Below, piece after piece: positions 1 through 64,000 of a stretch of DNA of 64,000 bases. This DNA comes from Escherichia coli (GTDB lineage Bacteria; Pseudomonadota; Gammaproteobacteria; Enterobacterales; Enterobacteriaceae): NCBI RefSeq assembly GCF_003991155.1, contig NZ_CP031293.1. One strand, written 5' to 3'. Below the pieces are notes generated by a model. That model did no database searches. It worked only from the letters and a program-made list of their open reading frames with translations, and was not told where the DNA came from. How positions within the stretch are numbered: position 1 is the first letter of the stretch; each line of letters opens with the position of its first letter. The translations under genes were made by a program, and so were the position numbers.

Positions 1-1265
1 TCGATGGTGACTTTTGCCGTTCCTGCGACCACTACCCAGTGTTCCGCGCGGTGATGGTGCATCTGTACCGACAAACCTTCGCCCGGTTTCACGGTGATGC
101 GTTTCACCTGATAGCGGTCGCCCGCGTCGATAGAGTCATATTTGCCCCACGGACGATACACTTCGCGATGCACCCGATGCTCATGGCGACCATCAGCTTT
201 GATCTGCTCGACCACTTTTTTCACATCCTGCACCGCATTACGGTCGGCAATCAGCACCGCATCTTTGGTCTGCACTACCACCAAATCTTTCACCCCGACG
301 GTGGTGACCAGGCCAGATTCGGCATACACATAGCTGTTTTCAGTTTTGTGATTAATCACATCGCCATGGCAAACGTTGCCCTCGGCGGTGTGGGCGCTGA
401 TCTCCCATAAAGAGGACCAGGAGCCGACATCGCTCCAGCCTGCATCCATCGGCACCACAACGGCATCTGCCGTGCGTTCCATGACCGCGTAATCCACCGA
501 CTCTTCCGGGCAGGCCAGAAACGCTTCTTCATCCACACGAATAAAATCGAGATCCGGATCGACGGCGCTCATCGCTTTTTCGCAGGCATCGAGAATATCC
601 GGGCGATATTTTTTCAGTTCTTCGAGATAGCGTCCGGCACGGAACAGGAACATACCGCTGTTCCAGTAATATTCGCCACTTGCCACATAGGCCTGGGCGG
701 TTTCCAGATTCGGTTTTTCGACAAACTGCGCCACTTCAAAGGCCACCGCATCCTGCTCACCCGCCGACACTTCACCGCGACGAATATAGCCATATCCGGT
801 TTCAGGTAGATCCGGCACAATGCCGAAGGTCACCAGCTTGCCCGCTTCGGCATACGGCATGGCATTACGCACGGCGGCACGGAACGCGTCTTCATCGGCA
901 ATCACATGATCCGCCGCCAGCACCAGCATTAATGGGTCGTTCTCCGGGCTATGACGTTTTGCCGCCAGCGCCGCCAGCGCAATGGCCGGTGCAGTGTTAC
1001 GCCCTGCCGGTTCGAGAATAATGTTCTCGGTGAGTTTGTTCAGTTGACGCAGCTGTTCCGCGACAATAAAGCGGTGCTGCTCATTGCAAATCACCACCGG
1101 GCTTTCGCACTCCACGCCGTTCAGGCGGCAGATGGTGGTTTGCAGCATGGTGAGATCGCCTTTCAGGCATAAAAACTGCTTGGGGTAAAGTACGCGGGAA
1201 AGCGGCCATAAGCGGCTACCGGAGCCACCTGCCATCACAACTGGATAGAGTTTCGACTGCGCCAT
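1..1265 (-). CDS. cpsB: mannose-1-phosphate guanylyltransferase (partial; 3' end beyond window start)
   Basis: Minus-strand ORF starting ATG at 1265 ([24 protein letters not shown]..., nucleotidyltransferase G-loop) runs off the window edge; not in ORF track because it has no stop in window. Confidence 0.85.
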
Positions 1266-1267
1266 AA

Positions 1268-2491
1268 TTATCCCCGAATATCATTTATAAATTGACGTAA
1301 CACGTTCTCTTTATCGAGCGTGCGTTCGGCATATTCACGTGCCACCGTGTTGTGTTTGGGCAGCAGGAGCGCCTGACGAATCCCCGCCACCAGCGCCTCG
1401 ACCGATTCCGGTTCCACGCAAACCGCAATGCCCGGAAAGGTTTCGCAAAGCTGTCCCAGTTCTGTGTGGGCTTCAGCAGTAATCACCGCGTTACCGCCTA
1501 CCGCCAGAATATTGGTCAGTTTCGACGGCAATACGGCATCTGCCGCGCCGCGTTTTTGCACCACCAGATGGCAATCCCCCATCTTCAGCAGTGCGGGTAA
1601 AGCGTCATATGATTGCAGCGGAAAAAATTGCATGTTGCGCAGTCCACGCTGCTGCGCCATTTTTTCCAGCCGCGCTTTGCCGCCGCCCTGCCCGACAATG
1701 GCAAAAATAAGCGGTTCATCGCGCAGGCGATCGGCAGCTTCAATAACGTTTTCCAGCCCCTGCTTTTCACCAATATTGCCGGAGTAAAGAACGATTTTTT
1801 TGTTATCCGGCAGGGCAAGCTGGTTACGAAGGTCGTCAACATCGGCGTCTGCAACATGTTGAAAACGGGCGATTTCCGACCAGTTGGGGAAGAAGATGAC
1901 GTTTTCCGCCGCCACGCCTTTTTCGATAGCTTTATTCATCATCGAGCGCGAAATCGTGGAGACGTTATCGACGTTATGCAGTCCGCTACGTTCGAACGCC
2001 GTCGCCAGCTGTGCCACTTTGCCGCCTTTACTTTTTCCGGCAAGGCCCAGCCCCAGCATGGCGTCCACTTCGTAATCCTGAATATGCAGCACCGTGCGCG
2101 CACCAGACAGTTTCGCCAGCAGGCGCATTCCCGGCGTGCAAAACAGCGTTGGCACCACGCCGATAATGCGATCCGGCTTCCAGCGACGTTGCGCCATCAG
2201 CGGAAAGAAACTGCTGGCGGCAAAACTGCCGAGATGCAACAGGCGTTTCAGGGTGCTCGGCTGTTTTGGCACGTACAGCGGGCAGCGCCACACCGTGGCG
2301 GCCCCCTCTTCTCGTTTGTACCGCCAGGCGGAATAGTTCTCGCCCACCTGCCATTGCGGGTAGTAAGGCGGTGCGGTAATAACCCGCACCTCATGACCTT
2401 GTGCCGCCAGCCATTCCACCATCTCGCCGGTGTACTTGCCGATGCCGGTTAACTCCGGCGAGTAGTTAATGCCGTAGACCAGTATTTTCAT
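1268..2491 (-). CDS. wcaI: colanic acid biosynthesis glycosyltransferase
   Basis: 407-aa [23 protein letters not shown]... GT-B glycosyltransferase; position between cpsB and gmm as in K-12 wca cluster. Confidence 0.9.
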
Positions 2492-2967
2492 AATCCGGGT
2501 ACTCCGGCACGCTTCTCAGCGAGAAAATAGGCGCGGCTGTTAGCGTGAACATTGTCACTGGCGAGCAACGCGTCCGGCGTCAGCCAGCGGTAATCGTCAT
2601 GCTGCTCATCCGGCAGTAACAGATCTTCTTCAGCGACTCTGAAGCGAAAACCGAGCACCACATAGTGAGTGGTGAAATCCGTGTCGGAGAAGTTATCGTC
2701 ATAAAAGTGCTGCCAGACACCGTAAAACTGGCCTACTGTTATCGGCAGACGCAGCCCCAGTTCCTCCATCGTCAGCCGCTCAAATGCGGCTTCCAGCGTT
2801 TCGTCTTTCTGCACGCGCCCTCCCGGCACAAACCAGTAACCCTGCGCCGGGCGGTTGGTTCTTTTGCCAAGCAGAAACTCGCCGCGACTGTTCTCGACAA
2901 TAAAGTCGAGAGAGACAAGCGGAGTAGAGCGCACTACCGTGGCAAAGTCTTCCTGACGTAAAAACAT
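2488..2967 (-). CDS. gmm: GDP-mannose mannosyl hydrolase (Nudix)
   Basis: [15 protein letters not shown]... with Nudix box ([23 protein letters not shown]); start trimmed to second Met; 4-nt overlap with wcaI. Confidence 0.9.
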
Positions 2968-2969
2968 CA

Positions 2970-3935
2970 TTACCCCCGAAAGCGGTCTTGATTCTCAAGG
3001 AACCACTGGTAAGTGCTGGCGAGCCCCGCTTCCAGTGAGATTTCGTGATACCAGCCAAGCTGATGCAGGCGTGTCACATCCAGCAGTTTGCGCGGTGTAC
3101 CATCCGGTTTACTGGCATCAAAAACCACCCGACCTTTGTAACCCACCACTTTGGCGATGGTTTGCGCCAGCTCGCGGATAGTGCAGTCAACGCCCGTGCC
3201 GACGTTAATGTGCGACAGCATCGGTTGGGTGTTCTCCAGCCAGACTTCGTGCGCCAGCTCCATCACATGAATGCTCGCCGCCGCCATATCATCGACGTGC
3301 AGAAATTCGCGCATCGGTGTACCGCTGCCCCACACCACCACGTCCGGTGCATTCTGTGCCGTCGCCTCGTGGAAGCGACGCAGCAATGCAGGGATCACAT
3401 GCGAATTACTCGGGTGGAAGTTGTCATGCGGGCCATACAGGTTGGTCGGCATGACCGAGCGATAATCGCGTCCATACTGGCGGTTGTAAGATTCGCACAG
3501 TTTGATCCCGGCGATTTTGGCAATAGCATAAGGCTCGTTAGTCGGCTCCAGCGTACCCTGCAATAACTCGCTTTCTGCCATCGGCTGTTTTGCCAGTTTC
3601 GGGTAGATACAGGACGATCCGAGAAACAGCAGTTTGTTCACGTCGTTCTGATGCGCGGCGTGAATGATGTTGCTCTCAATCATCATGTTCTGGTAGATGA
3701 AATCTGCCGGATAGGTGTTGTTGGCAACAATGCCGCCCACTTTCGCCGCCGCCAGATAGACCTGGTCAATACGTTCGCTGGCAAAGAAATCATGCACCGC
3801 GCGGCTGTCCAGCAGGTTCAGCTCGTCGCGGGTGCGTAATACCAGTTCCACATCACCGCGCTGTTCGAGCTGCCGCCTGATGGCGGAACCGACCATCCCG
3901 CGATGGCCAGCGATAAAAATGCGTTGTTTACTCAT
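2970..3935 (-). CDS. fcl: GDP-L-fucose synthase
   Basis: 321-aa ORF, N-terminal Rossmann GxxGxxG ([11 protein letters not shown]), SDR-type epimerase/reductase; follows gmd. Confidence 0.92.
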
Positions 3936-3937
3936 GC

Positions 3938-5059
3938 TTATGACTCCAGCGCGATCGCCACGTCGTAGCCGTGAGATTTCAGCAGAGAGTGTTTTTTCGC
4001 CGCTTCAAGGTCATTAGCCACCATTTCAGACACCATCTCTCTGAGGGTGATTTCCGGTTTCCAGCCCAGTTTTTCGTGCGCTTTGGTCGGGTCGCCGAGC
4101 AGCGTTTCAACTTCAGCCGGACGGAAGTAACGCGGATCAACGGCGATAATCACATCACCCGGTTTAACGCCCGGCGCGTCATGCCCGGTGACGGAAACCA
4201 CAATGCCCTTCTCTTCAACGCCCGTACCTTCAAAGCGCAGTTTGATGCCCAGTTGTGCTGCCGCCATTTCCACGAACTGACGCACGGAGTACTGAACGCC
4301 GGTGGCAATAACGAAATCTTCCGGTTGTTCCTGTTGCAGCATCATCCACTGCATTTTTACGTAGTCTTTGGCATGGCCCCAGTCACGCAGGGAATCCATA
4401 TTGCCGAGGTACAGGCACGATTCCAGCCCCTGGGCGATGTTGGCGATTGCGCGGGTGATTTTGCGGGTAACGAAGGTTTCGCCGCGGCGCGGGGATTCAT
4501 GGTTGAAGAGAATACCGTTACAGGCGTACATGCCGTAGGATTCGCGGTAGTTAACGGTGATCCAGTAGGCGTACAGTTTGGCGACCGCATACGGAGAGCG
4601 TGGATAGAACGGCGTGGTTTCTTTCTGCGGAATTTCCTGCACCAGACCATACAGTTCAGAGGTGGAAGCCTGATAGAAACGGGTTTTCTTTTCCAGACCG
4701 AGGAAGCGGATCGCCTCCAGCAGACGCAGCGTACCCATCGCGTCGACGTCAGCGGTATATTCCGGTGACTCAAAAGAAACCGCAACGTGGCTCATTGCGC
4801 CCAGGTTGTACACTTCATCCGGCTGCACTTCACGCAAAATGCGCGTCAGGTTGGAGGTATCACTCAGGTCGCCATAATGCAGATGGAATTTCGGGTTGCA
4901 GGTGTGCGGATCCTGATAAATGTGATCCACGCGCTCGGTGTTGAATGACGATGCGCGACGCTTAATACCATGCACCTCGTAACCTTTTTCCAGCAGAAAC
5001 TCTGCCAGGTAAGAACCGTCTTGTCCGGTTACGCCGGTGATGAGAGCGACTTTTGACAT
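3938..5059 (-). CDS. gmd: GDP-mannose 4,6-dehydratase
   Basis: 373-aa [35 protein letters not shown]..., canonical Gmd N-terminus. Confidence 0.95.
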
Positions 5060-5085
5060 GTCTTATTCCTCTGTATTTTTTGAAT

Positions 5086-5634
5086 TTATTCAGTTTCAAC
5101 GCGTTTGCGTATCACCACTGCGGGGTTCCCCCGGCAAACCACATTTGCCGGAAGCGATTTAAAAACACTGCTTCGCGCACCCACGACGGTGCCGTTGCCG
5201 ATCGTGACGCCAGGGGCAACAAAAACATCTGTCGCCAGCCAGCATTTCTCGCCAATCACAATAGGCGTGGCGTTAATGGTGAAATGTTGACTTGCATGGT
5301 CGTGGCTCCCGGTGCATAAATAACTTTTTTGCGATATCACCGAATGTGCGCCAATGGTTATTTCACCGAGGGTATATAAATTGACCTCATCGCCGACCCA
5401 CGCGTAATCACCTAAGGTTAATTTCCACGGATAGGTAATTTTTACTGACGGACGAATAACTACGTTTTTTCCTATTTTTGCGCCGAATAAACGTAATAAA
5501 AATGCCCGCCAGCGATACAATACTTGTGGCGACCAGGCAAATATTGTTGCCTGTACCGCCCACCATAATTGCACTTTAATAGCATTGCTGCCCCGGAACC
5601 CTTTCGGCACCGAGAACCCACTTAAATCCTGCAT
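5086..5634 (-). CDS. wcaF: colanic acid biosynthesis acetyltransferase
   Basis: 182-aa ORF with hexapeptide-repeat (left-handed beta-helix) acyltransferase signature. Confidence 0.88.
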   Translation of the reverse strand: MQDLSGFSVPKGFRGSNAIKVQLWWAVQATIFAWSPQVLYRWRAFLLRLFGAKIGKNVVIRPSVKITYPWKLTLGDYAWVGDEVNLYTLGEITIGAHSVISQKSYLCTGSHDHASQHFTINATPIVIGEKCWLATDVFVAPGVTIGNGTVVGARSSVFKSLPANVVCRGNPAVVIRKRVETE

Positions 5635-5649
5635 CGTTTTCCCTTATAT

Positions 5650-6396
5650 TCAGCTTTTGTTATATAAGGCTTTCGTCTTTGAGGTAGTACGCTGGCGTAA
5701 ATGCCAGGATAATTCTGCCCAGAAGCCAGGCACATGTAATATTTGCCGTTGGACTTTTTTGGCATCAGCACACAATTCCATATTATTGGTGGTAGATACC
5801 CCACCCATGGAAAATTCAGACACCAGGCCATTGAGTTTTTTAAATGCATAACCGGCTTTATACATTTTGGCCGCCAGCGCGTAGTCGGAAGAAACTTTAT
5901 ATTCCAGGTCATAACGCCATTTCTTCAAGCCGGACACCGGGAAAAATATCGCCTGATGACTGGCGGGCAGGCTGTGGTAAATATACCAGCCCGGTTTGGC
6001 GCTACGTTTAATTTTATGCCCGTCGCCAAAATCCAGCAGCGCATCGCCGGTGATCATCACGTTATCTTTTTGCACTTTTAACTTACGGACAAAATTTGCG
6101 GCATCCTGATGAAAAATATCGCCCGAGTTGAGAAACAACGCGAACTTGCCTTGTGCCATCGCAATGCCCTTGTTCATGGCGTCGTAGATACCGTTATCTG
6201 GCTCGCTGACAAAGCGTAGGTTATAGATACCCTTGAGATTTTCCAGATACTCACGGGTACCGTCGTTGGAACCGCCATCGACAACAATCCATTCGAAGCT
6301 GATATCGTCCACCTGCGCTAGATGCGCCAGCGAGGCATGTGTTTTGACTATCCCTTCGAGGTTACGAAACGCGACAGTGATTATGCTAAGCAACAT
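5650..6396 (-). CDS. wcaE: colanic acid biosynthesis glycosyltransferase (GT2)
   Basis: 248-aa ORF, GT2-type motifs ([10 protein letters not shown], DxD-like). Confidence 0.88.
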
Positions 6397-6406
6397 GTTC
6401 TTATTC

Positions 6407-7624
6407 TTACCTCGTAATATTTAACGCTTTTCGCAAAATAAACGGACAGACGATTAAAAATGCATATTCCGGGCTAAATATCGAACCGGTAAAAAACAGC
6501 GATACCGGAGTAAAAAGATATAATTGCACGCGAAAATTGCGGTTATCACCAAAAGCGTTGATCATCATTTTTATCACTTTCCCCATGTACCACAGCGATA
6601 AAAACACTGCGAACCAGGAAAAATAAATAATCAGCAGATACAAACCATTGTCTATGGTTTTTCCGACATCCGCACCGTTAAATATTCCGAATGATGCGAC
6701 ATATTCATAAAGTGAGCCAAATCTGACTACACCGTCAATATGGGTCAAAGAATAACCGACCATCACCAGCGGACCGACAATACGATAATACGATGACGAA
6801 CCTTCCGTGCCTAAATCACCCAGACGGGTGGAAATATAAGGAAACGCGATTACCACACCAACCAGGAATACAGCCAGAGAAACCAATGCTAACGGTAACT
6901 TTTTCTTAATCGCCTCTTTATTCAGATATTGAAATGCCCACTCCAGCAAATAAAAAAGGATAAAGGTCATAACCCCTGAAAACGATCCGGATAATATTAT
7001 CCCTGCGAGAATCATAGCATCGGTTTTAGGCGTTTTGATACCAAACTGTTTGATGCTGAGCCAAATTGAGATTAATGCCAGAGCGAAAAATGCCGGTTCG
7101 AAATAAAGTGCTGTCGTGCGCTTGCCGCCGAATTTAATGAAATTCAGCACATAGCTGTTGCTGTAAATCAGATATTTCGAAATCGACTCCATAATACTGC
7201 TACCGCCGGTGAGGATAATTTGCGCCATCTCCACCGCCGCCAGCGCCACCACCAGCCCGACCACCAGATAAAAGAAACGTAATATCTTGCGATGGTTGTG
7301 TGGCGAAATTGTTTTAAAACGAATACTCCACACCATGCCAATAATGATCACAATATAGACAAACAGCATGGTTGAAGTGACGTATTTACTGGCATCCAAC
7401 GACTGACCAAACAGGTAGTTAAACGCCGTGAGTCCCGCACCAACCCCTAAGGCAATCATCAATTTTTTAACGTTGATGCGCTCTAAAAACAGCAGTAACA
7501 AGACGGGTAAAAAAGTGACGATGGTAATGGGGAAACTTTCGCCAAGCTGGGCGATTTTGACGTTAACCAGCAGGTAAATCAGCGGCAGCAGTAGGTAGCT
7601 ACAGATTCTGATAGAAGTTGACAT
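6407..7624 (-). CDS. wcaD: colanic acid polymerase (multi-TM)
   Basis: ORF-track entry is N-extended; start trimmed to [15 protein letters not shown]...; highly hydrophobic polytopic protein. Confidence 0.85.
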
Positions 7625-8816
7625 ACTCCTCCAGCATCTGTTGTCCACTGTAGGCGGCGCGGCTGCGTTGGCTAAACCCAGCCAGCGTGGTACCAAATAT
7701 CGCCTGCGCGATTTCCGGTTTGCTTAACTGCACCAGTTGCAGCACGTCTTCTTCGCTGACGGTTTTACCGCCGGATTTTTGCAGAACTTCCCGCGCCGCG
7801 TCGCTATGGGTGGCAATCACCGGCACGCCAATCGATAGCGCCTCACACAAAATCAGCGGGTAGTTATCGACGCGAGAACTGAATACCAGCGCATCCATCT
7901 GATTGAGCGCGCTCATCAACTTGCGCTTGTCAGTTTCAAAGCCGTGATTAACCACGTTGCCAGCGGTGAACGGCGAGAACTTACCAAAGGTATGCAGTTC
8001 AATTTTGTCGCCCAGCGCCATCATCTCACGTACCAGTTGCTGGTTAGTTTTGCCGTCGTAACGCAGATCATGCGCCACCACCGCGATTTTCGGCTTGTCC
8101 TGGGTTTCGCGCACCGGAGGCAAGTCCGCCAGAATCGCTTCGGTTGCCATATCAATACCGTTATTGATAATCCGGCAACGCCCTGGACCGTACAGACTAT
8201 TGAAAGCATCAGCCACATGCTGGCTGGGGGAAATAAACTGACAGCCCAGTGCCAGCATCTCGCGGAATAACTGGCGTTTACCCGCCACCAGCTGGTGCGC
8301 GCGATCAATCTTCACCGGTGGATAGTTATTTAAGGTCGGGCATTTCTGGCAGCCCGTTTTCCAGCCTTCGCAACCGTCGGTAAAGGCGCAGCGTCCGGTA
8401 ACGCTCCAGTGATCGTGTAACGTCCAGACCAGAGTGATATCCGGTTTATGGTTTTTCACTTTTTCGCAAAAGCGCACCACGCTCTTAAGATTCAACCAGT
8501 AGCTGTGCAGCACATGAAAATGCAGGACCACCGGACCCGGTGTGCGAGTAATGGTGCGATATAACTCATTGAAATTGCCGAACAGATCGCGATTAAACAG
8601 ACGAAACAACGCAATGTTCGCCATCGCGGTCATCCGCGGCGTATGTTTGATGACCTGCGGATAGTTTTGATGACTGACGCTCTCTTTGCCGCCTTTGCCG
8701 TAGCCGTAGACAAAATGTGACGCCAGCCCCTGTTGCAGCGCGCGCTGGTGGAGATCTAACGCCACACCTGCTGCCCCGCCTTCCGCCAGTCGCACATTGA
8801 ATTGCAGAATATTCAT
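7599..8816 (-). CDS. wcaC: colanic acid biosynthesis glycosyltransferase
   Basis: 405-aa ORF MNILQFNVRLAEGGAAGVALDLHQRA..., GT-B family. Confidence 0.9.
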   Translation of the reverse strand: MNILQFNVRLAEGGAAGVALDLHQRALQQGLASHFVYGYGKGGKESVSHQNYPQVIKHTPRMTAMANIALFRLFNRDLFGNFNELYRTITRTPGPVVLHFHVLHSYWLNLKSVVRFCEKVKNHKPDITLVWTLHDHWSVTGRCAFTDGCEGWKTGCQKCPTLNNYPPVKIDRAHQLVAGKRQLFREMLALGCQFISPSQHVADAFNSLYGPGRCRIINNGIDMATEAILADLPPVRETQDKPKIAVVAHDLRYDGKTNQQLVREMMALGDKIELHTFGKFSPFTAGNVVNHGFETDKRKLMSALNQMDALVFSSRVDNYPLILCEALSIGVPVIATHSDAAREVLQKSGGKTVSEEDVLQLVQLSKPEIAQAIFGTTLAGFSQRSRAAYSGQQMLEEYVNFYQNL

Positions 8817-9301
8817 TTAATTACCTTCACTCGCGCTTTTTCTCCCACCACCAGCGCGTTGTCCGGGACAGAGTCGAGCACCACGCTGCCCGCGCCCACG
8901 GTGACGTTGTTACCAAGCGTGATATCACCAAGAATAATGACGTTGGCACCGAGTTCGACGCCGTTGCCAATGTGTGGACATGCCATGTTATCGGCACCAC
9001 GATTGCCGATAGTGACGCCGTGACGAATGGTGAAATCATCCCCCGCGACCACGTTTTTATTGATCACCACGGCGTAACCGTGATGGATAGTGAAACGGCG
9101 GCCAATGGTCGCGGCGGCCTGGATTTCATAACCGAAAAAGCATTCGGTGATAATGCGATACAGCACCAGCAGCGGGGCCGCCCACAGATTGTTGAGGACG
9201 TTCTTTTTGCGCCACACCGAACAAAAATGAGCGACGCGATAGGCAAGAACCATGCAGCACGGACGTAAACTCCAGCTGTTGGCGCGCAGATCTTCCAGCA
9301 T
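8813..9301 (-). CDS. wcaB: colanic acid biosynthesis acetyltransferase
   Basis: 162-aa ORF with hexapeptide-repeat acetyltransferase pattern (serine acetyltransferase-like); 4-nt overlap with wcaC. Confidence 0.88.
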   Translation of the reverse strand: MLEDLRANSWSLRPCCMVLAYRVAHFCSVWRKKNVLNNLWAAPLLVLYRIITECFFGYEIQAAATIGRRFTIHHGYAVVINKNVVAGDDFTIRHGVTIGNRGADNMACPHIGNGVELGANVIILGDITLGNNVTVGAGSVVLDSVPDNALVVGEKARVKVIK

Positions 9302-9303
9302 CT

Positions 9304-10143
9304 TTAGCGCCCCCGAATACCATCAGCCAGACGTTTGCCGTTACGCACCGACAGCAGCGTCAGCAAAGTGCGCCAGGTCATGCGTTTATTGCGGATCTGG
9401 TAGAGGGTAAACAGCTGATATTTTTTGCTGGCGCGGTCGAATTTGTCTTTGTGCTTGCGGTAAAAGTGGAAGTATCCGGAGAATTTTTTCGGTGACGATG
9501 TGATCTGCATTTCACCATGATTGATATGCAGGATCTGCGTCGCCTCTTCCACTTTCCACGGTTCGCCGTACTCCACCACCATCCGCAGGAAGATGTCGTA
9601 ATCCTGTGCCGCTTTCAGTTTGGTATCGAACAAGCACTCTTTGAAACGCCACGCCCAGGTAAAGACCTGATTGCCAATAATATTGCGTTTGTAGAACAGG
9701 CGGCGTGAATACGGCGATTTGGGATACAGCGGCAAGCTTGCCGGTTGGGAATAGACTTCGCCCTGGCAAACGTAGTCGTTAGCGTACAAAAAGGCGTGAG
9801 TGACCAGTTGCTGTTTATGGGCGAGGAAGACGCTCAGGCGGTTGGGTGTCCATTCATCATCATCATCGATCCCGGTGATGTATTCCCCTTGCGCCAGCAT
9901 AATCGCCTGGTTACGTACCGCGCACGCCCCGCTGTTAATGTCGTTGTGAATGTAGGTAATACGCGGATCGTTGAGGGCGGTGACGTATTGTTGTAGTTGT
10001 TCCCAGGAGGTGGAGCAATCATCCACGATAATCATCTCCCAGTTGTTGTAGTCCTGGCGCAGGACCGATTTTATCGCCCGAATAGCCAGTTGTTGGCGGT
10101 TCCAGGTCGGCATATAGATTGAAATCAGCGGATTGTCTTTCAT
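9304..10143 (-). CDS. wcaA: colanic acid biosynthesis glycosyltransferase (GT2)
   Basis: 279-aa ORF, MKDNPLISIYMPTWNRQQLAIRAIKSVLRQ... GT2 N-terminus. Confidence 0.9.
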   Translation of the reverse strand: MKDNPLISIYMPTWNRQQLAIRAIKSVLRQDYNNWEMIIVDDCSTSWEQLQQYVTALNDPRITYIHNDINSGACAVRNQAIMLAQGEYITGIDDDDEWTPNRLSVFLAHKQQLVTHAFLYANDYVCQGEVYSQPASLPLYPKSPYSRRLFYKRNIIGNQVFTWAWRFKECLFDTKLKAAQDYDIFLRMVVEYGEPWKVEEATQILHINHGEMQITSSPKKFSGYFHFYRKHKDKFDRASKKYQLFTLYQIRNKRMTWRTLLTLLSVRNGKRLADGIRGR

Positions 10144-10169
10144 AGGTTGTTCTCCCGGCTTATGAGCTG

Positions 10170-10235
10170 GTTTGCTTGCCGGATGCGGCGTGAACGCCTT
10201 ATCCGGCCTACGGGGCGGTGCGAATGCAGGCGTCG
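10170..10235. repeat. REP/BIME palindromic element
   Basis: gccggatgcggcgtgaacgccttatccggcctac motif read directly between wcaA start and wzc stop. Confidence 0.75.
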
Positions 10236-12398
10236 TTATTTCGCATCCGACTTATATTCGTATTCGTAATAGCCATAATCCTGATACGCGCTGGCGCGGC
10301 GGAAGATGGAGTTCAAAATCACCCCTTTCACCGGAATACCGTTTTGCTCAAAGCGGCTCAGACTGGTTTCCACTTCTTTCAAGGTGTTGACCGCATAACG
10401 CGCCACCATTAACGTGGTTTCGACATGACGACCAACAATTGCCGCATCGGTCACTGCCAGAATCGGCGGCGTATCAATCAACACCAGGTCATAGTTTTTA
10501 CTCGCCCACTTCACCAGTTCGGCAAAGCGTTCGCTCATTAACAGTTCTGAAGGATTTGGCGGCACCTGACCGCGCGGGATCAGGTCAAATTTGGCAATAG
10601 AGGTCGGTTTAGCAGCGGTAGTAATATCGCCCTGTCCAATCAGAATTTCCGACAGGCCATTAACGTTATTAGTGCCCAACAGCTCGTGGGTGTAGCCTTT
10701 GCGCATATCGCAGTCGATCAACAACACCCGTTTATTGGTCTGGCTAATCACCGCCGCCAGGTTGGCGCAGACAAAGGTTTTACCGATTGACGGGCTAACC
10801 CCGGTCATCATCAACACATTGTTCTGCGCCTGCATCATCGCGAAGTGCAGACTGGTACGCAGACTGCGGATGGCTTCAATCGCCAGATCGGTTGGATTCC
10901 CCACCGCCAGTAGCTGGCTCTGTTTATAGCGTTTAATCCCTTTGATGGTTTTGACGCTATCGCGCGCTTTCTGCCATTCCGACAACGGGATGCTGGCATA
11001 GACACTGATACCGTGTTCTTCCAGCACCTGCGGGCTTTCGATGCCGCGATTAAACAACGAGCGCAGCAGCACACCCACGATAGAGAGCATCAGGCCAAGG
11101 ATAATCGCGCCGAGGATAATCAGCCCTTTCTTCGGTTTTAGCACGCCAGGCTGGGTGATTGCCGGGTCAACAATGCGCACATCGCCGACGGTGCTGGCTT
11201 CGGTGATTTTCAGCTCCTGCTCTTTATTCAGCAGTTGCATATAGACCTGTTGACCAGACTCGACATCGCGGGTCAGACGGACAATTTCCTGCTGGGTTTT
11301 CGGCATCGCCGTTACGCGACCGTTAAGTTTGGCTTTCTCTTCTTCCAGCGCCTGCCGTTTCTCCAGCAGCGTGCGATACGCCGGGTGAACTTTGGTGTAC
11401 AGCTTGGAGATTTCCGCTTCTTTAAAGGTCAGTTCGTTCAACTGCGCGTCGATGTTCACCATCGAATCGAGCACCGCTTTTGCTTCCAGCGGCAGATCAA
11501 CAGAATCTTTATCCTGACGGAAGGCATTCAGTTTGTTTTCGGCAACATCGAGGCGGCTACGTACTTCCGGTAACTGTTGCGCGAGGAAAGCGAGGCTTTT
11601 CGACGCTTCCGCCGATTTGCGCTCAATATTTTGTTCCTGATAGTTACGGGCGATGCTGTTAAGAATGTCGCGGATCTGTTCGCGATCTTCACCGGTATAA
11701 GTCAGGCTCAGTACGCCTGCGTCTTTGCCGTTCTCCGTTACCGTCAGGCTGTTTTGCAGTTGGTTGATCATCCCCAGCGTGGAGTATTTGGTGACGGTAA
11801 ACTCACTGCCCGGGCTGGCGTGAATGGCTTCAACCATCAGCGTGACGCCTTCTTTTTTCAGCATCTGGCCCGCTTGCCCACGGGCGCTAAAGCCGCCGTC
11901 GCTGCTCAGAGTGTAGTTTTTATCGTCCAGCACATTAAGCGTAAACACCTGATCCGCCATCTCTTTCGGGCGGTTAAAGGTGGTCACTTTTACCGTCTCG
12001 TTCTGGCGTCCCATCAGGCGATCCCAGCCCGCACCGAAAATAGGGAACGTGTTTTTGCTCACTGCAATATCGAGGTCGAGATCGTCCACCGTTTTACCAA
12101 GCACCAGACGCGAACGAATCAACTGGATCTCGGCGTCCGATGCTGGCGGTTTGTTGGCTAATGCCGAACCAATGTCCTGCACTAACGAATTGCCGCTGTT
12201 TTGCTCGATTTGTACCAGTGCGTCGGCACTATAAATCGGCGTGGCTAAGAAGGTGTAAACCACGGCACAGAGGGCAAATACGGCGGTGATGCCAATTACC
12301 CACCAGCGCGCTTCAATGACGGTGCCGACCAGGCGACCAATATCGATTTCATCACTGCCCGTTACCGGAGCGGCATGTTGTTTTACTTTTTCTGTCAT
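10236..12398 (-). CDS. wzc: tyrosine autokinase / polysaccharide co-polymerase
   Basis: Start trimmed to MTEKVKQHAAPVTGSDEID...; Walker A (GVSPSIGKT), C-terminal Tyr-rich tail (YQDYGYYEYEYKSDAK). Confidence 0.93.
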   Translation of the reverse strand: MTEKVKQHAAPVTGSDEIDIGRLVGTVIEARWWVIGITAVFALCAVVYTFLATPIYSADALVQIEQNSGNSLVQDIGSALANKPPASDAEIQLIRSRLVLGKTVDDLDLDIAVSKNTFPIFGAGWDRLMGRQNETVKVTTFNRPKEMADQVFTLNVLDDKNYTLSSDGGFSARGQAGQMLKKEGVTLMVEAIHASPGSEFTVTKYSTLGMINQLQNSLTVTENGKDAGVLSLTYTGEDREQIRDILNSIARNYQEQNIERKSAEASKSLAFLAQQLPEVRSRLDVAENKLNAFRQDKDSVDLPLEAKAVLDSMVNIDAQLNELTFKEAEISKLYTKVHPAYRTLLEKRQALEEEKAKLNGRVTAMPKTQQEIVRLTRDVESGQQVYMQLLNKEQELKITEASTVGDVRIVDPAITQPGVLKPKKGLIILGAIILGLMLSIVGVLLRSLFNRGIESPQVLEEHGISVYASIPLSEWQKARDSVKTIKGIKRYKQSQLLAVGNPTDLAIEAIRSLRTSLHFAMMQAQNNVLMMTGVSPSIGKTFVCANLAAVISQTNKRVLLIDCDMRKGYTHELLGTNNVNGLSEILIGQGDITTAAKPTSIAKFDLIPRGQVPPNPSELLMSERFAELVKWASKNYDLVLIDTPPILAVTDAAIVGRHVETTLMVARYAVNTLKEVETSLSRFEQNGIPVKGVILNSIFRRASAYQDYGYYEYEYKSDAK

Positions 12399-12400
12399 TC

Positions 12401-12844
12401 TTATACCTGCTCTGCGTTCAATGCCTGCGCCCACTGGCGGGCAGACCGTTCAAGTAATGTGTACACCGCTGCAAACGTTTCCCGGCTTTTGCGATACGGA
12501 TCGGGGATTTCACATTCGTTATCCCAGTGACCAAACAGCATCACTTTGCCGCGCATCTCAGGTGCCATCTCGCATAAGCGTTCGATATGGCGCTTTTCCA
12601 TGGTCAAAATCAGGTCGTAGTTGCGACACAGACGGCGGCTGATTTGCCGTGCACAGTGACCTTCCAGAGACAGTTGATGTTCTGCGGCGACGCTGATAGC
12701 AGTAGGGTCAGCGCCCTTACCGACCAGCGCGCCGAGTCCAGCGGACTCCACTTTCAGCTCCGGGTGATAACGTTGCAGTAAGCGTTCCGCCGTCGGGGAG
12801 CGGCAAATATTGCCGACACAGACAACTAAGATGTTGTTAAACAT
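12401..12844 (-). CDS. wzb: low-molecular-weight protein-tyrosine phosphatase
   Basis: 147-aa ORF with CX5R P-loop (VCVGNICRSP). Confidence 0.93.
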   Translation of the reverse strand: MFNNILVVCVGNICRSPTAERLLQRYHPELKVESAGLGALVGKGADPTAISVAAEHQLSLEGHCARQISRRLCRNYDLILTMEKRHIERLCEMAPEMRGKVMLFGHWDNECEIPDPYRKSRETFAAVYTLLERSARQWAQALNAEQV

Positions 12845-12849
12845 GACGA

Positions 12850-13989
12850 TTACCAGTTATGAATGTCGCTGGCTGTATCCGTCATGTAACGGACACCGCT
12901 AATAGTTGGCAGCAACTGATTGATCAGACGGTTCCAGCGGGAAACCGGGGCGGTGGTGACATACACCACGTCATAAGGTTGCAGGCGGAATTCTGTCGCC
13001 ATCACCAGCGACGTGGCATCGGACATATCCAGCTGGTAGATATTGGCAATCTTGCCGTTACGCCCGCCCTCGCCTTTCAGCGGACGAATGACAAAGATGC
13101 CGCTGGCGTTGGAGGTGGTCATGTCGATGCCTTCAGCATTGCCCAGGGCTTCAGTCAGGGTCATGCCGCTAAAGTCCATTTTCAGGGTGCTCTGTTTCTT
13201 CACTTCACCCATCACAAACACTTTCAGATCATCATTACGTGGCACGTAAAGAATATCGCCGGGGTAAAGCAGTCGGTTCTGATTGAGGTCGCCGTTTTGC
13301 ATCAGCGCCTGCAAAGAAATGCGTTCTTCACGACCATTGTGTGTTAGCACTACGTTGCGCCAGTCAGCGGTGTCGGTCAGGCCACCTGCGGCGTTGATGG
13401 CGTCGAGAATGGTCAGTGGCACGTTGGTGATCGCCTGTTGACCGGATTTATTCACCTGACCGGAGATATAGGCTTTTTGCGAGCGGAAGGCGGCGATATT
13501 AACGTCCACCTGCGGGTCAGCGATGTACGTCGCTAAGCGCCCGGTAATATCACTGCGGATTTCAGCGAGCGTTTTCCCCACGACGTGAACCTTGCCGATA
13601 TACGGGTAGAACATGGTGCCGTCAGGCTGTACCCAGTTGCCGGTGTCGCTGGAGCTGCGGTACTGACCGGCTGGCGTGGTGAGTTCCGGGTGATCCCAGA
13701 CGGTGACATTAAGAACGTCCCCCGGCCCGACGCGATACTGATAATTCGCGATCTCACTTTCCAGCGTCATATTGGGGCGCGCTACATTCGGGCGTGGGCG
13801 TAATTGATCAATCAGGCGCGGGGTCAACGGATAAACATTCACCATTTTGTCGAGATCGAAATCAGCGTCCTGCTGTTTGATGACGTCTTTCCCCATCGTC
13901 GACATATTGCTGCCCGGAAGTACTGTGCAACCGCTTATCAAGGTTACTGACACCAATAATGGCATCAATTTCATTTTGGATTTCATCAT
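12850..13989 (-). CDS. wza: outer-membrane polysaccharide export lipoprotein
   Basis: 379-aa ORF; lipoprotein signal peptide with lipobox (LISGC). Confidence 0.93.
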
Positions 13990-14167
13990 TGTTTATTTAT
14001 CACTTTGGCAGAGTAATTATCCTGTGCACTATTAATAGCAATGTCGCCATGCACATTTACCTTGCAGTTAATTGAATAAAAATTTAACTGGCATCAGTCC
14101 TAAAAAAATTGATTTCATCCGCAAGCTATTGACAGAATAATTCAGACTGGTCTTTCAGGCATCCAGA

Positions 14168-14179
14168 CACGCTACCGCC
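14168..14179 (-). promoter_or_regulatory. ops element (GGCGGTAGCGTG) in wza leader
   Basis: Reverse complement of 14168-14179 is GGCGGTAGCGTG, the RfaH-recruiting ops consensus, upstream of wza on the minus strand. Confidence 0.7.
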
Positions 14180-14647
14180 CCTGGCTTTTTAGCTACCAAT
14201 ACACTGATTTAGCTTAATTTTTAAAACCCTCTCAACATACAGTCGTTGATGAGAAAGGGTTATTGCGGAAATTAACTTCCGAATATAAGGTGACATTATG
14301 GTAATTGAATATTGGCTCTCCAATAATGCAGGAGGAAGTGTTACAGCTAACGGAATAGCAGGCAAGGTAACAATTCGGCAATTGGCTATTTTTAAGAATT
14401 ATATTAAGTGTCATTCAATATGGTTTTTAGGAGTTTCTTTAGGTTGACAATATTTAATATAGTGTCTCCACATGCGATATTTCTTAAATAATGTTTTATT
14501 ATTACCACTTTTAATTCAGGGATAATGTGAGGTTATAACCCTCAAATAATATGAGATAAATAGTGCTGCAACATTGCATTTTTGCCCCGATTTATCCATG
14601 ATCGAATTGTGACATTTGTCATACAACGAATAGGTTTTGTACTTACT

Positions 14648-16231
14648 ATGGAATGGATTGCCGATCCGTCTATCTGGGCTGGATTAATCACGCTGATTGT
14701 GATCGAACTGGTCCTCGGCATTGATAACCTGGTCTTTATTGCCATCCTCGCCGAAAAACTACCGCCGAAGCAGCGCGACCGCGCACGGGTTACCGGGCTG
14801 CTGCTGGCGATGTTAATGCGCCTGTTACTGCTGGCGTCAATCTCCTGGCTGGTCACCCTGACTCAACCGCTGTTCAGCTTCCGCTCGTTTACCTTTAGCG
14901 CCCGCGACTTAATCATGCTGTTTGGTGGTTTCTTCCTGCTGTTCAAAGCCACGATGGAGCTGAACGAACGGCTGGAAGGGAAAGACAGCAATAACCCCAC
15001 GCAACGCAAAGGTGCGAAGTTCTGGGGGGTGGTGACACAAATTGTGGTACTGGACGCCATCTTCTCACTCGACTCGGTGATTACCGCCGTCGGGATGGTC
15101 GACCATTTACTGGTCATGATGGCCGCCGTCGTTATCGCTATCAGCCTGATGTTGATGGCCAGCAAGCCGTTAACGCAATTTGTTAACAGTCACCCGACGA
15201 TCGTTATTCTCTGCTTAAGCTTCCTGTTGATGATTGGCTTTAGCCTGGTGGCAGAAGGTTTCGGCTTCGTCATTCCGAAAGGCTACCTGTACGCTGCTAT
15301 TGGTTTCTCGGTGATGATCGAGGCGCTCAATCAGTTGGCTATCTTTAACCGGCGACGTTTTCTTTCCGCTAACCAGACGCTGCGCCAGCGAACTACCGAA
15401 GCGGTAATGCGCCTGTTAAGCGGGCAAAAAGAAGATGCGGAACTGGATGCCGAAACCGCGTCTATGCTGGTGGATCATGATAATCAGCAAATCTTTAATC
15501 CGCAGGAACGGCGGATGATTGAGCGGGTACTTAATCTTAACCAGCGTACCGTCAGCAGCATTATGACGTCGCGCCACGATATTGAGCATATCGATCTCAA
15601 CGCACCGGAAGAAGAAATCCGCCAGTTGCTGGAGCGAAATCAGCACACGCGACTGGTGGTTACTGATGGCGATGACGCGGAAGATTTGCTCGGTGTTGTT
15701 CACGTTATCGACCTGTTACAACAGTCACTGCGCGGCGAACCGCTCAACCTGCGGGTGTTGATTCGCCAGCCGCTGGTGTTCCCGGAAACCTTGCCGTTGT
15801 TACCTGCCCTGGAGCAGTTCCGTAATGCCCGCACACACTTTGCTTTTGTAGTGGATGAGTTTGGCTCGGTGGAAGGGATTGTGACATTAAGTGACGTCAC
15901 AGAAACCATTGCCGGTAACTTACCGAATGAAGTGGAAGAGATCGACGCCCGCCATGATATTCAGAAGAATGCCGACGGTTCCTGGACGGCGAATGGTCAT
16001 ATGCCGCTGGAAGATCTGGTGCAATATGTGCCGCTGCCGCTGGATGAAAAACGTGAATATCACACCATTGCCGGGCTATTGATGGAATATTTGCAGCGTA
16101 TTCCAAAACCTGGCGAAGAAGTTCAGGTGGGGGATTATTTGCTTAAAACGTTGCAGGTGGAAAGCCATCGCGTGCAGAAGGTGCAAATTATTCCGCTACG
16201 TAAGGATGGCGAGATGGAGTACGAAGTGTGA
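14648..16231 (+). CDS. yegH: TerC-family inner membrane protein with CBS and CorC/HlyC domains
   Basis: ORF-track entry trimmed to [13 protein letters not shown]... (527 aa); TerC-like TM region, CBS pair, C-terminal transporter-associated domain. Confidence 0.88.
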
Positions 16232-16236
16232 TAAAA

Positions 16237-16276
16237 CATCAAATGCGCAGGTTCAAACTGCGCATTTGATTTATAC
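16237..16276 (+). terminator. Rho-independent terminator after yegH
   Basis: Perfect inverted repeat catcaaatgcgcag / ctgcgcatttgat with 7-nt loop followed by T-rich run. Confidence 0.6.
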
Positions 16277-16305
16277 AAAATTTAGTATAATCTAAGGATG
16301 GAGTA

Positions 16306-16644
16306 ATGAGAAAAAAGCTGGCTTTTCTTGATACCAGTCTTGACGATTTACGCGCATTTCCAGAATCGTCTCGACAGGAAATTGGCTATCAACTCGACAG
16401 GATCCAACAAGGGTTAAACCCATACGACTGGAAACCTTTTTCAACTATCGGCCCTGGTGTGCGAGAGATTCGTACTCGCGATGCTGATGGGATCTATCGC
16501 GTCATGTATATCGCAAAATTTGAAGAAGCGGTTTACGTATTGCATTGTTTTCAAAAGAAAACACAGACTACCAGTCAATCGGATGTTGATTTAGCCAAAC
16601 GACGCTATAAAGAACTTGTTCAGGAGCGGAAAAATGAAAATTGA
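16306..16644 (+). CDS. HigB-like toxin (Gp49-like, RelE/ParE superfamily)
   Basis: 112-aa ORF; C-terminal pattern YVLHCFQKKTQTTSQSDVDLAKRRYKEL typical of Gp49-like toxins; toxin-first order, 11-nt overlap with downstream HTH gene. Confidence 0.65.
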   Translation: MRKKLAFLDTSLDDLRAFPESSRQEIGYQLDRIQQGLNPYDWKPFSTIGPGVREIRTRDADGIYRVMYIAKFEEAVYVLHCFQKKTQTTSQSDVDLAKRRYKELVQERKNEN

Positions 16645-16924
16645 AACCTTTGATAGTGTGTGGGATGCGGTGAGTGACACCCCTGAACAAGCGGAAAATA
16701 TGCGGATCCGTGCCGAACTTGTAACGATCATTAATAACTGGATTGAACAACAAGGGTTTAGCCAGGCTCAGGCAGCGTCTGCTTTAGGGGTCACTCAACC
16801 TCGCATATCTGAACTTGCCAGAGGTAAGATCCAGATCTTTAGTATCGATAAATTGATCACCATGATGGCTCATGCAGGATTGCATATTCAACGTATTGAA
16901 ATTCAATATCCACATGCTGCTTAG
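16634..16924 (+). CDS. HigA-like antitoxin (XRE-family HTH)
   Basis: Start at ATG 16634 preceded by aggagcgg SD; HTH segment QAQAASALGVTQPRISELARGK. Confidence 0.65.
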   Translation: MKIETFDSVWDAVSDTPEQAENMRIRAELVTIINNWIEQQGFSQAQAASALGVTQPRISELARGKIQIFSIDKLITMMAHAGLHIQRIEIQYPHAA

Positions 16925-16935
16925 TGCTATAAACA

Positions 16936-16965
16936 CAGATGGCGACAAATTGACGCCGCCATCTG
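16936..16965. terminator. bidirectional hairpin between convergent higA-like gene and asmA
   Basis: Inverted repeat cagatggcg ... cgccatctg read directly. Confidence 0.45.
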
Positions 16966-16976
16966 CATAACTTGTC

Positions 16977-18830
16977 TTACATCTTCTCCAGCAACTTCTT
17001 CACATCTTTGCCATTGCGGGAATCTTTATTCCGCTCGGCCCAGTCATTCAGGCGACGTTTCGCTTCATCCTGTAGATGTTTGCGCAGTAACTGATCCACT
17101 TGCAGGCTGTAATTGAGTTGCTGCCAGTTGCCATAAACCCGCAGCGGTACTGGCGTTTCTTTGAGGAAATCAATCAGTTTGCTTTCTCCGTTCCAGCCAC
17201 CAATCACACGAATGTCAAACTGGGTGTCGCAGGTTTGATCTGCCAGATTCAACATGCCTTCCCCTGTCAGCGCCAGCACTGGCGATTGACCTTGCATGTC
17301 GTTTAACGTCACGACGCCATCCTTCAACGTCAAATCGGTGGTAAAGCGGTCAAGACGCGTTACGTTATCGAAGTTTTCAGCGGCCTTCACATCACCACCA
17401 TTACGTTCTACCGCTTGCTGAATCATCTGCTGGAAGTTCATCCCTTCCATGCGCGTGTCGGTCATTTCGACATGTGCCTGTCCTTGCCAGTTATGGCGGA
17501 ATGCGTCGGCATCTATGTCAGCACCGGAGAAATCACCAGCCAGTGACATCTTTCCGGTCAACGAAATCGGATAGTTAAACGCCTTCAGAATGGTACCAAT
17601 CTCAACGTTTTCCAGCCGTGGCTGGAAGTTTATCCGCGGATTTATTGATGTCGCGTCCAGCGTGCCCGGCAGCGAAACCTGTCCACCGTTAAGCTTGCCC
17701 TGCAGTTGAGTAATTTCCAGCAAACCCGACTTGTTGGTCATTTGCGTGGCAACGTCTGTAAAATTCATTCCGCGCCAGCGCACGTTACTGGCCTGCAACA
17801 AAATATCAGCCGTAAAGCCATGCAATCCCTGATAGGCCGGTTCATCAATACGCGAAGAAATGACCGGGCGCGGCAACGTGGATTGGCTCTGCCCTTGCTG
17901 CGCGGCACCGTTTTCACCGTTCGCTGTTTCTTTAAGCGGGATGAGGTTGTCAAGATTCAGTTGCGGGAATTGCAGTCTCAACTGCCATTCCGGTTTCTCT
18001 GTCAACGTGACCTGTGCTTGCCCGCTCAGCGTACTGTCATTGGCGGTCAAACTAATTTGGTTAAATGAAAGGCGTTTATGTGACTCCTGCCACTGGGCCT
18101 GGAAACTCCCCTGCCCCTGAATACCTTGTTTTGGTAAATCGGCACCCTGCAACTGCCAGTTAATTTGTTCAATAGCCGCCGTTAAATCATGCGGATAATC
18201 AGAAGCATCTACCGTACCGTTAAGGGATATCGTGAGGTCGCGCTGATCGCGATTAACCCGCCCGGAGAACTCAAATGAGCCACGATGTTGGGGATCTTGT
18301 TCCATTTGCAGGCGGATATTGCGGATTGTCACCTGCTCGTCATCTTCATGCTGGAACACCAGCACGCTGTCCGCCATCTTAAGACTGGATATATCAAACG
18401 ACCATCCGCGATCGTCTGACAGATCCGGCAAGGTATTGTCGCGCGGTGCAACCGGAGCGTCTTCACTGCGCACCGCTTCCGTCTGCGGCGTCAGTTGGAT
18501 CACAGCCCCTTTTAGCATCACCTGCTTAACGCTCAGTTGATGACTCAGTAGTGGTAAAAGCGCCACGTCCAGACGCATGTTGTCGGCGCGAACCAGTGGC
18601 TGGCTCGCGCCCTGGGCGGTGAGAGACATTCGCCCGGAGAGGATACTAAGCTGCGGCCAGACGTGCCAACGCAGTGGCCCGTCGAGCTGCAATTGATAAC
18701 CGCTACGTGCAGCAACTTGCTTGACCATATAGTCGCGGAAATCATTCGGATTCACCAGCAACACTAACGCAGATAACCCGGCCACCAGCACGACCAGGAG
18801 TATCATCAGCGTCGTCAGAAATCGTCTCAT
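16977..18830 (-). CDS. asmA: outer-membrane assembly protein AsmA
   Basis: 617-aa ORF with N-terminal TM anchor (MRRFLTTLMILLVVLVAGLSALVLL). Confidence 0.9.
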   Translation of the reverse strand: MRRFLTTLMILLVVLVAGLSALVLLVNPNDFRDYMVKQVAARSGYQLQLDGPLRWHVWPQLSILSGRMSLTAQGASQPLVRADNMRLDVALLPLLSHQLSVKQVMLKGAVIQLTPQTEAVRSEDAPVAPRDNTLPDLSDDRGWSFDISSLKMADSVLVFQHEDDEQVTIRNIRLQMEQDPQHRGSFEFSGRVNRDQRDLTISLNGTVDASDYPHDLTAAIEQINWQLQGADLPKQGIQGQGSFQAQWQESHKRLSFNQISLTANDSTLSGQAQVTLTEKPEWQLRLQFPQLNLDNLIPLKETANGENGAAQQGQSQSTLPRPVISSRIDEPAYQGLHGFTADILLQASNVRWRGMNFTDVATQMTNKSGLLEITQLQGKLNGGQVSLPGTLDATSINPRINFQPRLENVEIGTILKAFNYPISLTGKMSLAGDFSGADIDADAFRHNWQGQAHVEMTDTRMEGMNFQQMIQQAVERNGGDVKAAENFDNVTRLDRFTTDLTLKDGVVTLNDMQGQSPVLALTGEGMLNLADQTCDTQFDIRVIGGWNGESKLIDFLKETPVPLRVYGNWQQLNYSLQVDQLLRKHLQDEAKRRLNDWAERNKDSRNGKDVKKLLEKM

Positions 18831-18851
18831 GGTATCCTCAATGGGCCTGAA

Positions 18852-19433
18852 TTAGTCTTTATCGATTCGGCTGGCTACCGCGCCCTGCTGGTTGCGATAT
18901 TTCGCATCTTCACGGCGGTTGTAAGGTCGCGCCGCCGGGCCGGAAAGCGGCTCAAAGCTCAGCGCACCAATTAACATGCCCGGACGCAGCGCCAGCGGCA
19001 GCTTACCGGAGTTGTAGAACTCCAGCACAATGCAGCCAGACCAGCCCGGATCGATGCGGTGCGCGGTGACGTGCACCATCAGCCCCAGACGCGCCAATGA
19101 GGAACGCCCGTCCAGCCAGCCCACCAGATCGGCTGGCAGCGTCACCGACTCCAGCGTCACCGCCAGCGCCAGCTCTCCTGGGTGAAGATAGAACGCCTCG
19201 CTTTCATCGAGAACGATCTCATCGCTCATCACGCGGTCAAGCGCGGCGCTCACTTCATCTTTGGGACCGCTCAGATCGATAAACGCTGCCGTGTGACCAC
19301 GGAAGGTACGAAATTTATTGCCCAGGCGCACATCCACCGTCGCGCCGTTAATACGCTCCACTGGCGGACGTGGGTTGATCGACAAACGGCCTTCATCAAG
19401 CCAGGCTTCAATATCTCGGTCACACAGACGCAT
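18852..19433 (-). CDS. dcd: dCTP deaminase
   Basis: 193-aa [22 protein letters not shown]..., canonical Dcd. Confidence 0.95.
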
Positions 19434-19524
19434 GGCATTTTCTCCTTTCGAGCATCACTCCCTTAACGCCAATTACGTCAAGGGCATACCAGGTTATCAC
19501 TGAACGGTACACAATTTATCAAGC

Positions 19525-20166
19525 TTATTCAAAGAACTGACTTATTTTCGCTTTCAATATATCGATCGCGATGCGGTTTTTCCCGCCGCGCGGCACGATA
19601 ATGTCCGCATATTGTTTAGAAGGCTCAATGAATTGCAGGAACATCGGGCGCACGGTTTTTTGATATTGCGCCATCACTGAATCCATTGAACGCCCACGCT
19701 CGTTAACGTCACGCTTGATGCGGCGCATCAGGCAGATATCCAGCGGGGTATCAACGAAAATGGAGAAGTTAAGTTCGTCACGCAAACGCGCATCCGTTAG
19801 CAGCAAAATGCCTTCGAGAATGATGACTTTCTTCGGCTCAACCGTCACCGTTTCTTTCATACGCGTATGTTCAACATAGCTGTAAACCGGCAGGTCAATG
19901 GCCGAGCCGCGTTTCAACGCTTGTAAATGCTCAAGCAACAGGCTGTGATCCATCGCGCTGGGATGGTCGTAGTTGGTCTTAACGCGTTCTTCCATCGACA
20001 GATGGCTTTGATCTTTGTAATAGCAGTCTTCGGGAATTACGCCGATGTGTTCATCACCGACTTGCTCACGTAATTCACGATAAAGGGTACTGGCAATAAG
20101 ACTCTTGCCGGAAGCCGATGCGCCAGCGATACCGATAATGACGCACTGATGAGACTGATCAGTCAT
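19525..20166 (-). CDS. udk: uridine/cytidine kinase
   Basis: ORF-track entry trimmed to [22 protein letters not shown] (Walker A); 213 aa. Confidence 0.93.
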
Positions 20167-20483
20167 ATATTTAGCGACCTGATTAACCTGGATGTTAGGA
20201 AGGGGGCGACGAAGCGCCAAACGCGGCAATTATAGGGATTTCATCCGCCTGATACCAGTCGAATAGCGTTGCCGCGCGCTCAGAGTTAATTGTTGACGAA
20301 GAATTCCCGGTGGCAAATTACGTTGATCAGTTTTATACAAGGTAAAAATTGTTATACGCAGTTGCGCAAATTATCCGCCTTTACGTCACTTTATGAGCAA
20401 TTCGCATATAAAATGTAAAACTTTTGTACTAGCATAAACACAGAAACGAATACTGGCGACCTGGTCTTGCGGATAAAGCGGTA

Positions 20484-23400
20484 ATGAGCAAACAATCACA
20501 GCATGTATTAATTGCCCTGCCCCACCCGCTGCTTCACCTGGTCAGTTTAGGTTTAGTCTCGTTTATCTTTACCCTTTTCTCGCTTGAGTTTTCGCAGTTT
20601 GGCACCCAACTCGCCCCACTGTGGTTCCCGACGTCCATCATGATGGTGGCGTTTTATCGCCATGCCGGGCGCATGTGGCCGGGGATTGCGCTGAGCTGCT
20701 CGCTGGGAAATATCGCCGCATCCATCCTGCTTTTTTCCACCAGCTCGCTGAACATGACCTGGACGACCATCAATATTGTTGAAGCCGTGGTCGGGGCAGT
20801 GCTACTGCGTAAATTGCTGCCGTGGTATAACCCATTGCAAAATCTGGCTGACTGGCTGCGTCTGGCACTCGGCAGCGCCATTGTTCCACCTCTGTTAGGG
20901 GGTGTTCTGGTTATCCTGCTGACGCCCGGAGACGATCCTCTCAGGGCATTTTTGATATGGGTACTGTCAGAATCCATCGGCGCACTGGCACTGGTGCCGC
21001 TGGGATTGTTATTTAAACCACACTATCTGCTGCGCCATCGCAACCCACGGTTGCTTTTTGAGTCGCTGCTCACGTTAGCCATCACACTGACGTTAAGCTG
21101 GCTTTCGATGCTGTATCTGCCGTGGCCTTTTACTTTCATTATTGTGCTGTTGATGTGGAGCGCCGTGCGCCTGCCACGAATGGAAGCCTTTTTGATCTTC
21201 CTTACCACGGTGATGATGGTGTCACTGATGATGGCCGCGGATCCCTCCCTGCTTGCTACGCCGCGTACATACCTGATGAGCCATATGCCGTGGCTACCGT
21301 TTTTGCTGATCCTGCTGCCCGCCAACATCATGACCATGGTGATGTATGCCTTTCGTGCGGAACGCAAACACATTTCCGAAAGCGAAACCCGTTTTCGTAA
21401 TGCCATGGAATATTCCGCCATCGGCATGGCATTAGTGGGCACCGAGGGACAATGGCTGCAATCCAACAAAGCGCTCTGCCAGTTTCTCGGTTACAGTCAG
21501 GAAGAACTGCGCGGACTCACCTTTCAGCAACTGACCTGGCCGGAGGATCTCAATAAAGATCTGCAACAGGTTGAAAAGCTGATCAGCGGTGAAATAAACA
21601 CCTATTCAATGGAAAAACGCTACTACAACCGCAATGGCGATGTTGTCTGGGCGTTGCTTGCCGTCTCACTGGTGCGCCACACGGATGGCACGCCGCTCTA
21701 TTTTATCGCTCAGATTGAAGACATTAACGAGCTAAAACGCACCGAACAGGTGAACAAGCAACTGATGGAGCGCATCACGCTGGCTAACGAAGCGGGCGGG
21801 ATTGGCATCTGGGAGTGGGAGCTAAAGCCGAATATTTTTAGCTGGGATAAGCGGATGTTCGAGCTGTATGAAATTCCTCCGCATATCAAACCGAACTGGC
21901 AGGTGTGGTACGAGTGCGTGCTGCCGGAAGATCGCCAGCACGCCGAAAAAGTGATTCGCGATTCATTGCAATCACGCTCGCCCTTTAAGCTGGAATTTCG
22001 CATTGCCGTGAAAGATGGCATCCGCCATATCCGCGCCCTCGCCAACCGGGTACTGAATAAAGAAGGCGAAGTCGAACGTCTGCTCGGCATTAATATGGAT
22101 ATGACCGAGGTTAAACAGCTTAACGAGGCATTGTTTCAGGAAAAAGAGCGCCTGCACATTACGCTGGATTCCATCGGTGAAGCCGTGGTCTGTATTGATA
22201 TGGCGATGAAAATTACCTTTATGAATCCGGTGGCGGAGAAGATGAGCGGCTGGACGCAGGAAGAAGCGTTAGGTGTTCCACTCCTGACGGTGTTGCATAT
22301 TACTTTTGGCGACAACGGACCATTAATGGAGAACATTTACAGTGCCGACACCTCACGTTCCGCGATTGAACAAGATGTGGTGTTGCACTGCCGAAGCGGC
22401 GGCAGCTACGACGTGCATTACAGTATTACGCCGTTAAGTACTCTGGACGGCAGCAATATAGGCTCGGTTCTGGTGATTCAGGACGTCACCGAATCGCGCA
22501 AAATGCTGCGCCAGCTGAGCTACAGCGCCTCCCATGATGCACTGACGCATCTCGCCAATCGCGCCAGTTTTGAGAAGCAACTGCGTATCCTGCTGCAAAC
22601 GGTAAACAGTACACATCAGCGACATGCACTGGTGTTTATCGATCTTGATCGCTTTAAAGCGGTGAATGACAGCGCCGGGCACGCCGCTGGCGACGCTTTA
22701 CTGCGCGAACTGGCGTCATTGATGCTGAGTATGCTGCGCTCCAGCGACGTGCTGGCGCGACTCGGTGGCGATGAATTTGGTCTGCTGCTGCCAGATTGTA
22801 ATGTCGAAAGTGCGCGTTTTATCGCTACACGCATTATCAGCGCCGTGAATGACTATCACTTTATCTGGGAAGGACGAGTACATCGGGTAGGTGCCAGTGC
22901 CGGGATTACCTTGATTGATGACAACAATCATCAGGCGGCTGAAGTGATGTCGCAGGCTGATATCGCCTGTTATGCCTCCAAAAATGGTGGCCGGGGCCGG
23001 GTGACGGTTTACGAACCGCAGCAAGCTGCCGCACATAGCGAACGGGCGGCGATATCGCTTGATGAACAGAGGCGGATGATTAAAGAGAATCAGTTGATGA
23101 TGATCGCCCACGGTGTCGCTTCGCCGCGGATCCCGCAAGCGCGTAATTTGTGGCTGATTTCACTTAAGCTCTGGAGTTGCGAAGGCGAGATTATTGATGA
23201 ACAAACATTTCGTCGTAGCTTCAGCGATCCGGCACTTAGCCATGCTCTTGACCGACGGGTATTCCACGATTTTTTCCAGCAGGCCGCAAAAGCGATTGCC
23301 AGTAAAGGCTTAAGCATCGCCCTCCCCCTTTCCGTTGCCGGTTTGAGTAGCGCCACGCTGGTGAATGAACTAATTGAGCAGCTGGAAAATAGCCCTCTAC

Positions 23401-23801
23401 CACCACGGTTATTACATCTGATTATTCCGGCAGACGCGATTTTAGATCACGCAGCAAGCGTGCAAAAACTGCGGCTGGCGGGATGTCGGATCGTATTCAG
23501 TCAGGTGGGCCGCGATCTGCAAATCTTCAACTCGCTGAAAGCAAATATGGCAGATTACCTGCTACTTGATGGTGAGTTATGCGCCAGCGTGCAGGGTAAT
23601 TTGATGGATGAGATGCTGATTACGATTATTCAGGGGCATGCTCAGCGACTCGGGATGAAAACCATCGCCGGGCCAGTCGTTTTACCCTTAGTGATGGATA
23701 CGCTTTCGGGCATCGGCGTCGATCTGATTTATGGTGATGTGATTGCCGATGCCCAACCGCTGGATTTGCTGGTGAATAGCAGTTATTTCGCGATTAACTA
23801 A
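20484..23801 (+). CDS. dgcE: membrane-anchored diguanylate cyclase (MASE1-PAS-GGDEF-EAL)
   Basis: 1105-aa ORF; N-terminal polytopic region, PAS repeats, GGDEF motif (RLGGDEFGLLL), C-terminal EAL-like domain. Confidence 0.9.
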   Translation: MSKQSQHVLIALPHPLLHLVSLGLVSFIFTLFSLEFSQFGTQLAPLWFPTSIMMVAFYRHAGRMWPGIALSCSLGNIAASILLFSTSSLNMTWTTINIVEAVVGAVLLRKLLPWYNPLQNLADWLRLALGSAIVPPLLGGVLVILLTPGDDPLRAFLIWVLSESIGALALVPLGLLFKPHYLLRHRNPRLLFESLLTLAITLTLSWLSMLYLPWPFTFIIVLLMWSAVRLPRMEAFLIFLTTVMMVSLMMAADPSLLATPRTYLMSHMPWLPFLLILLPANIMTMVMYAFRAERKHISESETRFRNAMEYSAIGMALVGTEGQWLQSNKALCQFLGYSQEELRGLTFQQLTWPEDLNKDLQQVEKLISGEINTYSMEKRYYNRNGDVVWALLAVSLVRHTDGTPLYFIAQIEDINELKRTEQVNKQLMERITLANEAGGIGIWEWELKPNIFSWDKRMFELYEIPPHIKPNWQVWYECVLPEDRQHAEKVIRDSLQSRSPFKLEFRIAVKDGIRHIRALANRVLNKEGEVERLLGINMDMTEVKQLNEALFQEKERLHITLDSIGEAVVCIDMAMKITFMNPVAEKMSGWTQEEALGVPLLTVLHITFGDNGPLMENIYSADTSRSAIEQDVVLHCRSGGSYDVHYSITPLSTLDGSNIGSVLVIQDVTESRKMLRQLSYSASHDALTHLANRASFEKQLRILLQTVNSTHQRHALVFIDLDRFKAVNDSAGHAAGDALLRELASLMLSMLRSSDVLARLGGDEFGLLLPDCNVESARFIATRIISAVNDYHFIWEGRVHRVGASAGITLIDDNNHQAAEVMSQADIACYASKNGGRGRVTVYEPQQAAAHSERAAISLDEQRRMIKENQLMMIAHGVASPRIPQARNLWLISLKLWSCEGEIIDEQTFRRSFSDPALSHALDRRVFHDFFQQAAKAIASKGLSIALPLSVAGLSSATLVNELIEQLENSPLPPRLLHLIIPADAILDHAASVQKLRLAGCRIVFSQVGRDLQIFNSLKANMADYLLLDGELCASVQGNLMDEMLITIIQGHAQRLGMKTIAGPVVLPLVMDTLSGIGVDLIYGDVIADAQPLDLLVNSSYFAIN

Positions 23802-23838
23802 GGCGTGCTTCCCCATCGACTGATGCGGCGTATCAGGC

Positions 23839-24696
23839 CTACAATTCGTCCGTTCCGTCTGGTTGCCAGCCTTCCGTATACCAGATATGCAACAGCGCAT
23901 AAGAACGCCAGGGCTTCCAGCGTTCGGCATAACGGCGGATTTGTGCCGGTGTCATTCCCGGAAATCGCTGTTTAATCAGATAATCATCCGGCAGGAAAAC
24001 ATCTTTCGCCTGCCAGCCACGTAAGGCGAAATAATTCGCCGTCCAGCGCCCGATACCCGGAAAAGTTTGCAGCGTTTTCATCGCTTGTTCTACGTCGCTC
24101 GGTATTGTCATTGGTAAGGTGCCCTCCAGCGCCGCATTTGCCAGATGAATCAGTGCCTCTGCCCGTTTCAACGGCATACCTAACGCTTTTAATGCCTGCG
24201 GGTCGGCTGCAGCCAGCCGCTGAGGCGTGGGGAAGCAGACATAATCCGGAAAATCATCCAACCGTTCGCCATAAAGCTGTGCCACTCTGGCGGTCAATTT
24301 TGCCGCCATCGCCACGCTCACCAGTTGGCCTAAAATCGCCCGCACGCCCTGCTCAAAAGCATCAACACTGCCGGGTAAACGCAATCCGGGCCGCGCCGCG
24401 CCTAACTTGCCCAACGCACCGTTAACAATCTGCGGGTTACATTGCAGATCAAACAGGCGGCTCATTTTCGCCAGACACTCTGCGGCAACAGGTTCTAAAC
24501 CTGCACTTAAATTTATGTGCAGAGTATGGCGGGCTATATCCGGAATAGCAGTCACCACGCCGCGATATTCGCCCATCGCCAGACTACGGGCATAATAATC
24601 GTCAGCGACCGTTTCCACACCGTTCACCGCACGGGCGGCGAGAAATCCCAACATCCACGACCAGTCATACGGCGGCTGCCAGTTCAGGGTATACAT
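23839..24696 (-). CDS. alkA: 3-methyladenine DNA glycosylase II
   Basis: 285-aa ORF MYTLNWQPPYDWSWMLGFLAARAV...; C-terminus differs slightly from my recollection of the K-12 protein. Confidence 0.9.
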   Translation of the reverse strand: MYTLNWQPPYDWSWMLGFLAARAVNGVETVADDYYARSLAMGEYRGVVTAIPDIARHTLHINLSAGLEPVAAECLAKMSRLFDLQCNPQIVNGALGKLGAARPGLRLPGSVDAFEQGVRAILGQLVSVAMAAKLTARVAQLYGERLDDFPDYVCFPTPQRLAAADPQALKALGMPLKRAEALIHLANAALEGTLPMTIPSDVEQAMKTLQTFPGIGRWTANYFALRGWQAKDVFLPDDYLIKQRFPGMTPAQIRRYAERWKPWRSYALLHIWYTEGWQPDGTDEL

Positions 24697-24829
24697 CGCA
24701 TCTCCTTGTTAATCCGCTTTCAGCATAAACGTTATTCAGACGCTGCGCTTTGCTTTCATATTCCGGTTGTCGCGACGGCAACATTTCGCTAAAGTCACGC
24801 CCCTTCTTCACCGGCATGGGGATTATTTC

Positions 24830-26182
24830 GTGTTTATTGGTTTTGATTACGGTACAGCAAACTGTTCAGTGGCGGTCATGCGCGACGGTAAACCGCATTT
24901 GCTAAAAATGGAAAACGACAGCACGCTGCTGCCTTCAATGCTTTGCGCGCCAACGCGTGAAGCGGTAAGCGAATGGCTGTACCGCCATCATGACGTTCCG
25001 GCAGACGACGATGAAACGCAGGCGCTGCTGCGTCGGGCGATTCGTTATAACCGCGAAGAAGATATCGATGTTACGGCGAAAAGCGTGCAGTTCGGTCTTT
25101 CCTCACTGGCACAGTACATTGATGATCCAGAAGAGGTGTGGTTTGTGAAATCACCAAAATCGTTCCTCGGTGCCAGCGGCTTAAAACCGCAGCAGGTAGC
25201 GCTGTTTGAGGATCTGGTCTGCGCAATGATGCTGCACATTCGCCAGCAGGCGCAGGCGCAATTGCCAGAAGCGATTACCCAGGCGGTGATTGGTCGCCCG
25301 ATCAACTTCCAGGGGCTGGGCGGCGATGAAGCAAACGCCCAGGCACAAGGGATTCTGGAGCGCGCAGCGAAGCGTGCCGGGTTTAAGGACGTGGTATTCC
25401 AGTACGAGCCGGTGGCGGCTGGGCTGGATTACGAAGCCACCTTGCAGGAAGAAAAACGGGTGCTGGTGGTGGATATTGGTGGTGGTACGACTGACTGTTC
25501 ATTGCTGCTGATGGGGCCGCAGTGGCGTTCGCGTCTCGATCGTGAAGCCAGCCTGCTGGGTCACAGTGGTTGCCGTATTGGCGGTAACGATCTGGATATC
25601 GCACTGGCGTTTAAAAACCTGATGCCGTTACTGGGCATGGGTGGCGAAACCGAAAAAGGCATCGCCCTGCCGATTCTGCCGTGGTGGAATGCGGTTGCCA
25701 TCAACGACGTCCCTGCGCAAAGTGATTTCTACAGTAGTGCCAACGGTCGTCTGCTTAACGATCTGGTACGCGATGCCCGCGAACCGGAAAAAGTGGCCCT
25801 GTTACAGAAAGTCTGGCGTCAGCGTTTAAGCTATCGCCTGGTACGTAGCGCAGAAGAGAGCAAAATTGCGCTTTCAAGCGTAGCGGAAACCCGCGCCTCA
25901 CTGCCGTTTATCAGCGATGAACTGGCTACGCTGATTAGCCAGCAAGGGCTGGAAAGCGCCCTCAACCAGCCACTGGCGCGGATTCTGGAACAGGTGCAAC
26001 TGGCGCTGGATAACGCCCAGGAAAAACCGGATGTCATCTATCTGACTGGTGGTAGCGCCCGATCGCCGCTGATTAAAAAAGCGCTGGCAGAACAGTTGCC
26101 GGGCATTCCGATTGCAGGCGGCGATGACTTTGGCTCCGTCACCGCCGGGCTGGCACGCTGGGCGGAAGTGGTGTTTCGTTAA
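24830..26182 (+). CDS. yegD: Hsp70-family (actin-like ATPase) protein
   Basis: Start trimmed to GTG at 24830 (MFIGFDYGTANCSVAV...), 450 aa; DnaK-like phosphate-binding motifs (VVDIGGGTTD). Confidence 0.88.
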   Translation: MFIGFDYGTANCSVAVMRDGKPHLLKMENDSTLLPSMLCAPTREAVSEWLYRHHDVPADDDETQALLRRAIRYNREEDIDVTAKSVQFGLSSLAQYIDDPEEVWFVKSPKSFLGASGLKPQQVALFEDLVCAMMLHIRQQAQAQLPEAITQAVIGRPINFQGLGGDEANAQAQGILERAAKRAGFKDVVFQYEPVAAGLDYEATLQEEKRVLVVDIGGGTTDCSLLLMGPQWRSRLDREASLLGHSGCRIGGNDLDIALAFKNLMPLLGMGGETEKGIALPILPWWNAVAINDVPAQSDFYSSANGRLLNDLVRDAREPEKVALLQKVWRQRLSYRLVRSAEESKIALSSVAETRASLPFISDELATLISQQGLESALNQPLARILEQVQLALDNAQEKPDVIYLTGGSARSPLIKKALAEQLPGIPIAGGDDFGSVTAGLARWAEVVFR

Positions 26183-26194
26183 TTGAAAAATGGC

Positions 26195-28135
26195 TCAGTA
26201 GCGGCTTAAATCAGCCTTCGCCTGAGCCAGTTTTTCTGCCGCCTGACGTAGCTGCTCCATCAACGGCATGGTCCGTGCTGGAGCATGAAGGCGGAATCGC
26301 TGCAACTCTGTCGCACCGACAGTCAACGCCGATTCCAGCCGATGTCGTTTGGCGGTCATTTTCGCCATTACCGCTTGTCTGTCTGCTGGCGTTACCGCTT
26401 CATTCGGCCTGAAAACAAAACGGCGTTCGCAACTCGCTTTCCAGTCGATAACCGCCTGGGTCAGATGATCACCAAAACCTTTTACTTGCTTAACGCTCCG
26501 TCGGGTAACATCTGCGGCGGTTTCAATACCAAAGGACCGTAACGCCGCTTTACGCGCAGGGCCAACGCCGGGAATAGAGGCAACATCAATAAAAAATCCC
26601 TCCAGAAACTTCTGCTTCTGCCGTTCCCTTGCGGTGTCCTGAAGTGCTGCCAGATCGCGCTTTTCTTCTTCCGGTAACCCAAGAATTTCGTCCTTCATTT
26701 TTTCGAGCATCGTCCGTTTGGCGATAAAACCTTCCAGCCCGCCCAACTGTTGGATCTGGCTGACTAAATGGTCATAGTCCATTTTTGCGCGATTAAAAGC
26801 CTCTCTTTGTCGCTGGACTTCTGCTTTGTACGCTTTGCTTGTCAGGCTGCCAATAATCCAGATAGCCGCCAGCACGGGAACCAAAATGATATAACGCGGT
26901 TCTACCTGAAGGCCGCAAAGCAGCAGCGATAACGCTGACAGTGCGATCTCAATCAGAATGATGTATTCACGCCTTAACAGGCCTAAAGGAAGCGGCCTGC
27001 CAGTCGGTTGGAAATGATCGGGTAATGGCAGTTGCAATGCTGGTGGTGCTACTGACGCCATCACCATCGCCCAGACTTTCGCCAGCACAAAATCACCGCT
27101 GGTGGTAATGACCTCTTCGCCGAGATCAATAAAATAGATAACGCCTTGATTATCCAGCGCACACCACGGGCAGTCAGTCAAATGACCGGGGTAAACATGC
27201 ATTGCCGAAACGGTACATTTCTTTAACTGTTGGCGTAGTAAATCAAGTGCCGCAACCCACGCTTTTGCCGTCGGACGCCCGGTTGCCACGCCACTTTCCG
27301 TGAATGCCTGCTGAAACATGGCTTCAACATCACCTGGTAACATCGACAGCGGAATAGATCGTGGCGGCGGTTTTAAACCACGTCGCTGATTATCTGACGC
27401 GTAGGCATAACGGAAATGGGCAATATCCGTCTCCAGCGCATTACCCGCATCAGAGATAAGCGGTACACCGGAATAAGGATGCCGACCACCAAACAAGACG
27501 TGAAAAATCAGCAACGCAAGGCCAAAATTATCGTGATTCGCGGTGCGTTCAAAGCCAACAAATGACGACAAGGTTTGTAGCTCTGGCGGCGTAAAATGCG
27601 ACACGCCAACTTCGCATAAATGCAACGTGCCATTAGCGTTAATCTGAAAGGAGTCGCTATCAATCAACACCACTTTGCTGTCGCGACCTACCATAAAGCT
27701 GTTCTGGTTTACGTCACCCACGACGTGCCCGTGCTCGTGAATCGTAGCAAAAGATGAAGCAATATTGCGCGCAACATAGAGTAGAAAATCCCACGCACAA
27801 TGAGGGTAACTCTGGCGACGATGTGCCGGGCTATAGATCATATGAATCGGTTCTTTACCTGAAACCTTCGGCATCATAAAACCGATAACCTTTCCGCCTC
27901 GTCCACCGTGAAGCGTTGCCTGCGGCCAGGCGACATAATTCAACAATTGCGCGTCAGCTGTCGCAGCCATAAAGGCAAGTTTGTCCTGTTTTAAGGCGGG
28001 TGGCGGCGTGTGATAAATCTTGGCAACGCTATCGGCAAACTCCTCGATATCATAAACCGCACCTTCACCGCCTTTGCCCAGTTCACGGCCTGGCGTAACG
28101 CACTCACCAGTAGCAGTATATAAAGTGGGTTTCAT
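26195..28135 (-). CDS. yegI: eukaryotic-like Ser/Thr protein kinase with two hydrophobic helices and C-terminal HhH-like motif
   Basis: Gly-rich loop GKGGEGAVY, VAKIY lysine, HVVGDVNQNSF catalytic-loop-like, IDSDSF DFG-like; ATG at 28135 forms ATGA overlap with yegK stop (ORF track extends to GTG 28144). Confidence 0.85.
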   Translation of the reverse strand: MKPTLYTATGECVTPGRELGKGGEGAVYDIEEFADSVAKIYHTPPPALKQDKLAFMAATADAQLLNYVAWPQATLHGGRGGKVIGFMMPKVSGKEPIHMIYSPAHRRQSYPHCAWDFLLYVARNIASSFATIHEHGHVVGDVNQNSFMVGRDSKVVLIDSDSFQINANGTLHLCEVGVSHFTPPELQTLSSFVGFERTANHDNFGLALLIFHVLFGGRHPYSGVPLISDAGNALETDIAHFRYAYASDNQRRGLKPPPRSIPLSMLPGDVEAMFQQAFTESGVATGRPTAKAWVAALDLLRQQLKKCTVSAMHVYPGHLTDCPWCALDNQGVIYFIDLGEEVITTSGDFVLAKVWAMVMASVAPPALQLPLPDHFQPTGRPLPLGLLRREYIILIEIALSALSLLLCGLQVEPRYIILVPVLAAIWIIGSLTSKAYKAEVQRQREAFNRAKMDYDHLVSQIQQLGGLEGFIAKRTMLEKMKDEILGLPEEEKRDLAALQDTARERQKQKFLEGFFIDVASIPGVGPARKAALRSFGIETAADVTRRSVKQVKGFGDHLTQAVIDWKASCERRFVFRPNEAVTPADRQAVMAKMTAKRHRLESALTVGATELQRFRLHAPARTMPLMEQLRQAAEKLAQAKADLSRY

Positions 28136-28893
28136 GGTAACCACATAGCCAGTGCCAACGTTTTATCATCATCCGTACGCTCGTTTACCGCCGGGCTGGA
28201 CAAAAACTGCTTTAACAATTCAGGTAATAAATCGAGTTGTTCCTGCGTTGCTGACGCCAGTCCATTGAAAAACGGGGTAAAGAAAGGCACATGCGGAGAA
28301 TTATCCAGCATATTTAACGCCAGTCTCTGAATACCATCCGTAAATGCTGCAACTCTATGCGCACGCTCAGTGCTGGTGAAAGTTTCCAGTCTGGAAACGG
28401 CATCTTCATCGGTAATGAAATGCGTCATGTTGGCATATTCACCCACCATCGGCGTGAGAGGCAATTGCAGACCGTGACCCAAATCTACCACCACGCCGCC
28501 ATCGCCAATCTGCATAATCAAGGTGCCGTCAGGCGATGAAATCAGTCCCAGAAATGTGCAGGCAAAATCGCGAACCGCTAATTCTTTGGCTTCCGCCTCG
28601 GCAAAAAGTCGCTGACGAACGGTCAGCACAATATCCGTTGCGAGGACATCATTAAGCCCCAATTCCCCGCCCTGCACTTTTTGCATCATATAAGCCATCG
28701 CTTCATTGACGGCAAGCGTCGCACCTTCGCCACCCTGCGAAACGCTGCCTGCGCCATCAGCGACAAATACCGTCAATAATGGCTGCTGGTCTTCTAGCCA
28801 GGCAACCTGCATCTGGCAGGCATCCTGGCAAGGCAAGTCCGCGCTGATGTGCGACGTTCCAACGGTTGATGCATAGACCAGACGCCAGCTCAC
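28132..28893 (-). CDS. pphC: PP2C-family Ser/Thr protein phosphatase
   Basis: 253-aa ORF; PP2C metal-binding signature ([16 protein letters not shown]); ATGA overlap with yegL stop at 28890-28893. Confidence 0.85.
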
Positions 28894-29549
28894 ACTGACG
28901 TCCAGCCTTTTGGCGCTTCCAGCACAACTTCCGTTCCCGGCGTGGAGCGGGAAACCGAACGCAGCGAACTGGATAACCAGCTAAACAGTTCACGGAATTG
29001 TAATCCCTGCAGTGGCAAAGGCTGACGAACGCTGATTTGTGCCAAAGTCTTCATATCCGCCCCCTGAACACCGATGGAAAAGAAGGCAAACTTCTTATCT
29101 TCTTCCCCCTGAAACACTTTGTTGGCGGCAGCCTGCCACTCATCGGTTGGAGCGCCATCAGTGATCAGGAAAATCCACGGGCGATAATACGAAATACCAT
29201 TGGCACGATACTCACGTTTGCGCTCCTCAACCATATTCAGGGCTTTGGTAATGGCAGCGCCCATTGGTGTATCGCCCTGGGCAAACAGGATGGGCGGGAA
29301 AAAATTAGCGGCGCTGGTAAAGGGTTGTTCCACATGCACCGGGCCGAACGTCACAATACCGAGTTCCACTCTTTTTAAGGCCAGCGAATCGGCAAGCAGC
29401 TCATCGCGAAAGGTAACCAATCCGGCGTTAAGTTCATTAATGGGTCTACCGTTCATAGAACCAGAAACATCCAGCAGCAAAATGCAGGGGCAACGTGGTT
29501 CCGGGTTACTGGCAAAATCGCTGGTGGCAAACGTGATTTGTTCGCTCAT
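28890..29549 (-). CDS. yegL: von Willebrand factor A domain protein (TerY-like)
   Basis: 219-aa ORF; MIDAS motif DVSGSM plus downstream ITDG. Confidence 0.85.
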
Positions 29550-29695
29550 AAGAAATCCTTTCTTAGAGAATTATTGAGGTCCGGTATCATACCGATTGCA
29601 ATAATGAAATAAGAGCAAACGAAGAAACTTTCAGAATTAGGCCCGGCGGCGCAGAAAATTTTGCTATTCGCCTCGCAAGAACGGAGAGCCGTCGA

Positions 29696-29724
29696 TTGAC
29701 ACTAAGGGCGGAGTGACATAATTT
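29696..29724 (+). promoter_or_regulatory. sigma70-like promoter of first Sib RNA
   Basis: ttgaca (29696-29701), 17-nt spacer, taattt (29719-29724); equivalent ttgaca-N17-tacttt recurs in each later repeat (e.g. 30031-30059). Confidence 0.5.
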
Positions 29725-29730
29725 CAGGAG

Positions 29731-29877
29731 TGAGGGTTAGGGAGAGGTTTCCCCCTCCCCCTGGTGTTCTTAGTAAGCCTGGAAGCTAATCACTAAGAGT
29801 ATCACCAGTATGATGACGTGCTTCATCATAACCCTTTCCTTATTAAAAGTCCTCTTCTCCGGGAGAGGGTTTCCCGT
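29731..29877 (+). ncRNA. sib: Sib antisense RNA, copy 1 (approximate ends)
   Basis: Antisense to ibs copy 1, between the promoter and a GC hairpin plus T-rich tract (~29855-29880); ends inferred from recalled K-12 sibA geometry. Confidence 0.55.
29770..29829 (-). CDS. ibs: Ibs type I toxin peptide, copy 1 (MMKHVIILVILLVISFQAY)
   Basis: 19-codon minus-strand ORF read by hand; hydrophobic peptide matching the Ibs family; too short for the ORF track. Confidence 0.75.
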   Translation of the reverse strand: MMKHVIILVILLVISFQAY

Positions 29878-30065
29878 TTCAGCGTCCCGCTGAAATCGTC
29901 GGCTTACCTCCTTTCGCCCTGAATGCAGTCTATCGCTAACGCGTGAACAAAATAGTTTCCTCTGTGATTATTGCGTAACGTCTCGCAAAGAATATTTGCT
30001 GGCAGGATCGCAGACTACAAAGCCTGCGGATTGACAATCTGATTGTGAAGGCATACTTTCAGGAG

Positions 30066-30205
30066 TGAGGGTAGAGCGGGGTTTCCCCCGCCCTGGTAGT
30101 CTTAGTAAGCGGGGAAGCTTATGACTAAGAGCACCACGATGATGAGTATCTTCATCATGACCCTTTCCTTATTTAAGGCCCCTTCCTCGGGAGGGGCTTT
30201 CCCGT
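30066..30205 (+). ncRNA. sib: Sib antisense RNA, copy 2 (approximate ends)
   Basis: Promoter ttgaca 30031-30036 / tacttt 30054-30059; terminator hairpin ~30177-30207. Confidence 0.55.
30102..30158 (-). CDS. ibs: Ibs type I toxin peptide, copy 2 (MMKILIIVVLLVISFPAY)
   Basis: 18-codon minus-strand ORF read by hand. Confidence 0.75.
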   Translation of the reverse strand: MMKILIIVVLLVISFPAY

Positions 30206-30393
30206 TTCAGCGTCCCGCTGAAATCGTCGGCCTACCTCCTTTTGCCCTGAATACAGTCTATCGCTAACGCGTGAACAAAATAGTTTCCTCTGTGATTATT
30301 GCGTAACGTCTCGCAAAGAATATTTGCTGGCAGGATCGCAGACTACAAAGCCTGCGGATTGACAATCTGATTGTGAAGGCATACTTTCAGGAG

Positions 30394-30533
30394 TGAGGGT
30401 AGAGCGGGGTTTCCCCCGCCCTGGTAGTCTTAGTAAGCGGGGAAGCTTATGACTAAGAGCACCACGATGATGAGTATCTTCATCATGACCCTTTCCTTAT
30501 TTAAGGCCCCTTCCTCGGGAGGGGCTTTCCCGT
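30394..30533 (+). ncRNA. sib: Sib antisense RNA, copy 3 (approximate ends)
   Basis: Same repeat architecture, 328 bp downstream of copy 2. Confidence 0.55.
30430..30486 (-). CDS. ibs: Ibs type I toxin peptide, copy 3 (MMKILIIVVLLVISFPAY)
   Basis: 18-codon ORF identical to copy 2. Confidence 0.75.
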   Translation of the reverse strand: MMKILIIVVLLVISFPAY

Positions 30534-30721
30534 TTCAGCGTCCCGCTGAAATCGTCGGCCTACCTCCTTTTGCCCTGAATACAGTCTATCGCTAACGCGT
30601 GAACAAAATAGTTTCCCCTGTGATTATTGCGTAACGACTCGCAAAGAATATTTGCTGGCAGGATCGCAGACTACAAAGCCTGCGGATTGACAATCTGATT
30701 GTGAAGGCATACTTTCAGGAG

Positions 30722-30861
30722 TGAGGGTAGAGCGGGGTTTCCCCCGCCCTGGTAGTCTTAGTAAGCCGGGAAGCTTATGACTAAGAGCACCACGATGATG
30801 ATCCACTTCATCATGACCCTTTCCTTATTTAAGGCCCCTTCCTCGGGAGGGGCTTTCCCGT
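30722..30861 (+). ncRNA. sib: Sib antisense RNA, copy 4 (approximate ends)
   Basis: Same repeat architecture. Confidence 0.55.
30758..30814 (-). CDS. ibs: Ibs type I toxin peptide, copy 4 (MMKWIIIVVLLVISFPAY)
   Basis: 18-codon minus-strand ORF read by hand. Confidence 0.75.
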   Translation of the reverse strand: MMKWIIIVVLLVISFPAY

Positions 30862-31049
30862 TTCAGCGTCCCGCTGAAATCATCGGCTTACCTCCTTTCG
30901 CCCTGAATGCAGTCTATCGCTGACTTGCGGATAAAATAGTTTCACATGTGATTATTGCGTGACGTCTCGCAAAGAATATTTGCTGGCAGGATCGCAGACT
31001 GCAAAGCCTGCGGATTGACAATCGGACCGTGAAGGCATACTTTCAGGAG

Positions 31050-31189
31050 TGAGGGTAGAGCGGGGTTTCCCCCGCCCTGGTAGTCTTAGTATGCTGGGTA
31101 GCTAATCACTAAGAGCACCACGATGATGAGTAGCTTCATCATGACCCTTTCCTTATTTAAGGCCCCTTCCTCGGGAGGGGCTTTCCCGT
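31050..31189 (+). ncRNA. sib: Sib antisense RNA, copy 5 (approximate ends)
   Basis: Same repeat architecture. Confidence 0.55.
31086..31142 (-). CDS. ibs: Ibs type I toxin peptide, copy 5 (MMKLLIIVVLLVISYPAY)
   Basis: 18-codon minus-strand ORF read by hand. Confidence 0.75.
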   Translation of the reverse strand: MMKLLIIVVLLVISYPAY

Positions 31190-31420
31190 TTCAGCGTCCC
31201 GCTGAAATCATCGGCTTACCTCCTTTCGCCCTGAATGCAGTCTATCGCTAACGCGTAGATAAAATAGTTTCCTGTGTTATTACTGGATGCGTGCTCGCAA
31301 AAGTGCCTGCCATTCAGACGATTCCCGACAGTGTTTCATAATTCCTCCATTTTTCTCCCTTATTGGCTGGCTACACTAGTATCATTCCGCGAAACGTTTC
31401 AGGAAGAGAAACTCTTAACG

Positions 31421-32668
31421 ATGAAAGGCAGTTATAAATCCCGTTGGGTAATCGTAATCGTGGTGGTTATCGCCGCCATCGCCGCATTCTGGTTCTGGCA
31501 AGGCCGCAATGACTCCCGGAGTGCAGCCTCAGGGGCGACGAAACAAGCGCAGCAATCGCCAGCGGGTGGTCGCCGTGGTATGCGTGCCGGTCCATTAGCC
31601 CCGGTTCAGGCAGCGACCGCCGTAGAACAAGCTGTGCCACGTTATCTCACCGGGCTTGGCACCATTACCGCCGCTAATACTGTTACGGTGCGCAGCCGCG
31701 TGGACGGTCAACTGATGGCGTTGCATTTCCAGGAAGGCCAGCAGGTCAAAGCTGGCGATTTACTGGCAGAAATTGACCCCAGCCAGTTCAAAGTTGCATT
31801 AGCACAAGCCCAGGGCCAACTGGCAAAAGATAAAGCCACGCTTGCCAACGCCCGCCGTGACCTGGCGCGTTATCAACAACTGGTAAAAACCAATCTCGTA
31901 TCTCGTCAGGAACTGGATGCCCAACAAGCGCTGGTCAGTGAAACCGAAGGTACCATTAAGGCTGATGAAGCAAGCGTCGCCAGCGCGCAATTGCAACTCG
32001 ACTGGAGCCGTATCACCGCACCAGTTGATGGTCGCGTTGGTCTCAAGCAGGTTGATGTTGGTAACCAAATCTCCAGTGGTGATACCACCGGGATTGTGGT
32101 GATCACCCAGACGCATCCTATCGATTTGCTCTTTACCCTGCCGGAAAGCGATATCGCTACCGTAGTACAGGCGCAAAAAACCGGAAAACCGCTGGTTGTT
32201 GAAGCCTGGGATCGCACCAACTCGAAGAAATTAAGTGAAGGCACGCTGTTAAGTCTCGATAACCAAATCGATGCCACTACCGGTACGATTAAAGTGAAAG
32301 CACGCTTTAATAATCAGGATGATGCGCTGTTTCCCAATCAGTTTGTTAACGCGCGTATGTTAGTCGACACCGAACAAAACGCCGTGGTGATCCCCACCGC
32401 CGCCCTGCAAATGGGCAATGAAGGCCATTTTGTCTGGGTGCTGAATAGCGAAAACAAGGTCAGCAAACATCTGGTGACGCCGGGCATTCAGGACAGTCAG
32501 AAAGTGGTGATCCGCGCAGGTATTTCTGCGGGCGATCGCGTGGTGACGGATGGCATTGATCGCCTGACCGAAGGGGCGAAAGTGGAAGTGGTGGAAGCCC
32601 AGAGCGCCACCACTTCGGAAGAGAAAGCCACCAGCCGCGAATACGCGAAAAAAGGAGCACGCTCCTGA
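31421..32668 (+). CDS. mdtA: RND efflux membrane fusion protein
   Basis: ORF-track entry trimmed to [19 protein letters not shown]... (415 aa). Confidence 0.92.
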
Positions 32669-35600
32669 TGCAGGTGTTACCCCCGAGCAGCACAGGCGGC
32701 CCGTCGCGCCTGTTTATTATGCGTCCTGTCGCCACCACGCTGCTGATGGTGGCGATCTTACTCGCCGGGATTATCGGTTATCGAGCCCTGCCCGTTTCGG
32801 CGCTGCCGGAAGTGGACTATCCGACCATTCAGGTGGTCACGCTTTATCCAGGTGCGAGCCCGGATGTCATGACCTCTGCCGTTACCGCGCCGCTCGAACG
32901 CCAGTTCGGGCAGATGTCTGGCCTGAAACAGATGTCGTCGCAAAGTTCCGGCGGTGCGTCAGTTATCACTTTACAGTTCCAGCTAACATTACCGCTCGAT
33001 GTCGCCGAGCAGGAAGTGCAGGCCGCGATTAACGCTGCGACCAACTTGTTGCCGAGCGATCTGCCTAACCCGCCGGTTTACAGCAAAGTGAATCCGGCAG
33101 ATCCGCCGATCATGACGCTCGCCGTCACCTCAACCGCCATGCCGATGACCCAGGTGGAAGATATGGTGGAAACCCGCGTCGCGCAGAAAATCTCGCAGAT
33201 TTCCGGCGTCGGCCTGGTGACGCTTTCCGGCGGTCAGCGTCCGGCTGTTCGTGTCAAACTTAACGCTCAGGCGATTGCCGCCCTCGGCCTGACCAGCGAA
33301 ACCGTGCGCACCGCCATTACCGGCGCGAACGTTAACTCAGCGAAAGGTAGCCTCGACGGCCCTTCCCGCGCGGTCACGCTTTCCGCGAACGACCAGATGC
33401 AATCCGCCGAAGAGTATCGCCAGCTAATCATCGCCTACCAGAACGGCGCGCCGATTCGTCTGGGCGATGTCGCAACCGTAGAGCAAGGAGCAGAAAACAG
33501 CTGGCTCGGCGCGTGGGCGAACAAAGAACAGGCCATTGTGATGAATGTTCAGCGCCAGCCCGGTGCTAACATTATCTCCACCGCCGACAGCATCCGGCAG
33601 ATGCTGCCACAACTCACCGAGAGTTTGCCGAAATCGGTGAAGGTGACAGTACTTTCTGACCGTACCACCAATATTCGCGCATCCGTCGATGATACTCAGT
33701 TTGAATTAATGATGGCTATCGCGCTGGTAGTCATGATTATCTACCTGTTTTTGCGCAATATTCCGGCGACCATTATTCCTGGCGTCGCAGTGCCGCTGTC
33801 GTTAATCGGCACCTTCGCAGTCATGGTGTTTCTCGATTTTTCGATCAATAACCTGACGCTGATGGCATTAACTATCGCCACCGGATTCGTGGTCGATGAC
33901 GCCATCGTGGTGATCGAGAACATTTCGCGCTATATCGAAAAAGGCGAAAAACCGCTGGCGGCGGCGCTCAAGGGCGCGGGTGAAATCGGTTTTACCATTA
34001 TCTCGCTGACCTTCTCGCTGATTGCAGTGCTGATCCCGCTACTGTTTATGGGCGATATCGTCGGGCGACTGTTCCGCGAGTTTGCCATTACCCTGGCGGT
34101 AGCAATTTTGATCTCCGCCGTGGTGTCGCTGACTCTGACGCCGATGATGTGCGCGCGGATGCTCAGCCAGGAGTCGCTGCGTAAACAGAATCGCTTCTCC
34201 CGAGCCTCGGAGAAAATGTTCGACAGGATAATCGCCGCCTATGGTCGTGGACTGGCGAAAGTGCTGAATCATCCGTGGCTGACCTTAAGCGTGGCGCTCA
34301 GCACGCTGCTGCTTAGCGTGCTGTTGTGGGTGTTCATTCCGAAAGGTTTCTTCCCGGTACAGGACAACGGCATTATTCAGGGCACTTTGCAGGCACCGCA
34401 ATCCAGCTCCTTTACCAATATGGCCCAGCGGCAACGCCAGGTCGCGGATGTGATTTTGCAGGATCCGGCAGTGCAAAGTATGACCTCGTTTGTTGGCGTT
34501 GATGGCACTAACCCGTCGCTGAACAGTGCGCGTTTACAAATCAACCTCAAACCGTTGGATGAACGTGATGACCGGGTGCAAAAAGTCATCGCCCGTCTGC
34601 AAACGGCGGTCGATAAAGTGCCGGGCGTCGATCTCTTCCTGCAACCAACGCAGGATCTGACTATCGATACTCAGGTCAGCCGCACCCAGTACCAGTTTAC
34701 CTTGCAGGCCACATCGCTGGATGCGCTCAGCACCTGGGTGCCGCAACTCGTGGAAAAACTCCAGCAGTTGCCACAGCTTTCTGATGTCTCCAGTGACTGG
34801 CAGGACAAAGGGCTGGTGGCGTATGTCAATGTTGATCGCGACAGCGCCAGCCGTCTGGGGATCAGCATGGCGGACGTCGATAACGCCCTGTACAACGCGT
34901 TTGGTCAGCGACTGATTTCCACTATTTATACTCAGGCTAACCAGTATCGCGTGGTGCTGGAACACAACACTGAAAATACCCCAGGCCTCGCGGCGCTGGA
35001 TACTATCCGCCTGACCAGCAGCGACGGTGGCGTGGTGCCGCTAAGCTCAATTGCCAAAATTGAGCAGCGTTTTGCGCCGCTCTCCATCAACCATCTGAAT
35101 CAGTTCCCGGTAACGACTATCTCCTTTAACGTGCCGGATAACTATTCGCTGGGCGATGCGGTGCAGGCGATTATGGACACCGAAAAAACGCTGAATCTGC
35201 CGGTGGATATCACCACGCAGTTCCAGGGTAGCACCCTCGCCTTCCAGTCGGCATTGGGCAGCACTGTCTGGCTGATTGTCGCGGCGGTGGTGGCGATGTA
35301 TATCGTGCTCGGTATTCTGTATGAAAGTTTTATTCACCCGATCACCATTCTCTCGACGTTGCCAACGGCAGGTGTTGGCGCACTGCTGGCGCTAATGATT
35401 GCCGGAAGTGAGCTGGATGTGATCGCCATCATCGGCATTATTTTGCTGATCGGTATTGTGAAGAAAAACGCCATCATGATGATCGACTTCGCGCTGGCTG
35501 CTGAGCGCGAGCAAGGCATGTCGCCGCGCGAAGCTATTTACCAGGCTTGTCTGTTGCGTTTTCGTCCGATCCTGATGACCACTCTGGCGGCTCTGCTTGG

Positions 35601-35790
35601 CTCGCTGCCGCTGATGTTGAGTACCGGGGTCGGCGCGGAACTACGTCGTCCGTTAGGTATCGGCATGGTCGGCGGTCTGATAGTCAGCCAGGTGCTGACG
35701 CTGTTTACCACGCCGGTGATTTATTTGCTATTCGACCGCCTGGCATTGTGGACCAAAAGCCGCTTTGCCCGTCATGAAGAGGAGGCGTAA
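32668..35790 (+). CDS. mdtB: RND multidrug efflux transporter subunit
   Basis: 1040-aa [30 protein letters not shown]...; TGATG overlap with mdtA. Confidence 0.95.
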
Positions 35791-38700
35791 GTGAAGTTTT
35801 TTGCCCTCTTCATTTACCGCCCGGTGGCGACGATTTTACTGTCGGTCGCCATTACCCTGTGCGGCATACTGGGTTTCCGTATGCTGCCAGTCGCCTCGCT
35901 GCCGCAGGTCGATTTTCCGGTGATCATGGTCAGCGCCTCGCTGCCCGGTGCGTCACCAGAAACAATGGCGTCTTCCGTTGCCACGCCGCTGGAGCGCTCA
36001 CTTGGGCGCATTGCCGGAGTCAGCGAAATGACCTCCAGCAGTTCGCTCGGCAGCACGCGCATTATTTTGCAGTTTGATTTTGACCGGGATATCAACGGCG
36101 CAGCGCGCGATGTGCAGGCGGCGATCAACGCCGCGCAAAGTCTGCTACCCAGCGGGATGCCCAGCCGTCCGACCTATCGCAAAGCGAACCCATCGGATGC
36201 GCCAATTATGATCCTCACGCTGACATCCGATACTTATTCGCAGGGTGAACTGTACGATTTCGCCTCGACACAGCTGGCTCCGACAATTTCGCAAATCGAC
36301 GGTGTCGGTGATGTCGATGTCGGCGGCAGCTCACTGCCCGCCGTACGCGTCGGGCTGAATCCGCAGGCGCTGTTTAATCAGGGCGTCTCGCTGGACGACG
36401 TACGCACTGCCATCAGCAATGCCAACGTGCGTAAACCGCAGGGCGCACTGGAAGATGGCACCCACCGCTGGCAGATCCAGACCAATGACGAACTGAAAAC
36501 TGCCGCTGAATATCAGCCGCTAATTATTCATTACAACAACGGCGGAGCGGTTCGTCTGGGCGATGTGGCGACGGTGACCGACTCAGTACAGGATGTGCGC
36601 AACGCCGGGATGACCAACGCCAAACCGGCTATTTTGCTGATGATCCGCAAGCTGCCGGAAGCCAATATTATCCAGACGGTAGACAGCATCCGCGCCCGTC
36701 TGCCGGAATTACAATCCACCATCCCGGCAGCAATTGATCTGCAAATTGCCCAGGATCGCTCCCCTACTATCCGCGCGTCGCTGGAAGAGGTTGAGCAGAC
36801 GCTGATTATCTCGGTGGCGCTGGTGATTCTGGTGGTGTTTTTATTCCTGCGCTCGGGTCGCGCCACTATTATTCCCGCCGTTGCGGTGCCGGTTTCGCTG
36901 ATTGGTACGTTTGCGGCGATGTACCTGTGCGGATTCAGTCTCAATAACCTTTCGTTAATGGCACTCACCATCGCTACTGGTTTCGTGGTGGATGACGCCA
37001 TCGTGGTGCTGGAAAACATTGCCCGTCATCTGGAAGCGGGGATGAAACCGCTACAGGCCGCGCTACAAGGTACTCGCGAAGTCGGCTTTACGGTGCTGTC
37101 GATGAGTCTGTCACTGGTGGCGGTGTTCCTGCCGCTGCTGTTGATGGGCGGATTGCCGGGTCGCCTGTTACGCGAGTTTGCCGTGACGCTTTCTGTCGCC
37201 ATTGGTATTTCGTTGCTGGTTTCCCTGACGTTAACGCCGATGATGTGCGGCTGGATGCTGAAAGCCAGCAAGCCGCGCGAGCAAAAGCGACTGCGTGGTT
37301 TTGGTCGCATGTTGGTAGCCCTGCAACAAGGCTATGGCAAGTCGCTGAAATGGGTGCTCAATCATACCCGTCTGGTGGGCGTGGTGCTGCTTGGCACCAT
37401 TGCGCTGAATATCTGGCTGTATATCTCGATCCCGAAAACCTTCTTCCCGGAGCAGGACACAGGCGTACTGATGGGCGGGATACAGGCTGACCAGAGTATT
37501 TCGTTTCAGGCGATGCGCGGCAAGTTGCAGGACTTCATGAAAATTATCCGTGACGATCCGGCGGTGGATAATGTCACCGGCTTTACTGGCGGTTCACGGG
37601 TGAACAGTGGAATGATGTTTATCACGCTTAAACCACGCGGCGAGCGGAGCGAAACGGCCCAGCAAATTATCGACCGTCTGCGGGTAAAGCTGGCGAAAGA
37701 GCCGGGGGCGAATCTGTTCCTGATGGCGGTACAGGATATTCGCGTTGGCGGACGTCAGTCGAACGCCAGCTATCAGTACACGTTACTGTCCGACGACCTG
37801 GCGGCACTGCGCGAATGGGAGCCGAAAATTCGCAAAAAACTGGCGACGTTGCCGGAACTGGCGGACGTGAACTCCGACCAGCAGGATAACGGCGCGGAAA
37901 TGAATCTGGTTTACGACCGCGACACCATGGCACGGCTGGGAATCGACGTGCAGGCCGCCAACAGCCTGTTAAATAACGCCTTCGGTCAGCGGCAAATCTC
38001 GACCATTTACCAGCCGATGAACCAGTATAAAGTGGTGATGGAAGTGGATCCGCGCTATACCCAGGACATCAGTGCGCTGGAAAAAATGTTCGTTATCAAT
38101 AACGAAGGAAAAGCGATCCCGCTGTCGTATTTCGCTAAATGGCAACCGGCGAATGCCCCACTATCGGTGAATCATCAGGGATTATCGGCGGCCTCGACCA
38201 TCTCGTTCAACCTGCCGACCGGGAAATCGCTCTCGGACGCCAGTGCGGCGATCGATCGCGCAATGACCCAGCTTGGTGTGCCTTCGACGGTGCGCGGCAG
38301 TTTTGCCGGCACGGCGCAGGTGTTCCAGGAGACGATGAACTCGCAGGTGATCCTGATTATCGCCGCCATCGCCACGGTGTATATCGTGCTGGGTATCCTT
38401 TACGAGAGTTACGTACATCCGCTGACGATCCTCTCCACCCTGCCCTCGGCGGGCGTTGGTGCGCTGCTGGCGCTGGAGCTGTTTAATGCCCCGTTCAGCC
38501 TAATCGCCCTGATAGGAATCATGCTATTAATCGGCATCGTGAAGAAAAACGCCATTATGATGGTCGATTTTGCGCTCGAAGCCCAACGGCACGGTAACCT
38601 GACGCCGCAGGAAGCTATTTTCCAGGCCTGTCTGCTGCGTTTTCGCCCGATTATGATGACTACCCTGGCGGCGCTGTTTGGCGCGCTGCCGCTGGTGTTG

Positions 38701-38868
38701 TCGGGCGGTGACGGCTCGGAGCTGCGGCAACCCCTGGGGATCACCATTGTCGGCGGTCTGGTAATGAGCCAGCTTCTGACGCTGTATACCACGCCGGTGG
38801 TGTATCTCTTTTTCGACCGTCTGCGGCTGCGTTTTTCGCGTAAACCTAAACAAACGATAACCGAGTAA
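35791..38868 (+). CDS. mdtC: RND multidrug efflux transporter subunit
   Basis: 1025-aa ORF, GTG start immediately after mdtB stop. Confidence 0.95.
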
Positions 38869-40284
38869 ATGACAGATCTTCCCGACAGCACCCGCTGGCA
38901 ATTGTGGATTGTGGCTTTCGGCTTCTTTATGCAGTCGCTGGACACCACCATCGTAAACACTGCCCTTCCCTCAATGGCGCAAAGCCTCGGGGAAAGTCCG
39001 TTGCATATGCACATGGTCATTGTCTCTTATGTGCTGACCGTGGCGGTGATGCTGCCCGCCAGCGGCTGGCTGGCGGACAAAGTCGGCGTGCGCAATATTT
39101 TCTTTACCGCCATCGTGCTGTTTACTCTCGGTTCACTGTTTTGCGCACTTTCCGGCACGCTGAACGAACTGTTGCTGGCACGCGCGTTACAGGGCGTTGG
39201 CGGTGCGATGATGGTGCCGGTCGGCAGGTTGACGGTGATGAAAATCGTACCGCGCGAGCAATATATGGCGGCGATGACCTTTGTCACGTTACCCGGTCAG
39301 GTCGGGCCGCTGCTCGGTCCGGCACTCGGCGGCCTGCTGGTGGAGTACGCCTCCTGGCACTGGATCTTTTTGATCAACATTCCGGTGGGGATTATCGGTG
39401 CGATCGCCACACTGATGTTAATGCCGAACTACACCATGCAGACGCGGCGCTTTGATCTCTCCGGCTTTTTATTGCTGGCGGTTGGCATGGCGGTATTAAC
39501 CCTGGCGCTGGACGGCAGTAAAGGTACAGGTTTATCGCCGCTGGCGATTGCTGGCCTGGTCACAGTTGGTGTGGTGGCACTGGTGCTTTATCTGCTGCAC
39601 GCCAGAAATAACAACCGCGCTCTTTTCAGTCTGAAACTGTTCCGCACTCGTACCTTTTCACTGGGCCTGGCGGGGAGCTTTGCCGGACGTATCGGTAGCG
39701 GCATGTTGCCCTTTATGACGCCGGTTTTCCTGCAAATTGGCCTCGGTTTCTCGCCTTTTCATGCCGGACTGATGATGATCCCGATGGTGCTTGGCAGCAT
39801 GGGAATGAAGCGAATTGTGGTACAGGTGGTGAATCGCTTTGGTTATCGTCGGGTACTGGTAGCGACCACGCTGGGTCTGTCGCTGGTCACCATGTTGTTT
39901 ATGACCACCGCGCTGCTGGGCTGGTACTACGTTTTACCGTTCGTCCTGTTTTTACAAGGAATGGTCAACTCAACGCGTTTCTCCTCCATGAACACCCTGA
40001 CGCTGAAAGATCTCCCGGACAATCTGGCGAGCAGCGGAAACAGCCTGCTGTCGATGATTATGCAATTGTCGATGAGTATCGGCGTCACTATCGCCGGGCT
40101 GTTGCTGGGACTTTTTGGTTCACAGCATGTCAGCGTCGACAGCGGCACCACACAAACCGTCTTTATGTACACCTGGCTTAGCATGGCGTTTATCATCGCC
40201 CTTCCGGCGTTCATCTTTGCCAGAGTGCCGAACGATACGCATCAAAATGTCGCTATTTCGCGGCGAAAAAGGAGCGCGCAATGA
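38869..40284 (+). CDS. mdtD: MFS transporter
   Basis: 471-aa 14-TM-like MFS protein; starts directly after mdtC stop. Confidence 0.93.
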
Positions 40285-41684
40285 AGTTCTGGCGACCCGG
40301 TATTACCGGCAAACTGTTTCTGGCGATTTTCGCCACCTGCATTGTCTTGCTGATCAGTATGCACTGGGCGGTGCGTATCAGTTTTGAGCGTGGCTTTATT
40401 GATTACATCAAGCATGGTAATGAACAACGGCTGCAAATGCTCGGCGATGCGCTTGGTGAGCAGTACGCCCAGCACGGGAACTGGCGCTTCCTGCGTAATA
40501 ACGATCGCTTTGTATTTCAGATCCTACGTTCGCTGGAGCATGATAACAACGAAGATAAGCCCGGCCCCGGTATGCCGCCACACGGCTGGCGCACGCAATT
40601 CTGGGTGGTTGATCAAAACAACAAAGTGCTGGTTGGCCCGCGAGCACCGATTCCACCAGACGGCACACGGCGGCCCATTATGGTCAATGGGGCGGAAGTG
40701 GGTGCGGTGATCGCCTCCCCTGTTGAACGACTGACCCGCAATACCGATATCAATTTTGACAGACAACAGAGGCAAACCAGTTGGCTGATTGTCGCTTTAT
40801 CTACCTTGTTAGCGGCGCTGGCGACATTCCCACTGGCGCGCGGTTTGCTGGCTCCGGTCAAACGACTGGTGGACGGTACACACAAACTGGCAGCGGGCGA
40901 TTTCACTACTCGCGTAGCCCCCACCAGCGAAGATGAGTTGGGCAGACTGGCAGAGGATTTCAATCAACTCGCCAGCACACTGGAGAAAAACCAGCAGATG
41001 CGCCGCGATTTTATGGCCGATATCTCCCACGAGCTGCGCACGCCTTTAGCGGTACTGCGCGGCGAACTGGAAGCTATTCAGGATGGCGTGCGTAAATTCA
41101 CGCCGGAGACGGTGGCTTCTTTACAGGCAGAGGTCGGTACACTGACCAAACTGGTGGATGATCTTCATCAATTGTCGATGTCTGATGAAGGCGCTCTCGC
41201 CTATCAAAAAGCACCGGTAGATTTGATCCCACTGCTGGAAGTGGCGGGCGGCGCATTTCGCGAACGATTCGCCAGCCGTGGCCTGAAACTGCAATTTTCC
41301 CTGCCAGACAGTATTACCGTATTTGGCGATCGCGACCGTTTAATGCAGTTATTCAATAACTTACTGGAAAACAGCCTGCGCTACACTGATAGCGGCGGTA
41401 GCCTGAAAATCTCTGCCGAGCAGCACGACAAAACGGTGCGCCTGACCTTTGCCGACAGTGCACCGGGCGTTAGTGACGATCAACTGGAAAAATTGTTTGA
41501 GCGTTTTTATCGCACCGAAGGTTCCCGCAACCGTGCCAGCGGCGGTTCCGGCTTGGGGCTGGCGATTTGTCTTAACATTGTTGAAGCACATAATGGTCGC
41601 ATTGTTGCCGCTCATTCGCCTTTTGGCGGGGTAAGCATTACAGTAGAGTTACCGCTGGAACGGGATTTACAGAGAGAAGTATGA
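40281..41684 (+). CDS. baeS: envelope-stress sensor histidine kinase
   Basis: 467-aa ORF; H-box ([10 protein letters not shown]), HATPase G-boxes; ATGA overlap with mdtD. Confidence 0.95.
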
Positions 41685-42403
41685 CCGAGTTACCAATCGA
41701 CGAAAACACGCCACGTATTTTGATCGTGGAAGATGAACCGAAGCTGGGGCAGTTGCTTATTGATTATCTGCGTGCTGCGAGCTATGCGCCGACGCTTATC
41801 AGCCACGGCGATCAGGTACTGCCATATGTGCGCCAGACACCACCGGATCTGATCCTGTTGGATCTGATGCTCCCTGGCACCGATGGCCTGACGTTGTGTC
41901 GGGAGATTCGTCGTTTTTCTGACATTCCGATCGTGATGGTGACAGCAAAAATCGAAGAGATCGACCGCCTGCTCGGGCTGGAGATTGGCGCAGATGATTA
42001 TATCTGTAAGCCGTACAGCCCACGGGAAGTGGTAGCGCGCGTCAAAACCATTTTGCGCCGTTGCAAACCGCAGCGCGAGTTGCAGCAACAGGATGCTGAA
42101 AGCCCGTTGATTATCGACGAAGGTCGTTTTCAGGCTTCATGGCGCGGAAAAATGCTTGACCTGACGCCTGCGGAATTTCGTCTGCTGAAAACGCTCTCTC
42201 ATGAACCAGGAAAAGTGTTCTCCCGCGAGCAATTGCTCAATCATCTTTATGACGACTACCGCGTAGTAACCGACCGCACCATCGACAGCCACATTAAAAA
42301 CCTGCGCCGCAAGCTGGAATCTCTCGACGCCGAACAGTCATTTATCCGCGCCGTTTACGGCGTCGGTTACCGCTGGGAAGCCGACGCCTGCCGCATCGTT
42401 TAA
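41681..42403 (+). CDS. baeR: OmpR-family response regulator
   Basis: 240-aa ORF; receiver domain plus winged-helix output; ATGA overlap with baeS. Confidence 0.95.
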
Positions 42404-42409
42404 TATTTT

Positions 42410-42450
42410 TACCTGCCGGAGAAGGCATTCACGCCGCATCCGGCAACATT
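42410..42450. repeat. REP-like palindromic element after baeR
   Basis: gccggagaaggcattcacgccgcatccggc motif read directly. Confidence 0.5.
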
Positions 42451-42582
42451 ATCCCATGCATTGTCGGCTATCTGACATTATCTCTCCGCCCTGGCAAGCA
42501 CCTGAAAATCGCTCATACTTTAATCGGCAAACAGTCCTTTTAGATGCTGTTTTCGATACGCAATTTCAATCAAGGAGTCATT

Positions 42583-42915
42583 ATGGCTGGTTGGTTTGAA
42601 CTCAGTAAGAGCAGTGATAATCAGTTCCGGTTTGTGCTAAAAGCGGGCAATGGTGAGACTATCCTCACCAGCGAGCTGTATACCTCAAAAGCCTCTGCGG
42701 AAAAGGGCATCGCGTCGGTACGTAGCAACAGCCCGCAAGAAGAACGCTATGAGAAAAAAACGGCAAGCAACGGCAAATTCTATTTCAATCTGAAAGCCGC
42801 CAATCATCAAATTATCGGCTCCAGCCAGATGTACGCCACCGCGCAATCTCGTGAAACCGGAATTGCCTCCGTTAAAGCCAATGGCACAAGCCAGACGGTA
42901 AAAGACAATACGTAA
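42583..42915 (+). CDS. yegP: DUF1508/UPF0339 family protein
   Basis: ORF-track entry trimmed to MAGWFELSKSSDNQFRFVLKAGNGE... (110 aa); internal two-fold repeat. Confidence 0.85.
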   Translation: MAGWFELSKSSDNQFRFVLKAGNGETILTSELYTSKASAEKGIASVRSNSPQEERYEKKTASNGKFYFNLKAANHQIIGSSQMYATAQSRETGIASVKANGTSQTVKDNT

Positions 42916-43168
42916 TTACGATGCCGGGCGTGGGTTGTTGGCGTCCGGCTTTATATCAAAACAACTCTTAGTTATTGATAATTAAGATTAACCTCCGCCA
43001 TTAAAATAGTGGGCACTGACGAGCACTCGTTGTGCTTTCTTTGTTTACCATCCCATACTTATCTTCCTGAACATGTTCATATGCCAAAATATCTTCTAAT
43101 ACTTTCGTGACGCTATCCGGTTTATGAAATACACTGATGTAAGATTTTTACTTACAGGCGGGTGTAAA

Positions 43169-43420
43169 ATGGCCAGAACGATGACGGTTGATCTCGGCGA
43201 TGAGTTGCGTGAATTTATCGAGTCCTTAATTGAATCCGGCGACTATCGCACCCAAAGCGAAGTGATCCGTGAGTCGCTGCGCTTACTTCGAGAAAAGCAA
43301 GCAGAGTCTCGCCTGCAAGCGTTACGTGACATGCTCGCTGAAGGGTTGAGTAGTGGTGAAGCTCAGCCGTGGGAAAAGGACGCGTTTTTACGGAAGGTGA
43401 AAGCAGGGATAAGGAAATAA
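43169..43420 (+). CDS. ParD-like antitoxin (ribbon-helix-helix)
   Basis: MARTMTVDLGDELREFIESLIESGDYRTQSEVIRESLRLL... typical of ParD/COG3609-type antitoxins; the start is uncertain (alternative in-frame starts at 43124 and 43181). Confidence 0.65.
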   Translation: MARTMTVDLGDELREFIESLIESGDYRTQSEVIRESLRLLREKQAESRLQALRDMLAEGLSSGEAQPWEKDAFLRKVKAGIRK

Positions 43421-43421
43421 T

Positions 43422-43718
43422 GTGCGTACTATAAAACTCATGCCAAAAGCCAATGAGGATTTAGAAGGCATCTGGTATTACAGCTATCACCATTTCGGCG
43501 AACCACAAGCCGACAGATATGTGGAACATCTTTCAGACGTTCTCCAGATTCTGAGTAACAATAATATAGGTACGCCCAGACCTGAATTAGGCGAAGGTAT
43601 TTTTGTTCTTCCTTTTGAACGCCACGTAATTTATTTCCTGCAATCGCCAGAGGAAATTATCGTCATTCGTATCCTTAACCAAAACCAGGACGCCTCCAGA
43701 CATTTACACTGGAGCTAA
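43422..43718 (+). CDS. ParE-like toxin (RelE/ParE superfamily)
   Basis: GTG start 2 nt after antitoxin stop with aagga SD; N-terminal LMPKANEDLEGIWYY motif characteristic of ParE. Confidence 0.65.
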   Translation: MRTIKLMPKANEDLEGIWYYSYHHFGEPQADRYVEHLSDVLQILSNNNIGTPRPELGEGIFVLPFERHVIYFLQSPEEIIVIRILNQNQDASRHLHWS

Positions 43719-43820
43719 ACCCGCCGATTGCGCTACAATGCCCGCCCTTAAAGTGGGGGCACTCCCCTAACCGCTTCATCAGGTGAAGCGGATCTGACCT
43801 GTCATCAGAACGAGAGAATT

Positions 43821-45182
43821 ATGTTTAAACCGGAACTCCTTTCCCCGGCGGGAACGCTGAAAAATATGCGTTACGCTTTCGCTTATGGCGCAGATGCTGT
43901 TTATGCGGGCCAGCCGCGTTACTCCCTGCGTGTGCGCAACAACGAATTCAACCACGAAAATCTCCAGCTCGGCATCAATGAAGCCCACGCGCTGGGGAAA
44001 AAGTTTTATGTCGTGGTCAACATTGCACCGCACAACGCCAAGCTGAAAACCTTTATCCGTGACCTGAAACCGGTGGTGGAGATGGGGCCGGATGCGCTGA
44101 TTATGTCCGATCCAGGGCTGATTATGCTGGTGCGCGAGCACTTCCCTGAAATGCCGATCCACCTCTCGGTGCAGGCTAACGCCGTGAACTGGGCGACGGT
44201 GAAATTCTGGCAGCAAATGGGACTGACCCGCGTGATCCTCTCTCGCGAGCTGTCGCTGGAAGAGATTGAAGAGATCCGTAATCAGGTGCCGGATATGGAG
44301 ATCGAGATCTTCGTTCACGGTGCGCTGTGCATGGCCTACTCCGGTCGCTGCCTGCTCTCTGGCTATATCAACAAGCGCGACCCGAACCAGGGCACCTGCA
44401 CCAACGCCTGCCGCTGGGAGTACAACGTCCAGGAAGGGAAAGAAGATGACGTTGGCAACATCGTGCACAAGTACGAGCCGATTCCGGTGCAAAATGTTGA
44501 GCCGACGCTGGGCATCGGCGCGCCAACCGACAAAGTGTTTATGATCGAAGAAGCTCAGCGTCCGGGCGAGTATATGACTGCGTTTGAAGATGAGCACGGC
44601 ACTTACATCATGAACTCGAAAGATCTGCGCGCTATCGCCCACGTTGAACGCCTGACCAAAATGGGCGTGCATTCGCTGAAAATCGAAGGTCGTACAAAAT
44701 CTTTCTACTATTGCGCACGCACCGCGCAGGTTTACCGTAAAGCTATCGATGACGCAGCTGCGGGAAAACCATTCGATACCAGCCTGCTGGAAACTCTGGA
44801 AGGTCTGGCGCATCGTGGCTATACCGAAGGTTTCCTGCGTCGTCATACTCACGACGATTATCAGAACTACGAATACGGTTATTCAGTTTCTGACCGCCAG
44901 CAGTTTGTTGGTGAGTTTACCGGTGAGCGCAAGGGCGACCTCGCGGCGGTAGCGGTGAAAAATAAATTCTCCGTTGGCGACAGCCTTGAGCTGATGACGC
45001 CGCAAGGGAACATTAACTTTACCCTTGAGCATATGGAAAACGCCAAAGGCGAAGCAATGCCGGTCGCACCGGGCGATGGTTATACTGTGTGGATCCCGGT
45101 GCCGCAGGATCTTGAGCTAAATTACGCGCTGCTGATGCGTAATTTCTCCGGGGAAACCACGCGTAACCCCCACGGTAAGTGA
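43821..45182 (+). CDS. yegQ: U32-family peptidase-like protein (rRNA hydroxylation-associated)
   Basis: 453-aa ORF MFKPELLSPAGTLKNMRYAFAYGADAVYAGQPRYSLR... Confidence 0.92.
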   Translation: MFKPELLSPAGTLKNMRYAFAYGADAVYAGQPRYSLRVRNNEFNHENLQLGINEAHALGKKFYVVVNIAPHNAKLKTFIRDLKPVVEMGPDALIMSDPGLIMLVREHFPEMPIHLSVQANAVNWATVKFWQQMGLTRVILSRELSLEEIEEIRNQVPDMEIEIFVHGALCMAYSGRCLLSGYINKRDPNQGTCTNACRWEYNVQEGKEDDVGNIVHKYEPIPVQNVEPTLGIGAPTDKVFMIEEAQRPGEYMTAFEDEHGTYIMNSKDLRAIAHVERLTKMGVHSLKIEGRTKSFYYCARTAQVYRKAIDDAAAGKPFDTSLLETLEGLAHRGYTEGFLRRHTHDDYQNYEYGYSVSDRQQFVGEFTGERKGDLAAVAVKNKFSVGDSLELMTPQGNINFTLEHMENAKGEAMPVAPGDGYTVWIPVPQDLELNYALLMRNFSGETTRNPHGK

Positions 45183-45266
45183 TTAATTTCGATTATTTTT
45201 CCCGGATGGAAAATTCTTAGAAACCGATCACATACAGCTGCATTTATTAAGGTTATCATCCGTTTC

Positions 45267-45353
45267 GCTGAAAAACATAACCCATAAAATGCTAGCTGTA
45301 CCAGGAACCACCTCCTTAGCCTGTGTAATCTCCCTTACACGGGCTTATTTTTT
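45267..45353 (+). ncRNA. cyaR: CyaR (RyeE) Hfq-dependent sRNA
   Basis: 87 nt gctgaaaaacataacccataaaatgctagctgtaccaggaaccacctcc...cacgggcttattttttt matches the CyaR sequence as I recall it, ending in a terminator hairpin plus U-run. Confidence 0.85.
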
Positions 45354-45511
45354 ATGCATAAGCCCTATCTCTGGTAACCGTCTTCCATTGACCACATCGA
45401 TAGAATCTCCCTTCATAGCACGATGCCTTTCACTTATTGGCATCGTGCTCGCACAGGTTCCGGTTACGCACAGCCAGAACGCGCATGTTTGACGCTTACC
45501 AAAAAATATTC

Positions 45512-45829
45512 TCACTCTCCACATTTGAATGTCAGACGAGCGACGCCATGTAATCCTGCACCTTCTGTCTTCAATTTAACTATCTGCATTTTTTTGCCCT
45601 GTGTAACACAGAAATGAACTGCATCATTTTTTACTATATTTTCTGCACCAGATATTCTACCCCTGGCTAAAGAAGCTTCGGCTTCGGTGTAGTATTGGTT
45701 ATCGAGTTTACGCTGAATATTACTTTTATATGCAAGACCAAATTTACCGATACTTGTCTCATCATTATGTACAGCACACCCAGACATAAGAAAAACACTA
45801 ATTAATGATATAGCAGCTATCTTTTTCAT
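45512..45829 (-). CDS. yegR: lipoprotein-like small protein
   Basis: ORF-track entry trimmed to MKKIAAISLISVFLMSGC... (signal peptide with lipobox), GGGGAAGG SD upstream. Confidence 0.8.
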   Translation of the reverse strand: MKKIAAISLISVFLMSGCAVHNDETSIGKFGLAYKSNIQRKLDNQYYTEAEASLARGRISGAENIVKNDAVHFCVTQGKKMQIVKLKTEGAGLHGVARLTFKCGE

Positions 45830-46244
45830 CTTACCTTCCCCCATTAAATACCAACGACACGCTCTGGTGTTTAAATATAATAATGGCATGATTATTATAA
45901 TTGAATAGGATTATAATAAATGTTCTGTACAACATTTCCTACATAAGTAGGAATTACATACACGGATGCCCTTCCGGGTAACCCCATGGGGGGGGGGTAA
46001 TATATTTTTAATAGTAGATTGAAGATGCCACTGTTTAGTTGAATATTAGGTATATGCTCTTTTTTGAAATTTATCGGTGGCTGCCGTTAATATTCGCTGT
46101 TCCCATTGCAAGCTCCTGGTGGTAACCACTGAATCCCCATACCTGAACTGACTTTTTATCCTCCGACTTTCATCCTGTTCTGACTCCACCTTTTCTTTTC
46201 TGCTCTACACTATCTACAGACCAATCATAAAGGCACATACGATC

Positions 46245-47144
46245 ATGGCAGAATTTCCCGCCAGCTTACTGATTCTTAATGGCAAAAGTACTGACAATCT
46301 ACCCTTGCGCGAAGCAATTATGCTGTTGCGTGAGGAAGGAATGACGATCCATGTGCGGGTCACCTGGGAGAAAGGCGATGCCGCACGATATGTAGAGGAG
46401 GCCCGGAAGTTGGGCGTCGCAACGGTGATTGCCGGTGGTGGCGATGGCACCATTAATGAAGTTTCTACGGCGTTGATTCAGTGTGAGGGGGATGACATAC
46501 CCGCGCTGGGAATTTTGCCATTAGGAACCGCCAATGATTTTGCCACCAGTGTAGGGATTCCTGAGGCACTGGATAAGGCGCTGAAACTGGCAATTGCCGG
46601 TAACGCCATTGCAATAGATATGGCGCAGGTCAACAAACAAACCTGTTTTATTAATATGGCGACAGGCGGATTTGGGACGCGTATTACCACAGAAACGCCG
46701 GAAAAATTAAAAGCCGCGCTGGGTGGCGTCTCTTACATCATTCATGGCTTAATGCGCATGGATACTCTGCAACCGGACCGTTGTGAAATCCGCGGTGAAA
46801 ACTTTCACTGGCAAGGTGACGCCCTGGTCATTGGTATTGGTAACGGGCGTCAGGCTGGTGGCGGTCAGCAATTGTGCCCGAACGCGTTAATTAACGATGG
46901 CTTGCTGCAACTGCGCATTTTTACCGGCGATGAAATTCTTCCGGCTCTCGTATCAACCTTAAAATCTGACGAAGATAACCCGAATATTATCGAAGGCGCT
47001 TCGTCGTGGTTTGATATACAAGCCCCACACGAAATCACTTTTAATCTTGATGGCGAACCGTTGAGCGGACAAAACTTTCATATTGAAATACTTCCGGCGG
47101 CGTTGCGTTGTCGATTACCACCGGATTGTCCATTATTGCGTTAA
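46245..47144 (+). CDS. yegS: lipid kinase (DAG-kinase catalytic family)
   Basis: 299-aa [21 protein letters not shown]... GGDGT motif ([10 protein letters not shown]). Confidence 0.92.
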
Positions 47145-47164
47145 TCAAACTATTCTCTCTTGAA

Positions 47165-47220
47165 CCAGGGAAAATCCGTAATGCCGGATGCGGTGTAAAC
47201 AACTTATCCGGCATACAGAA
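47165..47220. repeat. REP-like palindromic element
   Basis: tgccggatgcggtgtaaacaacttatccggcat motif between yegS and gatR. Confidence 0.5.
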
Positions 47221-47225
47221 CAATA

Positions 47226-48005
47226 CTACACCGTAATTAATTTCACTCGTGTCTTCTGCAATGCCAGTTTATCCACCTCTGACACAGCATCGTCGGTAAT
47301 AATAATGTCAATTTTTTCGATTGGCAGTACCTGATTAAAACCGCGACGATTAAATTTCGATGAATCGAGAACGGCAATCACTTTATTTGCGGCTGTGACC
47401 ATCGCCCCGCTAATCGAATAGCCTTCATTAAAGGTCGTAATACCATTAACCGCATCAATACCATCAGCACCGACAAACATTAAATCGGCATTAATATCCT
47501 GCAATGAACGCTCAGCAATGGAGCCATGCATCGAGCGCGTTTTATGGCGGACCGTGCCACCGCAGACGACCAGAGTAATGTCTTTATTTTCGGAAAGGGC
47601 AAATGCTGCCGGGAGACTGTTGGTAATCACCGTGATATTTTTGGCGGTCATTAATCCTTCGGCGATAAGCATTGTCGTACTTCCGCTGTCGAGAATAACG
47701 GTCATCCCTTCGTGGATCATTTTGACTGCCGCCTGCGCTATTCTGTTTTTTGGCGCGCTGGCGAGCTGAAATCGCTCTTTAAACCCGACTTCCTGGGTCT
47801 CGGTTTCACTATTACCGGACATTATTTTCGCCGCACCGCCATGAAAGCGCGTAACCACGCCTTTTTGTTCGAGAAAGCGCAAATCGGCACGGATTGTCGC
47901 TTCCGAGGCAGCAAATACTCCCGCCAGATCCTGAACAAGCACGGTTCCCTGTTCATTCACTAATTGGATGATCTTATTCCTTCGCTCGAATGAATTCATC
48001 GTCAT
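47226..48005 (-). CDS. gatR: DeoR-family repressor of galactitol operon (intact)
   Basis: Uninterrupted 259-aa ORF with N-terminal HTH and DeoR sugar-binding domain; the true start may be the third codon (MNSFERR...). Confidence 0.88.
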   Translation of the reverse strand: MTMNSFERRNKIIQLVNEQGTVLVQDLAGVFAASEATIRADLRFLEQKGVVTRFHGGAAKIMSGNSETETQEVGFKERFQLASAPKNRIAQAAVKMIHEGMTVILDSGSTTMLIAEGLMTAKNITVITNSLPAAFALSENKDITLVVCGGTVRHKTRSMHGSIAERSLQDINADLMFVGADGIDAVNGITTFNEGYSISGAMVTAANKVIAVLDSSKFNRRGFNQVLPIEKIDIIITDDAVSEVDKLALQKTRVKLITV

Positions 48006-48104
48006 TTACCCATATTCAATTGTGGCTAGTGTAAACGAAGGGGGACCATTGGTGAATGATCTGTTTTGCACAATACCGGGCCAGCATCACGCTGGCCCGC
48101 GGTT

Positions 48105-49145
48105 TCAGGGAATGAGCAACACTTTGCCCGGCATAGCATTACGAGCGATGTCACGCACCGCCTGGGCGAAGCTTTCAAAGCTTCCACGGTGAGCGATTAA
48201 TGGCTCCAGGCTTAACTTACGTTCTGTCAGCAACCGACTCGCCGTTTCCCACTCCTGCCCCGGCCAAGGGCTGGAGTAGTTCATCCAACTGCCGATAACC
48301 GTCAGCTCTTTACGTAATATTTTGCCAAACGTTGTCGATGTTAAATGCAGATCCTGATGCAACGTGCCCACCAGCGTCAGCTGGGCATGAGGCCCGGCAA
48401 TCTCTACCGCCAGTTCGACGGTTTGCGGGACGCCAGCCGTCTCGAGGATAAGCTGATTAAAGCGCAGCTCGCGTAAAACGCCCTGCATTTGCGGCGCGCT
48501 CATTTCAAGGCTGTTAAATGTTTGCATCGCACCGAAAGATTTTGCCAGTGCCAGTTTTTCTGAGCTAATGTCGATTGCCGTCACACTCTTTGCTCCCAGC
48601 GCGACAGCGCACTGAATGGCCAGCAGGCCAATGGTTCCGGCACCAATAATAATAACGTTTTTATTCTCACATCCTTGCGCTAAATGGAACGCATGCAGGC
48701 CAACGGTAATCGGTTCAATAAAAGCGCCATCCTCAATAGGCATATCCGCAGGTAGTGCAAAGACATTGTTTCGCTTAACGACAATATATTCGGCAAATCC
48801 ACCATCACGCCGTGAGCCAATAAAATCATATTTTGCGCACTGGGAATAAAACCCTTTCAGACACTCTGGACAAGTAAAACAGGGTAATAACGGCACACAG
48901 GCAACCGCATCGCCGGGGTGTAAATCATCAACACCGGATCCCACCGCATCAATATAGCCGCTAAATTCATGGCCTAACGTTATTGGATAATAATGTGCAC
49001 CATTTTTAAATATCCTGGGTAAATCGGAACCACATAAGCCCGAGCTTGCAATTTTTACCCGCACCTCATCCTGATGTTTAATTTCAGGAATGACGCTTTC
49101 TGCAACGCGCACGATACCATCAGTATCATTCACCACTGATTTCAT
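48105..49145 (-). CDS. gatD: galactitol-1-phosphate 5-dehydrogenase
   Basis: 346-aa Zn-dependent MDR dehydrogenase, MKSVVNDTDGIVRVAE... Confidence 0.93.
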   Translation of the reverse strand: MKSVVNDTDGIVRVAESVIPEIKHQDEVRVKIASSGLCGSDLPRIFKNGAHYYPITLGHEFSGYIDAVGSGVDDLHPGDAVACVPLLPCFTCPECLKGFYSQCAKYDFIGSRRDGGFAEYIVVKRNNVFALPADMPIEDGAFIEPITVGLHAFHLAQGCENKNVIIIGAGTIGLLAIQCAVALGAKSVTAIDISSEKLALAKSFGAMQTFNSLEMSAPQMQGVLRELRFNQLILETAGVPQTVELAVEIAGPHAQLTLVGTLHQDLHLTSTTFGKILRKELTVIGSWMNYSSPWPGQEWETASRLLTERKLSLEPLIAHRGSFESFAQAVRDIARNAMPGKVLLIP

Positions 49146-49192
49146 AAAAACTCCTGATTGTTAAGGGGGATTACCTCCCCCTCAGGTAAAAA

Positions 49193-50548
49193 TTATTCTG
49201 CGAGAACGGCTTTCTCTTGTTTAATAAAACCACGCGCTCTACGCCAGGTCATGAAAATACCGGTCAGATAAATTGCGCCGATAATAATGAAACCGGGAAT
49301 ATTTTGCGGGGAGAAAACCTGAATCAGTAACCAGGTAATGGGAGAACCGCCCTGATCCATTGAAGCCACCATACCCCCGGCTTTTAACGCGCCCGCATTA
49401 GCCGCCAGTTGGGTGTGCAAACCAATAGTTTGCGTAGCGATCCACAGGGTGATGCTCATAATGATGACACCCGAGATTAAGGTGCGGAACAGATTTCCAC
49501 GATGCACCGCGACCGCCATCGCCACAAAGAAGCCGATGGTGGCAAGGTCGCCAAACGGCAGCACCTGATTACCCGGCACACAAACAGCAATTAAAATGGT
49601 GAGCGGGATAAAAATCAGGCTTGCCGATACCACTGCCGTATGCCCCAGCAACAACGCCGGATCAAGGCCAATCAGGAACTCCTGACCGCCGAACTTCGCC
49701 TGTAAACGACTACGGGCCTGCTTAGCGATGGGCGTTAAACCATCCATGATAGGTTTAATCACCCGTGGCATCAGCAGCATAACTGCCGCCGTTTTTACCG
49801 CCAGCTGCAATACACCTTTGACATCGTAACCCGCAAGGATGCCGATAATCAGCCCCATCACAAAACCCACGGTGACCGGTTCGCCAAAAGGGCCAAATTT
49901 GCGCTGAATATCATCGGCGCTAAATTTAATTCGGTTAACGCCTGGGATTTTCTCGATGATAGCATCGACCAGCACCGCAATCGGCCCCATATACGCCGAC
50001 GTACCGTGCGGAATAGCAATGCCTTCCAGCTCAAAGAAATTTCGGGTATCGCGGGCAAACCAGTCGCCGAGCTTATAAACAAACGCCGCGTGAATTACCA
50101 CACCCGCCATCCCTATCATCCATGAACCGGTTGCCAGATGCAGCAACGCGCCGGTGAAGGTCATATGCCAGATATTCCAGATATCAACATTTACCACCCG
50201 CGTCATACGGGTCAGTAACATCGCCACGTTAACCAGAATCGCAATCGGAATCGCCACCAGCGCAATTTGCGACGCCCAGGTCATGGGTGAAGAGCCCGGC
50301 CAGCCGACATCGACCACATGCAGATTCAGGTCGAAATTTTCCGCCATCGCTTTCGCCGCCGGACCAATGGAATCCAGCATTAAGCCAATCACAAGGCCAA
50401 TGCCAACAAAGCCAATCCCGATATGCAGACCCGCTTTAAAGCAATCGCCTGCCTTCATGCCTAATATTTTAGAAAAAATAATGATGACAATCGGCAGCAT
50501 CACCGTAGGGCCGAGGTCGAGAATATAACGCATGACTTCTGAAAACAT
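49193..50548 (-). CDS. gatC: PTS galactitol-specific EIIC
   Basis: 451-aa polytopic membrane ORF. Confidence 0.93.
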   Translation of the reverse strand: MFSEVMRYILDLGPTVMLPIVIIIFSKILGMKAGDCFKAGLHIGIGFVGIGLVIGLMLDSIGPAAKAMAENFDLNLHVVDVGWPGSSPMTWASQIALVAIPIAILVNVAMLLTRMTRVVNVDIWNIWHMTFTGALLHLATGSWMIGMAGVVIHAAFVYKLGDWFARDTRNFFELEGIAIPHGTSAYMGPIAVLVDAIIEKIPGVNRIKFSADDIQRKFGPFGEPVTVGFVMGLIIGILAGYDVKGVLQLAVKTAAVMLLMPRVIKPIMDGLTPIAKQARSRLQAKFGGQEFLIGLDPALLLGHTAVVSASLIFIPLTILIAVCVPGNQVLPFGDLATIGFFVAMAVAVHRGNLFRTLISGVIIMSITLWIATQTIGLHTQLAANAGALKAGGMVASMDQGGSPITWLLIQVFSPQNIPGFIIIGAIYLTGIFMTWRRARGFIKQEKAVLAE

Positions 50549-50551
50549 AGG

Positions 50552-50836
50552 TCACCCCTGTAAGATAGTCAGAATTTTATTTTGTAATGCTTCGATACCG
50601 ACACCAGAAACAAAAGGCATGCCGTGAACTAACGGAATATTGCCAAAACTACGATCTACCCTGGCAGTGGTGCATATCAAATGCACGCCATCCATATAGG
50701 TTTCTATTTCATTAACCCGACACTGGATTAATTCAACAGGAATATTATGACTCTGACACAACTCTTTAATTTCTTCCGCCGCCATCGTAGAGGTCGCAAC
50801 CGCACCTCCGCAAGCGACAATAATTTTGCGTTTCAT
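50552..50836 (-). CDS. gatB: PTS galactitol-specific EIIB
   Basis: 94-aa [25 protein letters not shown]... Confidence 0.93.
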
Positions 50837-50866
50837 AAATAGTCCTTTTTATTGTTACAGAGGGAT

Positions 50867-51319
50867 TTATTCGTCTGAATCTAAAACATACTTTGTGAAG
50901 TATTCCTTTAACTGGGTTTCAGGAAGAGTGATTAGTGTCTCGACGATATCGGGCTGTTGTAACTTGCCAAATAAACAGCGTAAAAGTTTCAATTGCTGCT
51001 GCGGATTTTCCACAATCAACGCAATAACCAACGATACCGCCACGTCGTTATCATCATCCGCTTGCTGAAAATGAACTTTATTTGTTGGCCTTAACAGATA
51101 AATGGCTGACGACTTAGCATGAATCGCCTCACAATGTGGTATTGCAATGGCGTGCTGCTCAAGCATTATCCCGGTAGGGAATTCTGCTTCTCTGGCAATT
51201 AATGCCTGTGGCCAGGTATCATGAACCACACCTTTCGCGAGCATCTCATTACCGATATGGGTTAAAACTTCGCTACGATCGACAAAAGAAATTCCGCTAC
51301 GAACAAACAGGTTAGTCAT
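50867..51319 (-). CDS. gatA: PTS galactitol-specific EIIA
   Basis: 150-aa ORF. Confidence 0.93.
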   Translation of the reverse strand: MTNLFVRSGISFVDRSEVLTHIGNEMLAKGVVHDTWPQALIAREAEFPTGIMLEQHAIAIPHCEAIHAKSSAIYLLRPTNKVHFQQADDDNDVAVSLVIALIVENPQQQLKLLRCLFGKLQQPDIVETLITLPETQLKEYFTKYVLDSDE

Positions 51320-51328
51320 ATACCGTCC

Positions 51329-53528
<2,200 letters not shown>

Positions 53529-53624
53529 TTAAATGTCGAGATAACGATCACAAAAACGACAATTCGAAAATTAATCAGAATGACAGGCAAAAAAACGGCC
53601 TCCCGATAGGGAAGCCGTAGCAAA

Positions 53625-53700
53625 GTGCGCGTGTTTTTATGCCGGATGCGACGTAAACGCCTTTTCCGTTATACGGGGTAGTGCTGTTCGTATAAGGCGT
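53625..53700. repeat. REP-like palindromic elements
   Basis: gccggatgcgacgtaaacgcc and flanking palindromes between gatY and fbaB. Confidence 0.45.
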
Positions 53701-53701
53701 A

Positions 53702-54754
53702 TCAGGCGATAGTAATTTTGCTATCGAGATAAACGTCCTGCACGGCGTTAATCAGTTTCACGCCGTCAGCCATCGATTTCTTGAACGCCTTACGTCCAAG
53801 AATCAGCCCCATTCCGCCAGCGCGTTTGTTGATAACCGCAGTACGCACTGCATCGCTGAGGTCAGTTTCACCGCCCGCAGCACCGCCGGAGTTTATCAAC
53901 CCAGCCCGGCCCATATAGCAGTTAGCTAACTGATAACGCACCAGATCAATCGGGTTTTCGCTGGTCAATTTGCTGTAAACACGATCGTCGGTATAACCGT
54001 AATTAATCGCTTTATAGCCGCCGTTATTTTCCGCCATTTTTTGTTTGACGATATCCGCACCTATGGTCGCCGCCAGATGGTTCGCCTGACCAGTCAGGTC
54101 GGCGGAAACATGGTAATCAACGCCATCTTTCTTAAAGGCGGAGTTACGCAAATAGGCCCACAGCACTGTCACCATGCCCAGCTCGTGCGCACGTTCAAAA
54201 GCCGCAGAAATTTCTTCAATCTGGCGACGTGACTCTTCCGAGCCAAAATAGATAGTCGCACCAACCGCCACCGCGCCCATATTGAACGCCTGCTCCACGC
54301 TGGCATACAGCGTTTGATCGTAGGTATTCGGGTAACTTAGCGTCTCGTTGTGATTAAGTTTGACGAGGAATGGAATGCGATGCGCGTAACGCCGCGATAC
54401 CGATGCCAGCACGCCGTAAGTTGACGCCACACAGTTACAGCCCGCTTCGATCGCCAGTTCAACAATGTTTTTCGGGTCAAAGTAGAGCGGGTTAGCGGCA
54501 AATGAAGCTCCGGCAGAGTGCTCAACGCCCTGGTCAACCGGCAGAATAGAAAGATATCCTGTGCCAGCCAGACGCCCGGTGTTGTACAACGTCTGCATAT
54601 TACGTAACACCGCTGGCGGGCGATTATTGTCAATCATCACGCGGTCTACGTAGTCATGTCCGGGGAGATAAAGCTGGTCAGAAGGAATAGTCATACAACG
54701 GTGCTGTAAAAGGTTGTCGGCGTCTTTGCCAAGCAACTGCGCAATATCTGTCAT
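53702..54754 (-). CDS. fbaB: fructose-bisphosphate aldolase class I
   Basis: ORF-track entry trimmed to [20 protein letters not shown]... (350 aa). Confidence 0.92.
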
Positions 54755-55010
54755 TACTATGCTCCCGTAAATTCCGATTGGATATCGGCTATGGATTGTC
54801 CTGGCCCGCCTTTTGCGGGCAATCATAATCCTGGTCGTTACGGGCGAGTTTTTCCATCTTTTGGATGTTTTTTCAGCGTTTTCTGTTGGCTCGATTCATC
54901 AGAAAAAATGTTACAGCGGTCAAGCTTTCACCGCAAAGGTATTTAAAAGGTATTATTAAGTGGTATTGTCATCGCGTACCTTACATTACCTGTCATGAAG
55001 GAATTAAAAG

Positions 55011-56288
55011 ATGAAAACAACAGCAAAGCTGTCGTTCATGATGTTTGTTGAATGGTTTATCTGGGGCGCGTGGTTTGTGCCATTGTGGTTGTGGTTAAGT
55101 AAAAGCGGTTTTAGTGCCGGAGAAATTGGCTGGTCGTATGCCTGTACCGCCATTGCGGCGATCCTGTCGCCGATTCTGGTTGGCTCCATCACTGACCGCT
55201 TTTTCTCGGCACAGAAAGTGCTGGCGGTATTGATGTTCGCTGGTGCGGTGCTGATGTATTTCGCCGCGCAACAGACCACTTTTGCCGGGTTCTTCCCGTT
55301 ACTGCTGGCCTACTCGCTAACCTATATGCCGACCATTGCGCTGACTAACAGTATCGCTTTTGCCAACGTGCCGGATGTGGAGCGTGATTTCCCGCGCATT
55401 CGTGTGATGGGGACTATCGGCTGGATTGCCTCTGGTCTGGCATGTGGATTCTTGCCGCAAATGCTGGGTTATGCCGATATCTCACCGACGAACATCCCGC
55501 TGCTGATTACTGCCGGAAGTTCTGCTCTGCTTGGTGTGTTTGCGTTTTTTCTGCCCGACACGCCACCAAAAAGCACCGGCAAAATGGATATTAAAGTCAT
55601 GCTCGGCCTGGATGCGCTGATCCTGCTGCGCGATAAGAACTTCCTCGTCTTTTTCTTCTGTTCATTCCTGTTTGCGATGCCACTGGCGTTCTATTACATC
55701 TTTGCCAACGGTTATCTGACCGAAGTTGGCATGAAAAACGCCACTGGCTGGATGACGCTCGGCCAGTTCTCTGAAATCTTCTTTATGCTGGCATTGCCGT
55801 TTTTCACTAAACGCTTTGGTATCAAAAAGGTATTGTTGCTTGGTCTGGTCACCGCTGCGATCCGCTATGGCTTCTTTATTTACGGTAGTGCGGATGAATA
55901 TTTCACCTACGCGTTACTGTTCCTCGGTATTTTGCTGCACGGCGTAAGTTACGATTTTTACTACGTTACCGCATACATCTATGTCGATAAAAAAGCCCCC
56001 GTGCATATGCGTACCGCCGCGCAGGGGCTGATCACGCTCTGCTGCCAGGGCTTCGGCAGTTTGCTCGGCTATCGTCTTGGCGGTGTGATGATGGAAAAGA
56101 TGTTCGCTTATCAGGAACCGGTAAACGGACTGACTTTCAACTGGGCCGGGATGTGGACTTTCGGCGCGGTGATGATTGCCATTATCGCCGTGCTGTTCAT
56201 GATTTTTTTCCGCGAATCCGACAACGAAATTACGGCTATCAAGGTCGATGATCGCGATATTGCGTTGACACAAGGGGAAGTTAAATGA
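55011..56288 (+). CDS. yegT: nucleoside:H+ symporter family MFS transporter
   Basis: 425-aa 12-TM ORF; ATG with gaaggaa SD. Confidence 0.88.
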   Translation: MKTTAKLSFMMFVEWFIWGAWFVPLWLWLSKSGFSAGEIGWSYACTAIAAILSPILVGSITDRFFSAQKVLAVLMFAGAVLMYFAAQQTTFAGFFPLLLAYSLTYMPTIALTNSIAFANVPDVERDFPRIRVMGTIGWIASGLACGFLPQMLGYADISPTNIPLLITAGSSALLGVFAFFLPDTPPKSTGKMDIKVMLGLDALILLRDKNFLVFFFCSFLFAMPLAFYYIFANGYLTEVGMKNATGWMTLGQFSEIFFMLALPFFTKRFGIKKVLLLGLVTAAIRYGFFIYGSADEYFTYALLFLGILLHGVSYDFYYVTAYIYVDKKAPVHMRTAAQGLITLCCQGFGSLLGYRLGGVMMEKMFAYQEPVNGLTFNWAGMWTFGAVMIAIIAVLFMIFFRESDNEITAIKVDDRDIALTQGEVK

Positions 56289-57289
56289 AAACAGAACGTA
56301 TTCTCGGTGCTCTTTATGGGCAGGCGTTAGGGGATGCGATGGGGATGCCCTCCGAGCTTTGGCCACGCAGCCGCGTTAAAGCACACTTTGGCTGGATTGA
56401 CCATTTTCTGCCTGGACCAAAGGAGAATAACGCAGCCTGTTATTTTAACCGCGCCGAATTCACCGACGATACCTCGATGGCGCTGTGTCTGGCGGATGCG
56501 TTACTGGAACGTGAAGGCGAGATCGATCCGGATCTGATTGGGCGTAATATTCTCGACTGGGCGCTGCGTTTCGACGCCTTTAACAAAAACGTACTAGGTC
56601 CGACCTCGAAGATTGCGCTTAACGCCATTCGCGACGGTAAACCCGTTGCTGAACTGGAAAATAACGGCGTGACCAACGGCGCAGCGATGCGCGTCTCGCC
56701 ATTAGGTTGTTTGCTTCCGGCGCGTGATGTTGATTCCTTTATTGATGATGTGGCGCTGGCCTCCAGCCCGACCCATAAATCCGATCTGGCAGTTGCAGGT
56801 GCGGTAGTCATCGCATGGGCGATTTCTCGTGCCATTGACGGAGAAAGCTGGTCAGCGATTGTTGATTCACTGCCTTCAATTGCGCGACATGCACAGCAAA
56901 AACGCATCACTACCTTCAGCGCCTCACTGGCAGCACGTCTGGAGATTGCGCTGAAAATTGTGCGCAATGCCGACGGCACCGAATCCGCCAGCGAACAGCT
57001 GTATCAGGTCGTTGGCGCAGGTACCAGCACTATTGAGTCCGTTCCGTGCGCCATTGCGCTGGTTGAACTGGCACAAACCGACCCGAATCGCTGCGCCGTC
57101 CTGTGCGCTAACCTTGGCGGCGACACAGACACCATAGGTGCTATGGCGACGGCAATTTGCGGCGCGTTGCATGGCGTTAACGCTATCGATCCTGCGTTAA
57201 AGGCGGAACTGGATGCGGTAAATCAGCTTGATTTCAACCGCTATGCCACAGCGCTGGCGAAGTATCGCCAACAACGGGAGGCGGTATGA
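56285..57289 (+). CDS. yegU: ADP-ribosylglycohydrolase-family protein
   Basis: 334-aa ORF; start overlaps yegT stop (ATGA). Confidence 0.85.
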   Translation: MKTERILGALYGQALGDAMGMPSELWPRSRVKAHFGWIDHFLPGPKENNAACYFNRAEFTDDTSMALCLADALLEREGEIDPDLIGRNILDWALRFDAFNKNVLGPTSKIALNAIRDGKPVAELENNGVTNGAAMRVSPLGCLLPARDVDSFIDDVALASSPTHKSDLAVAGAVVIAWAISRAIDGESWSAIVDSLPSIARHAQQKRITTFSASLAARLEIALKIVRNADGTESASEQLYQVVGAGTSTIESVPCAIALVELAQTDPNRCAVLCANLGGDTDTIGAMATAICGALHGVNAIDPALKAELDAVNQLDFNRYATALAKYRQQREAV

Positions 57290-58251
57290 GCAGCGCTCGA
57301 TTACACACGCTGCTGCCTGAATTAACCACGCGTCAGCCAGTGATGGTCGTCGGCGCGGCGGTCATTGATGTGATCGCCGACGCTTATGCCCTCCCCTGGC
57401 GTGGGTGCGATATCGAACTGAAACAGCAGAGCGTTAACGTTGGCGGCTGTGCACTGAATATTGCCGTGGCATTAAAGCGCCTCGGCATCGAAGCGGGTAA
57501 TGCCTTGCCGCTCGGTCAGGGGGTGTGGGCGGAGATTATTCGCAACCGGATGGCAAAAGAGGACTTAATCAGCCTGATCGATAACGCCGAAGGTGATAAC
57601 GGCTGGTGTCTGGCGCTGGTTGAGCCGGATGGCGAACGCACTTTTATGTCATTCAGCGGTGTGGAAAATCAGTGGAATCGCCAATGGCTGGCACGATTAA
57701 CCGTTGCGCCTGGCAGCCTGCTCTATTTTTCCGGTTATCAACTGGCCTCGCCCTGCGGCGAATTGTTAGTGGAATGGCTGGAAGAGCTGCAAGACGTGAC
57801 GCCATTTATCGATTTTGGCCCACGTATTGGCGATATCCCGGATGCATTACTGGCGCGGATCATGGCCTGTCGACCTTTAGTGTCACTCAATCGTCAAGAG
57901 GCTGAGATTGCCGCCGAACGTTTTGCTCTATCCGCAGAGATAACAACACTAGGCAAGCAATGGCAGGAGAAATTTGCCGCGCCGTTGATCGTTCGTCTCG
58001 ATAAAGAGGGCGCATGGTATTTCAGCAACGACGCTTCTGGCTGCATTCCGGCATTTCCAACGCAAGTTGTAGACACCATTGGGGCGGGCGACAGTCATGC
58101 CGGCGGCGTACTTGCCGGGCTGGCCTCTGGTCTGCCACTGGCGGATGCCGTATTACTGGGCAATGCAGTGGCGTCGTGGGTTGTCGGGCATCGGGGCGGT
58201 GATTGTGCGCCAACGCGCGAGGAACTACTCCTCGCACACAAAAACGTATAG
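57286..58251 (+). CDS. yegV: PfkB-family carbohydrate/nucleoside kinase
   Basis: 321-aa ORF; C-terminal GAGD motif (DTIGAGDSHAGG); start overlaps yegU stop. Confidence 0.85.
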   Translation: MSSARLHTLLPELTTRQPVMVVGAAVIDVIADAYALPWRGCDIELKQQSVNVGGCALNIAVALKRLGIEAGNALPLGQGVWAEIIRNRMAKEDLISLIDNAEGDNGWCLALVEPDGERTFMSFSGVENQWNRQWLARLTVAPGSLLYFSGYQLASPCGELLVEWLEELQDVTPFIDFGPRIGDIPDALLARIMACRPLVSLNRQEAEIAAERFALSAEITTLGKQWQEKFAAPLIVRLDKEGAWYFSNDASGCIPAFPTQVVDTIGAGDSHAGGVLAGLASGLPLADAVLLGNAVASWVVGHRGGDCAPTREELLLAHKNV

Positions 58252-58971
58252 ATCGCTGCGACAGTGGCTGATGCTGTACTCAATAGGCCGTTGCTGTTGG
58301 TCAAGCGCCACTTGCTTGATCACCAGCACCGGTATTTTGCTATCTAACTGAATATGTGACTGAAACTCGGCATCCGGCATCCGGGCGCTAACGCGGGAAC
58401 GCGTACGTTGTGGGTAAATGTGCTGGCTGCGGAAGTAGTCATAAAGAGAAATCCCGATGGCATCAACATCATGAATTAAATGTGCCGGAACCCACGATTC
58501 CTCAATCGATACCGCTTCTTCATCGACATAGCGAATACGCTTAAGCAAAAAGACATCACTTCCCGCTTCGACCGCCAGCTGCTGCGCAACTTCTTCGGGA
58601 CATTTCACGACACGCTTGTTAACCCATAGCGTATCGGGCTTTTTCCCGCGCAATACCACCTGCTGAGAAAAACCTCGCGCTTCTTTCAACGAGTATTCGA
58701 AGATGTTGTTGATCTGCGTACCGTAACCACGCGAACGCGTCACCACGCCCTCTTCTTCCAGCGCCTGCATCGCCTTGCGCACCGTAATGCGCGAAACGCC
58801 GGTTAACTGACTTAAATCACGCTCACCGGGCAAAATATTGCCATGCTCCAGCACCCCGCTGCGCACGGCATTTTTTACCGTTTCGGCAAACTTAATATAA
58901 AGCGGCGTGTTATCCGCCGCTAAAATACGTTCGTTCAGTTGGGCAATCAGCTGGGTATGCGCTTGTTCCAT
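58225..58971 (-). CDS. yegW: GntR/HutC-family transcriptional regulator
   Basis: 248-aa ORF; N-terminal GntR HTH (LPGERDLSQLTGVSRITVRKAM), UTRA-like C-domain; 27-nt convergent overlap with yegV. Confidence 0.88.
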   Translation of the reverse strand: MEQAHTQLIAQLNERILAADNTPLYIKFAETVKNAVRSGVLEHGNILPGERDLSQLTGVSRITVRKAMQALEEEGVVTRSRGYGTQINNIFEYSLKEARGFSQQVVLRGKKPDTLWVNKRVVKCPEEVAQQLAVEAGSDVFLLKRIRYVDEEAVSIEESWVPAHLIHDVDAIGISLYDYFRSQHIYPQRTRSRVSARMPDAEFQSHIQLDSKIPVLVIKQVALDQQQRPIEYSISHCRSDLYVFVCEE

Positions 58972-59022
58972 TTGTCTTTTTCCTGCCGGGGAGTCTGGTG
59001 GGAGTATATCACTGCTTCTTAT

Positions 59023-59841
59023 TTAAGGCGTTTCTTTAATCCCATCAACGAATCCCTGCAACTCCTCCTCTGTGCCATTAAACACATTAAAATCCACCGG
59101 ACCATTAATGCCATCTACCTGCCCACGGTCGGAATGCTGCCAGAAGCGCCAGGCCATGCCGTCATTGTCCGGACGACGTTGATAGTAGTGAGCCACCCAC
59201 CACGGATATTCATTGAAATAGCCCGCCAGATTCGTGTGATAAAAAACGGCTCCTGAGTAAATAATCGGCTTTTTCCCCGTACTTTTTTCGACCATTTTTA
59301 GCCACTGACTTACCCGCTTGCGTAATTCTTTTGCCGATAATTTTCCCCGTTCTTCTACGTCCAGCACGGCAGGGAAATCGCCTTGTGAGAAATCCACCGT
59401 TTGCAGAAATAATCTCGCCTGAACTGAAGCGGATACCGACGGGGAAAAATAATGATACGCCCCGCGCAGCAGGCCATTTTCGCGGCTTAGTTGCCAGTTA
59501 CGCGAAAAATAGGGGTCCACCAGCTTTTCGCCTTCCGTCGCCTTAATAAAGGCAAATTGTAAGCGAATACCGTTATCGCGCATTTTTGCCACCCGCTGCC
59601 AGTCGATTCGCTCCTGCCAGCGTGAAACATCAATACCATGAATGGTGTAACTGGCAGGAATGCGAATAGCAAAAGATTTGACCGGGCGATAACCGTAGAA
59701 GTGGATGTAGTCTTTAATCTGAATTGCTGTCGAATAGAAAAAATTCACCGTCTGACGCGGATAAATTGCAACGATGGAAATTAGCCCAAGAGCGCATAAT
59801 AAAGCGGTGAATTTTTTTCGACTGGTGATTCTCAGCTGCAT
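59023..59841 (-). CDS. yegX: glycoside hydrolase family 25 (lysozyme-like) protein
   Basis: Start trimmed to MQLRITSRKKFTALLCALGLISIV...; GH25 motifs (HGIDVSRWQ). Confidence 0.85.
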   Translation of the reverse strand: MQLRITSRKKFTALLCALGLISIVAIYPRQTVNFFYSTAIQIKDYIHFYGYRPVKSFAIRIPASYTIHGIDVSRWQERIDWQRVAKMRDNGIRLQFAFIKATEGEKLVDPYFSRNWQLSRENGLLRGAYHYFSPSVSASVQARLFLQTVDFSQGDFPAVLDVEERGKLSAKELRKRVSQWLKMVEKSTGKKPIIYSGAVFYHTNLAGYFNEYPWWVAHYYQRRPDNDGMAWRFWQHSDRGQVDGINGPVDFNVFNGTEEELQGFVDGIKETP

Positions 59842-59905
59842 TGGTTTCATCCCTGAATGTCAGCGCCAAAGGCTGACAATAACCAAAGCAGCTATAGTAC
59901 GGTGC

Positions 59906-60706
59906 TCACCACCAGGCGTGGAAGTGGTGAACCGGACCAATACCGTGACCAACTTCCAGCGTGTCGGCCTGGGCTAACGCCGATGAAAGCCAGCTTTTTG
60001 CCTCCTGTACGGTGTCAGCCCAGTTTGTATGGCGCGGGCGCAGTGCAGCCAACGCCGCAGAGAGCGTACAACCAGTGCCGTGAGTGTTTTTGGTCATAAT
60101 GCGCGGTGCGGTAAACCGTTGTTCACCCTCGCGGGTAAACAGCCAGTCCGGGCTTTGCTCATCATCCAGATGACCACCTTTCATTAGCACTGCGCCACAG
60201 CCCATCGCCAACAGCGATCGCCCTTGTTCCAGCATTTCCTGTTCGGTGCGCGCGTGTGGCGCGTCGAGCAAGGCGGCTGCTTCGGGCAAGTTTGGCGTTA
60301 TTAATGAAACATGTGGCAATAATCGACTGCGTAGCGTGGCAACTGCCGAAGGTGAAAGCAGCGGGTCGCCGCTTTTTGCCAGCATAACGGTGTCGAGTAC
60401 CACGTTTTGGATCTGATAACGTTGCAACCGTTCTGCCACCGCTTCAACAATATCGGTTTCCGCCAACATACCGATTTTAGTGGTGTCGATTCGCACATCA
60501 CTGAACACCGAATCGAGCTGGGCGGCGACAAAATCAGGCTCAATGCGATACACCGACTGTACGCCACGGGTATTTTGCGCCACCAGTGCAGTAATCACTG
60601 AGCAACCATAAGCGCCAAGTGCCGAGAAGGTTTTAAGATCGGCCTGAATCCCCGCACCACCACTCGGATCAGTACCGGCAATCGTCAGAGCGTTAATTCG
60701 TTTCAT
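59906..60706 (-). CDS. thiD: hydroxymethylpyrimidine / phosphomethylpyrimidine kinase
   Basis: 266-aa ORF MKRINALTIAGTDPSGGAGIQADLK... Confidence 0.95.
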   Translation of the reverse strand: MKRINALTIAGTDPSGGAGIQADLKTFSALGAYGCSVITALVAQNTRGVQSVYRIEPDFVAAQLDSVFSDVRIDTTKIGMLAETDIVEAVAERLQRYQIQNVVLDTVMLAKSGDPLLSPSAVATLRSRLLPHVSLITPNLPEAAALLDAPHARTEQEMLEQGRSLLAMGCGAVLMKGGHLDDEQSPDWLFTREGEQRFTAPRIMTKNTHGTGCTLSAALAALRPRHTNWADTVQEAKSWLSSALAQADTLEVGHGIGPVHHFHAWW

Positions 60707-60729
60707 GCCTGCACCTCCTGCGTCAATTG

Positions 60730-61491
60730 TCAGAGCGCATCAAGGAAATGTGGAACAAAACTGCCTGGCCCCTCGCTTCTGGCAACTGCGCGTTCTCCGG
60801 CTTGTTTCATCCAGTGACAGGCAGATGCGATATTTTCCAGCGTATCGCCTGGTAGCGCACAACAGGCAGCGACAACCGCCGATAATGCACAGCCAGTTCC
60901 TACCACTTTGGTCATTAGCGGATCGCCACCGTGAATGCCAACGATACGATGTCCATCGGTAACATAATCCACCTCGCCAGTGACCACGACGATTGCGCCA
61001 GTTTCCCGTGCCAGTGTTTGTGCAGCAGGTATCGCGTTAGCTGCGGCATCAGTGGTATCCACTCCCCGTCCGCCATTAGCAACGCCAGCTAATGCCATGA
61101 TTTCCGAAGCATTACCACGTATGGCGGTTGGCTTATGAGACAGAAGTTCCAGACAAAAACGGCGGCGATAATCGAGTGCACCCACCGCTACTGGATCAAG
61201 CGTCCAGGGTGTTTGAGAGCGTTTTGCCTGTTCAACGGCGGCACGCATCGCCTGTGCGCGTGGCTGCGTCAGCGTGCCAACGTTAATCAGCAACGCACTG
61301 GCGATTGCCGCAAACTGACTGGCCTCTTCGGTTTCGATGACCATCGCTGGCGATGCACCGAGCGCCAGTAAGGTATTGGCAGTAAAGGTTTGCACCACAT
61401 CATTGGTCATACAGTGCACAAGGGGGGAATGTTTGTGAAAAAGATGTAACGCGTGCGCAGATTGCGCGGAACTCAGCAGGTCGACTTGCAT
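60730..61491 (-). CDS. thiM: hydroxyethylthiazole kinase (C-terminus 9 codons shorter than the ATGA-coupled frame)
   Basis: 253-aa [21 protein letters not shown]...; in-frame TGA at 60730-60732, followed by 8 more sense codons and a second stop overlapping the thiD ATG. Confidence 0.9.
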
Positions 61492-61640
61492 AGTTTGCTC
61501 CTGCCATAACGTGAAGAAGCAATGACCTGGTGGTCCGTGACTTCCCTACGCTGGCATTATCCAGATCAGGTGATACGGGTATTTCTCAGCCTTCACGCAG
61601 AAGGGCACCCCGAGTCGTTTGGTTGAATCTCTATATTTTG
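61492..61640 (-). promoter_or_regulatory. TPP (thi-box) riboswitch in thiM leader
   Basis: Minus-strand leader contains GGGGUGCCCUUCUGCGUGAAGGCUGAGAAAUACCCGUAUCACCUGAUCUGGAUAAUGCCAGCGUAGGGAAGUCACGG... with CUGAGA thi-box and SD-sequestering stem. Confidence 0.85.
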
Positions 61641-61837
61641 TGCCAGCTTAGGGGAAGTGGCTTGCAGATGCAAGCTCGCCTCCATTAATTGCTTCTTCTC
61701 TGTGTACCCCATTTTGTACCCCATATCAGAAATGAAAAAGAAACATTTAACATCTATCATTCAGATGATAAAAACTATTGATTATCTTAATTTGCTAATT
61801 TATATTATTTATCTAAATTTGATAGGTGAGATAAAAA

Positions 61838-62077
61838 ATGACAGAAACCCAGATCTACGAGAACATTAAGCAAGCCATTAGCAGCGCACCACGAAATAGC
61901 CAAACGATGGAAATGCACCTCCAGATGATCAAATATGCTGACCATCTGAAAAAGGTTACGGCAAAAGAGTTTTGTGAAGGTGTAGGACTTAAAGCCAGCT
62001 TTGGTACAGAGTTCAGCAAAATGAGAAATCTTACCGAGCGACTCAAAGCTGCTGGACTTGACACCACGAAGTTATAA
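61838..62077 (+). CDS. hypothetical small protein (possible HTH regulator) of island
   Basis: 79-aa ORF in AT-rich DNA with ggtgaga SD; no family recognised; divergent from the minus-strand island genes. Confidence 0.35.
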   Translation: MTETQIYENIKQAISSAPRNSQTMEMHLQMIKYADHLKKVTAKEFCEGVGLKASFGTEFSKMRNLTERLKAAGLDTTKL

Positions 62078-62242
62078 AAAACAAATCATCAATATATTAT
62101 TTTTGTTTTCCAGACTTACTTGCATATGTTTCTACGAGCATAAAAAACAACAACCACCACATAGCTATTACCATAATAATGTTTTCCTTTTATATTAAAC
62201 AGAGAAATAGAATTAGAGCGTGGAATAGATGAATTCTATTTT

Positions 62243-62488
62243 CTATAACTTCTTGAGGTTGAATGTAGAAAAAGACAGCTCTTTCATTTCAATAACACCG
62301 AAATTTGATAGCTGTTTCAGCCAGAATTTTAAACCTGACTCAGAGCAACCTGCTCGATGTAACACATCGCTATATTTTAGCGGTGTTGGCTTTCCTTTAT
62401 AGAGGTAAACAAGCGTTTCGTAGGTGTGTTTTCCGGTGTCGTTACACTGAATGCGGTCTACTTGATTTTTTACTAAATATTGGATCAT
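62243..62488 (-). CDS. hypothetical small protein (possible winged-helix) of island
   Basis: 81-aa ORF 11 nt downstream of the 239-aa gene on the same strand. Confidence 0.4.
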   Translation of the reverse strand: MIQYLVKNQVDRIQCNDTGKHTYETLVYLYKGKPTPLKYSDVLHRAGCSESGLKFWLKQLSNFGVIEMKELSFSTFNLKKL

Positions 62489-62499
62489 AGTCCTCCTTA

Positions 62500-63219
62500 T
62501 TAAAATGGAATGTCAAAATCGTCCTCTTCTGTCTCAGGTATCGTGTATATATGTTCTCTTCCTGTAAATTCAGAAACCACTATTGAAATTAGCCTGTATG
62601 CCTCTATTTTATCGCCCTGCGTTTCAGCTAAAGCCCACTCAAGGGCTGCTTCTGTTGGCTGTCCATTCGGTTTGCAAATAGTGACACCGCCCCAAGGAAG
62701 CTCTGTTTTTTCCTGCTGAATAGAGCGTGTTGTTTCTAGTGTTTTTTTATCTTCCGTAGGGGGAAGCTGTTCAGGAACAGCTTTAACAGTAGATACTTGC
62801 TCTGTCTGTGGCTTTTCTGCATTTACAGAGGCTTTCGCTTCTCTTGGTGCTGTAATATGTGCATCTGTAAAGGGTAATGCTTTATAGAGTGATGTTTGAC
62901 CGTGGCGTGCCTCTACAGAAAGAACTCCCATATCAACAAACATATTTATAATATTGCGTACCTGACGATCACTAACCATTCCAATATTAGCTAATGTTTT
63001 TTGAGTAGCGTAACATTCTTGCCCTTGTTCATTGAATCCAGCTATATAGCTATAGATTTCAACGGCTGGCAGTGTAGCGGTGTATTCATTACCAGATGGT
63101 GAGTACCATTTTTTAAACATCTTCAACCATTGCTCAACAACTACATATTTTTGTTTACCATCTTTCTGATTTAGACATTTGGCTTTCGCTTCGGCAATTG
63201 TTTTGATATTTTTGATCAT
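62500..63219 (-). CDS. phage/island protein with wHTH-like N-domain and SSB-like acidic C-terminal tail (DDFDIPF)
   Basis: 239-aa ORF with perfect AGGAGG SD 5 nt upstream of ATG; low-complexity PQTEQ linker; final residues EEDDFDIPF resemble the SSB C-terminal tip. Confidence 0.6.
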   Translation of the reverse strand: MIKNIKTIAEAKAKCLNQKDGKQKYVVVEQWLKMFKKWYSPSGNEYTATLPAVEIYSYIAGFNEQGQECYATQKTLANIGMVSDRQVRNIINMFVDMGVLSVEARHGQTSLYKALPFTDAHITAPREAKASVNAEKPQTEQVSTVKAVPEQLPPTEDKKTLETTRSIQQEKTELPWGGVTICKPNGQPTEAALEWALAETQGDKIEAYRLISIVVSEFTGREHIYTIPETEEDDFDIPF

Positions 63220-63343
63220 TTAGTTCCTCCTTTGTAAGGACTGTAATTAGTAGTTCATTAACAAGTTTTGGAATTGATTTCCCTTCTGCCTTTGCGCGAT
63301 TTAACAACGCGTTATAAGTTGCAGAGTCAAAATTAATATTCAT
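63155..63343 (-). CDS. ribbon-helix-helix (CopG/Arc-like) small regulator
   Basis: ATG at 63343 with aggagaggaga SD; MNINFDSATYNALLNRAKAEGKSIPKLVNELL fits RHH beta-strand plus helices; 3' end overlaps the next gene by 65 nt, so the true stop/frame is uncertain. Confidence 0.45.
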   Translation of the reverse strand: MNINFDSATYNALLNRAKAEGKSIPKLVNELLITVLTKEELNDQKYQNNCRSESQMSKSERW

Positions 63344-63365
63344 TTGGTTTTCTCCTCTCCTGTTA

Positions 63366-63548
63366 TTATTCTTTCTCTGCTTCTGCCTTACGCAGTTCAT
63401 CAATAATCTTGAGTGCATCGTCAAAGCATTTTTCACGCTCTGGATAACCTCGACTCCTTGCCATATTACGATTCATTACTACTTGATGTCGTGTTAACTC
63501 ACCTTTTTTAAATGCCTCTACGACGTGTTCCGGTATAAACCATTTCAT
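63366..63548 (-). CDS. hypothetical small basic protein of island
   Basis: 60-aa ORF MKWFIPEHVVEAFKKGELTRHQ... directly upstream of the RHH gene on the same strand. Confidence 0.35.
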   Translation of the reverse strand: MKWFIPEHVVEAFKKGELTRHQVVMNRNMARSRGYPEREKCFDDALKIIDELRKAEAEKE

Positions 63549-64000
63549 AAAAAACTCCTTATTCAGTTAAAAGAAAAACACCTTGCAAGCCTGACGGCTT
63601 CAAAGTGCATTGATTTTGATTATTTAGAGAAGAATGTTTTTCTGTCCCTCTAGTACCTATTATTACATATAAATAAACATTTGTCAATATCTTTTCATAA
63701 AAAATCAGAACCTTTTCATGCACTTACATTTTTTCTTAGCGATTCGTGCTCTCCTGTGTAGTGCTATTCTTCATTACCAGCTAAAACGCTCTAAAACGCG
63801 TTCTAACGAAGTTTTGATAAAAGCAATACATTCTCTTATGTAATGGCTGTTTAGCTCGCCAGAGGCTTATTTAAGTGGCTTATTTTGTATTTGTTAGATG
63901 ATGATAGATATAAAACAGAGAGTTCTTAGATTAGTTACTTTATAAAACGCTCTGTAAAGCCCTGTAGTGAGTTTATATATGTAGGCAAAGCGGTTTCCAT

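Follow-up and report, generated by a model that had tools for sequence, protein, structure and literature searches.

A chromosomal ParD/ParE toxin–antitoxin module between yegP and yegQ that is probably older than Escherichia coli and was probably lost from K-12

The window analysed here, a stretch of 64,000 nucleotides of Escherichia coli DNA, carries two adjacent, co-oriented genes, parD and parE, flanked by yegP (42583-42915) on one side, with baeS and baeR before it, and by yegQ/trhP (43821-45182) on the other (Table 1). The upstream open reading frame, counted from its first ATG, spans 43124-43420 on the + strand and encodes 98 aa, and a single base separates its TAA stop codon (43418-43420) from the GTG start codon of parE at 43422. 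The first-pass annotation of this DNA, made from the sequence alone, had placed 2 nt between the two genes; the measured count is 1 nt, close enough for its point about tight coupling to stand. Both peptides that it quoted are present, with MARTMTVDLGDELREFIESLIESGDYRTQSEVIRESL starting from the internal ATG at 43169 and PKANEDLEGIWYY corresponding to residues 8-20 of the second open reading frame. The two-gene, antitoxin-first arrangement is kept in all homologous loci, and positions 42400-44200 of the window are 100% identical to E. coli 2016C-3878. Both genes are annotated by RefSeq/PGAP (WP_001329834.1 and WP_001259171.1), the toxin under the label 'RelE/ParE family' only, and the exact proteins are each found on at least 1000 contigs. 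The pair is an ordinary, previously annotated ParD/ParE toxin–antitoxin module, and not a novel one.

Table 1. Features of the variable segment between yegP and yegQ (positions in the window)
Feature	Position	Strand	Remarks
yegP terminator-like hairpin	42916-42949	+	Identical to K-12 up to 42949; stem 42937-42949 followed by TTTAT (terminator scan); outside the variable segment
AT-rich upstream spacer	42950-43106	.	Missing in K-12; neither coding nor RNA-family signal
Predicted sigma-70 promoter of parDE	43107-43135	+	-35 GTGACG 43107-43112; 17-nt spacer; -10 TACACT 43130-43135
Perfect palindrome GTAAG-N7-CTTAC, predicted ParD (ribbon-helix-helix) operator	43139-43155	.	Just 3' of the -10
parD antitoxin	43169-43420	+	83 aa (MARTMTV...IRK); RefSeq model, 98 aa from 43124
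parE toxin	43422-43718	+	98 aa; GTG start; AAGGA Shine-Dalgarno-like motif 43411-43415
Right edge of the variable segment	43719-43729	.	K-12-shared sequence resumes at 43730 (GCGCTACAATGCC...)

The spacer upstream of the genes (42916-43168) has a G+C content of 39.5%, compared with 51.3% for the whole window. It had been described as AT-richer, which is correct, and as having no counterpart, which is not. Specifically, its first 34 bp (42916-42949) have a counterpart in K-12, while the remainder (42950-43168, 35.2% G+C), which has none there, is conserved among E. coli alleles and in E. whittamii, and about 66 bp of it (42950-43015) are retained even in an allele that carries a 5.2-kb island. 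A terminator-like hairpin lies within the AT-rich part at 43021-43037. An Rfam search of 42350-43900 returned only sub-threshold matches (naRNA4, 26 bits versus a gathering threshold of 59.5; 6A RNA, 21 versus 41), and nothing in it points to a small RNA within the spacer.

Reading of the sequence by eye identified a likely promoter of parDE, predicted from 8 of the 12 consensus positions. A promoter scan reported none on the + strand upstream of parD, since the scan needs 9 of 12. Plasmid homologues have TATAAT, TATAGT and TAAACT at the aligned -10, with T1, A2, A4 and T6 invariant, and Pseudocitrobacter carries identical -35 and -10 elements. The adjacent palindrome was likewise spotted by eye and then checked with a pattern search, which found GTAAG-N7-CTTAC once in 64 kb against an expectation of 0.02; the automated repeat search had missed it because its 5+5 arms are too short. 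The palindrome occurs once each in 13 of 17 fetched loci, these being all 13 with a copy of the promoter region and including chromosomal, plasmid and prophage copies, and it is located ~13-18 nt 5' of the parD ATG in the loci where gene coordinates were read. A conserved palindrome adjoins a conserved -10, and we regard it as the predicted operator through which ParD may autoregulate the operon.

The profile searches bear out the proposal of a ParD/ParE-like pair between yegP and yegQ, in agreement with NCBIfam, solved structures and an AlphaFold model. ParD matches PF03693 (ParD_antitoxin) over residues 1-78 (E=4.7e-19) and ParE matches PF05016 (ParE_toxin) over residues 4-90 (E=7.7e-14), both essentially at full length. 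ParD also matches TIGR02606, scoring 88.4 bits where the cut-off is 46.2; the NCBIfam search with the toxin gave no family at E<=0.01. Because of the Pfam and TIGR02606 matches, the pair is not a chance arrangement of open reading frames, and the locus is almost certainly a ParD/ParE module. Among PDB sequences, ParD is most similar to PrpA (7YCS_D, E=1.9e-27), followed by VcParD2, CcParD1 and MtParD1 (E=1e-10 to 1e-12), and it is a ribbon-helix-helix ParD of the PF03693/TIGR02606 family.

The start codon of parD deserves comment. All homologues of ParD begin at MARTMTV, and a 1-nt indel right before ATG 43169 in E. whittamii and in strain 88COLEC disrupts the 15-codon extension. Judged by these homologues and indels, the start at 43124, taken both by the first-pass annotation and by RefSeq, is probably wrong, and the conserved start is ATG 43169. 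The 98-aa ParD model of RefSeq would then probably begin 45 nt ahead of the real start, within the likely promoter. Owing to the early start, PGAP calls the intact 88COLEC allele a frameshifted pseudogene.

In sequence and fold, the toxin is a ParE with a BECR core and the long N-terminal alpha-hairpin. The AlphaFold2 model (pLDDT 93.4) comprises the ParE-specific hairpin (H8-25 and H27-46) and three strands, so that the ParE fold, whose absence would have counted against the proposal, is predicted with high confidence. Consistent with the model, ParE keeps 8 of 8 nearly invariant residues (A10, D13, I17, A30, Y33, H68, R83 and L85) of a 117-sequence family alignment. PF05016 covers RelE-like mRNases as well as ParE gyrase inhibitors (PMC11980606) and the PGAP name is just 'RelE/ParE family', which leaves room for a toxin that acts as a RelE-like, ribosome-dependent mRNA endonuclease and not as a gyrase poison. 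We consider such an activity extremely improbable. All significant PDB sequence matches to ParE are ParE-type toxins, namely PrpT (E=6e-13) and MtParE1, CcParE1 and VcParE2 (~2e-7, all <=2.5e-7), of which the last three are regarded as gyrase inhibitors (bioRxiv 10.1101/2025.07.24.666505; PMC11980606). The best 22 Foldseek matches to the model are likewise all ParE-type toxins; the best five have TM scores of 0.83-0.87, with PrpT nearest (TM 0.87, rmsd 1.1 Å) and MtParE1, VcParE2 and CcParE1 following, whereas RelE, YoeB and YafQ reach only 0.5-0.66. Furthermore, the partner is a PF03693 ParD and not RelB.

K-12 had been described as having no ParDE at this site, and this is confirmed: MG1655 carries 21 bp in place of 780 bp of the window (42950-43729). 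Of 5426 complete E. coli genomes, 1845 (about a third) carry the 780-bp cassette, always chromosomal and in single copy, and about 66% lack it. The degenerate, homopolymer-rich copy of strain HS-01, which looks like sequencing or assembly noise, was left out as an allele. Comparison of the yegP-yegQ interval does not, on the other hand, sustain the first reading of the module as 'inserted' there, which probably has the order of events reversed. Both E. whittamii and one Pseudocitrobacter genome have the cassette at the same position, with an identical right junction, while in the cryptic lineage Escherichia sp. E1V33 parE codons 56-98 alone remain. All three conserve the right junction, as do the four E. 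coli allele classes, of which two other than the K-12 class, the 5.2-kb island allele and a HEAT-repeat/IS1 allele, still contain clear remnants of the cassette. The K-12 junction shows weak resemblance to the parE 3' end only. A scan of genome contigs yielded only 3 loci, its peptide patterns being strict, and outside E. coli the comparison covers E. whittamii, Escherichia sp. E1V33 and Pseudocitrobacter.

Several features are nonetheless those that might be seen if the source lineage had recently acquired the cassette horizontally, by insertion into a yegP-yegQ spacer that was empty before: the low G+C content (cassette 43% and spacer 35%, against 51% for the window), the homologues known from plasmids and prophages, the many E. 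coli genomes that lack the cassette, and the K-12 junction without a long remnant. We judge such an insertion highly unlikely, and it is largely contradicted already by the outgroup copies at the identical site, by the partial deletions in E. sp. E1V33 and the two E. coli allele classes, and by the weaker resemblance in K-12. In addition, no flanking direct repeats, integrase, transposase or IS elements were found around the cassette, every carrier genome has one copy at one locus, and cassette identity within E. coli follows flank identity, both being ~98%. It is thus likely that K-12 lost the cassette rather than that the source strain gained it, and the simplest reading is that the locus is older than the species and that K-12, like most E. 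coli, no longer has it.

Both genes are under purifying selection. Relative to E. whittamii, parD has a dN/dS of 0.026 and parE one of 0.13; relative to Pseudocitrobacter, synonymous and non-synonymous codon changes number 35:7 in parD and 41:20 in parE. The dS of the cassette to E. whittamii (~0.2) is below that of the flanks (0.45-0.55), and dS to Pseudocitrobacter is saturated, so that some recombinational exchange is possible. None of the full-length alleles examined has a disrupted parE. Repeated loss within E. coli shows that the locus is dispensable.

Taken together, the locus is best explained, with good confidence, as a chromosomal type II toxin–antitoxin operon, ParE (PF05016) with ParD (PF03693), inherited vertically at the (baeR/yegP)-yegQ position and since lost by K-12 and by the majority of E. 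coli. In the mechanism that we propose, the weak sigma-70 promoter would direct a bicistronic parD-parE mRNA. ParD would dimerise through its N-terminal ribbon-helix-helix domain, and the dimer, by analogy with characterised relatives, would bind the palindrome, close to or at the transcription start, and autorepress the operon, while the C-terminal half of ParD would wrap around ParE and neutralise it. Because the GTG lies one base past the parD stop codon, synthesis of ParE would be tied to that of ParD and fall below it. Where ParD is degraded without replacement, free ParE would, again by analogy, poison DNA gyrase, leading to DNA damage and growth arrest. Toxicity, neutralisation, autorepression and the gyrase target are here inferred from CcParE1, VcParE2, MtParE1 and PrpT/PrpA; the module is probably still active, and gyrase is, with somewhat less assurance, the favoured target, in line with VcParE2, which acts on gyrase via its alpha-hairpin (bioRxiv 10.1101/2025.07.24.666505). 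Our literature search found no experiment on the yegP-yegQ toxin–antitoxin locus and nothing under four WP protein accessions, general toxin–antitoxin reviews do not discuss the locus, and neither ParD nor ParE matches a known phage-defence model in PADLOC.

Two positions of the toxin bear on its potency. Full toxicity of VcParE2 needs Trp or Tyr at position 25, and VcParE2 His88 is among the residues whose mutation reduces toxicity (bioRxiv 10.1101/2025.07.24.666505). The present ParE has Phe in place of Trp25, and in place of His88 it has Asn86, at a position occupied by His in 94 of 117 relatives and in PrpT; the toxin could therefore be attenuated. The module might then be intact with a weak or non-toxic toxin, as reported for P. 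aeruginosa ParE1, and be kept mainly for ParD, which could serve as a transcription factor or, as an antidote, counter addiction to the closely related parDE of IncF plasmids. In keeping with such a role, the present ParD shows 90-92% identity to its counterparts on Klebsiella and Pantoea IncF plasmids and agrees with them at 44 of 45 residues in the DNA-binding half, whereas the toxins are only 63-66% identical; the plasmid copies have the operator palindrome in common with the present locus, and many E. coli IncF plasmids carry a frameshifted copy. We regard a weak toxin as unlikely, however, given the dN/dS of parE and its intactness in full-length alleles. Phe25 is also found in PrpT, a reported potent toxin, and Phe25 with Ser or Asn at 86 recurs in plasmid copies that are intact and, presumably, active as addiction modules. 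Since PrpT has Phe25 and the intact plasmid copies have Ser86, the two substitutions look like traits of a subfamily. An operon with an active toxin accordingly remains our preferred reading.

Since the DNA-binding half is almost identical and the operator is shared, ParD might act on IncF modules. We raise as a speculation, distinctly unlikely as a whole, that the chromosomal ParD cross-represses and cross-neutralises IncF parDE, as a form of anti-addiction or plasmid interference, and that yegP-yegQ is a small hotspot of cargo replacement. If so, cross-acting ParD could help to determine in which E. coli lineages the loss of IncF parDE plasmids is tolerated and might explain the decayed parDE on many E. 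coli IncF plasmids, and an ancestral toxin–antitoxin module would have been replaced by unrelated cargo, namely the 5.2-kb DUF4034/DUF1266/PcfJ island and the HEAT-repeat gene. Taken alone, one more chromosomal ParDE, already named by RefSeq and belonging to a well-studied family, matters little. Its evolution would provide a clean example of a toxin–antitoxin module that predates its species and is repeatedly lost by deletion and replacement, counter to the usual assumption that a gene missing in K-12 was inserted elsewhere. K-12, because it naturally lacks the module, is also a convenient test host for a ParE subfamily without the conserved His and with close plasmid relatives.

Among known systems, ParDE of RK2 is set apart by its antitoxin, which belongs to PF09386 and not to PF03693. 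ParDE-I of IncI/IncF plasmids was considered as a plasmid relative and rejected; its toxin YacB is only 15% identical to CcParE1 (PMC6614396), and it is for this reason assigned, from the published description and not from direct sequence comparison, to a lineage different from that of the IncF copies found here. The PaaR2-PaaA2-ParE2 systems of E. coli O157:H7 prophages (5CW7/5CZF) have a ParE2 of similar fold (TM 0.77) with ~16-17% identity to the present toxin. Unlike the present locus, which has two genes only and a ribbon-helix-helix ParD, they combine the toxin with a PaaA antitoxin that is not RHH, have a separate regulator as their third component, and reside in prophages. Caulobacter ParDE1 (3KXE), V. 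cholerae ParDE2 (7R5A) and M. tuberculosis ParDE1 (8C24) have in common with the present pair the architecture of a ribbon-helix-helix ParD with a ParE; the folds agree well (TM 0.83-0.85), but identity is only 26-31%, at the E values given above for toxins and antitoxins.

The IncF relatives are unstudied ParD/ParE pairs adjoining a RepFIB-type replicon, as in K. pneumoniae pINF078-VP, Pantoea stewartii pDSJ09 and a Salmonella plasmid contig. They are ~68-71% identical to the present locus in nucleotide sequence over the promoter, parD and parE, and share with it the GTG start of ParE, the palindrome and the position of the -10. They differ in that their parD (88 aa) overlaps parE by 14 nt, whereas the present parD ends one base short of parE, and in their context, which is a plasmid replicon with a resolvase. 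The E. coli IncF copy is frameshifted and has decayed in pJJ1887-5. A close homologue also occurs on a prophage, and a search of a phage collection gave a single partial match, at 73% identity.

The closest characterised relative is PrpT/PrpA of the Pseudoalteromonas rubra plasmid pMBL6842 (PDB 7YCS/7YCU; PMC7848731, PMC9731233), whose toxin PrpT is reported to be potent and whose antitoxin PrpA binds the promoter of its own operon. The PrpTA genes sit on a plasmid, and by binding the iterons of the origin as well, PrpA limits plasmid copy number; the present module is, by contrast, chromosomal in all 1845 genomes and has no rep gene in its neighbourhood. Iteron binding of the PrpA type was considered and set aside, the fetched loci having no extra copies of the palindrome near plasmid rep genes and only the one at the parD promoter. 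The PrpA motif, TTTG(T/A)AAT, is also unlike GTAAG-N7-CTTAC. In other respects the two systems correspond closely: PrpA and PrpT are the best matches for the respective partners, with 61% identity for ParD and 39% for ParE, and both systems combine the PF05016/PF03693 pairing with an antitoxin-first operon and proteins of similar size (PrpT 98 aa, PrpA 86 aa).

The stretch is part of an E. coli chromosome, with the gene order mdtD-baeS-baeR-yegP-[two small genes]-yegQ(trhP)-yegR-yegS, and positions 42400-44200 are 100% identical to E. coli 2016C-3878 (NZ_CP029747). The first-pass annotation had proposed that the two small ORFs form a ParD/ParE-like pair; both ORFs, and both of the peptides it quoted, are present, and RefSeq/PGAP already annotates the two. 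The exact 83-aa ParD and the exact 98-aa ParE each occur in at least 1000 contigs of a public protein collection. Because the pair is annotated in RefSeq and falls squarely within a known family, we rate it as already known; no paper on the yegP-yegQ pair was found. Useful by-products of the analysis are a corrected ParD start, a conserved predicted operator, and evidence for K-12 as the derived state. Rfam and PADLOC searches over the parDE region gave no sRNA family match and no defence model match, respectively. A weak resemblance to naRNA4 in the baeR-yegP spacer stays below the Rfam gathering score (26 bits versus 59.5).

Features of the yegP-yegQ region (window positions)
Feature	Position	Strand	Basis or description
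naRNA4-like match	42414-42454		Rfam, sub-threshold
Cassette	42950-43729		AT-rich spacer, parD and parE
Predicted -35, GTGACG	43107-43112	+	read from sequence
parD as annotated	43124-43420	+	ORF call; WP_001329834.1, 'type II toxin-antitoxin system ParD family antitoxin'
Predicted -10, TACACT	43130-43135	+	17-nt spacer after -35; aligned with homologues
Perfect palindrome GTAAG-N7-CTTAC	43139-43155		directly downstream of predicted -10
parD, 83-aa form	43169-43420	+	
parE	43422-43718	+	ORF call; WP_001259171.1, 'RelE/ParE family toxin'

The best-supported reading is that parDE is a canonical type II ParDE module. A HMMER search against Pfam, the check proposed in the first-pass annotation, assigns residues 1-78 of the 83-aa ParD to ParD_antitoxin (PF03693, E=4.7e-19) and residues 4-90 of ParE to ParE_toxin (PF05016, E=7.7e-14). 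ParD also scores 88.4 bits against NCBIfam TIGR02606 (cut-off 46.2), and its PDB matches are PrpA (7YCS_D, E=1.9e-27), V. cholerae ParD2 (3e-12), Caulobacter ParD1 (3e-11), and M. tuberculosis ParD1 (9e-11). ParE matches PrpT (6e-13) and MtParE1, CcParE1, and VcParE2 (~2e-7), all over the full length. HMMER detects 2143 ParE relatives at E<=1e-3 among 1.8 billion representative proteins, and in an alignment of 117 of them ParE keeps all eight nearly invariant positions (A10, D13, I17, A30, Y33, H68, R83, and L85).

The AlphaFold2 model of ParE built from this alignment (pLDDT 93.4, pTM 0.84) comprises a strand (residues 3-6), two helices (8-25 and 27-46), and three further strands. ParE-type toxins make up all 22 of the top Foldseek hits in the PDB, among them PrpT (TM 0.87, rmsd 1.1 Å) and MtParE1, VcParE2, and CcParE1 (TM 0.83-0.85), so the proposed pair withstands the refuting condition set in the first-pass annotation, a toxin without a predicted ParE/RelE fold. 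RelE, YoeB, and YafQ rank later (TM 0.5-0.66), and it is very improbable that ParE is a RelE-like mRNase.

Two residues bear on whether the toxin is attenuated, with ParD as the selected function. ParE has Asn at position 86, which aligns with His88 of VcParE2 and is His in 94 of the 117 relatives, and Phe at position 25, where full VcParE2 toxicity needs Trp or Tyr (bioRxiv 10.1101/2025.07.24.666505). Both departures are traits of the whole subfamily, intact plasmid copies included, and Phe25 is also found in PrpT, for which potent toxicity has been reported (PMC7848731, PMC9731233). Both genes are under purifying selection (dN/dS versus E. whittamii 0.026 for parD and 0.13 for parE). We consider attenuation unlikely, if clearly less so than an mRNase activity. 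In the canonical module, by analogy with CcParE1, VcParE2, MtParE1, and PrpT/PrpA, ParD dimers would bind the palindrome and so repress the operon, the C-terminal region of ParD would sequester and neutralise ParE, and free ParE would be toxic by poisoning gyrase.

The annotated 98-aa ParD start at ATG 43124 is unlikely to be real, because every homologue (Klebsiella, Pantoea, and Salmonella plasmids, Yersinia, E. whittamii, and Pseudocitrobacter) begins MARTMTV, because a 1-nt insertion directly before ATG 43169 in E. whittamii and E. coli 88COLEC puts the 15-codon extension (43124-43168) out of frame, and because the predicted -35 and -10 elements flank ATG 43124. Since the 98-aa RefSeq model starts at this non-conserved ATG, the 88COLEC parD (locus L010, 1340-1637) is flagged by PGAP as a 'frameshifted' pseudogene, yet its 83-aa ORF is intact.

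The predicted promoter agrees with the consensus at only 8 of 12 positions and was therefore missed by the promoter scan; its -10 element aligns with TATAAT, TATAGT, and TAAACT of plasmid homologues, and Pseudocitrobacter has the same elements. The palindrome occurs once in the 64-kb window (0.02 expected) and, as a single copy per locus, in 13 of the 17 loci compared, about 13-18 nt upstream of the parD ATG where gene coordinates were read. It looks as an RHH operator should and is a putative operator. The parE GTG, preceded by an AAGGA motif, follows the parD TAA by one base, a layout compatible with translational coupling and lower toxin output.

As the first-pass annotation stated, K-12 lacks ParDE here, with 21 bp in place of the 780-bp cassette. 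Four allele classes account for 5400 of 5426 complete E. coli genomes: the intact cassette, always single-copy and chromosomal (1845 genomes, 34%); the K-12-type short junction (3182); a 5.2-kb island (298); and a HEAT-repeat gene with a decayed 52-53-aa parD fragment, with IS1 in some (75). The site behaves as a small variable hotspot. In the island allele, ~66 bp from the start of the spacer and ~20 bp from the end of parE survive, the interior (window 43016-43697) being replaced by 9620-14720 of L018 (E. coli RIVM_C040753, NZ_CP134715). The island's four minus-strand genes encode a 201-aa hypothetical, a 702-aa DUF4034, a 238-aa DUF1266, and a 404-aa PcfJ-domain protein, for which PADLOC gave nothing convincing (best E=5e-4, to PDC-S32). 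The HEAT-repeat allele (L020, E. coli 2017-03-3CC, 2402-3981; L019, NDM2; L011, 1283) encodes a 466-aa HEAT-repeat protein; behind that gene come a divergent parD with an internal deletion and a parE 3' stub, and parE itself is absent. IS1 truncates the HEAT-repeat gene in some strains, and in NDM2 it sits next to yegI, on a flank that lacks baeSR and yegP. The homopolymer-rich, degenerate cassette of E. coli HS-01 (L009, NZ_CP172817, 1720-2300) appears to stem from uncorrected error in a long-read assembly, not from biology.

The K-12 junction (…GCTTTACCAGAGCCCCCCACA|GCGC…) is alignable to the 3' end of parE (…CATTTACACTGGAGCTAAACCCGCCGATT|GCGC…), and the E1V33 and NDM2 variants look intermediate, so a parE remnant may be present in K-12. 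At the K-12 deletion junction (L002, 1535-1565), TTTACC comes to lie 17 nt before TACAAT, a conserved sequence ahead of yegQ; in the cassette allele the distance from a similar TTTACA is 25 nt (window 43700-43740). Speculatively, the K-12 deletion may have altered yegQ promoter geometry.

The first-pass annotation had called the pair inserted, a description largely contradicted by the same site being occupied in E. whittamii and Pseudocitrobacter, by the remnants in other alleles, and by flanks in which neither direct repeats nor an integrase or IS element was found. Within E. coli, cassette and flanks are equally diverged (~98% identity each). From these comparisons, which outside E. coli covered this locus in E. 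whittamii, Escherichia sp. E1V33, and Pseudocitrobacter, we conclude that the cassette is probably an old resident that K-12 and most E. coli would have lost in no fewer than three or four separate events. The cassette shows less synonymous divergence from E. whittamii (about 0.2) than the flanks do (0.45-0.55), so recombination may have exchanged some sequence between Escherichia lineages. An ultimate origin in mobile DNA is plausible, given the low G+C and the relatives found elsewhere: on IncF plasmids beside a RepFIB-type replicon, in a prophage region of Yersinia, and at a different chromosomal location in Pluralibacter. A recent insertion is improbable.

Among relatives at this locus, E. 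whittamii carries an intact cassette, and in Escherichia sp. E1V33 parE codons 56-98 remain after an internal deletion. One Pseudocitrobacter genome, its genus assigned from exact BaeR and YegQ sequences, has an orthologous pair between baeR and yegQ (ParD 92%, ParE 80% identical) with the same promoter, palindrome, and right junction; it lacks yegP between baeR and parD (L013/L014, 2627-2748), so yegP itself varies across genera there. Plasmid pairs are intact in Klebsiella, Pantoea, and Salmonella. In E. coli pJJ1887-5 (L003, IncFIA/FIB/FIC, 4054-4599) both genes are frameshifted, next to a tyrosine recombinase and a RepB-family initiator, and 16 further E. coli plasmids among the matches listed have the same 67.9% match.

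The three-component PaaR-PaaA-ParE system of O157:H7 and RK2-type ParD (PF09386) were ruled out as identities of parDE and parD, respectively. The closest relatives overall are the unstudied IncF-plasmid pairs (ParD 90-92% identical). Among characterised systems, PrpT/PrpA of P. rubra is the nearest (antitoxins 61%, toxins 39% identical); the plasmid copy-number function of PrpA has no substrate at chromosomal parDE, where there is no replicon and only one palindrome.

Follow-up and report, generated by a model that had tools for sequence, protein, structure and literature searches.

In Escherichia coli K-12 the small RNA gene cyaR is separated from yegR by a remnant of a P2-like prophage, whereas in the strain analysed here only a short spacer lies between the two genes. 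This difference raises two questions: whether the remnant was lost from this strain, and what the DNA is that adjoins cyaR in its place. Both were addressed in a stretch of 64,000 nucleotides of the E. coli contig NZ_CP031293.1 (assembly GCF_003991155.1), hereafter the window, which is 100% identical to strain 2016C-3878. The CyaR (RyeE) gene occupies positions 45265-45350 on the plus strand and matches Rfam family RF00112 over its full length, model positions 1-85, with 100.7 bits against a gathering score of 47 (E 9.6e-20); cyaR is annotated at the equivalent position in MG1655. A terminator scan placed the intrinsic terminator hairpin of CyaR at 45318-45345 (+), with an 11-pair stem and a TATTTTTTAT tail. 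The T-run that follows the hairpin extends to 45353, and the structure line of the Rfam model agrees with the hairpin.

The neighbours of this sRNA gene were assigned from their open reading frames and from annotation. On the left is yegQ/trhP (43821-45182, +), a 453-aa ORF that carries this annotation in matching E. coli records and that precedes cyaR in almost every Enterobacterales locus examined. On the right, yegR (45512-45829, -) encodes a predicted lipoprotein of 105 aa; its annotation as YegR comes from record NZ_CP029747.1, to which the window is 100% identical, and its stop codon is at 45512-45514 (-). Beyond yegR are yegS (46245-47144, +), a lipid kinase gene and the ancestral right neighbour of cyaR, and gatR (47226-48005, -). 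The gatR gene is unbroken in the window and split by IS3E in MG1655. A second strain difference was found immediately upstream of yegQ/trhP, where positions 43124-43718 encode a ParD antitoxin (PF03693, E 4e-19) and a ParE toxin (PF05016, E 7e-14). The gap between yegP and trhP is only 146 bp in MG1655, and the ParD/ParE module is therefore a strain-variable insertion.

The original prediction, which was made from the sequence alone, put about 160 bp between the CyaR terminator and the stop codon of yegR; the distance is 158 bp (45354-45511), and this interval contains no ORF with a homologue. The same prediction placed ogrK and yegZ in this interval of K-12, concluded that the present strain appears to have no such remnant, and named an alignment with MG1655 as the check. 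In MG1655 (NC_000913.3) the annotation runs from trhP and cyaR through the 629-bp 'cryptic prophage PR-X', which comprises ogrK and the yegZ pseudogene, to yegR and yegS, and the K-12 order assumed in the prediction is thus correct. The alignment was run, and the K-12 spacer is not equally short: the gap between cyaR and yegR is 788 bp in MG1655, and the extra 629 bp, which are missing from the window, correspond to the annotated PR-X (ogrK plus yegZ, the gene D' pseudogene).

At the nucleotide level the window equals MG1655 exactly from the yegQ stop codon through 45354. The extra DNA of K-12 is bounded by two copies of TACACGGGCTTATTTTTT(T)A that lie 629 bp apart, the annotated length of PR-X, and colinearity is regained at the second, partial copy of the terminator (TACACGGGCTTATTTTTTTA). 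To the right of this second repeat, an alignment of 196 bases of the window with MG1655 contained 6 mismatches and one extra T. The two sequences differ by about 4.5% over 1.4 kb, so the window strain is not a close relative of K-12. Neither ogrK nor D' was found between cyaR and yegR of the window in the MG1655 alignment, and the best tblastn match to Ogr had an E value of 0.77. The junction of D' with the truncated core (TACACGGGCTTATTTTTTTA) is not in the window, which has the empty junction at this position instead.

The K-12 insert is arranged as expected for a P2 prophage trimmed from within: the core and P arm come first, ogr next, and the 3' end of D last. The deletion runs into the right-hand core, and the remnant retains no integrase and only a truncated right core. 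A clean excision to the sequence of the window is therefore not available to it. The window and PR-X share the chromosomal site, the attachment core and a left junction that is identical through 45354, whereas the 629 bp, ogrK, the D' pseudogene and the truncated second core are absent from the window. That the window lacks the remnant is not to be read as loss; the derived state is that of K-12. To judge by its title, a 1992 paper by Barreiro and Haggard-Ljungquist reports a remnant of a P2-like phage in derivatives of K-12.

Positions 45327-45354 of the window, which overlap the 3' half of the CyaR terminator, are identical in 28 of 28 bases to phage P2 at its annotated 27-nt attP core (NC_001895, 24355-24382), a core that in P2 has int on one side and ogr plus gene D on the other. 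Genomes in which the site is occupied break exactly at this core (at query positions 428 and 454, and at position 52 of the empty-junction query). In the window the host flanks are contiguous around a single intact core, and there were no matches to Int or Ogr. At the level of sequence, these results confirm the interval as an unoccupied, intact attachment site (attB) for P2-like phages.

With the help of IHF, the P2 tyrosine integrase recombines attP with attB by strand exchange within their common core. As the phage and host cores are identical, integration would rebuild the CyaR terminator at the left junction and leave cyaR intact, and the left junctions of K-12 and of lysogens are identical to each other, in agreement with such rebuilding. 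The site in the CyaR terminator, which we take to be locI (the locI of E. coli C being presumably the same locus), would be expected still to accept P2, judging from the identity of the core and from natural lysogens at the same sequence. We detected no difference between the window and the unoccupied P2 site at cyaR, as listed for Crooks and presumably present in E. coli C: the core of the window is identical to that of P2 attP and lies at the 3' end of cyaR, and no prophage is present. The genome paper of E. coli W lists 'cyaR RNA' among the P2 insertion sites, and Table 2 of that paper assigns to it Wphi2 in W, 'ogr-D'' in K-12, P2*B in B and '-' in Crooks (PMC3032704). The presence/absence polymorphism at this P2 site is thus already published and known.

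The 3' half of the CyaR terminator stem itself differs among lineages, reading TACACGGG in E. coli and P2, TACGCAGG in E. albertii and in one further non-coli Escherichia locus (L124), and TACACAGG in E. coli SCPM-O-B-8794 (L031), a species-representative genome. Integration replaces the part of the core that lies on the phage side of the crossover, and therefore some of these stem differences among Escherichia lineages might be phage-derived.

The spacer to the right of the core was then compared with the arms of P2 attP. Positions 45366-45400 align with the P arm of P2, the arm-binding region of the integrase, with 29 of 36 identities, and include the exact 15-mer CATTGACCACATCGA that is common to P2. 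The alignment scored 38; the highest scores reached by chance were 27 among 2,000 shuffles and 26 among 2,981 random genomic segments. The putative vestige lies 16 nt nearer to the core than the corresponding sequence does in P2, and the gap falls in a stretch that the P2 record annotates as an IHF site. In a multiple alignment it aligned with attP or attL of four Peduoviruses of E. coli (P2, P22H4, P24C9 and 9W) and of prophages of Citrobacter and Buttiauxella, and positions 45373-45400 keep one arm repeat of the TGTGGTCA type. Just beyond the vestige, at 45404-45413 (+), the initial 10 nt of the core (AATCTCCCTT) recur exactly; just two copies of this 10-mer occur in the 64-kb window where 0.01 would be expected, and the second copy is possibly the edge of a former junction. 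By these alignments the 158-bp spacer is not neutral host DNA, carrying as it does a P-arm vestige and a second partial copy of the core.

The remainder of the spacer contains a perfect 11-bp hairpin with an 11-nt loop (45417-45449), located some 65 nt beyond the stop codon of yegR, with a predicted energy of -22.7 kcal/mol and a z score of -5.9 on the yegR strand; its stem is unchanged in MG1655. We infer that it is a structure of the yegR 3'-UTR. It was considered as an intrinsic terminator of yegR and rejected, as it has no U-tail and the terminator scan made no call there. In E. coli SCPM-O-B-8794 the sequence 3' of cyaR is a different, fuller P-arm-like sequence that keeps the IHF-site stretch and leads into the right half of the spacer known from E. 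coli. That locus ends 240 nt past cyaR, and its last 40 nt read as a diverged C-terminus resembling that of YegR.

The extent of the DNA associated with these sequences was evident from the relatives of E. coli. Scanning species-representative genomes with a pattern yielded 120 cyaR loci. By tblastn, yegS was found downstream of cyaR in 78 loci from other genera, and in 48 of the 78 its alignment begins no more than about 150 bp from cyaR. Among the scanned cyaR loci, tblastn detected YegR in only two, both E. coli records of the K-12 type, and in none from outside E. coli. Two non-coli Escherichia loci (L122 and L124), whose YegS proteins are 94-95% identical to that of the window, gave the boundaries of the additional DNA: homology with the window stops at 45353 or 45351 and restarts at 46164. 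Positions 46164-46244 (+), which directly follow the CyaR T-run in these two loci, are therefore listed here as ancestral cyaR-yegS intergenic DNA. The block of about 810 bp between the boundaries (45354-46163) has a GC content of 0.33-0.39, against 0.50-0.57 in its flanks. Within it, the AT-rich intergenic region of yegR and yegS carries a homopolymer of ten G residues (45988-45997, +). The length of this tract varies between strains, being G10 in the window, G5 in MG1655 and in strain R2, and G7 in ST2747, and such variation could affect the divergent promoters.

The right end of the block also resembles P2. In a multiple alignment, positions 46103-46131 matched the P' side of a P2-type attP, from the int stop codon to the core; the match to P2 is colinear, with 21 of 30 identities and a z score of 6.3, a level that was not reached by any of 19,650 random segments. 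The next positions, 46132-46158, gave 20 of 28 identities with one gap when aligned end to end with the 28-nt core, a similarity that taken alone is of modest significance (p about 0.002-0.008), and would represent a degenerate second core copy, that is, a decayed attR. Over the 58-nt P2 segment that joins the two (the core and the 30 nt to its left) there were 41 identities (z 7.8), and 0 of about 5,000 random segments were as good; this signal required the alignment to be fixed at the block edge, and a free local alignment of the P' arm of P2 with the yegR-yegS intergenic region gave no significant score (p about 0.45). The block is thereby flanked by direct repeats of the core, intact at 45327-45354 and degenerate at 46132-46158, and the arm sequences lie inside both of its ends in the orientation of a modern lysogen. 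Coding remnants of P2 Int or Ogr were not found in 45300-46250 by tblastn at permissive thresholds (best E 0.28).

A parallel to this arrangement was found in E. albertii NBRC 107761, the type strain of that species. The cyaR-yegS interval of this strain (L006, 4906-8413) contains a P-arm vestige, an IS fragment and cdtABC, the operon of the cytolethal distending toxin, and a well-preserved P2-type attR adjoins the ancestral cyaR-yegS spacer on the right. In alignment, the attR of E. albertii and the degenerate core of the window share one register. The two species thus share the insertion point, the left core with a P-arm vestige, the P'-side sequence with a core on the right, and an interior that holds only cargo genes. 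They differ in preservation, as the attR of E. albertii retains a 61-point local match to P2 and that of E. coli is heavily decayed, and in cargo, which is a toxin operon with an IS fragment in E. albertii and yegR in E. coli.

Because of the similarities at both ends, the absence of the block from relatives and the parallel in E. albertii, we read 45354-46163 as an old P2-type integration. The DNA to the right of the core is itself probably phage-delivered, a P2-type remnant far older than that of K-12. Taken together, the window would hold an empty and intact P2 site, the K-12 remnant would derive from a deleted prophage, and 45354-46163 would probably be an older P2-type scar; we give this joint reading a probability of roughly 0.9. 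Under it, the AT-rich block of about 810 bp (the spacer, yegR and the region upstream of yegR) would be an insertion specific to E. coli and its close relatives, placed exactly at the core and left by an ancient P2-type integration from which all phage genes were lost. Selection on the CyaR terminator would have preserved the left core unaltered, and this core would now serve newer P2-like phages. In K-12, a P2-like prophage would have integrated there and then been almost entirely deleted, leaving ogrK, yegZ (the 3' end of gene D) and the truncated right core in 629 bp. Like most E. coli, the window strain would never have fixed the K-12 event, and its cyaR is joined directly to the DNA that in K-12 lies right of the remnant.

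We infer this order of events, and the arrival of yegR with the phage, from the arrangement of the present sequences. A more specific account, which we hold to be likely with less assurance than the joint reading, is that the E. coli P2 site is the left junction of an ancient and nearly fully eroded P2-type prophage, that yegR is its sole surviving gene, and that the gap has been colonised repeatedly in a nested manner. The ancient yegR block would have come first, followed by ogrK-D' or full prophages in some lineages, and in E. albertii cdtABC would occupy the site. No evidence that contradicts the empty site was found. Against the older scar stands the result that no phage genes or pseudogenes were recognised inside the block in the Int, Ogr and YegR searches.

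The origin of yegR bears on an alternative, namely that the locus records two histories: the yegR block arrived by another route, and only the first 50 bp or so of the spacer stem from a later P2-like prophage that was nearly fully deleted, as a reduced counterpart of the K-12 remnant. A search of 50,697 phage records with YegR gave two matches only, both to records with host flank. The phage records ON470606.1 (yegR, yegS and gatR) and AY639599.1 (yegQ and the K-12 remnant) carry E. coli chromosomal flank and therefore give spurious phage matches for host genes. YegR had no match in the local copy of Pfam and is assigned to family PF27694 in precomputed Pfam data. Its homologues in other enterics (46-81% identity) lie in unrelated, non-P2 contexts and sometimes next to IS elements. 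For the distant homologues (P0069, P0072, P0049, P0028 and P0020) a link to P2 or cyaR was sought in the genomic contexts and none was found; these contexts were an IS-rich region, mug/rpoD, a MerR-family gene, and glutaminase and nitroreductase genes. As YegR homologues thus travel without P2, yegR may have entered the block independently.

Many E. coli strains carry further DNA beside yegR. Strain R2 and the host flank of ON470606 (L003) have an additional 170 bp immediately beyond the yegR stop codon (after window position 45506; L140, 908-1077), and several other E. coli genomes have an insert of similar size there, which is absent from the window strain and from K-12. Within the 170-bp segment is an ORF of 41 aa, of which 37 aa align at 40% identity (E 1e-6) with the N-terminus of a lipoprotein of about 110 aa, the product of the gene that follows yegR-like genes in other enterics (L134). 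Since the segment encodes an N-terminal fragment of this second lipoprotein, the block would once have held a two-gene cassette, and the cassette may have its own history.

The contexts of the YegR homologues suit the account with two histories, as does the second AATCTCCCTT copy, which, coming just after the P-arm vestige, resembles a collapsed pair of attL and attR. The locus of SCPM-O-B-8794, in which a different and fuller P-arm-like sequence stands on the same right half of the spacer, points the same way, and the P-arm vestige could derive from a later, separate visit of P2 and not from the event that brought yegR. Such an account leaves unexplained, however, the P'-side and core vestige at the right edge of the block and the coincidence of the block boundaries with the core, and we regard it as unlikely.

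Still less probable is that the locus is pristine host DNA and that the resemblance of the spacer and of 46103-46158 to the arms of P2 attP is coincidental or convergent. The P2-arm-like stretches are indeed short (35 and 58 nt), and no phage gene is left inside the block. The two similarities are nevertheless independent of each other, colinear and correctly oriented, and they lie at both ends of a block that is precisely absent from relatives. No random segment, in samples of 2,981 to 19,650, scored as well as the arm similarities, and E. albertii has the same architecture in a better preserved form. We therefore consider a chance origin very improbable.

To determine the frequency of each state of the site, 5,426 complete E. 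coli genomes were queried with short sequences that span the junctions. Of these genomes, 4,207 have the empty junction, as in the window, and the examples listed come from many hosts and sources. The D'-core junction of K-12 was present in 356, and all 60 of the carriers sampled were K-12 laboratory derivatives (e.g. MG1655, C600, J53, DH5alpha, DH1 and NCM3722). The empty junction is the ordinary state of the locus and that of the majority, and the K-12 reference is the unusual strain. Descent of the window strain from a K-12-like ancestor, with loss of the ogrK-yegZ remnant by deletion or excision, is scarcely credible, for although the 19-20 nt direct repeats on either side of the K-12 remnant could in theory recombine and so remove it exactly, the remnant lacks an integrase, the window is well diverged from MG1655, and the two junctions are distributed among E. 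coli genomes as just described.

About 860 genomes split exactly at the core. The one that was inspected, ST2747, carries a full P2-like prophage, in which a P2-type integrase, C, cox and the replication endonuclease adjoin yegR, and the phage record ON470606 with its host flank has the same layout. The full prophages at cyaR (in ST2747, Wphi2 of E. coli W and ON470606) share with the window the core and the sequence of the right junction and spacer; they have about 30 kb of phage genes between two cores where the window has its single intact core. A P2-like prophage also follows an E. coli cyaR on a 9.7-kb contig of a metagenome-assembled genome labelled Collinsella sp. (L118). This prophage is 96.5% identical to P2 ogr-D over 1.5 kb, and the contig is almost certainly mis-binned.

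The window and K-12 thus differ in a way that is commonplace among strains, at a prophage integration site already described in the literature. For annotation pipelines this means that ogrK and yegZ are not to be expected outside the K-12 lineage, and the locus can be used for strain typing, the site being either empty, occupied by the K-12 remnant or occupied by a full prophage. With its perfect P2 core, the strain should be open to lysogeny by P2-like phages at cyaR. The older scar, if correctly read, would provide a likely origin for the orphan gene yegR, which is of modest evolutionary interest. It would also make this locus a case in which an sRNA terminator that doubles as a phage core has been preserved through successive integrations while the phage DNA around it decays.

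Follow-up and report, generated by a model that had tools for sequence, protein, structure and literature searches.

A clone-specific, length-variable G10 homopolymer in the divergent yegR-yegS spacer of Escherichia coli

Results

Organization of the yegR-yegS locus

The homopolymer described here lies in a 64-kb window of Escherichia coli DNA (the whole stretch that was analyzed, 64,000 nucleotides), within the spacer between the divergently transcribed genes yegR and yegS (Table 1). Gene annotation was adopted from the RefSeq entry for E. coli 2016C-3878 (NZ_CP029747), whose sequence matches the window at all 6,415 bases compared. The spacer comprises 415 bp (45830-46244), with a GC content of 38.8% compared with 51.3% for the window. 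It was found in 5,423 of 5,426 complete E. coli genomes and is unusually variable, with identities of 91-100% and total lengths ranging from 401 to 416 bp. Shimada et al. (PMC3946193) list both RpoD holoenzyme and H-NS as binding the K-12 spacer.

Upstream on the plus strand, the window encodes the CyaR (RyeE) sRNA (45265-45350, 100.7 bits), and yegR follows directly, with only 45351-45511 in between; in K-12, ogrK and a phage late-control D fragment are inserted between cyaR and yegR. We take this K-12 insert to be a P2-like remnant, and the phage insertion site appears unoccupied in the window strain. Between yegP and yegQ, a ParD/ParE type II toxin-antitoxin pair is annotated in NZ_CP029747 (43124-43718, plus strand), which the K-12 locus lacks. 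On the other side of yegS, gatR, encoding a DeoR-family regulator by the gat operon (47226-47999, minus strand), is intact in the window, whereas the K-12 copy is split by an IS3 insertion.

Table 1 Features of the yegR-yegS locus in window coordinates
Feature	Position	Strand	Remarks
yegR	45512-45829	minus	small protein of 105 aa, annotated as lipoprotein; N-terminus MKKIAAISLISVFLMSGC; 37% GC
TATAAT	45910-45915	minus	lies 20 nt past the EvgA box; inferred to serve as -10 in EvgA-dependent transcription of yegR
18-bp palindrome TTCCTACATAAGTAGGAA	45936-45953		predicted EvgA box of the yegR promoter; 1 mismatch to TTCYTACA-NN-TGTARGAA
Most variable spacer stretch	45958-46016		alignment of 15 sequences and haplotype list; contains the G-rich site and a 9-bp indel
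G10 homopolymer	45988-45997		C10 on the minus strand; one clonal haplotype, with G9 and G11 alleles in clone mates
TAATATAT	45998-46005		adjoins the tract; the same in 14 of 15 aligned sequences, the other having AAATATAT; -10-like on both strands
TTGAAA-18-TAATAT	46064-46093	plus	best candidate yegS promoter (predicted); -10 T-A-n-n-n-T kept in all haplotypes
yegS	46245-47144	plus	lipid kinase, 299 aa

The G10 tract is an outlier in the window

A preliminary description of this DNA had reported a run of ten G between the divergent genes yegR and yegS, and the run was confirmed at exactly 45988-45997, inside the spacer, in the context AACCCCAT-G10-TAATATAT (written GGGGGGGGGG with its immediate neighboring bases). 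It had also been called unusually long for E. coli, which is borne out by run-length statistics: the window contains 159 G/C runs of length 4, 36 of length 5, two of length 6, none of length 7-9, and the single run of ten. The tract is the sole homopolymer longer than 7 in the window, all other G/C runs being at most six bases long. A first-order Markov model predicts 0.05 runs of at least 10 per 64 kb, and this model already overestimates runs of 6-7 about six-fold or more. Homopolymers of contingency loci, which slip at high frequency, measure about 8 bases or more, a range into which the G10 tract falls. The tract falls within the spacer block that is least conserved among 15 aligned sequences. 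This block also harbors a 9-bp indel (TTTTTAATA/G), flanked by short TATAT repeats and located at 46006-46014 in the window; K-12, O157, and related haplotypes lack these bases.

Tract length is polymorphic within a single clone

Tract length was compared across strains, as the preliminary description had proposed. Spacers at least 99% identical to that of the window are present in only 38 of the 5,426 complete E. coli genomes, and all of these carry G9-G11, with shorter runs in other lineages. The spacer is identical to the window, with G10, in 29 genomes, one base shorter (G9) in five and one base longer (G11) in four; none falls below G9, and length varies in 24% of the G10-clone genomes. 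Eight of the nine deviating records were compared together with 10-kb flanks, and the G11 allele of the ninth (SX48) was deduced from its match length. The indel maps inside the G run in 8 of 8 variants compared (G11 in three, G9 in five), and their 20.4-kb flanks contain only 1-4 other differences from the window. The A7/T7 and G6 runs in the 20-kb flanks are free of indels in all eight assemblies. Apart from the tract, the 8 x 20 kb of clone-mate sequence contains one internal indel, a shortening of a G5 run to G4 in MRY15-131 (49165-49169, between gatD and the gat IIC gene); the alignment of this assembly also carries one extra base at its very end. The G tract is the clone's single length-variable spot in the region and is present in every member. 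These data agree with the earlier expectation that the tract is prone to length change, as G9, G10, and G11 distinguish near-identical genomes. The length difference among close relatives is a property shared with contingency loci. Such loci also keep their mutable tract by selection across a species or lineage; here it is confined to 38 of 5,426 genomes, and other lineages have interrupted runs of G3-G7.

At position 41487 (baeS codon 403), the window strain has G (GAA, Glu) where all eight clone mates compared read C (CAA, Gln), apparently a private non-synonymous substitution affecting the BaeS sensor kinase.

K-12-like strains and most E. coli read G5CTTT at the tract site, and further forms in the 15-sequence alignment are G5ACTTT, GAGGGCTTT, GGAGGCTTT, GGGAGCTTT, and GGGTGGCTTA. 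The haplotypes nearest to the window have G7TT or G7T. The G7TT sister group comprises 172 records at an identity of at least 99%, including one strain named ST648, and contains no G8 and a single G9 among the best-ranked matches listed; the G7 version thus appears stable among roughly 170 related genomes. Indel rates in E. coli climb exponentially with run length (PMC11754648), and a stable G7 next to a variable G10 fits this dependence, yet it fits homopolymer miscalling equally well. The sole G9TT allele among the best-ranked matches listed stems from FDAARGOS_1285 (NZ_CP070152). In this record, a T7 inside yegR (equivalent of 45589-45595) reads T9 with loss of the adjacent G, and yegR is annotated as frameshifted, pointing at either suspect assembly quality or a homopolymer-mutator strain. 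An independent second expansion was considered for this allele and set aside, since it rests on one record, from an assembly that shows a second homopolymer anomaly.

The adjacent inverted repeat matches the EvgA box of yegR

A 7-bp inverted repeat next to the tract, TTCCTAC-ATAA-GTAGGAA, had been proposed as a possible operator; it maps to 45936-45953, 2 bp to the left of the approximate position given before. To describe the site, a consensus (TTCYTACA-NN-TGTARGAA) was derived here from five K-12 promoters of published EvgA targets. This palindrome occurs upstream of emrK, frc, yfdX, safA, and ydeP in K-12 with 0-2 mismatches, and TTCCTACATAAGTAGGAA, the 18-bp inverted repeat upstream of yegR, agrees with it at 15 of 16 specified positions. 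It is the only match with at most 3 mismatches in the 64-kb window, and 50 shuffled 64-kb windows yielded no match with at most one mismatch. The box is invariant in 15 of 15 aligned sequences, amid variable neighboring sequence. Moreover, yegR is listed among the promoters strongly and directly bound by EvgA (review, PMC8147483). The match and this listing together identify the proposed operator, on sequence grounds, as the already-known EvgA activator box of yegR. The earlier proposal therefore stands insofar as the repeat is a genuine regulator site, which is better named an EvgA activator box than an operator.

A cross-species scan of genome contigs for the 18-bp EvgA box returned only unrelated chance matches and one "Citrobacter" metagenome-assembled genome; the scan returned no record titled E. 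coli, though the 18-mer is invariant in all E. coli sequences examined. The "Citrobacter sp." contig (DXKH01000116.1) shares 98.3% identity with the window across 4.2 kb and contains an E. coli spacer with G7TT; it is probably mislabelled and really E. coli.

The tract lies outside predicted promoter elements

With the TATAAT of Table 1 as -10, the EvgA box would be centered near -41.5 and the yegR start would lie near 45903; the tract would then occupy about -85 to -94, beyond the activator site as seen from the start. An arrangement of box, 20 nt, and TATAAT (class II geometry) was considered as a general feature of EvgA promoters and dismissed, since it is seen at yegR and absent from the other targets. 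Relative to the predicted start of the best yegS promoter candidate, the tract is located at about -103 to -112. On the minus strand, TAATATAT corresponds to the -10 of a yegR promoter predicted in K-12, TAAACA-18-TATATT (Shimada et al., PMC3946193). The 9-bp indel shifts the spacing of this promoter from 18 to 27 bp, its -35 being displaced by 9 bp in the window lineage. It was also rejected as the EvgA-dependent promoter, given the displaced -35 and an EvgA box that would fall downstream of the start, within the transcript.

A promoter scan of the sequence predicted no -35/-10 pair that contains the tract. In contingency loci, the tract separates -35 from -10, or an activator site from the core promoter of the regulated gene; measured against the sequence-predicted promoters, the G10 tract occupies neither position. 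Across haplotypes, 41-45 bp (mode 42) separate the EvgA box from TAATATAT, with 43, 44, or 45 bp inside the clone. As this distance drifts across lineages, the spacing is evidently not tightly constrained. The suggestion that the tract acts as a length-variable promoter element consequently finds no backing here: the run lies outside every predicted -35/-10 pair, distal to the yegR activator site, in the least conserved spacer block, and is absent from more than 99% of E. coli genomes.

Discussion

We interpret the G10 tract as a real, recently arisen, clone-specific homopolymer that is slippage-prone, neutral, and without dedicated function, in a weakly constrained part of the spacer, a reading to which we assign a probability of about 0.78. 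The setting is an AT-rich divergent promoter region that is reportedly H-NS-bound in K-12. In one lineage group, G5CTTT would have been converted to G7T or G7TT through point substitutions, and in one clone replication slippage would then have extended the run to about G10. On the simplest history, C/T-to-G substitutions would first have produced G7-G8 and slippage would then have lengthened the run to about G10, a length at which gain or loss of one G might be frequent enough to separate clone mates. The nearby functional element would be the EvgA box, likely activating yegR on the side facing away from the tract. Selection, instead of recent origin, could account for the retention of G9-G11 by every one of the 38 clone members, and a weak promoter may use the TAATAT right after the tract (45998-46003).

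Two other accounts of the tract bear on its reality and on the RNA level. Long G runs are error-prone on all sequencing platforms, and the true tract might be shorter or invariant, with G10 or the ±1 variants being homopolymer miscalls. The variation is indeed only ±1 and symmetric, two deviating assemblies contain other homopolymer anomalies, and flanking SNPs are common neither to the G9 genomes nor to the G11 genomes. Yet 38 independent assemblies from many laboratories all read at least G9, 29 of them agreeing on G10, and the tract is therefore not spurious. Apparent re-sequenced or sister isolates are moreover concordant (SX4 and SX48 both G11; E50, E67, E20, and E57 all G10; 2016C-3878 and AR Bank #0349 both G10), and the eight variant assemblies preserve their A7/T7 and G6 runs, the one exception being the G5 indel in MRY15-131. 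We thus give scarcely any credence to the tract itself being a sequencing or assembly artefact, as had been suggested previously, whereas some of the ±1 calls may have arisen as errors during assembly and not by mutation, considering the anomalies in MRY15-131 and FDAARGOS_1285. On the plus strand, the G run might belong to an intrinsic terminator or the 3' end of an sRNA (a stem of ACCCC/GGGGT with AAUAUAUUUU after it), or to the G-rich leader of a long yegS 5' UTR starting from upstream promoter-like sites at 45854-45898. A terminator scan flags 45981-45998, the K-12 version of the segment forms a 12-bp hairpin (z = -2.8), and a transcript from the yegS promoter predicted at 45870-45898 by Shimada et al. 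would cross the tract. The flagged match is, however, a stem of only 5 pairs that exists solely because of the G run, with an interrupted U-tract; the window version folds no better than shuffled sequences on either strand (z = +0.48 and +0.58), and promoter-like matches arise by chance in AT-rich DNA (4 found, 2.1 expected). RNAalifold detected no compensatory changes (0 of 21 consensus pairs covary across 11 haplotypes), and an Rfam search of 45100-46400 at a permissive E-value returned only CyaR, with nothing in the spacer. With z = +0.48, no covariation, and no co-oriented upstream gene, the tract does not resemble an intrinsic terminator. A conserved RNA or terminator was accordingly dropped as a candidate, as folding of both strands, RNAalifold, and Rfam gave nothing covering the tract, and we deem an RNA element exceedingly unlikely. 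The K-12 hairpin itself (equivalent of 45955-46015, plus strand; -17.4 kcal/mol, z = -2.76), a fold lost in the window lineage, may be a chance or lineage-specific feature.

In a regulatory alternative, the length of the G run would determine how far the EvgA box lies from a yegS-directed promoter with TAATAT as -10, or in what helical phase the two stand, such that G9, G10, and G11 would differ in yegS or yegR expression. The order of elements (EvgA box, 34 bp, G10, TAATAT) fits, TAATATAT is nearly invariant beside a variable segment, and tract length is polymorphic within the clone. In glucose-limited chemostats, loss of yegS brings a benefit under some conditions (PMC3708739), so selection could act on variable yegS expression. 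Against this, the TAATAT abutting the tract is without a recognizable -35 and was not called by the promoter scan, and a better yegS promoter candidate is found 67 bp further downstream. In the literature found on EvgA, yegS is not listed as EvgA-regulated, and its product, a cytoplasmic lipid kinase, would be atypical for phase variation. Seen from yegR, the tract lies beyond the activator site. The drift in box-to-TAATAT distance and the adjacent 9-bp indel further suggest that spacing is uncritical, and the mutable tract is missing at this site in more than 99% of E. coli. We hence consider such an influence on expression quite improbable, and its full form, a slippage switch that would re-phase the EvgA box against a yegS-directed TAATAT promoter to create heritable, reversible yegS states in the clone, highly improbable. 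If true, it would constitute an E. coli counterpart of the Bordetella BvgA/poly-C fim switch, a striking parallel; the tract would be notable only if it modulated yegS or yegR expression.

The preferred reading, a slippage-prone repeat without dedicated function, can be set against known systems. In Bordetella fim2/fim3, a poly-C tract lies between the BvgA site and the -10, BvgA being a homologue of EvgA, and Neisseria porA/opc carry poly-G/C in the promoter spacer. In E. coli, phase variation through simple sequences in promoters is, to our knowledge, very rare. The window tract shares with both examples its similar length, its polymorphism, and its position directly upstream of a -10-like hexamer, and with fim2/fim3 a nearby site for a response regulator of the BvgA family, here the predicted EvgA box. 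Unlike these systems, it is distal to the activator site for yegR and absent from more than 99% of strains, its neighbors are not typical phase-variable surface antigens, and the yegS-side promoter is only putative. The box itself is the same 18-bp palindrome as in the EvgA-controlled acid-resistance promoters of emrK, ydeP, safA-ydeO, yfdX, frc, and yegR, with nothing material different; one half-site deviates at one position (AGTAGGAA versus TGTARGAA). Its annotation as the EvgA box of yegR is a useful by-product of this analysis.

The tract most closely resembles the intergenic mononucleotide microsatellites of E. coli, which likewise are long single-base runs with ±1 polymorphism among close relatives (PMC11754648, PMC8928963). 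In a survey of Escherichia, runs of at least 10 were mostly intergenic, and the ratio of A+T to G+C runs was 11.6 for runs of at least 6 (PMC8928963). The tract might serve as a fine-scale typing marker for the clone and can be expected to attract homopolymer miscalls when genomes of this lineage are assembled. Whereas the adjoining regulatory site was already known, the new element is probably an ordinary clone-specific microsatellite, differing from other Escherichia microsatellites in belonging to the rare G/C class and in a length well above that of all remaining G/C runs in the window.

Follow-up and report, generated by a model that had tools for sequence, protein, structure and literature searches.

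An uninterrupted gatR gene downstream of gatYZABCD in Escherichia coli and its probable role in control of the galactitol operon

Results

Organization of the gat locus

In the window (the whole 64-kb stretch of E. coli DNA that was analysed), the genes of the galactitol locus follow one another in the order yegS, gatR, gatD, gatC, gatB, gatA, gatZ, gatY and fbaB, as in annotated genomes (Table 1). The gatR gene lies directly downstream of gatYZABCD, is co-oriented with these genes and converges with yegS, and the same order is kept in strains HS, MG1655 and NCM3722. All six gat structural genes of the window have standard lengths and zero internal stops. Over 19.5 kb around gatR, the window differs from the 2016C-3878 chromosome (NZ_CP029747.1) by one base; this sole mismatch is at position 41487, inside baeS, with G in the window and C in NZ_CP029747.1.

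Table 1 Coordinates of the gat locus and of other features in the window
Feature	Position	Strand	Remarks
JUMPstart element	14168-14206	-	Rfam, at gathering threshold
Sib antitoxin RNAs, five tandem copies	29696-31157	+	Upstream of mdtA, ~330 bp apart; Rfam RF00113, 139-150 bits each
ParD antitoxin/ParE (RelE-family) toxin pair	about 43124-43718	+	Between yegP and yegQ; from the annotation of the identical strain
CyaR sRNA	45265-45350		
yegS	46245-47144	+	
REP-type hairpin	47175-47219	-	Between convergent gatR and yegS; -20.4 kcal/mol, z -3.3
gatR CDS	47226-48005	-	259 codons from first ATG; annotated start is the second ATG, 47999
DeoRC effector-sensing domain	47292-47753	-	Residues 85-238; PF00455, E 2.5e-51
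Unoccupied IS3E target site	47701-47703		Single GTC, between codons Met101 and Thr102
HTH_DeoR DNA-binding domain	47826-47984	-	Residues 8-60; PF08220, E 1.3e-16
gatD-gatR spacer	48006-48104	-	99 bp; 100% identical in window, MG1655 and HS
GC-rich 9-bp hairpin, no U-tract	48077-48099	-	Just past gatD stop codon; -21.1 kcal/mol, z -2.3
gatYZABCD structural genes	48105-53474	-	Target operon of the repressor; all full length
gatD	48105-49145	-	
gatC	49193-50548	-	Intact, 451 codons
gatB	50552-50836	-	
gatA	50867-51319	-	
gatZ	51329-52591	-	
gatY	52620-53474	-	
gatY promoter and regulatory region	53475-53594	-	Core invariant in 11 diverse E. coli alleles
TGTCGTTT, candidate GatR operator half-site	53485-53492	+	One arm of perfect inverted 8-mer
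TGTCGTTT, candidate GatR operator half-site	53554-53561	-	Other arm of inverted 8-mer
REP copy-number polymorphism, fbaB 3' region	53620-53700		
TPP riboswitch upstream of thiM	61526-61622	-	Rfam, at gathering threshold

The conserved spacer between gatD and gatR presumably holds a weak promoter of gatR itself; alternatively, the gene may be transcribed by read-through from gatD. A consensus scan detected no sigma-70 match reaching its threshold in this spacer, and the scan gave only two hits, both within the coding region of gatR and no more than expected from shuffled sequence; the best sub-threshold promoter candidates by eye were TTCACC-17-TACACT (8/12) and TTTACA-15-TATGGG. The hairpin located just past the gatD stop codon may serve as a partial terminator or as an RNA-stabilising structure between gatD and gatR.

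The gatR gene and its product

Counted from the first ATG, gatR is an uninterrupted open reading frame with zero internal stops, encoding MTMNSFERRNKII...KLITV. The second ATG is used as the start both in the RefSeq annotation of the identical 2016C-3878 sequence and in that of MG1655, which gives a product of 257 aa (WP_001295426.1 in RefSeq); a strong Shine-Dalgarno sequence precedes neither of these starts, and the choice between them leaves all of the conclusions unaffected. The product has the composition of the DeoR/GlpR family, namely, an N-terminal DeoR-type helix-turn-helix and a C-terminal DeoRC domain within a total length of ~250 aa, and its PF08220 score of 60.5 bits is well over the Pfam cut-off of 21. 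The two Pfam matches, HTH_DeoR and DeoRC, place this reading frame far beyond chance. The 259-aa uninterrupted DeoR-family gene described in the sequence-only reading was confirmed. The sole PDB sequence match to the product was the C-terminal domain of E. coli DeoR (7l6l, E 1.9e-11).

Public contigs that encode exactly this protein number at least 1000, and some sources label it "DeoR family galactitol utilization operon repressor", while PGAP assigns to it merely the name "DeoR/GlpR family DNA-binding transcription regulator". This generic name is explained by the absence of a GatR-specific model from NCBIfam, together with scores under the thresholds of the AgaR and SrlR models. The paralogous E. 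coli sugar/polyol repressors AgaR, SrlR (GutR) and GlpR have a two-domain architecture in common with GatR, and their full-length profiles match its sequence with 232.9, 226.3 and 111.7 bits, respectively; however, these scores are lower than the curated equivalog cut-offs of 260, 350 and 331 bits, and the paralogues differ from GatR in their genomic context and target operon. Since NCBIfam holds no GatR model, the assignment is based on the conserved gene order and on sequence identity with a tested allele rather than on a curated profile.

Comparison with the K-12 allele and with strain HS

The annotations of MG1655 (NC_000913.3) and of a K-12 derivative show gatR as a pseudogene in two pieces, with IS3E between them. 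The MG1655 element has a length of 1258 bp and the ends TGATCTTACCCAGC...GTGGGTAGGATCA, is flanked by a 3-bp GTC duplication and is located between codons 101 and 102; therefore, the DNA-binding domain of the K-12 protein is parted from nearly all of its sensor domain. The insertion was named IS1 in one publication (PMC5850726), which is ruled out by the sequence and by the MG1655 annotation, both of which show IS3E. In the window, in contrast, the target site is empty, with a single GTC and no IS, which is not the gatR::IS3E allele of the K-12 MG1655/W3110 type. Reading of the frame and the alignment to the MG1655 gatR locus, which had been proposed as the check on the sequence-only reading, revealed no frameshift, stop or IS in the window copy of gatR.

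Without IS3E and one of the two GTC copies, the MG1655 pseudogene (b4498) becomes a 780-nt gene that differs from that of the window at 16 positions (2.05%). All 16 of these nucleotide differences are synonymous, and the window GatR is therefore identical to the IS3-removed MG1655 GatR, with 0 amino-acid differences. The GatR of E. coli HS has the same RefSeq identifier (WP_001295426.1) and likewise 0 amino-acid differences from the window; at the nucleotide level, HS gatR matches the IS3-removed MG1655 gene exactly. The GatR of HS/EC3132-type wild strains thus has the amino-acid sequence found in the window, the same place downstream of gatD and an identical 99-bp upstream spacer, whereas HS and the window differ by the 16 synonymous substitutions in gatR and at about 10 positions of the gatY promoter allele. 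Additionally, the gatC gene of the MG1655 reference, which is intact in the window, is a frameshifted annotated pseudogene that is 2 bp longer, so the reference K-12 gat locus carries two lesions, not one.

Distribution of gatR alleles among E. coli genomes

The survey set consisted of 5426 complete RefSeq E. coli genomes. Any match to gatR was found in 5109 of them, and a contiguous match, defined as one unbroken stretch covering 80% or more of the gene, in 4756 (88%); the exact K-12 gatR::IS3 junction was present in 345 genomes, and about 317 had no gatR match. According to these counts (4756 vs 345 of 5426), intact gatR is the species norm, and the split allele is an oddity of a common laboratory lineage.

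The gatY promoter and candidate operators

The gatY promoter has a -35 element TCGACA and a -10 element CATTAT (53539-53510), with a CRP-like site TGTGATCGTTATCTCG. Among 11 aligned alleles, the block ATTGTCGTTTTTGTGATCGTTATCTCGACAT, which comprises the CRP-like site and the -35 TCGACA, as well as the -10 CATTAT, GAAATCGAAA and AAACGACAGG, show little or no variation. The promoter is flanked by the two arms of a perfect inverted 8-mer, TGTCGTTT / AAACGACA. The TGTCGTTT 8-mer occurs five times in the 64-kb window, and two of these copies, in inverted orientation, are in the 130-bp promoter region; the upstream arm does not vary among the 11 E. coli alleles, and two of these alleles have a one-base change in the downstream arm. 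These arms are possible GatR operator half-sites, proposed here as candidates on the basis of their arrangement; no paper defining the GatR operators was found in the accessible literature.

A BLAST search of the 5426 genomes with the 126 bp upstream of gatY yielded 38 at ≥99% identity and 2557 at 80-90%. The promoter allele of the window (53475-53600) is therefore rare, although gatR is 95-99% identical almost everywhere. The low BLAST identities had suggested a "hypervariable" gat promoter; this description was downgraded, because the functional core is invariant in the 11-allele alignment. The differences among the 11 alleles cluster in ~25 bp straight after the fbaB terminator and at a few single sites. 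The window allele has one private change, A to T in GAAATCGAAA, just downstream of the -10 element, where 10 of the 11 aligned alleles have A; this change could alter an operator. A further change in the window allele, located upstream, creates TCG and is also present in one other allele.

The spacer between fbaB and gatY is 80 bp shorter in the window than in MG1655 and HS (227 vs 307 bp). Loss of operators through this shortening was considered and rejected, since the alignment attributes it to a 78-bp difference in REP copy number that lies upstream of the terminator of fbaB and not within the promoter. The REP polymorphism itself lies between the fbaB stop codon and the terminator, where 78 bp present in MG1655 and HS are missing from the window; downstream of fbaB, one REP copy is found in the window against several in HS.

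Discussion

The obtained data very probably describe the wild-type E. coli gatR, a DeoR/GlpR-family repressor gene encoded just downstream of gatYZABCD, together with the control circuit proposed below for the gat operon. In the absence of galactitol, the helix-turn-helix of GatR would most likely occupy operators at the gatY promoter, at positions deduced from the sequence, and transcription would be blocked. Entry of galactitol via the Gat PTS would supply a phosphorylated pathway intermediate that binds the DeoRC domain and thereby releases the repressor. Galactitol-1-phosphate, tagatose-6-phosphate and tagatose-1,6-bisphosphate are the candidates for such an effector, which in the literature is predicted only (PMC5540944).

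The functional evidence for this protein comes from strains with the same or a disrupted gene. Replacement of the MG1655 pseudogene with HS gatR resulted in a strain regulating its gat operon (Sousa et al. 2017; PMC5850726), and in mice, de novo IS insertions in the restored HS gatR led again to constitutive mutants (PMC5850726). Since HS carries the same protein and its gatR restored regulation, the window encodes a repressor of an exact sequence that works experimentally. Constitutive gat expression through gatR disruption has been reported in PMC5850726 and PMC3045373, and PMC9189660, citing Nobelmann & Lengeler 1996, describes it as well; the expression of gat was higher in MG1655 than in NCM3722, which was attributed to gatR disruption (PMC3045373). 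The earlier statement that an IS splits gatR in K-12 and makes gat constitutive is thus borne out for MG1655, with IS3E as the element. Moreover, in a CRISPRi screen, silencing of gatR produced a strong signal in two clinical strains, LF82 and CFT073, and none in MG1655 (bioRxiv 10.64898/2026.01.05.697630).

Our best prediction, which we regard as well supported, is that gat expression is regulated in the strain of the window, because its GatR is the functional HS protein, the six structural genes are full length, and both the promoter core and the candidate operators are conserved. The operon had been called "likely repressible" in the sequence-only reading, and the identity with HS GatR, the intact gat genes and the conserved promoter core speak well for this view.

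Two other explanations were weighed against this one. The repressor could be intact while regulation is altered, i.e., leaky, constitutive or hyper-repressed, owing to changes of the rare gatY promoter allele at or near the GatR operators; the occurrence of this allele at ≥99% identity in only 38 genomes, the A-to-T change that is private to the window in an otherwise almost constant GAAATCGAAA and the TCG-creating upstream change shared with one other allele would fit such an explanation. However, this allele leaves the -35 and -10 elements, the CRP-like site and the two TGTCGTTT arms intact, the bulk of promoter variation falls in the part of the spacer that directly follows the fbaB terminator, and both GatR and the spacer upstream of its gene show perfect conservation, as expected were the regulatory circuit still in use, so we consider altered regulation unlikely. 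The proposal that the rare allele, including the A-to-T change just downstream of the -10 element, retunes GatR control toward looser or tighter repression is likewise considered unlikely; if true, the allele would be a naturally occurring variant in regulation, at a locus on which selection in the gut is known to be strong and fluctuating.

According to the other explanation, the reading frame would encode a generic regulator of the DeoR family that controls some target other than gatYZABCD, the adjacency to gatD being incidental, in keeping with the generic PGAP name and with NCBIfam equivalog cut-offs that the product does not reach. At the same time, swapping or disrupting exactly this GatR protein toggles gat expression between the regulated and constitutive states (PMC5850726), and the position of gatR beside gatD is conserved in every genome examined, which makes this explanation highly improbable. 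The reading of the gene as wild-type gatR controlling gatYZABCD is accordingly preferred.

The intact gatR was also taken in the sequence-only reading as support for a non-K-12 origin. The K-12 strain NCM3722 (NZ_CP011495.1) has an uninterrupted gatR that encodes the same protein and is located beside the K-12-specific PR-X remnant ogrK, and intact gatR in this strain is also reported in PMC3045373. Intact gatR consequently excludes descent of the MG1655/W3110 type, not K-12 as such. The argument holds as one of likelihood, and its outcome is right on other evidence, but it is not diagnostic, given intact NCM3722 gatR and a species norm of 88%. Judged by sequence comparison, the window is non-K-12 on the grounds of its 2-4% nucleotide divergence from MG1655 in most gat genes (only 0.7% in gatA), the ParD/ParE pair, the lack of the PR-X remnant and its essential identity to a clinical isolate. 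The cryptic prophage PR-X remnant of MG1655 (ogrK, yegZ) was not found between cyaR and yegR in the window (45265-45830), and the same is true of HS. The ParD/ParE pair is missing at the yegP-yegQ position in MG1655, HS and NCM3722.

The intact gatR of the window is an ordinary wild-type copy of a kind already known, and nothing in it changes the knowledge of GatR. Its practical value is small: the galactitol pathway of the strain is predicted to be of the normal, regulated form, and a laboratory strain of the MG1655/W3110 type is excluded. During gut colonisation, selection acts on the gat locus in two ways: constitutive operons are lost, and regulated ones lose their gatR. As the locus is a well-studied target of selection, the gat regulatory state of a strain helps to predict its gut-colonisation behaviour.

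Several features outside the gat locus were recorded as well. The JUMPstart element and the TPP riboswitch are expected in such a chromosomal region. With five tandem Sib antitoxin RNA copies, compared with only two Ibs toxin genes annotated at this locus in HS, the strain of the window has an expanded Ibs/Sib type I toxin-antitoxin array.

Follow-up and report, generated by a model that had tools for sequence, protein, structure and literature searches.

The W254* change in thiM, by which tryptophan codon 254 is read as a stop, is very probably a real, clonally inherited nonsense polymorphism of a small Escherichia coli clone, in which ThiM would remain partly functional and thiD would be preserved. 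The change was found in a stretch of 64,000 nucleotides (the window), in which thiM and thiD lie on the minus strand. In its present form, the thiM coding sequence occupies 60730..61491 and, according to the list of open reading frames, consists of 253 codons followed by a premature TGA, so that ThiM ends ...HFLDAL at 253 aa. The premature TGA is codon 254 (60732..60730, minus strand), which is the Trp codon TGG in relatives, and the base that follows it is C, giving a UGA-C context. The minus strand reads ...CAT TTC CTT GAT GCG CTC TGA CAA TTG ACG CAG GAG GTG CAG GCA TGA AAC GAA... at this place. Eight sense codons, QLTQEVQA (60729..60706, minus strand), which were the last of the ancestral thiM and encode the same eight residues that end K-12 ThiM, are thereby orphaned and, barring read-through of the UGA, no longer translated. 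They are followed by a second TGA, the ancestral thiM stop (60705..60703, minus strand), which overlaps the ATG of thiD (60706..60704, minus strand) in the ancestral ATGA stop/start junction (60706..60703, minus strand). The thiD gene itself (59906..60706, minus strand; HMP / HMP-P kinase) is intact in the list of open reading frames, encodes 266 aa and is identical to that of relatives.

The first-pass annotation had described a TGA in thiM at 60730-60732, followed by an open run of QLTQEVQA up to a second stop that forms an ATGA with the thiD start at 60703-60706, and direct reading of the sequence, together with the list of open reading frames for the first stop, showed both features to be present. 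The distance of 24 nt to the ATGA junction that it gave is right for the second stop but not for the thiD ATG: the final base of the GCA codon serves as the A of this ATG, which for that reason starts 23 nt past the premature stop. The upstream stop and the thiD start do not overlap in this allele, the first in-frame stop being at 60732..60730, whereas they overlap by 4 nt in the RefSeq annotation of relatives. Since eight open codons are expected by chance with a frequency of approximately (61/64)^8 = 0.68, the open run is not significant alone, and it is comparative evidence that decides.

The whole window was compared with other genomes by BLAST bit scores, locus L003 and a DNA alignment. 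Positions 1-25000 matched upwards of 20 complete RefSeq genomes without a difference (BLAST bit score 46167, a perfect match), positions 25001-50000 differed by two SNPs from the best genomes, and positions 50001-64000 differed from the nearest complete genome, NZ_AP021933.1, at the single base 60730. On the plus strand, this base is T here and C in relatives; on the coding strand, the codon is TGA versus TGG, that is, W254*. In the RefSeq annotation of NZ_AP021933.1, K-12 and O157:H7, thiM has a length of 789 nt (262 aa) and overlaps thiD by 4 nt. K-12 ThiM, translated from NC_000913.3, consists of 262 aa and ends ...DALWQLTQEVQA / FLDALWQLTQEVQA, and K-12 as well as all other Escherichia ThiM proteins examined end ...DALWQ(L/S/M)T(Q/P)EV(Q/K)A. 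It had been claimed that the ancestral ThiM was nine residues longer, that it was coupled to thiD via ATGA and that its TGG had changed to TGA here. These claims were borne out by the length of 262 aa in K-12 and relatives against 253 aa here, by the TGG of the nearest genome, which is otherwise identical over 14 kb, and by the overlap annotated in relatives. The K-12 C-terminus that had been given also agrees with the translation from NC_000913.3, ...FLDALWQLTQEVQA.

The operon of the window and K-12 thiMD (b2104-b2103) have the same order (riboswitch, thiM, thiD, yegX) and the same ATGA junction sequence, ThiM of the window is about 95% identical to that of K-12, and ThiD is intact. They differ in that codon 254 is TGA rather than TGG here, that thiM stops 23 nt ahead of the thiD ATG without overlap, and that an island separates the leader from the native promoter. 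Complete E. coli genomes were searched with an 81-nt stretch that has the site at its centre, and the locus was present in 5,400 of 5,426. The exact 81-mer was found in none of these 5,400 genomes; the best match had an identity of 98.8% with one mismatch, a value that fits TGG alone or TGA plus a second nearby SNP, which identity bands do not separate. If thiM genes of E. coli in general terminated at this codon, the proposed truncation would lose its meaning; only clonal relatives of the window were found to stop there, the exact 81-mer being absent from the complete genomes.

The 253-aa ThiM was found as an exact match in a collection of 15 billion proteins, under at least four GenBank accessions (AZR89783.1, HAJ7704568.1, HAJ7744444.1 and HAJ7843514.1) and in Logan. 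It is encoded on 17 contigs, which form three groups (L004, L005 and L006). The contig from NCBI assembly GCA_013078545.1 (L004, which stands for 12 similar places) and that from Logan SRR22019963 (L005, which stands for 4 similar places) both read CTC TGA CAA TTG. Both contigs were read directly and have TGACAATTG within one shared haplotype of 3 kb: each contains the exact 153-mer that surrounds the site, and each is the same as the window over 3,000 aligned nt (alignment A2), where column 844 is the one position at which the TGG genome departs. Among the 17 contigs, some isolates may be represented by both an NCBI and a Logan assembly, and the number of independent isolates is therefore at least about 4-5, not 16. 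The third group, a metagenome contig from ENA (L006), was rejected as a carrier of the allele. This contig ends ...GCGCTCTG, two bases into codon 254, and its partial gene call of 253 residues is thus due to the contig end and not to a stop codon; a synonymous difference sets it apart as well, as does a K-12-like rcnR neighbour. It was also considered whether L005, which starts 83 nt upstream of thiM, represented a different genomic context, and this was rejected as an assembly break in the 82-nt duplicated aptamer repeat.

Four other E. coli ThiM backgrounds, that of K-12 among them, were looked up by exact sequence as their 253-aa truncations, and none of these was in the protein collection. 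This absence points to a single origin of the TGA allele in one clone. A recurrent mutation hotspot was rejected on the same negative look-up of W254* on the four backgrounds, and a synthetic or planted mutation was rejected in view of the public assemblies that contain the allele. Very probably, then, a single C-to-T transition at window position 60730 (G-to-A on the coding strand) in the recent ancestor of the clone changed codon 254 from TGG to TGA.

The effect of the truncation on ThiM was considered next to its orthologues and in structural terms. Nine of 262 residues are lost (254-262), which is 3.4% of the length; relative to orthologues, the stop is premature (253 versus 262 aa), as in a nonsense pseudogene. 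The truncated ThiM matches the Pfam family HK (PF02110) with 349.2 bits (cut-off 27) over residues 15-253, corresponding to model positions 1-241 of 247, and the full-length ThiM matches it with 359 bits over model positions 1-247, so the truncation drops only positions 242-247. All of the more than 100 invariant columns (alignment A1), which extend up to L253, are kept, including the GTGC motif G198-T199-G200-C201 with the active-site Cys. Across 17 aligned enterobacterial orthologues, D251, A252 and L253 never vary, all but one have W or Y at position 254, and a variable tail of 6-9 residues past 254 is present in every one. None of the homologues examined naturally ends at position 253. The last helix of the AlphaFold model (mean pLDDT 87, pTM 0.89) spans residues 245-261, and the stop at 253 removes its second half; the C-terminal helix is thus incomplete (profile positions 242-247, residues 254-262).

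The nearest solved homologue, ThiM of Klebsiella pneumoniae (PDB 6JYY / 6K28, 257 aa; E = 1.7e-110 for 6JYY against the full-length allele), shares FLDAL and the aromatic residue, which is Y, and extends approximately 4-5 residues past the end of the ThiM of the window. The ThiM domain of yeast THI6 has the same motif, IDALYRLTRE, and the equivalent of position 254 is Ser in the structure of B. subtilis ThiK. ThiM of S. aureus is trimeric, its active sites lie where the subunits meet, and an Asp close to the C-terminus makes a conserved H-bond between protomers (PMC4785402). This interface Asp is probably the counterpart of E. coli D251, judging from the motif, and it would be kept here, two residues from the new chain end. 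The main product would be ThiM(1-253), in which half of the C-terminal helix would be gone and the invariant residues, the catalytic core and FLDAL would be kept. ThiM(1-253) would probably fold and retain some thiazole-kinase activity or more, but its stability may drop. As to the degree, substantial activity and severe impairment would have roughly even odds.

ThiM is a thiazole-salvage kinase, and de novo thiamin synthesis has an essential step that depends on ThiD (PMC3020362). Since ThiM serves salvage only, polarity on thiD would outweigh the loss of ThiM. The Shine-Dalgarno sequence of thiD, AGGAGGUG (60719..60712, minus strand), lies 11-18 nt downstream of the premature stop, with a spacing of 7 nt between GGAGG and AUG, and its duplex with the 16S 3' end has an energy of -11.6 kcal/mol. 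Its predicted pairing partner is CAUUUCCU (60750..60743, minus strand), formed by thiM codons 248-250, which lies upstream of the premature stop and is still translated. In an 81-nt fold, the minimum free energy hairpin (-15.6 kcal/mol) was the same in the TGA and TGG alleles, and the SNP was located in the hairpin loop. The Shine-Dalgarno sequence was predicted to be paired in naked RNA in both alleles, with a P(unpaired) of 0.01-0.03. When a ribosome footprint was imposed at the premature stop, the hairpin was predicted to open, and P(unpaired) of the Shine-Dalgarno sequence rose from 0.01 to 0.42. A 114-nt fold gave the same pairing, which was not better than that of shuffled controls (z = -0.7); masking of the Shine-Dalgarno sequence by this hairpin is therefore a plausible model only.

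The thiD Shine-Dalgarno sequence is within reach of ribosomes that finish thiM, and the predicted masking arm is still translated. Ribosomes would thus still traverse the part of thiM predicted to hide the thiD Shine-Dalgarno sequence, and this strong Shine-Dalgarno sequence, situated between the new stop and the AUG, would largely preserve thiD expression. The 24 untranslated nucleotides are too short for Rho-dependent polarity, given the requirements for Rho loading. Because thiD keeps its strong Shine-Dalgarno sequence, its translation probably stays coupled to that of thiM. The arrangement resembles coupling by unmasking of a downstream Shine-Dalgarno sequence, in that the thiD Shine-Dalgarno sequence likewise lies inside the ancestral thiM frame and is predicted to pair with codons 248-250. 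It differs from such systems in that termination here occurs 23 nt before the AUG and not on the AUG, and in that the hairpin is predicted and statistically undistinctive. As ThiM serves only thiazole salvage, W254* would be nearly neutral and could persist.

The context of the premature stop bears on how much full-length ThiM could still be made. Poole and colleagues are said to have found, in 1995, that UGAC is the weakest stop. RF2 of K-12 is unusually weak, so that read-through in a wild isolate is probably lower than the figures for K-12. These figures, which refer to read-through of UGA by Trp-tRNA(Trp) in competition with RF2, are approximately 2% at 37 C and 4% at 25 C (PMC10570021). 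A C at position +4 weakens bacterial termination, especially at UGA (PMC5289835). At UGA-C, the leakiest bacterial stop context, ribosomes at the percent level would insert Trp, giving the wild-type 262-aa ThiM; because the ancestral codon was Trp, the product of read-through would be exactly the wild-type protein, ending at the original ATGA.

The same stop, +4 base and near-cognate tRNA are known from the autoregulatory UGA-C of prfB and from generic UGA read-through. In contrast to prfB, the thiM site shows no sign of selection or of a stimulatory element, and it is an accidental result of a Trp-to-opal mutation. A search of Rfam at the gathering threshold over 59000-64000 returned the TPP riboswitch only and no recoding element or SECIS, and the local fold around the stop was not distinctive (z = -0.7 and -0.3). 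Nor is the in-frame stop conserved, the exact 81-mer occurring in 0 of the 5,400 genomes, the truncation being absent on the four other backgrounds, and the orthologues having W or Y. Selenocysteine insertion with a SECIS and programmed read-through were therefore rejected: a stop that is not conserved and for which no RNA element was detected is not programmed recoding.

The leader of thiM contains a TPP riboswitch (61526..61622, minus strand), which is a full-length match to Rfam RF00059 with 71.2 bits against a gathering threshold of 54.3. An integrative element of approximately 7.7 kb is inserted inside the aptamer of this riboswitch, with 82 nt of aptamer sequence repeated exactly and in direct orientation on its two sides (61544..61625 in the window). 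Island DNA occupies 61626-64000 of the window, and the full element is found in locus L008 at about 540-8270; its genes encode a tyrosine integrase, an HNH endonuclease, a recombinase-family protein, HTH proteins and hypothetical proteins. Next to rcnR, the native thiM promoter together with one aptamer copy now directly precedes the integrase gene. The copy of the aptamer that is proximal to thiM has kept the native expression platform and has island DNA upstream, and a simple scan of 61623-61900 (minus strand), upstream of this riboswitch copy, revealed no sigma-70 consensus promoter. In strains with the island, thiMD could be transcribed from an island promoter or by read-through from the minus-strand island genes at 62243-63548. 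Of 5,426 complete genomes, 77 had the island segment (61640-64000 of the window) at a coverage of at least 80%, and fragments of the island with about 84% identity were present in many genomes. In O157:H7 (L009, 9001-11150), a remnant of 2.3 kb that lacks the integrase separates the thiM riboswitch from rcnR, and the presence of a remnant at the same site indicates a recurrent insertion site. No description of this attachment site was found in the literature searched.

Two other explanations of the stop itself have to be weighed. That it is a consensus or base-call error in the source assembly, the strain being truly TGG, would be compatible with a single substitution whose exact 81-mer occurs in 0 of the 5,400 complete RefSeq genomes with the locus. 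However, the identical TGA allele is present in the independent assemblies GCA_013078545.1 and SRR22019963 and under the GenBank accessions, of which there are at least four, and the site is outside any homopolymer, which makes such an error very improbable. The first-pass annotation had left open whether the change was a real variant or a base-call error; a real variant is favoured, given that the same TGA haplotype occurs in both assemblies. The second explanation is that the UGA-C is an adaptive, "programmed" leaky stop, maintained for two ThiM isoforms or for a retuned ThiM:ThiD ratio. Under such selection, mostly ThiM(1-253) and a few percent of the wild-type protein would be made, and the coupling of thiM to thiD would be retuned. 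UGA-C being the leakiest context, the restoration of the exact ancestral residue by the near-cognate tRNA and the persistence of the allele for long enough to be sampled repeatedly are what this explanation would lead one to expect. Any TGG-to-TGA mutation, however, has this property by chance, and the allele is confined to one haplotype and, as the exact 81-mer, absent from 5,400 genomes. Considering also that Rfam revealed no recoding RNA element in 59000-64000 and that the SNP leaves the predicted local fold unchanged, both maintenance of a leaky stop by selection and the retuned output that it would give are scarcely credible. If true, a selected leaky stop could matter where the island in the riboswitch has already severed thiMD from the native promoter.

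A clonal nonsense polymorphism with a partly functional product, which is the preferred reading, has further to be weighed against true loss of function, in which ThiM would be unstable or inactive, thiM would be a young pseudogene and thiazole salvage would be lost in the clone. The aromatic residue at 254 (W/Y) and the L-T-x-E tail, both removed by the stop, are conserved as far as yeast THI6, and the chain ends two residues past the invariant D251, the probable inter-protomer H-bond residue of an enzyme with its active sites at trimer interfaces; for these reasons, ThiM(1-253) could be unstable or inactive. None of the natural homologues examined ends at 253, and ThiM is a dispensable salvage enzyme, which also agrees with its loss. 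Against this, every invariant column and every column of the catalytic core is retained, merely 3.4% of the length is gone, the tail is constant neither in length nor in sequence among enterobacteria, the B. subtilis structure has Ser at position 254, and read-through with Trp would give some wild-type enzyme. Complete loss of ThiM function is thus a possible outcome, although a somewhat doubtful one, and partial function of ThiM in the clone is preferred.

Several other features of the window were recorded. Two further SNPs relative to the nearest complete genomes, both nonsynonymous, are located in the mdtABCD-baeSR operon: MdtB has S979 (A in relatives; window position 35602), and BaeS has E403 (Q in relatives; window position 41487). 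Hence, all three private SNPs in the 64 kb (mdtB, baeS and thiM W254*) alter protein sequence. The mdtB and baeS coordinates taken from NZ_AP021933.1 are off by 1 nt relative to STLIN_13, and this offset indicates a 1-bp indel between NZ_AP021933.1 and the window within about 25000-32668. The RefSeq annotation of identical relatives places five tandem Ibs-family type I toxin genes, spaced approximately 330 nt apart, at about 29770-31145 on the minus strand; K-12 presumably has two Ibs genes at this locus, ibsA and ibsB. Two small toxin-antitoxin pairs are likewise annotated in identical relatives, namely a pair consisting of a RelE/ParE-family toxin and an HTH protein between yegH and asmA (about 16313-16931, plus strand) and a ParD/ParE pair between yegP and yegQ (about 43125-43719, plus strand).

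It may be concluded that thiMD of the window is the well-known salvage operon with an ordinary nonsense polymorphism, the allele of which is already in public databases; no new biology is implied by W254*. The allele is a lineage marker, and its use lies mainly in annotation and strain typing. In annotation, thiM should be given as a 253-aa or possibly impaired product and should not be "repaired". The allele also provides a natural example of a Trp-to-opal change at which near-cognate read-through would restore the exact wild-type protein. In addition, it is a natural uncoupling of an ATGA overlap, and it could be used to test how far upstream a stop can shift before coupling fails.

Follow-up and report, generated by a model that had tools for sequence, protein, structure and literature searches.

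Integrative elements have a known preference for conserved structured-RNA genes, namely those of tRNA and tmRNA (Williams 2003, as cited in PMC10121019). In the islands found at such sites (P4-type and others), a tyrosine integrase gene lies beside the attachment site (att), the target is a conserved structured RNA and the crossover falls at a stem-loop. We describe an island of Escherichia coli that resembles them in having an integrase gene beside att, a structured RNA as its probable target and a stem-loop at the likely crossover. As in tRNA/tmRNA islands, a copy of the displaced part is carried, so that the target would stay functional, and distant relatives of the integrase also lie beside a stable-RNA gene, rnpB. 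The island differs in that its target appears to be a cis-regulatory riboswitch aptamer, that of thiM, in the 5′ leader of a protein-coding operon; at such a site an element must supply the 5′ part and a promoter, and not the 3′ end. The searchable literature, which does not extend to papers in subscription journals, gave no report of a riboswitch, or of thiM, as an integration site or attB.

The island itself is already catalogued. Supplementary file 4 of a survey (PMC10121019) lists an 'rcnR-thiM' island of 7956 bp with 8 genes, RM_type_IV and MGE type 'None'. This is the same island or a near-identical one, and its general layout, an integrase together with a defence system, agrees. The rcnR-thiM site is not named among the 41 hotspots of that survey and its main text does not mention a riboswitch; we found no description there of the att site, integrase family, replication module or other-genus relatives of this island. 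We set out here the proposed riboswitch target and att site, the family to which the integrase belongs, the putative replication module and the cross-genus relatives. P4-like and PICI satellites with defence hotspots (Rousset et al. 2022, as cited in PMC10121019) are alike in their small size, terminal integrase, initiator with an origin-like region (putative in the thiM element), regulator and variable slot, whereas the P4 genes alpha, sid, psu and delta and the PICI alpA, primase-rep and packaging genes were not detected in the thiM element.

An integrative element between thiM and rcnR

The window is a stretch of 64,000 nucleotides of E. coli DNA. The original prediction placed an AT-rich, phage-like island at its right end, starting at 61641 immediately upstream of the thiM riboswitch, where rcnR and rcnA were expected from K-12. 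The compositional switch is real: the GC content drops from 0.53–0.56 over thiD/thiM (window 60000–61599) to 0.385 at 61600–61999, and from this block to the window end it stays at 0.325–0.43, an overall fall from about 0.55 to 0.35 near window 61600. The segment 61641–64000 is not conserved core sequence, being present at a coverage of at least 80% in only 77 of 5426 complete E. coli genomes, and the K-12-type thiM-rcnR junction is replaced here by a horizontally acquired island. The boundary, however, has to be moved, as element-specific DNA begins at window 61626 and the attachment repeat (61544–61625) sits within the riboswitch and not upstream of it. The AT-rich stretch is the left 2.4 kb (window 61626–64000) of a 7.7-kb island.

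We read the structure of the island from complete genomes with 100% identity to the part in the window, and give its coordinates for locus L001. These genomes contain a 7.73-kb integrative element between thiM and rcnR, bounded by two copies of a direct repeat, of which the left one is in the window:

61544–61625, no strand: attL, left copy of an exact 82-bp direct repeat (repeat search, 100% identity)

The copies occupy 19904–19985 and 27636–27717 of L001, an offset of 7732 bp that places the right copy outside the window, and both fall inside TPP aptamers. Extending the contig, as the original prediction had advised, revealed this second repeat and also a tyrosine integrase of 435 aa at the island end opposite attL (L001 26245–27552, minus strand; phrog_1 at 1.3e-26; PF00589 precomputed for homologues). 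As the window stops short of the integrase, we infer its presence in the window's own genome, with 77 genomes carrying the window part and 80 the full island. The genes annotated or identified in the island encode the integrase, an HNH nuclease, an XRE regulator, an invertase and Rep.

No tRNA and no excisionase were identified in the island. A permissive Rfam scan of the island gave nothing credible beyond the two TPP matches; those to ssnA (E = 0.85) and tmRNA (15 bits) look like chance. For the invertase, no crossover site with a AAACCNNGGTTT-type core was present within 2 mismatches, and an inverted pair of an 11-nt hix-like half-site is the sole candidate.

The empty site, rebuilt in silico by removing the island and one repeat, is found uninterrupted in 4728 of 5426 E. 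coli genomes, with an identity of 100% to strain AR_0013 and 98.3% to K-12. The full island occurs in 80 of the 5426 genomes. The island is most probably a site-specific integrative element that uses the TPP riboswitch aptamer of thiM as its attachment site in the chromosome. The PLSDB search yielded no excised circle, attP junction or free plasmid replicon, the plasmid matches being fragments only, and we infer present mobility only from structure and patchy distribution. Sixty-five copies of the island are identical, for which clonal descent, rather than recent transfer, may in part account.

The site is interrupted in about 700 genomes, far more than the 80 with a full element, and integrase-less, truncated remnants lie at the thiM site in O157:H7 and many other genomes. 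Together with the lack of structural or transfer genes, this would suit a decayed prophage or island that has lost its mobility and now passes on by vertical descent alone. We consider such a reading highly improbable: the att repeats are perfect, the integrase, Rep and invertase reading frames are intact, and one backbone carries different cargo (HNH or GmrSD) depending on the strain. Moreover, more than 15 genera have related elements at this riboswitch, in some cases in tandem, a pattern that requires repeated and recent site-specific integration.

Probable crossover within the TPP aptamer

The integrative element meets thiM within the aptamer, for which two features are relevant:

61526–61622, minus strand: TPP riboswitch aptamer of thiM as it stands after integration (Rfam RF00059, 71.2 bits; gathering cutoff 54.3)
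61546–61571, no strand: probable recombination core ACCTGATCTGGATAATGCCAGCGTAG (thiM strand) in the P4/P5 stem-loop of the aptamer (copy comparison)

The thiM-side aptamer scores above the gathering cutoff of RF00059 and its P1–P5 architecture is intact; thiM-side aptamers from five other genera score 74.5–77.7 bits. Comparison of the copies in other genera suggests that the aptamer is chimeric, with its 5′ part coming from the element and its 3′ end and expression platform from the host. Solely the 3′ 26 nt of the aptamer are always identical between both copies, and the 5′ parts diverge wherever host and element differ. The ACCTGATCTGGATAATGCCAGCGTAG segment is the sole long block common to both aptamer copies at locus L022, and the 5′ part of the int-side aptamer is divergent and host-like at L017 and L021. 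These comparisons would place the crossover, and with it strand exchange, in the P4/P5 segment. We propose that, within this segment, the integrase joins an aptamer brought by the element (attP) to that of the host (attB). The integrase gene is at the far end of the element, where the second aptamer copy precedes it by about 85 nt.

Insertion at this position cuts thiMD off from its own promoter, and for this reason the element carries, at the level of sequence, a candidate replacement promoter along with the 5′ three-quarters of the aptamer, by which thiMD would stay behind an intact riboswitch. The sequence proposed for this role is:

61645–61673, minus strand: candidate element-borne replacement promoter of thiMD, TTGCAT-17-TAAGCT (cross-genus conservation)

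The proposal draws on conservation of the left end, since the promoter block is kept at element left ends across genera, with TTTACA-17-TACTAT in group B elements. In the O157:H7 remnant the native promoter flank is missing, and thiMD there consequently has only element left-end DNA upstream. We suggest that the left end drives thiMD as a promoter. The candidate, a weak promoter match that a strict sigma-70 consensus scan did not detect in E. coli at the threshold of the tool, overlaps a palindrome, GCTTGCATCTGCAAGC (window 61660–61675).

A further motif follows at the left end:

61704–61723, no strand: tandem GGGGTACA-N4-GGGGTACA (thiM strand), equivalent to gtacccca-tttt-gtacccca; candidate arm-type integrase-binding or directionality-factor sites of attL

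This motif had been put forward as an attachment-site remnant. It is present, and its position and spacing are kept in group A elements of E. coli, Lelliottia, Enterobacter, Atlantibacter and Citrobacter; as an att duplication it was ruled out, the true repeat being the 82 bp inside the TPP aptamer. The int leader has a further GGTACA, the third, oriented like the other two, an arrangement that would fit arm-type integrase sites within attL.

Integrase relatives and the int-side aptamer

All 22 complete homologues of the integrase with 64–84% identity, from different Enterobacterales species, are preceded by a thiM TPP aptamer, in each case on the same strand and with its end about 85 nt away. 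The far aptamer copy is followed by thiM at nine loci, at eight of which thiD was also detected. Among relatives with 29–36% identity, 12 of 15 lie just downstream of rnpB, the RNase P RNA gene, and the layout of RNA gene, about 90 nt and int is found there too. A search for rnpB as an integration site gave nothing relevant in the open literature. The PDB sequence search with the integrase returned no useful matches.

As a by-product of the proposed exchange, the host promoter and an aptamer copy weakened in P1 remain in front of int. The riboswitch could have been co-opted in this arrangement, with the host thiM promoter and the kept aptamer controlling int and with integration or excision answering to thiamine pyrophosphate. 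In E. coli the int-side aptamer, at 61.3 bits and with two non-canonical P1 pairs, still scores above the Rfam gathering cutoff of 54.3. A native promoter candidate directly upstream of it (TTTACA-17-TACCAT) reads into int, and the Shine-Dalgarno sequence is sequestered in a helix, CUCUUUUUG/ACAAAAAGGG, that the 83-nt leader can adopt. However, the int-side aptamers of five of the seven other members fall below the cutoff and those of the remaining two are only just above it; element sequence has taken the place of the 3′ strand of P1, and pairing there is poor. The helices of the leader show sequence conservation but no covariation, and candidate integrase-binding sites overlap them. The rnpB-targeting relatives have the same layout, which is therefore ancestral and not designed for TPP sensing. 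With most int-side aptamers below the cutoff and an ancestral layout, control of the integrase by TPP throughout the family was rejected as the main model, and we regard co-option as very unlikely.

Left-end genes and a putative replication module

The small reading frames named in the original prediction are all present in window 61641–64000 (ORF search), but the 79-aa frame is convergent with the minus-strand operon and not divergent from it. The features of this segment are:

61838–62077, plus strand: p1, 79-aa HTH_73 protein, conserved left-end module (Pfam PF24718, E = 1.1e-30; phrog_30666)
62243–62488, minus strand: p2, 81-aa protein, last gene of the putative replication operon (ORF; PGAP-annotated)
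62500–63219, minus strand: Rep, putative 239-aa replication initiator (phrog_270, 186 and 345 at 4e-7 to 1e-5, residues 39–173)
63155–63343, minus strand (ATG at 63343): p4, 62-aa protein, maybe ribbon-helix-helix (ORF; not PGAP-annotated)
63366–63548, minus strand: p5, 60-aa basic protein, first gene of the putative replication operon (ORF; PGAP-annotated)
63659–63687, minus strand: candidate sigma-70 promoter of the p5-p4-rep-p2 operon, TTGACA-17-AATAAT with an upstream TG (11 of 12 matches)
63549–64000, continuing to L001 23672, no strand: start of a non-coding region of about 1.76 kb, candidate origin or regulatory region (no ORF of at least 60 aa)

Copies of p1 with 92–94% identity adjoin the far aptamer at loci L008 and L015, and on an IncY plasmid a homologue immediately follows a tyrosine recombinase; p1 is possibly a recombinase accessory factor. 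The operon promoter is near consensus and was the best match of the promoter scan. The 239-aa product had been described as a winged-helix (wHTH) protein, which holds for its N-terminal part, where the wHTH resembles lambda O and DnaD. With its moderate E-values (1e-7 to 1e-5) the protein is best read as a putative replication initiator. It has an acidic C-terminal tail that ends in DFDIPF, and its N- and C-terminal domains are modular across elements; a PDB search with Rep gave no useful matches.

The frame of p4 overlaps the start of Rep by 65 nt. It exists as predicted, though its designation as an RHH regulator is weak (Pfam FitA-like RHH, E = 0.29). It also matches phrog_36888 at 1.8e-4. 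A 61-aa gene of phage PaulScherrer is 100% identical to p4 over 166 nt. For p5 there was no family match and for p2 no PHROG, NCBIfam or Pfam match; elements integrated at thrW have p2 in a homologous position and p5 in a conserved one.

The non-coding region of about 1.7 kb occurs in 714 of 5426 genomes and is never annotated. It alone contains six AATTACAC/GTGTAAT sites, which lie beside AT-rich repeats. Its centre of 441 nt, outside the window, is strongly structured and does not co-vary with the N-terminal domain of Rep. Among 14 distinct sequences of this centre (95.5–100% identical) there are no double compensatory changes, the variation is depleted in paired columns and there are four strand-specific wobble switches. 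After excision, the element would probably replicate by means of the O/DnaD-like initiator and the adjacent iteron-rich non-coding region.

Predicted anti-phage cargo beside the integrase

Next to int lies a gene for a 241-aa protein with an McrA-like HNH nuclease domain (PADLOC mREase_IV, 1.3e-23; McrA, PDB 6GHC, E = 5.5e-23 over residues 141–232). McrA (PDB 6GHC) is the type IV, 5-methylcytosine-specific restriction enzyme of the E. coli e14 prophage. Both proteins have a C-terminal HNH nuclease domain and both are borne by an integrated mobile element; they differ in the N-terminal part, with which McrA recognises modified DNA, as residues 1–140 of the cargo protein have no family match and no detectable similarity to it.

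Strain 58-3 has GmrSD in the same slot of the same backbone. Five of six elements sampled from other genera contain defence systems, and the cargo types found elsewhere comprise GmrSD, restriction-modification, OLD/Gabija-like, PD-Lambda-2 and AbiU-like genes. By homology, the slot beside int carries exchangeable, predicted anti-phage defence, and the payload here would be an McrA-like HNH type IV restriction nuclease.

Relationship to phages, satellites and conjugative elements

None of 10 island proteins matched a structural or lysis PHROG, and phage BLASTN with the island gave only fragments of 390 nt or less, all in virulent Justusliebigvirus genomes. A prophage was rejected, as no capsid, tail, terminase or lysis gene was found, and the description 'phage-like' lacks support. 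A P4-like satellite was rejected on searches of PHROGs and NCBIfam, which found no alpha primase-helicase, sid, psu, delta or epsilon. The PICI-type traits of the island are int, a regulator of the XRE type and a putative initiator beside an origin-like region; assignment as a PICI or cfPICI was nevertheless rejected, since genes for a primase, AlpA, terS, ppi, rpp and a capsid were not found and the size is 7.7 kb against about 10–15 kb.

Conjugative transfer fares similarly. Searches of PHROGs, NCBIfam and Pfam found no relaxase, oriT, T4SS or coupling-protein genes, and an ICE or IME was rejected. An integrative mobilisable element conjugated by the machinery of another element would be in line with the survey, which puts several integrase-only defence islands in this grey zone (PMC10121019), and a serine recombinase and Rep would be compatible with an intermediate resembling a plasmid. 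We consider it very unlikely, as the same three databases gave no relaxase, oriT-associated, coupling or VirB-type gene and the plasmid matches are fragments only.

For transfer between cells, our leading guess would be a helper phage. The element could be a true phage satellite: a helper, perhaps a virulent myophage of the Justusliebigvirus type, would set off its excision and replication and package the 7.7 kb, and the cargo would protect host and satellite from other phages. The module of Rep and non-coding region is 93–94% identical in thrW-integrated elements of 12–13 kb, which encode major capsid, tape-measure-like and tail-fibre-like proteins, the capsid protein being distantly related to those of large virulent myophages. 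Genomes of virulent Justusliebigvirus contain pieces of the Rep and p4 genes with 97–100% identity, which implies recombination inside the same cell, and the phage protein inny_184 contains two Rep-type wHTH domains in tandem. Small size, int, rep-ori and a variable defence slot are, moreover, typical of satellites (PMC10121019).

In contrast, the thiM element has no packaging, capsid-remodelling, terS, cos or AlpA-type genes, and it was given MGE type 'None' in a survey that states that islands were screened with SatelliteFinder (PMC10121019). The fragments in common with phages indicate contact, not helper dependence. Elements in other genera consist of int and cargo only (3.4–3.7 kb) and have no replication module, so that satellite behaviour is not a family trait. 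We regard a true satellite as possible, if rather unlikely. More specifically, the thiM and thrW elements might form an undescribed satellite family of large virulent Justusliebigvirus-type myophages, in which the common, exceptionally conserved non-coding core would be a structured RNA of about 430 nt or a folded origin for replication or packaging, and inny_184 a counter-measure. This proposal is doubtful; if it were true, an arms race with inny_184 would drive the shuffling of the N-terminal domains of Rep. The reading we prefer is that of a site-specific integrative element in the thiM riboswitch, with a defence slot.

Discussion

An attachment site within the thiM aptamer would extend the known target preference of integrative elements from tRNA and tmRNA genes to a cis-regulatory riboswitch. 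To use such a site without harm to the host, an element needs a substitute promoter and the greater part of a working aptamer. Consequently, in hundreds of genomes of E. coli, the O157:H7 remnant among them, mobile DNA stands in place of the native promoter region before thiMD, an operon that includes the thiamine-pathway kinase gene thiD. The element also offers a compact, portable integrase/att pair with a target that is conserved across Enterobacterales, and the defence-island map gains an exchangeable slot for anti-phage cargo. Duplicated 'TPP riboswitch' annotations should be read with caution, since they can mark att sites and not regulators. Finally, the rnpB-targeting relatives may provide a natural system for jumps in target specificity between RNA genes.

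An integrative element between thiM and rcnR

The original prediction of an AT-rich island starting just upstream of the thiM riboswitch was borne out. GC content is 0.53–0.56 over thiD and thiM, drops at window ~61600 (0.385 at 61600–61999) and stays at 0.325–0.43 thence to the window end. ORF calling recovered every one of the small ORFs listed in the prediction, and Rfam places the adjoining TPP riboswitch at window 61526–61622 on the minus strand. The segment is accessory DNA and not conserved core sequence: of 5426 complete E. coli genomes, just 77 contain at least 80% of window 61641–64000, and in 65 of these the identity is 99% or higher.

Strain TCM3e1 (locus L001) served as a stand-in beyond the window edge, being 100% identical to the part of the island in the window and collinear at 98.97% over a 22-kb overlap. 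The integrase and second att repeat, for which an extension of the contig had been proposed, were both found there. In TCM3e1 the island is located between thiM and rcnR and is arranged as follows from the thiM side.

Window 61544–61625 (L001 19904–19985), left copy of an exact 82-bp direct repeat, within an aptamer
Window 61838–62077, plus strand, 79-aa protein (p1)
Minus-strand operon of 60-aa, 62-aa (p4, window 63155–63343), 239-aa (Rep, window 62500–63219) and 81-aa proteins
Window 63659–63687, near-consensus promoter candidate for the rep operon
ORF-free stretch of 1.76 kb, after the minus-strand operon
Serine recombinase, 183 aa, beyond the ORF-free stretch
XRE-type regulator, 154 aa
Signal-peptide protein, 115 aa
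HNH protein, 241 aa
Tyrosine integrase, 435 aa, at the far end, with a second TPP riboswitch immediately upstream (PGAP annotation)
L001 27636–27717, right copy of the 82-bp repeat, also within an aptamer

The left repeat copy sets the start of element-specific DNA at window 61626. When the island and one copy of the repeat are deleted in silico, what remains is contiguous in 4728 of the 5426 genomes. This reconstructed empty site is 100% identical to strain AR_0013 and 98.3% identical to K-12, in which rcnR, riboswitch and thiM lie side by side. Thus, the insertion was precise and site-specific. The full island occurs in 80 of the 5426 genomes and is a small integrative defence element, with the thiM TPP riboswitch as its attachment site.

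Probable crossover within the aptamer and proposed repair of the riboswitch

If the host aptamer is not the same as that of the element, the copies diverge in the 5′ part, and ACCTGATCTGGATAATGCCAGCGTAG, the P4/P5 stem-loop, is always identical. The 3′ aptamer segment is the only long block common to both copies in Pantoea, and the 5′ part of the copy preceding the integrase gene (int) is divergent and host-like in Rahnella and Winslowiella. Because the copies agree in the 3′ segment and differ in the 5′ part, we place the crossover, by inference, at window 61546–61571. The copy preceding thiM would then combine the element left end and the 5′ three-quarters of the element's aptamer with the host 3′ end and expression platform. 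Against RF00059, such chimeric copies reach 74.5–77.7 bits in five genera, and the E. coli copy reaches 71.2 bits, whereas five of seven int-side copies fall under the RF00059 gathering cutoff and the other two are barely above it. Across the family, a sound riboswitch is therefore kept for thiM and not for int, and we are inclined to doubt that the integrase is under TPP control.

The native promoter candidate, TTTACA-17-TACCAT, now precedes the int-side copy, hence thiMD needs a new promoter. The left end of the element is conserved across genera, including three motifs in the following order.

GGGGTACA-N4-GGGGTACA, window 61704–61723, the predicted tandem gtacccca-tttt-gtacccca
GCTTGC-N4-GCAAGC, a palindrome
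TTGCAT-17-TAAGCT, a candidate promoter

A second element subgroup has a terminator hairpin, and its promoter, TTTACA-17-TACTAT, is clearer and has the same sequence in three genera. The int leader contains a third GGTACA, oriented like the left-end motifs, and we read the GGGGTACA/GGTACA motifs as candidate arm-type recombinase sites. Judged by sequence, the riboswitch is repaired from an aptamer copy and a candidate promoter that the element brings along. In E. coli O157:H7 FRIK944 the same site (L004 11901–14271, thiM-rcnR) is occupied by an integrase-less remnant of a related element, ~2.3 kb long. Only one aptamer is present there, and the native thiM promoter flank is lost, leaving thiMD with only element-derived DNA upstream. 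The remnant retains a p8-like secreted protein.

An integrase clade that targets structured RNA sequences

Homologues of the integrase with 64–84% identity are spread over the Enterobacterales. We surveyed their targets in species-representative genomes, counting 22 loci with a complete homologue. A TPP aptamer ends ~85 nt upstream of the int start codon, on the same strand, in all 22, and many have a second copy 3.4–11 kb downstream. This far copy is followed by thiM in nine loci, with thiD also detected in eight of the nine. The integrase is the sole gene conserved among the thiM-aptamer elements.

Marine Gammaproteobacteria have relatives of 29–36% identity, and in 12 of 15 loci the integrase follows directly on the RNase P RNA gene rnpB. 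The layout is the same, with rnpB ~90–900 nt upstream of the integrase; one locus (L032) has a further partial rnpB copy 3.2 kb away. This suggests that rnpB is an attachment site of the sister clade. Since a TPP aptamer or rnpB sits upstream of its integrases, the clade targets structured-RNA sequences, and its enterobacterial branch uses the thiM aptamer.

At five loci (L008, L009, L013, L025 and L027) the int-side aptamer is preceded by the conserved left end of another element, not by host DNA. This points to tandem arrays at the thiM riboswitch, in which every element contributes one further aptamer copy.

Gene content and defence cargo

The HNH protein has a McrA-type nuclease domain (PDB 6GHC at 5.5e-23; PADLOC mREase_IV at 1.3e-23). 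In strain 58-3 it is replaced by GmrSD on the same backbone, and in other genera the cargo slot holds an AbiU/AIPR-like protein, PDC-S25 with PD-Lambda-2, an OLD/Gabija-like ATPase-nuclease, a type II restriction-modification system, or PD-Lambda-2.

Rep matches O-like and DnaD-like replication-initiator PHROGs (4e-7 to 1e-5) via its wHTH domain. Rep proteins from the island and related loci (L005, L006, L048–L051) are mosaic, N-terminal wHTH types being recombined with two or three C-terminal types, and every Rep compared ends in an acidic-hydrophobic tail, DFDIPF or YDSLPF. This tail resembles the C-terminal tail of E. coli SSB, and by analogy it may serve as a docking point for host replisome proteins.

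The 79-aa p1 is an HTH_73 protein (Pfam). Homologues 83% identical to it are encoded on large plasmids directly downstream of tyrosine recombinase genes (e.g. L075 4062–4301, IncY plasmid pCP53-92k), and p1 may act as an accessory or directionality factor for a recombinase. The p4 gene and the Rep start share 65 nt, read in different frames. PGAP leaves p4 unannotated in the island; its homologues carry annotations in elements at thrW and in phage PaulScherrer. The gene is probably real, since a 61-aa gene annotated in a virulent phage matches it at 100% identity over 166 nt, but its predicted identity as an RHH regulator is weak (E = 0.29).

A hix-like half-site, TGATCAAAAAT, forms an inverted pair at window 63208–63226 (L001 21568–21586, the Rep start codon) and L001 23400–23418 (near the invertase end of the non-coding region); a full invertase core site was not found in the island. 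If the 183-aa DNA invertase acts on this pair, inversion would uncouple rep from its promoter.

Between yegP and yegQ, the reference annotation also places a ParD/ParE toxin-antitoxin pair (L001 1483–2077, approximately window 43120–43720), which is probably in the window too, as reference and window are collinear at 99% identity.

The non-coding region

The non-coding region, starting at window 63549, occurs in 714 of the 5426 E. coli genomes, without annotation in any. Its first 1.2 kb are 93–95% identical between thiM and thrW elements, though their Rep genes are too diverged to align, and its centre type tracks the C-terminal and not the N-terminal type of Rep (seven sequences). The 441-nt centre (L001 22640–23080, beyond the window) is 95.5–100% identical over 15 loci and has a folding z of −8.7; two alternative centre types are likewise strongly structured and have short motifs in common with it.

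One explanation is that the centre is a large structured RNA rather than a palindrome-rich origin. Among 14 distinct sequences, paired columns make up 18 of 55 variable columns versus 62% of all columns, so that variation is depleted in pairs, and four wobble switches stay paired only on the plus strand; the same sequences contain no double compensatory changes. Three inverted pairs of AATTACAC, similar in appearance to protein-binding palindromes, account for part of the folding signal. On balance, we regard the RNA as the less probable explanation, and an origin of replication with iterons as the economical reading.

Relationship to phages and thrW elements

The Rep operon and non-coding region are common to 12–13-kb elements integrated at thrW (tRNA-Thr, adjoining proA; L005, L048–L051). 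These encode a different integrase, a major capsid protein, and tape-measure-like and tail-fibre-like proteins. Their capsid protein is only 24–27% identical to those of large virulent myophages, and they look like an unclassified capsid-encoding satellite. Virulent Justusliebigvirus phages carry pieces of the island Rep and p4 genes at 97–100% identity (inny; PaulScherrer bas60_0101, L003 2968–3153). The 367-aa inny_184 (L002 2640–3743) consists of a tandem of two distinct Rep-type wHTH domains, with the linker of the island between them, and has no Rep C-terminal domain; a captured decoy and an anti-satellite factor are both possible roles.

The features shared with capsid-encoding elements and virulent phages, together with the composition of inny_184, favour the island itself being a phage satellite. 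The sharing shows physical contact with such phages and does not establish helper dependence. The island proteins include none for capsid, tail, terminase, lysis, relaxase or T4SS. A satellite seems to us the weaker proposition. No free plasmid form of the island was found in PLSDB.

Previous cataloguing of the island

The catalogue of Hochhauser et al. includes an 'rcnR-thiM' island, 7956 bp long with 8 genes, for which RM_type_IV and the MGE type 'None' are given and which is absent from their numbered hotspots; they treat integrase-only defence islands as elements of unknown mobilisation means (PMC10121019). Full-text searches, with most subscription journals outside their reach, found no paper that describes thiM, or a riboswitch of any kind, as an attachment site. 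The island is thus a previously catalogued yet uncharacterised defence island, and the element is a further variant within the known class of islands integrating into RNA genes.
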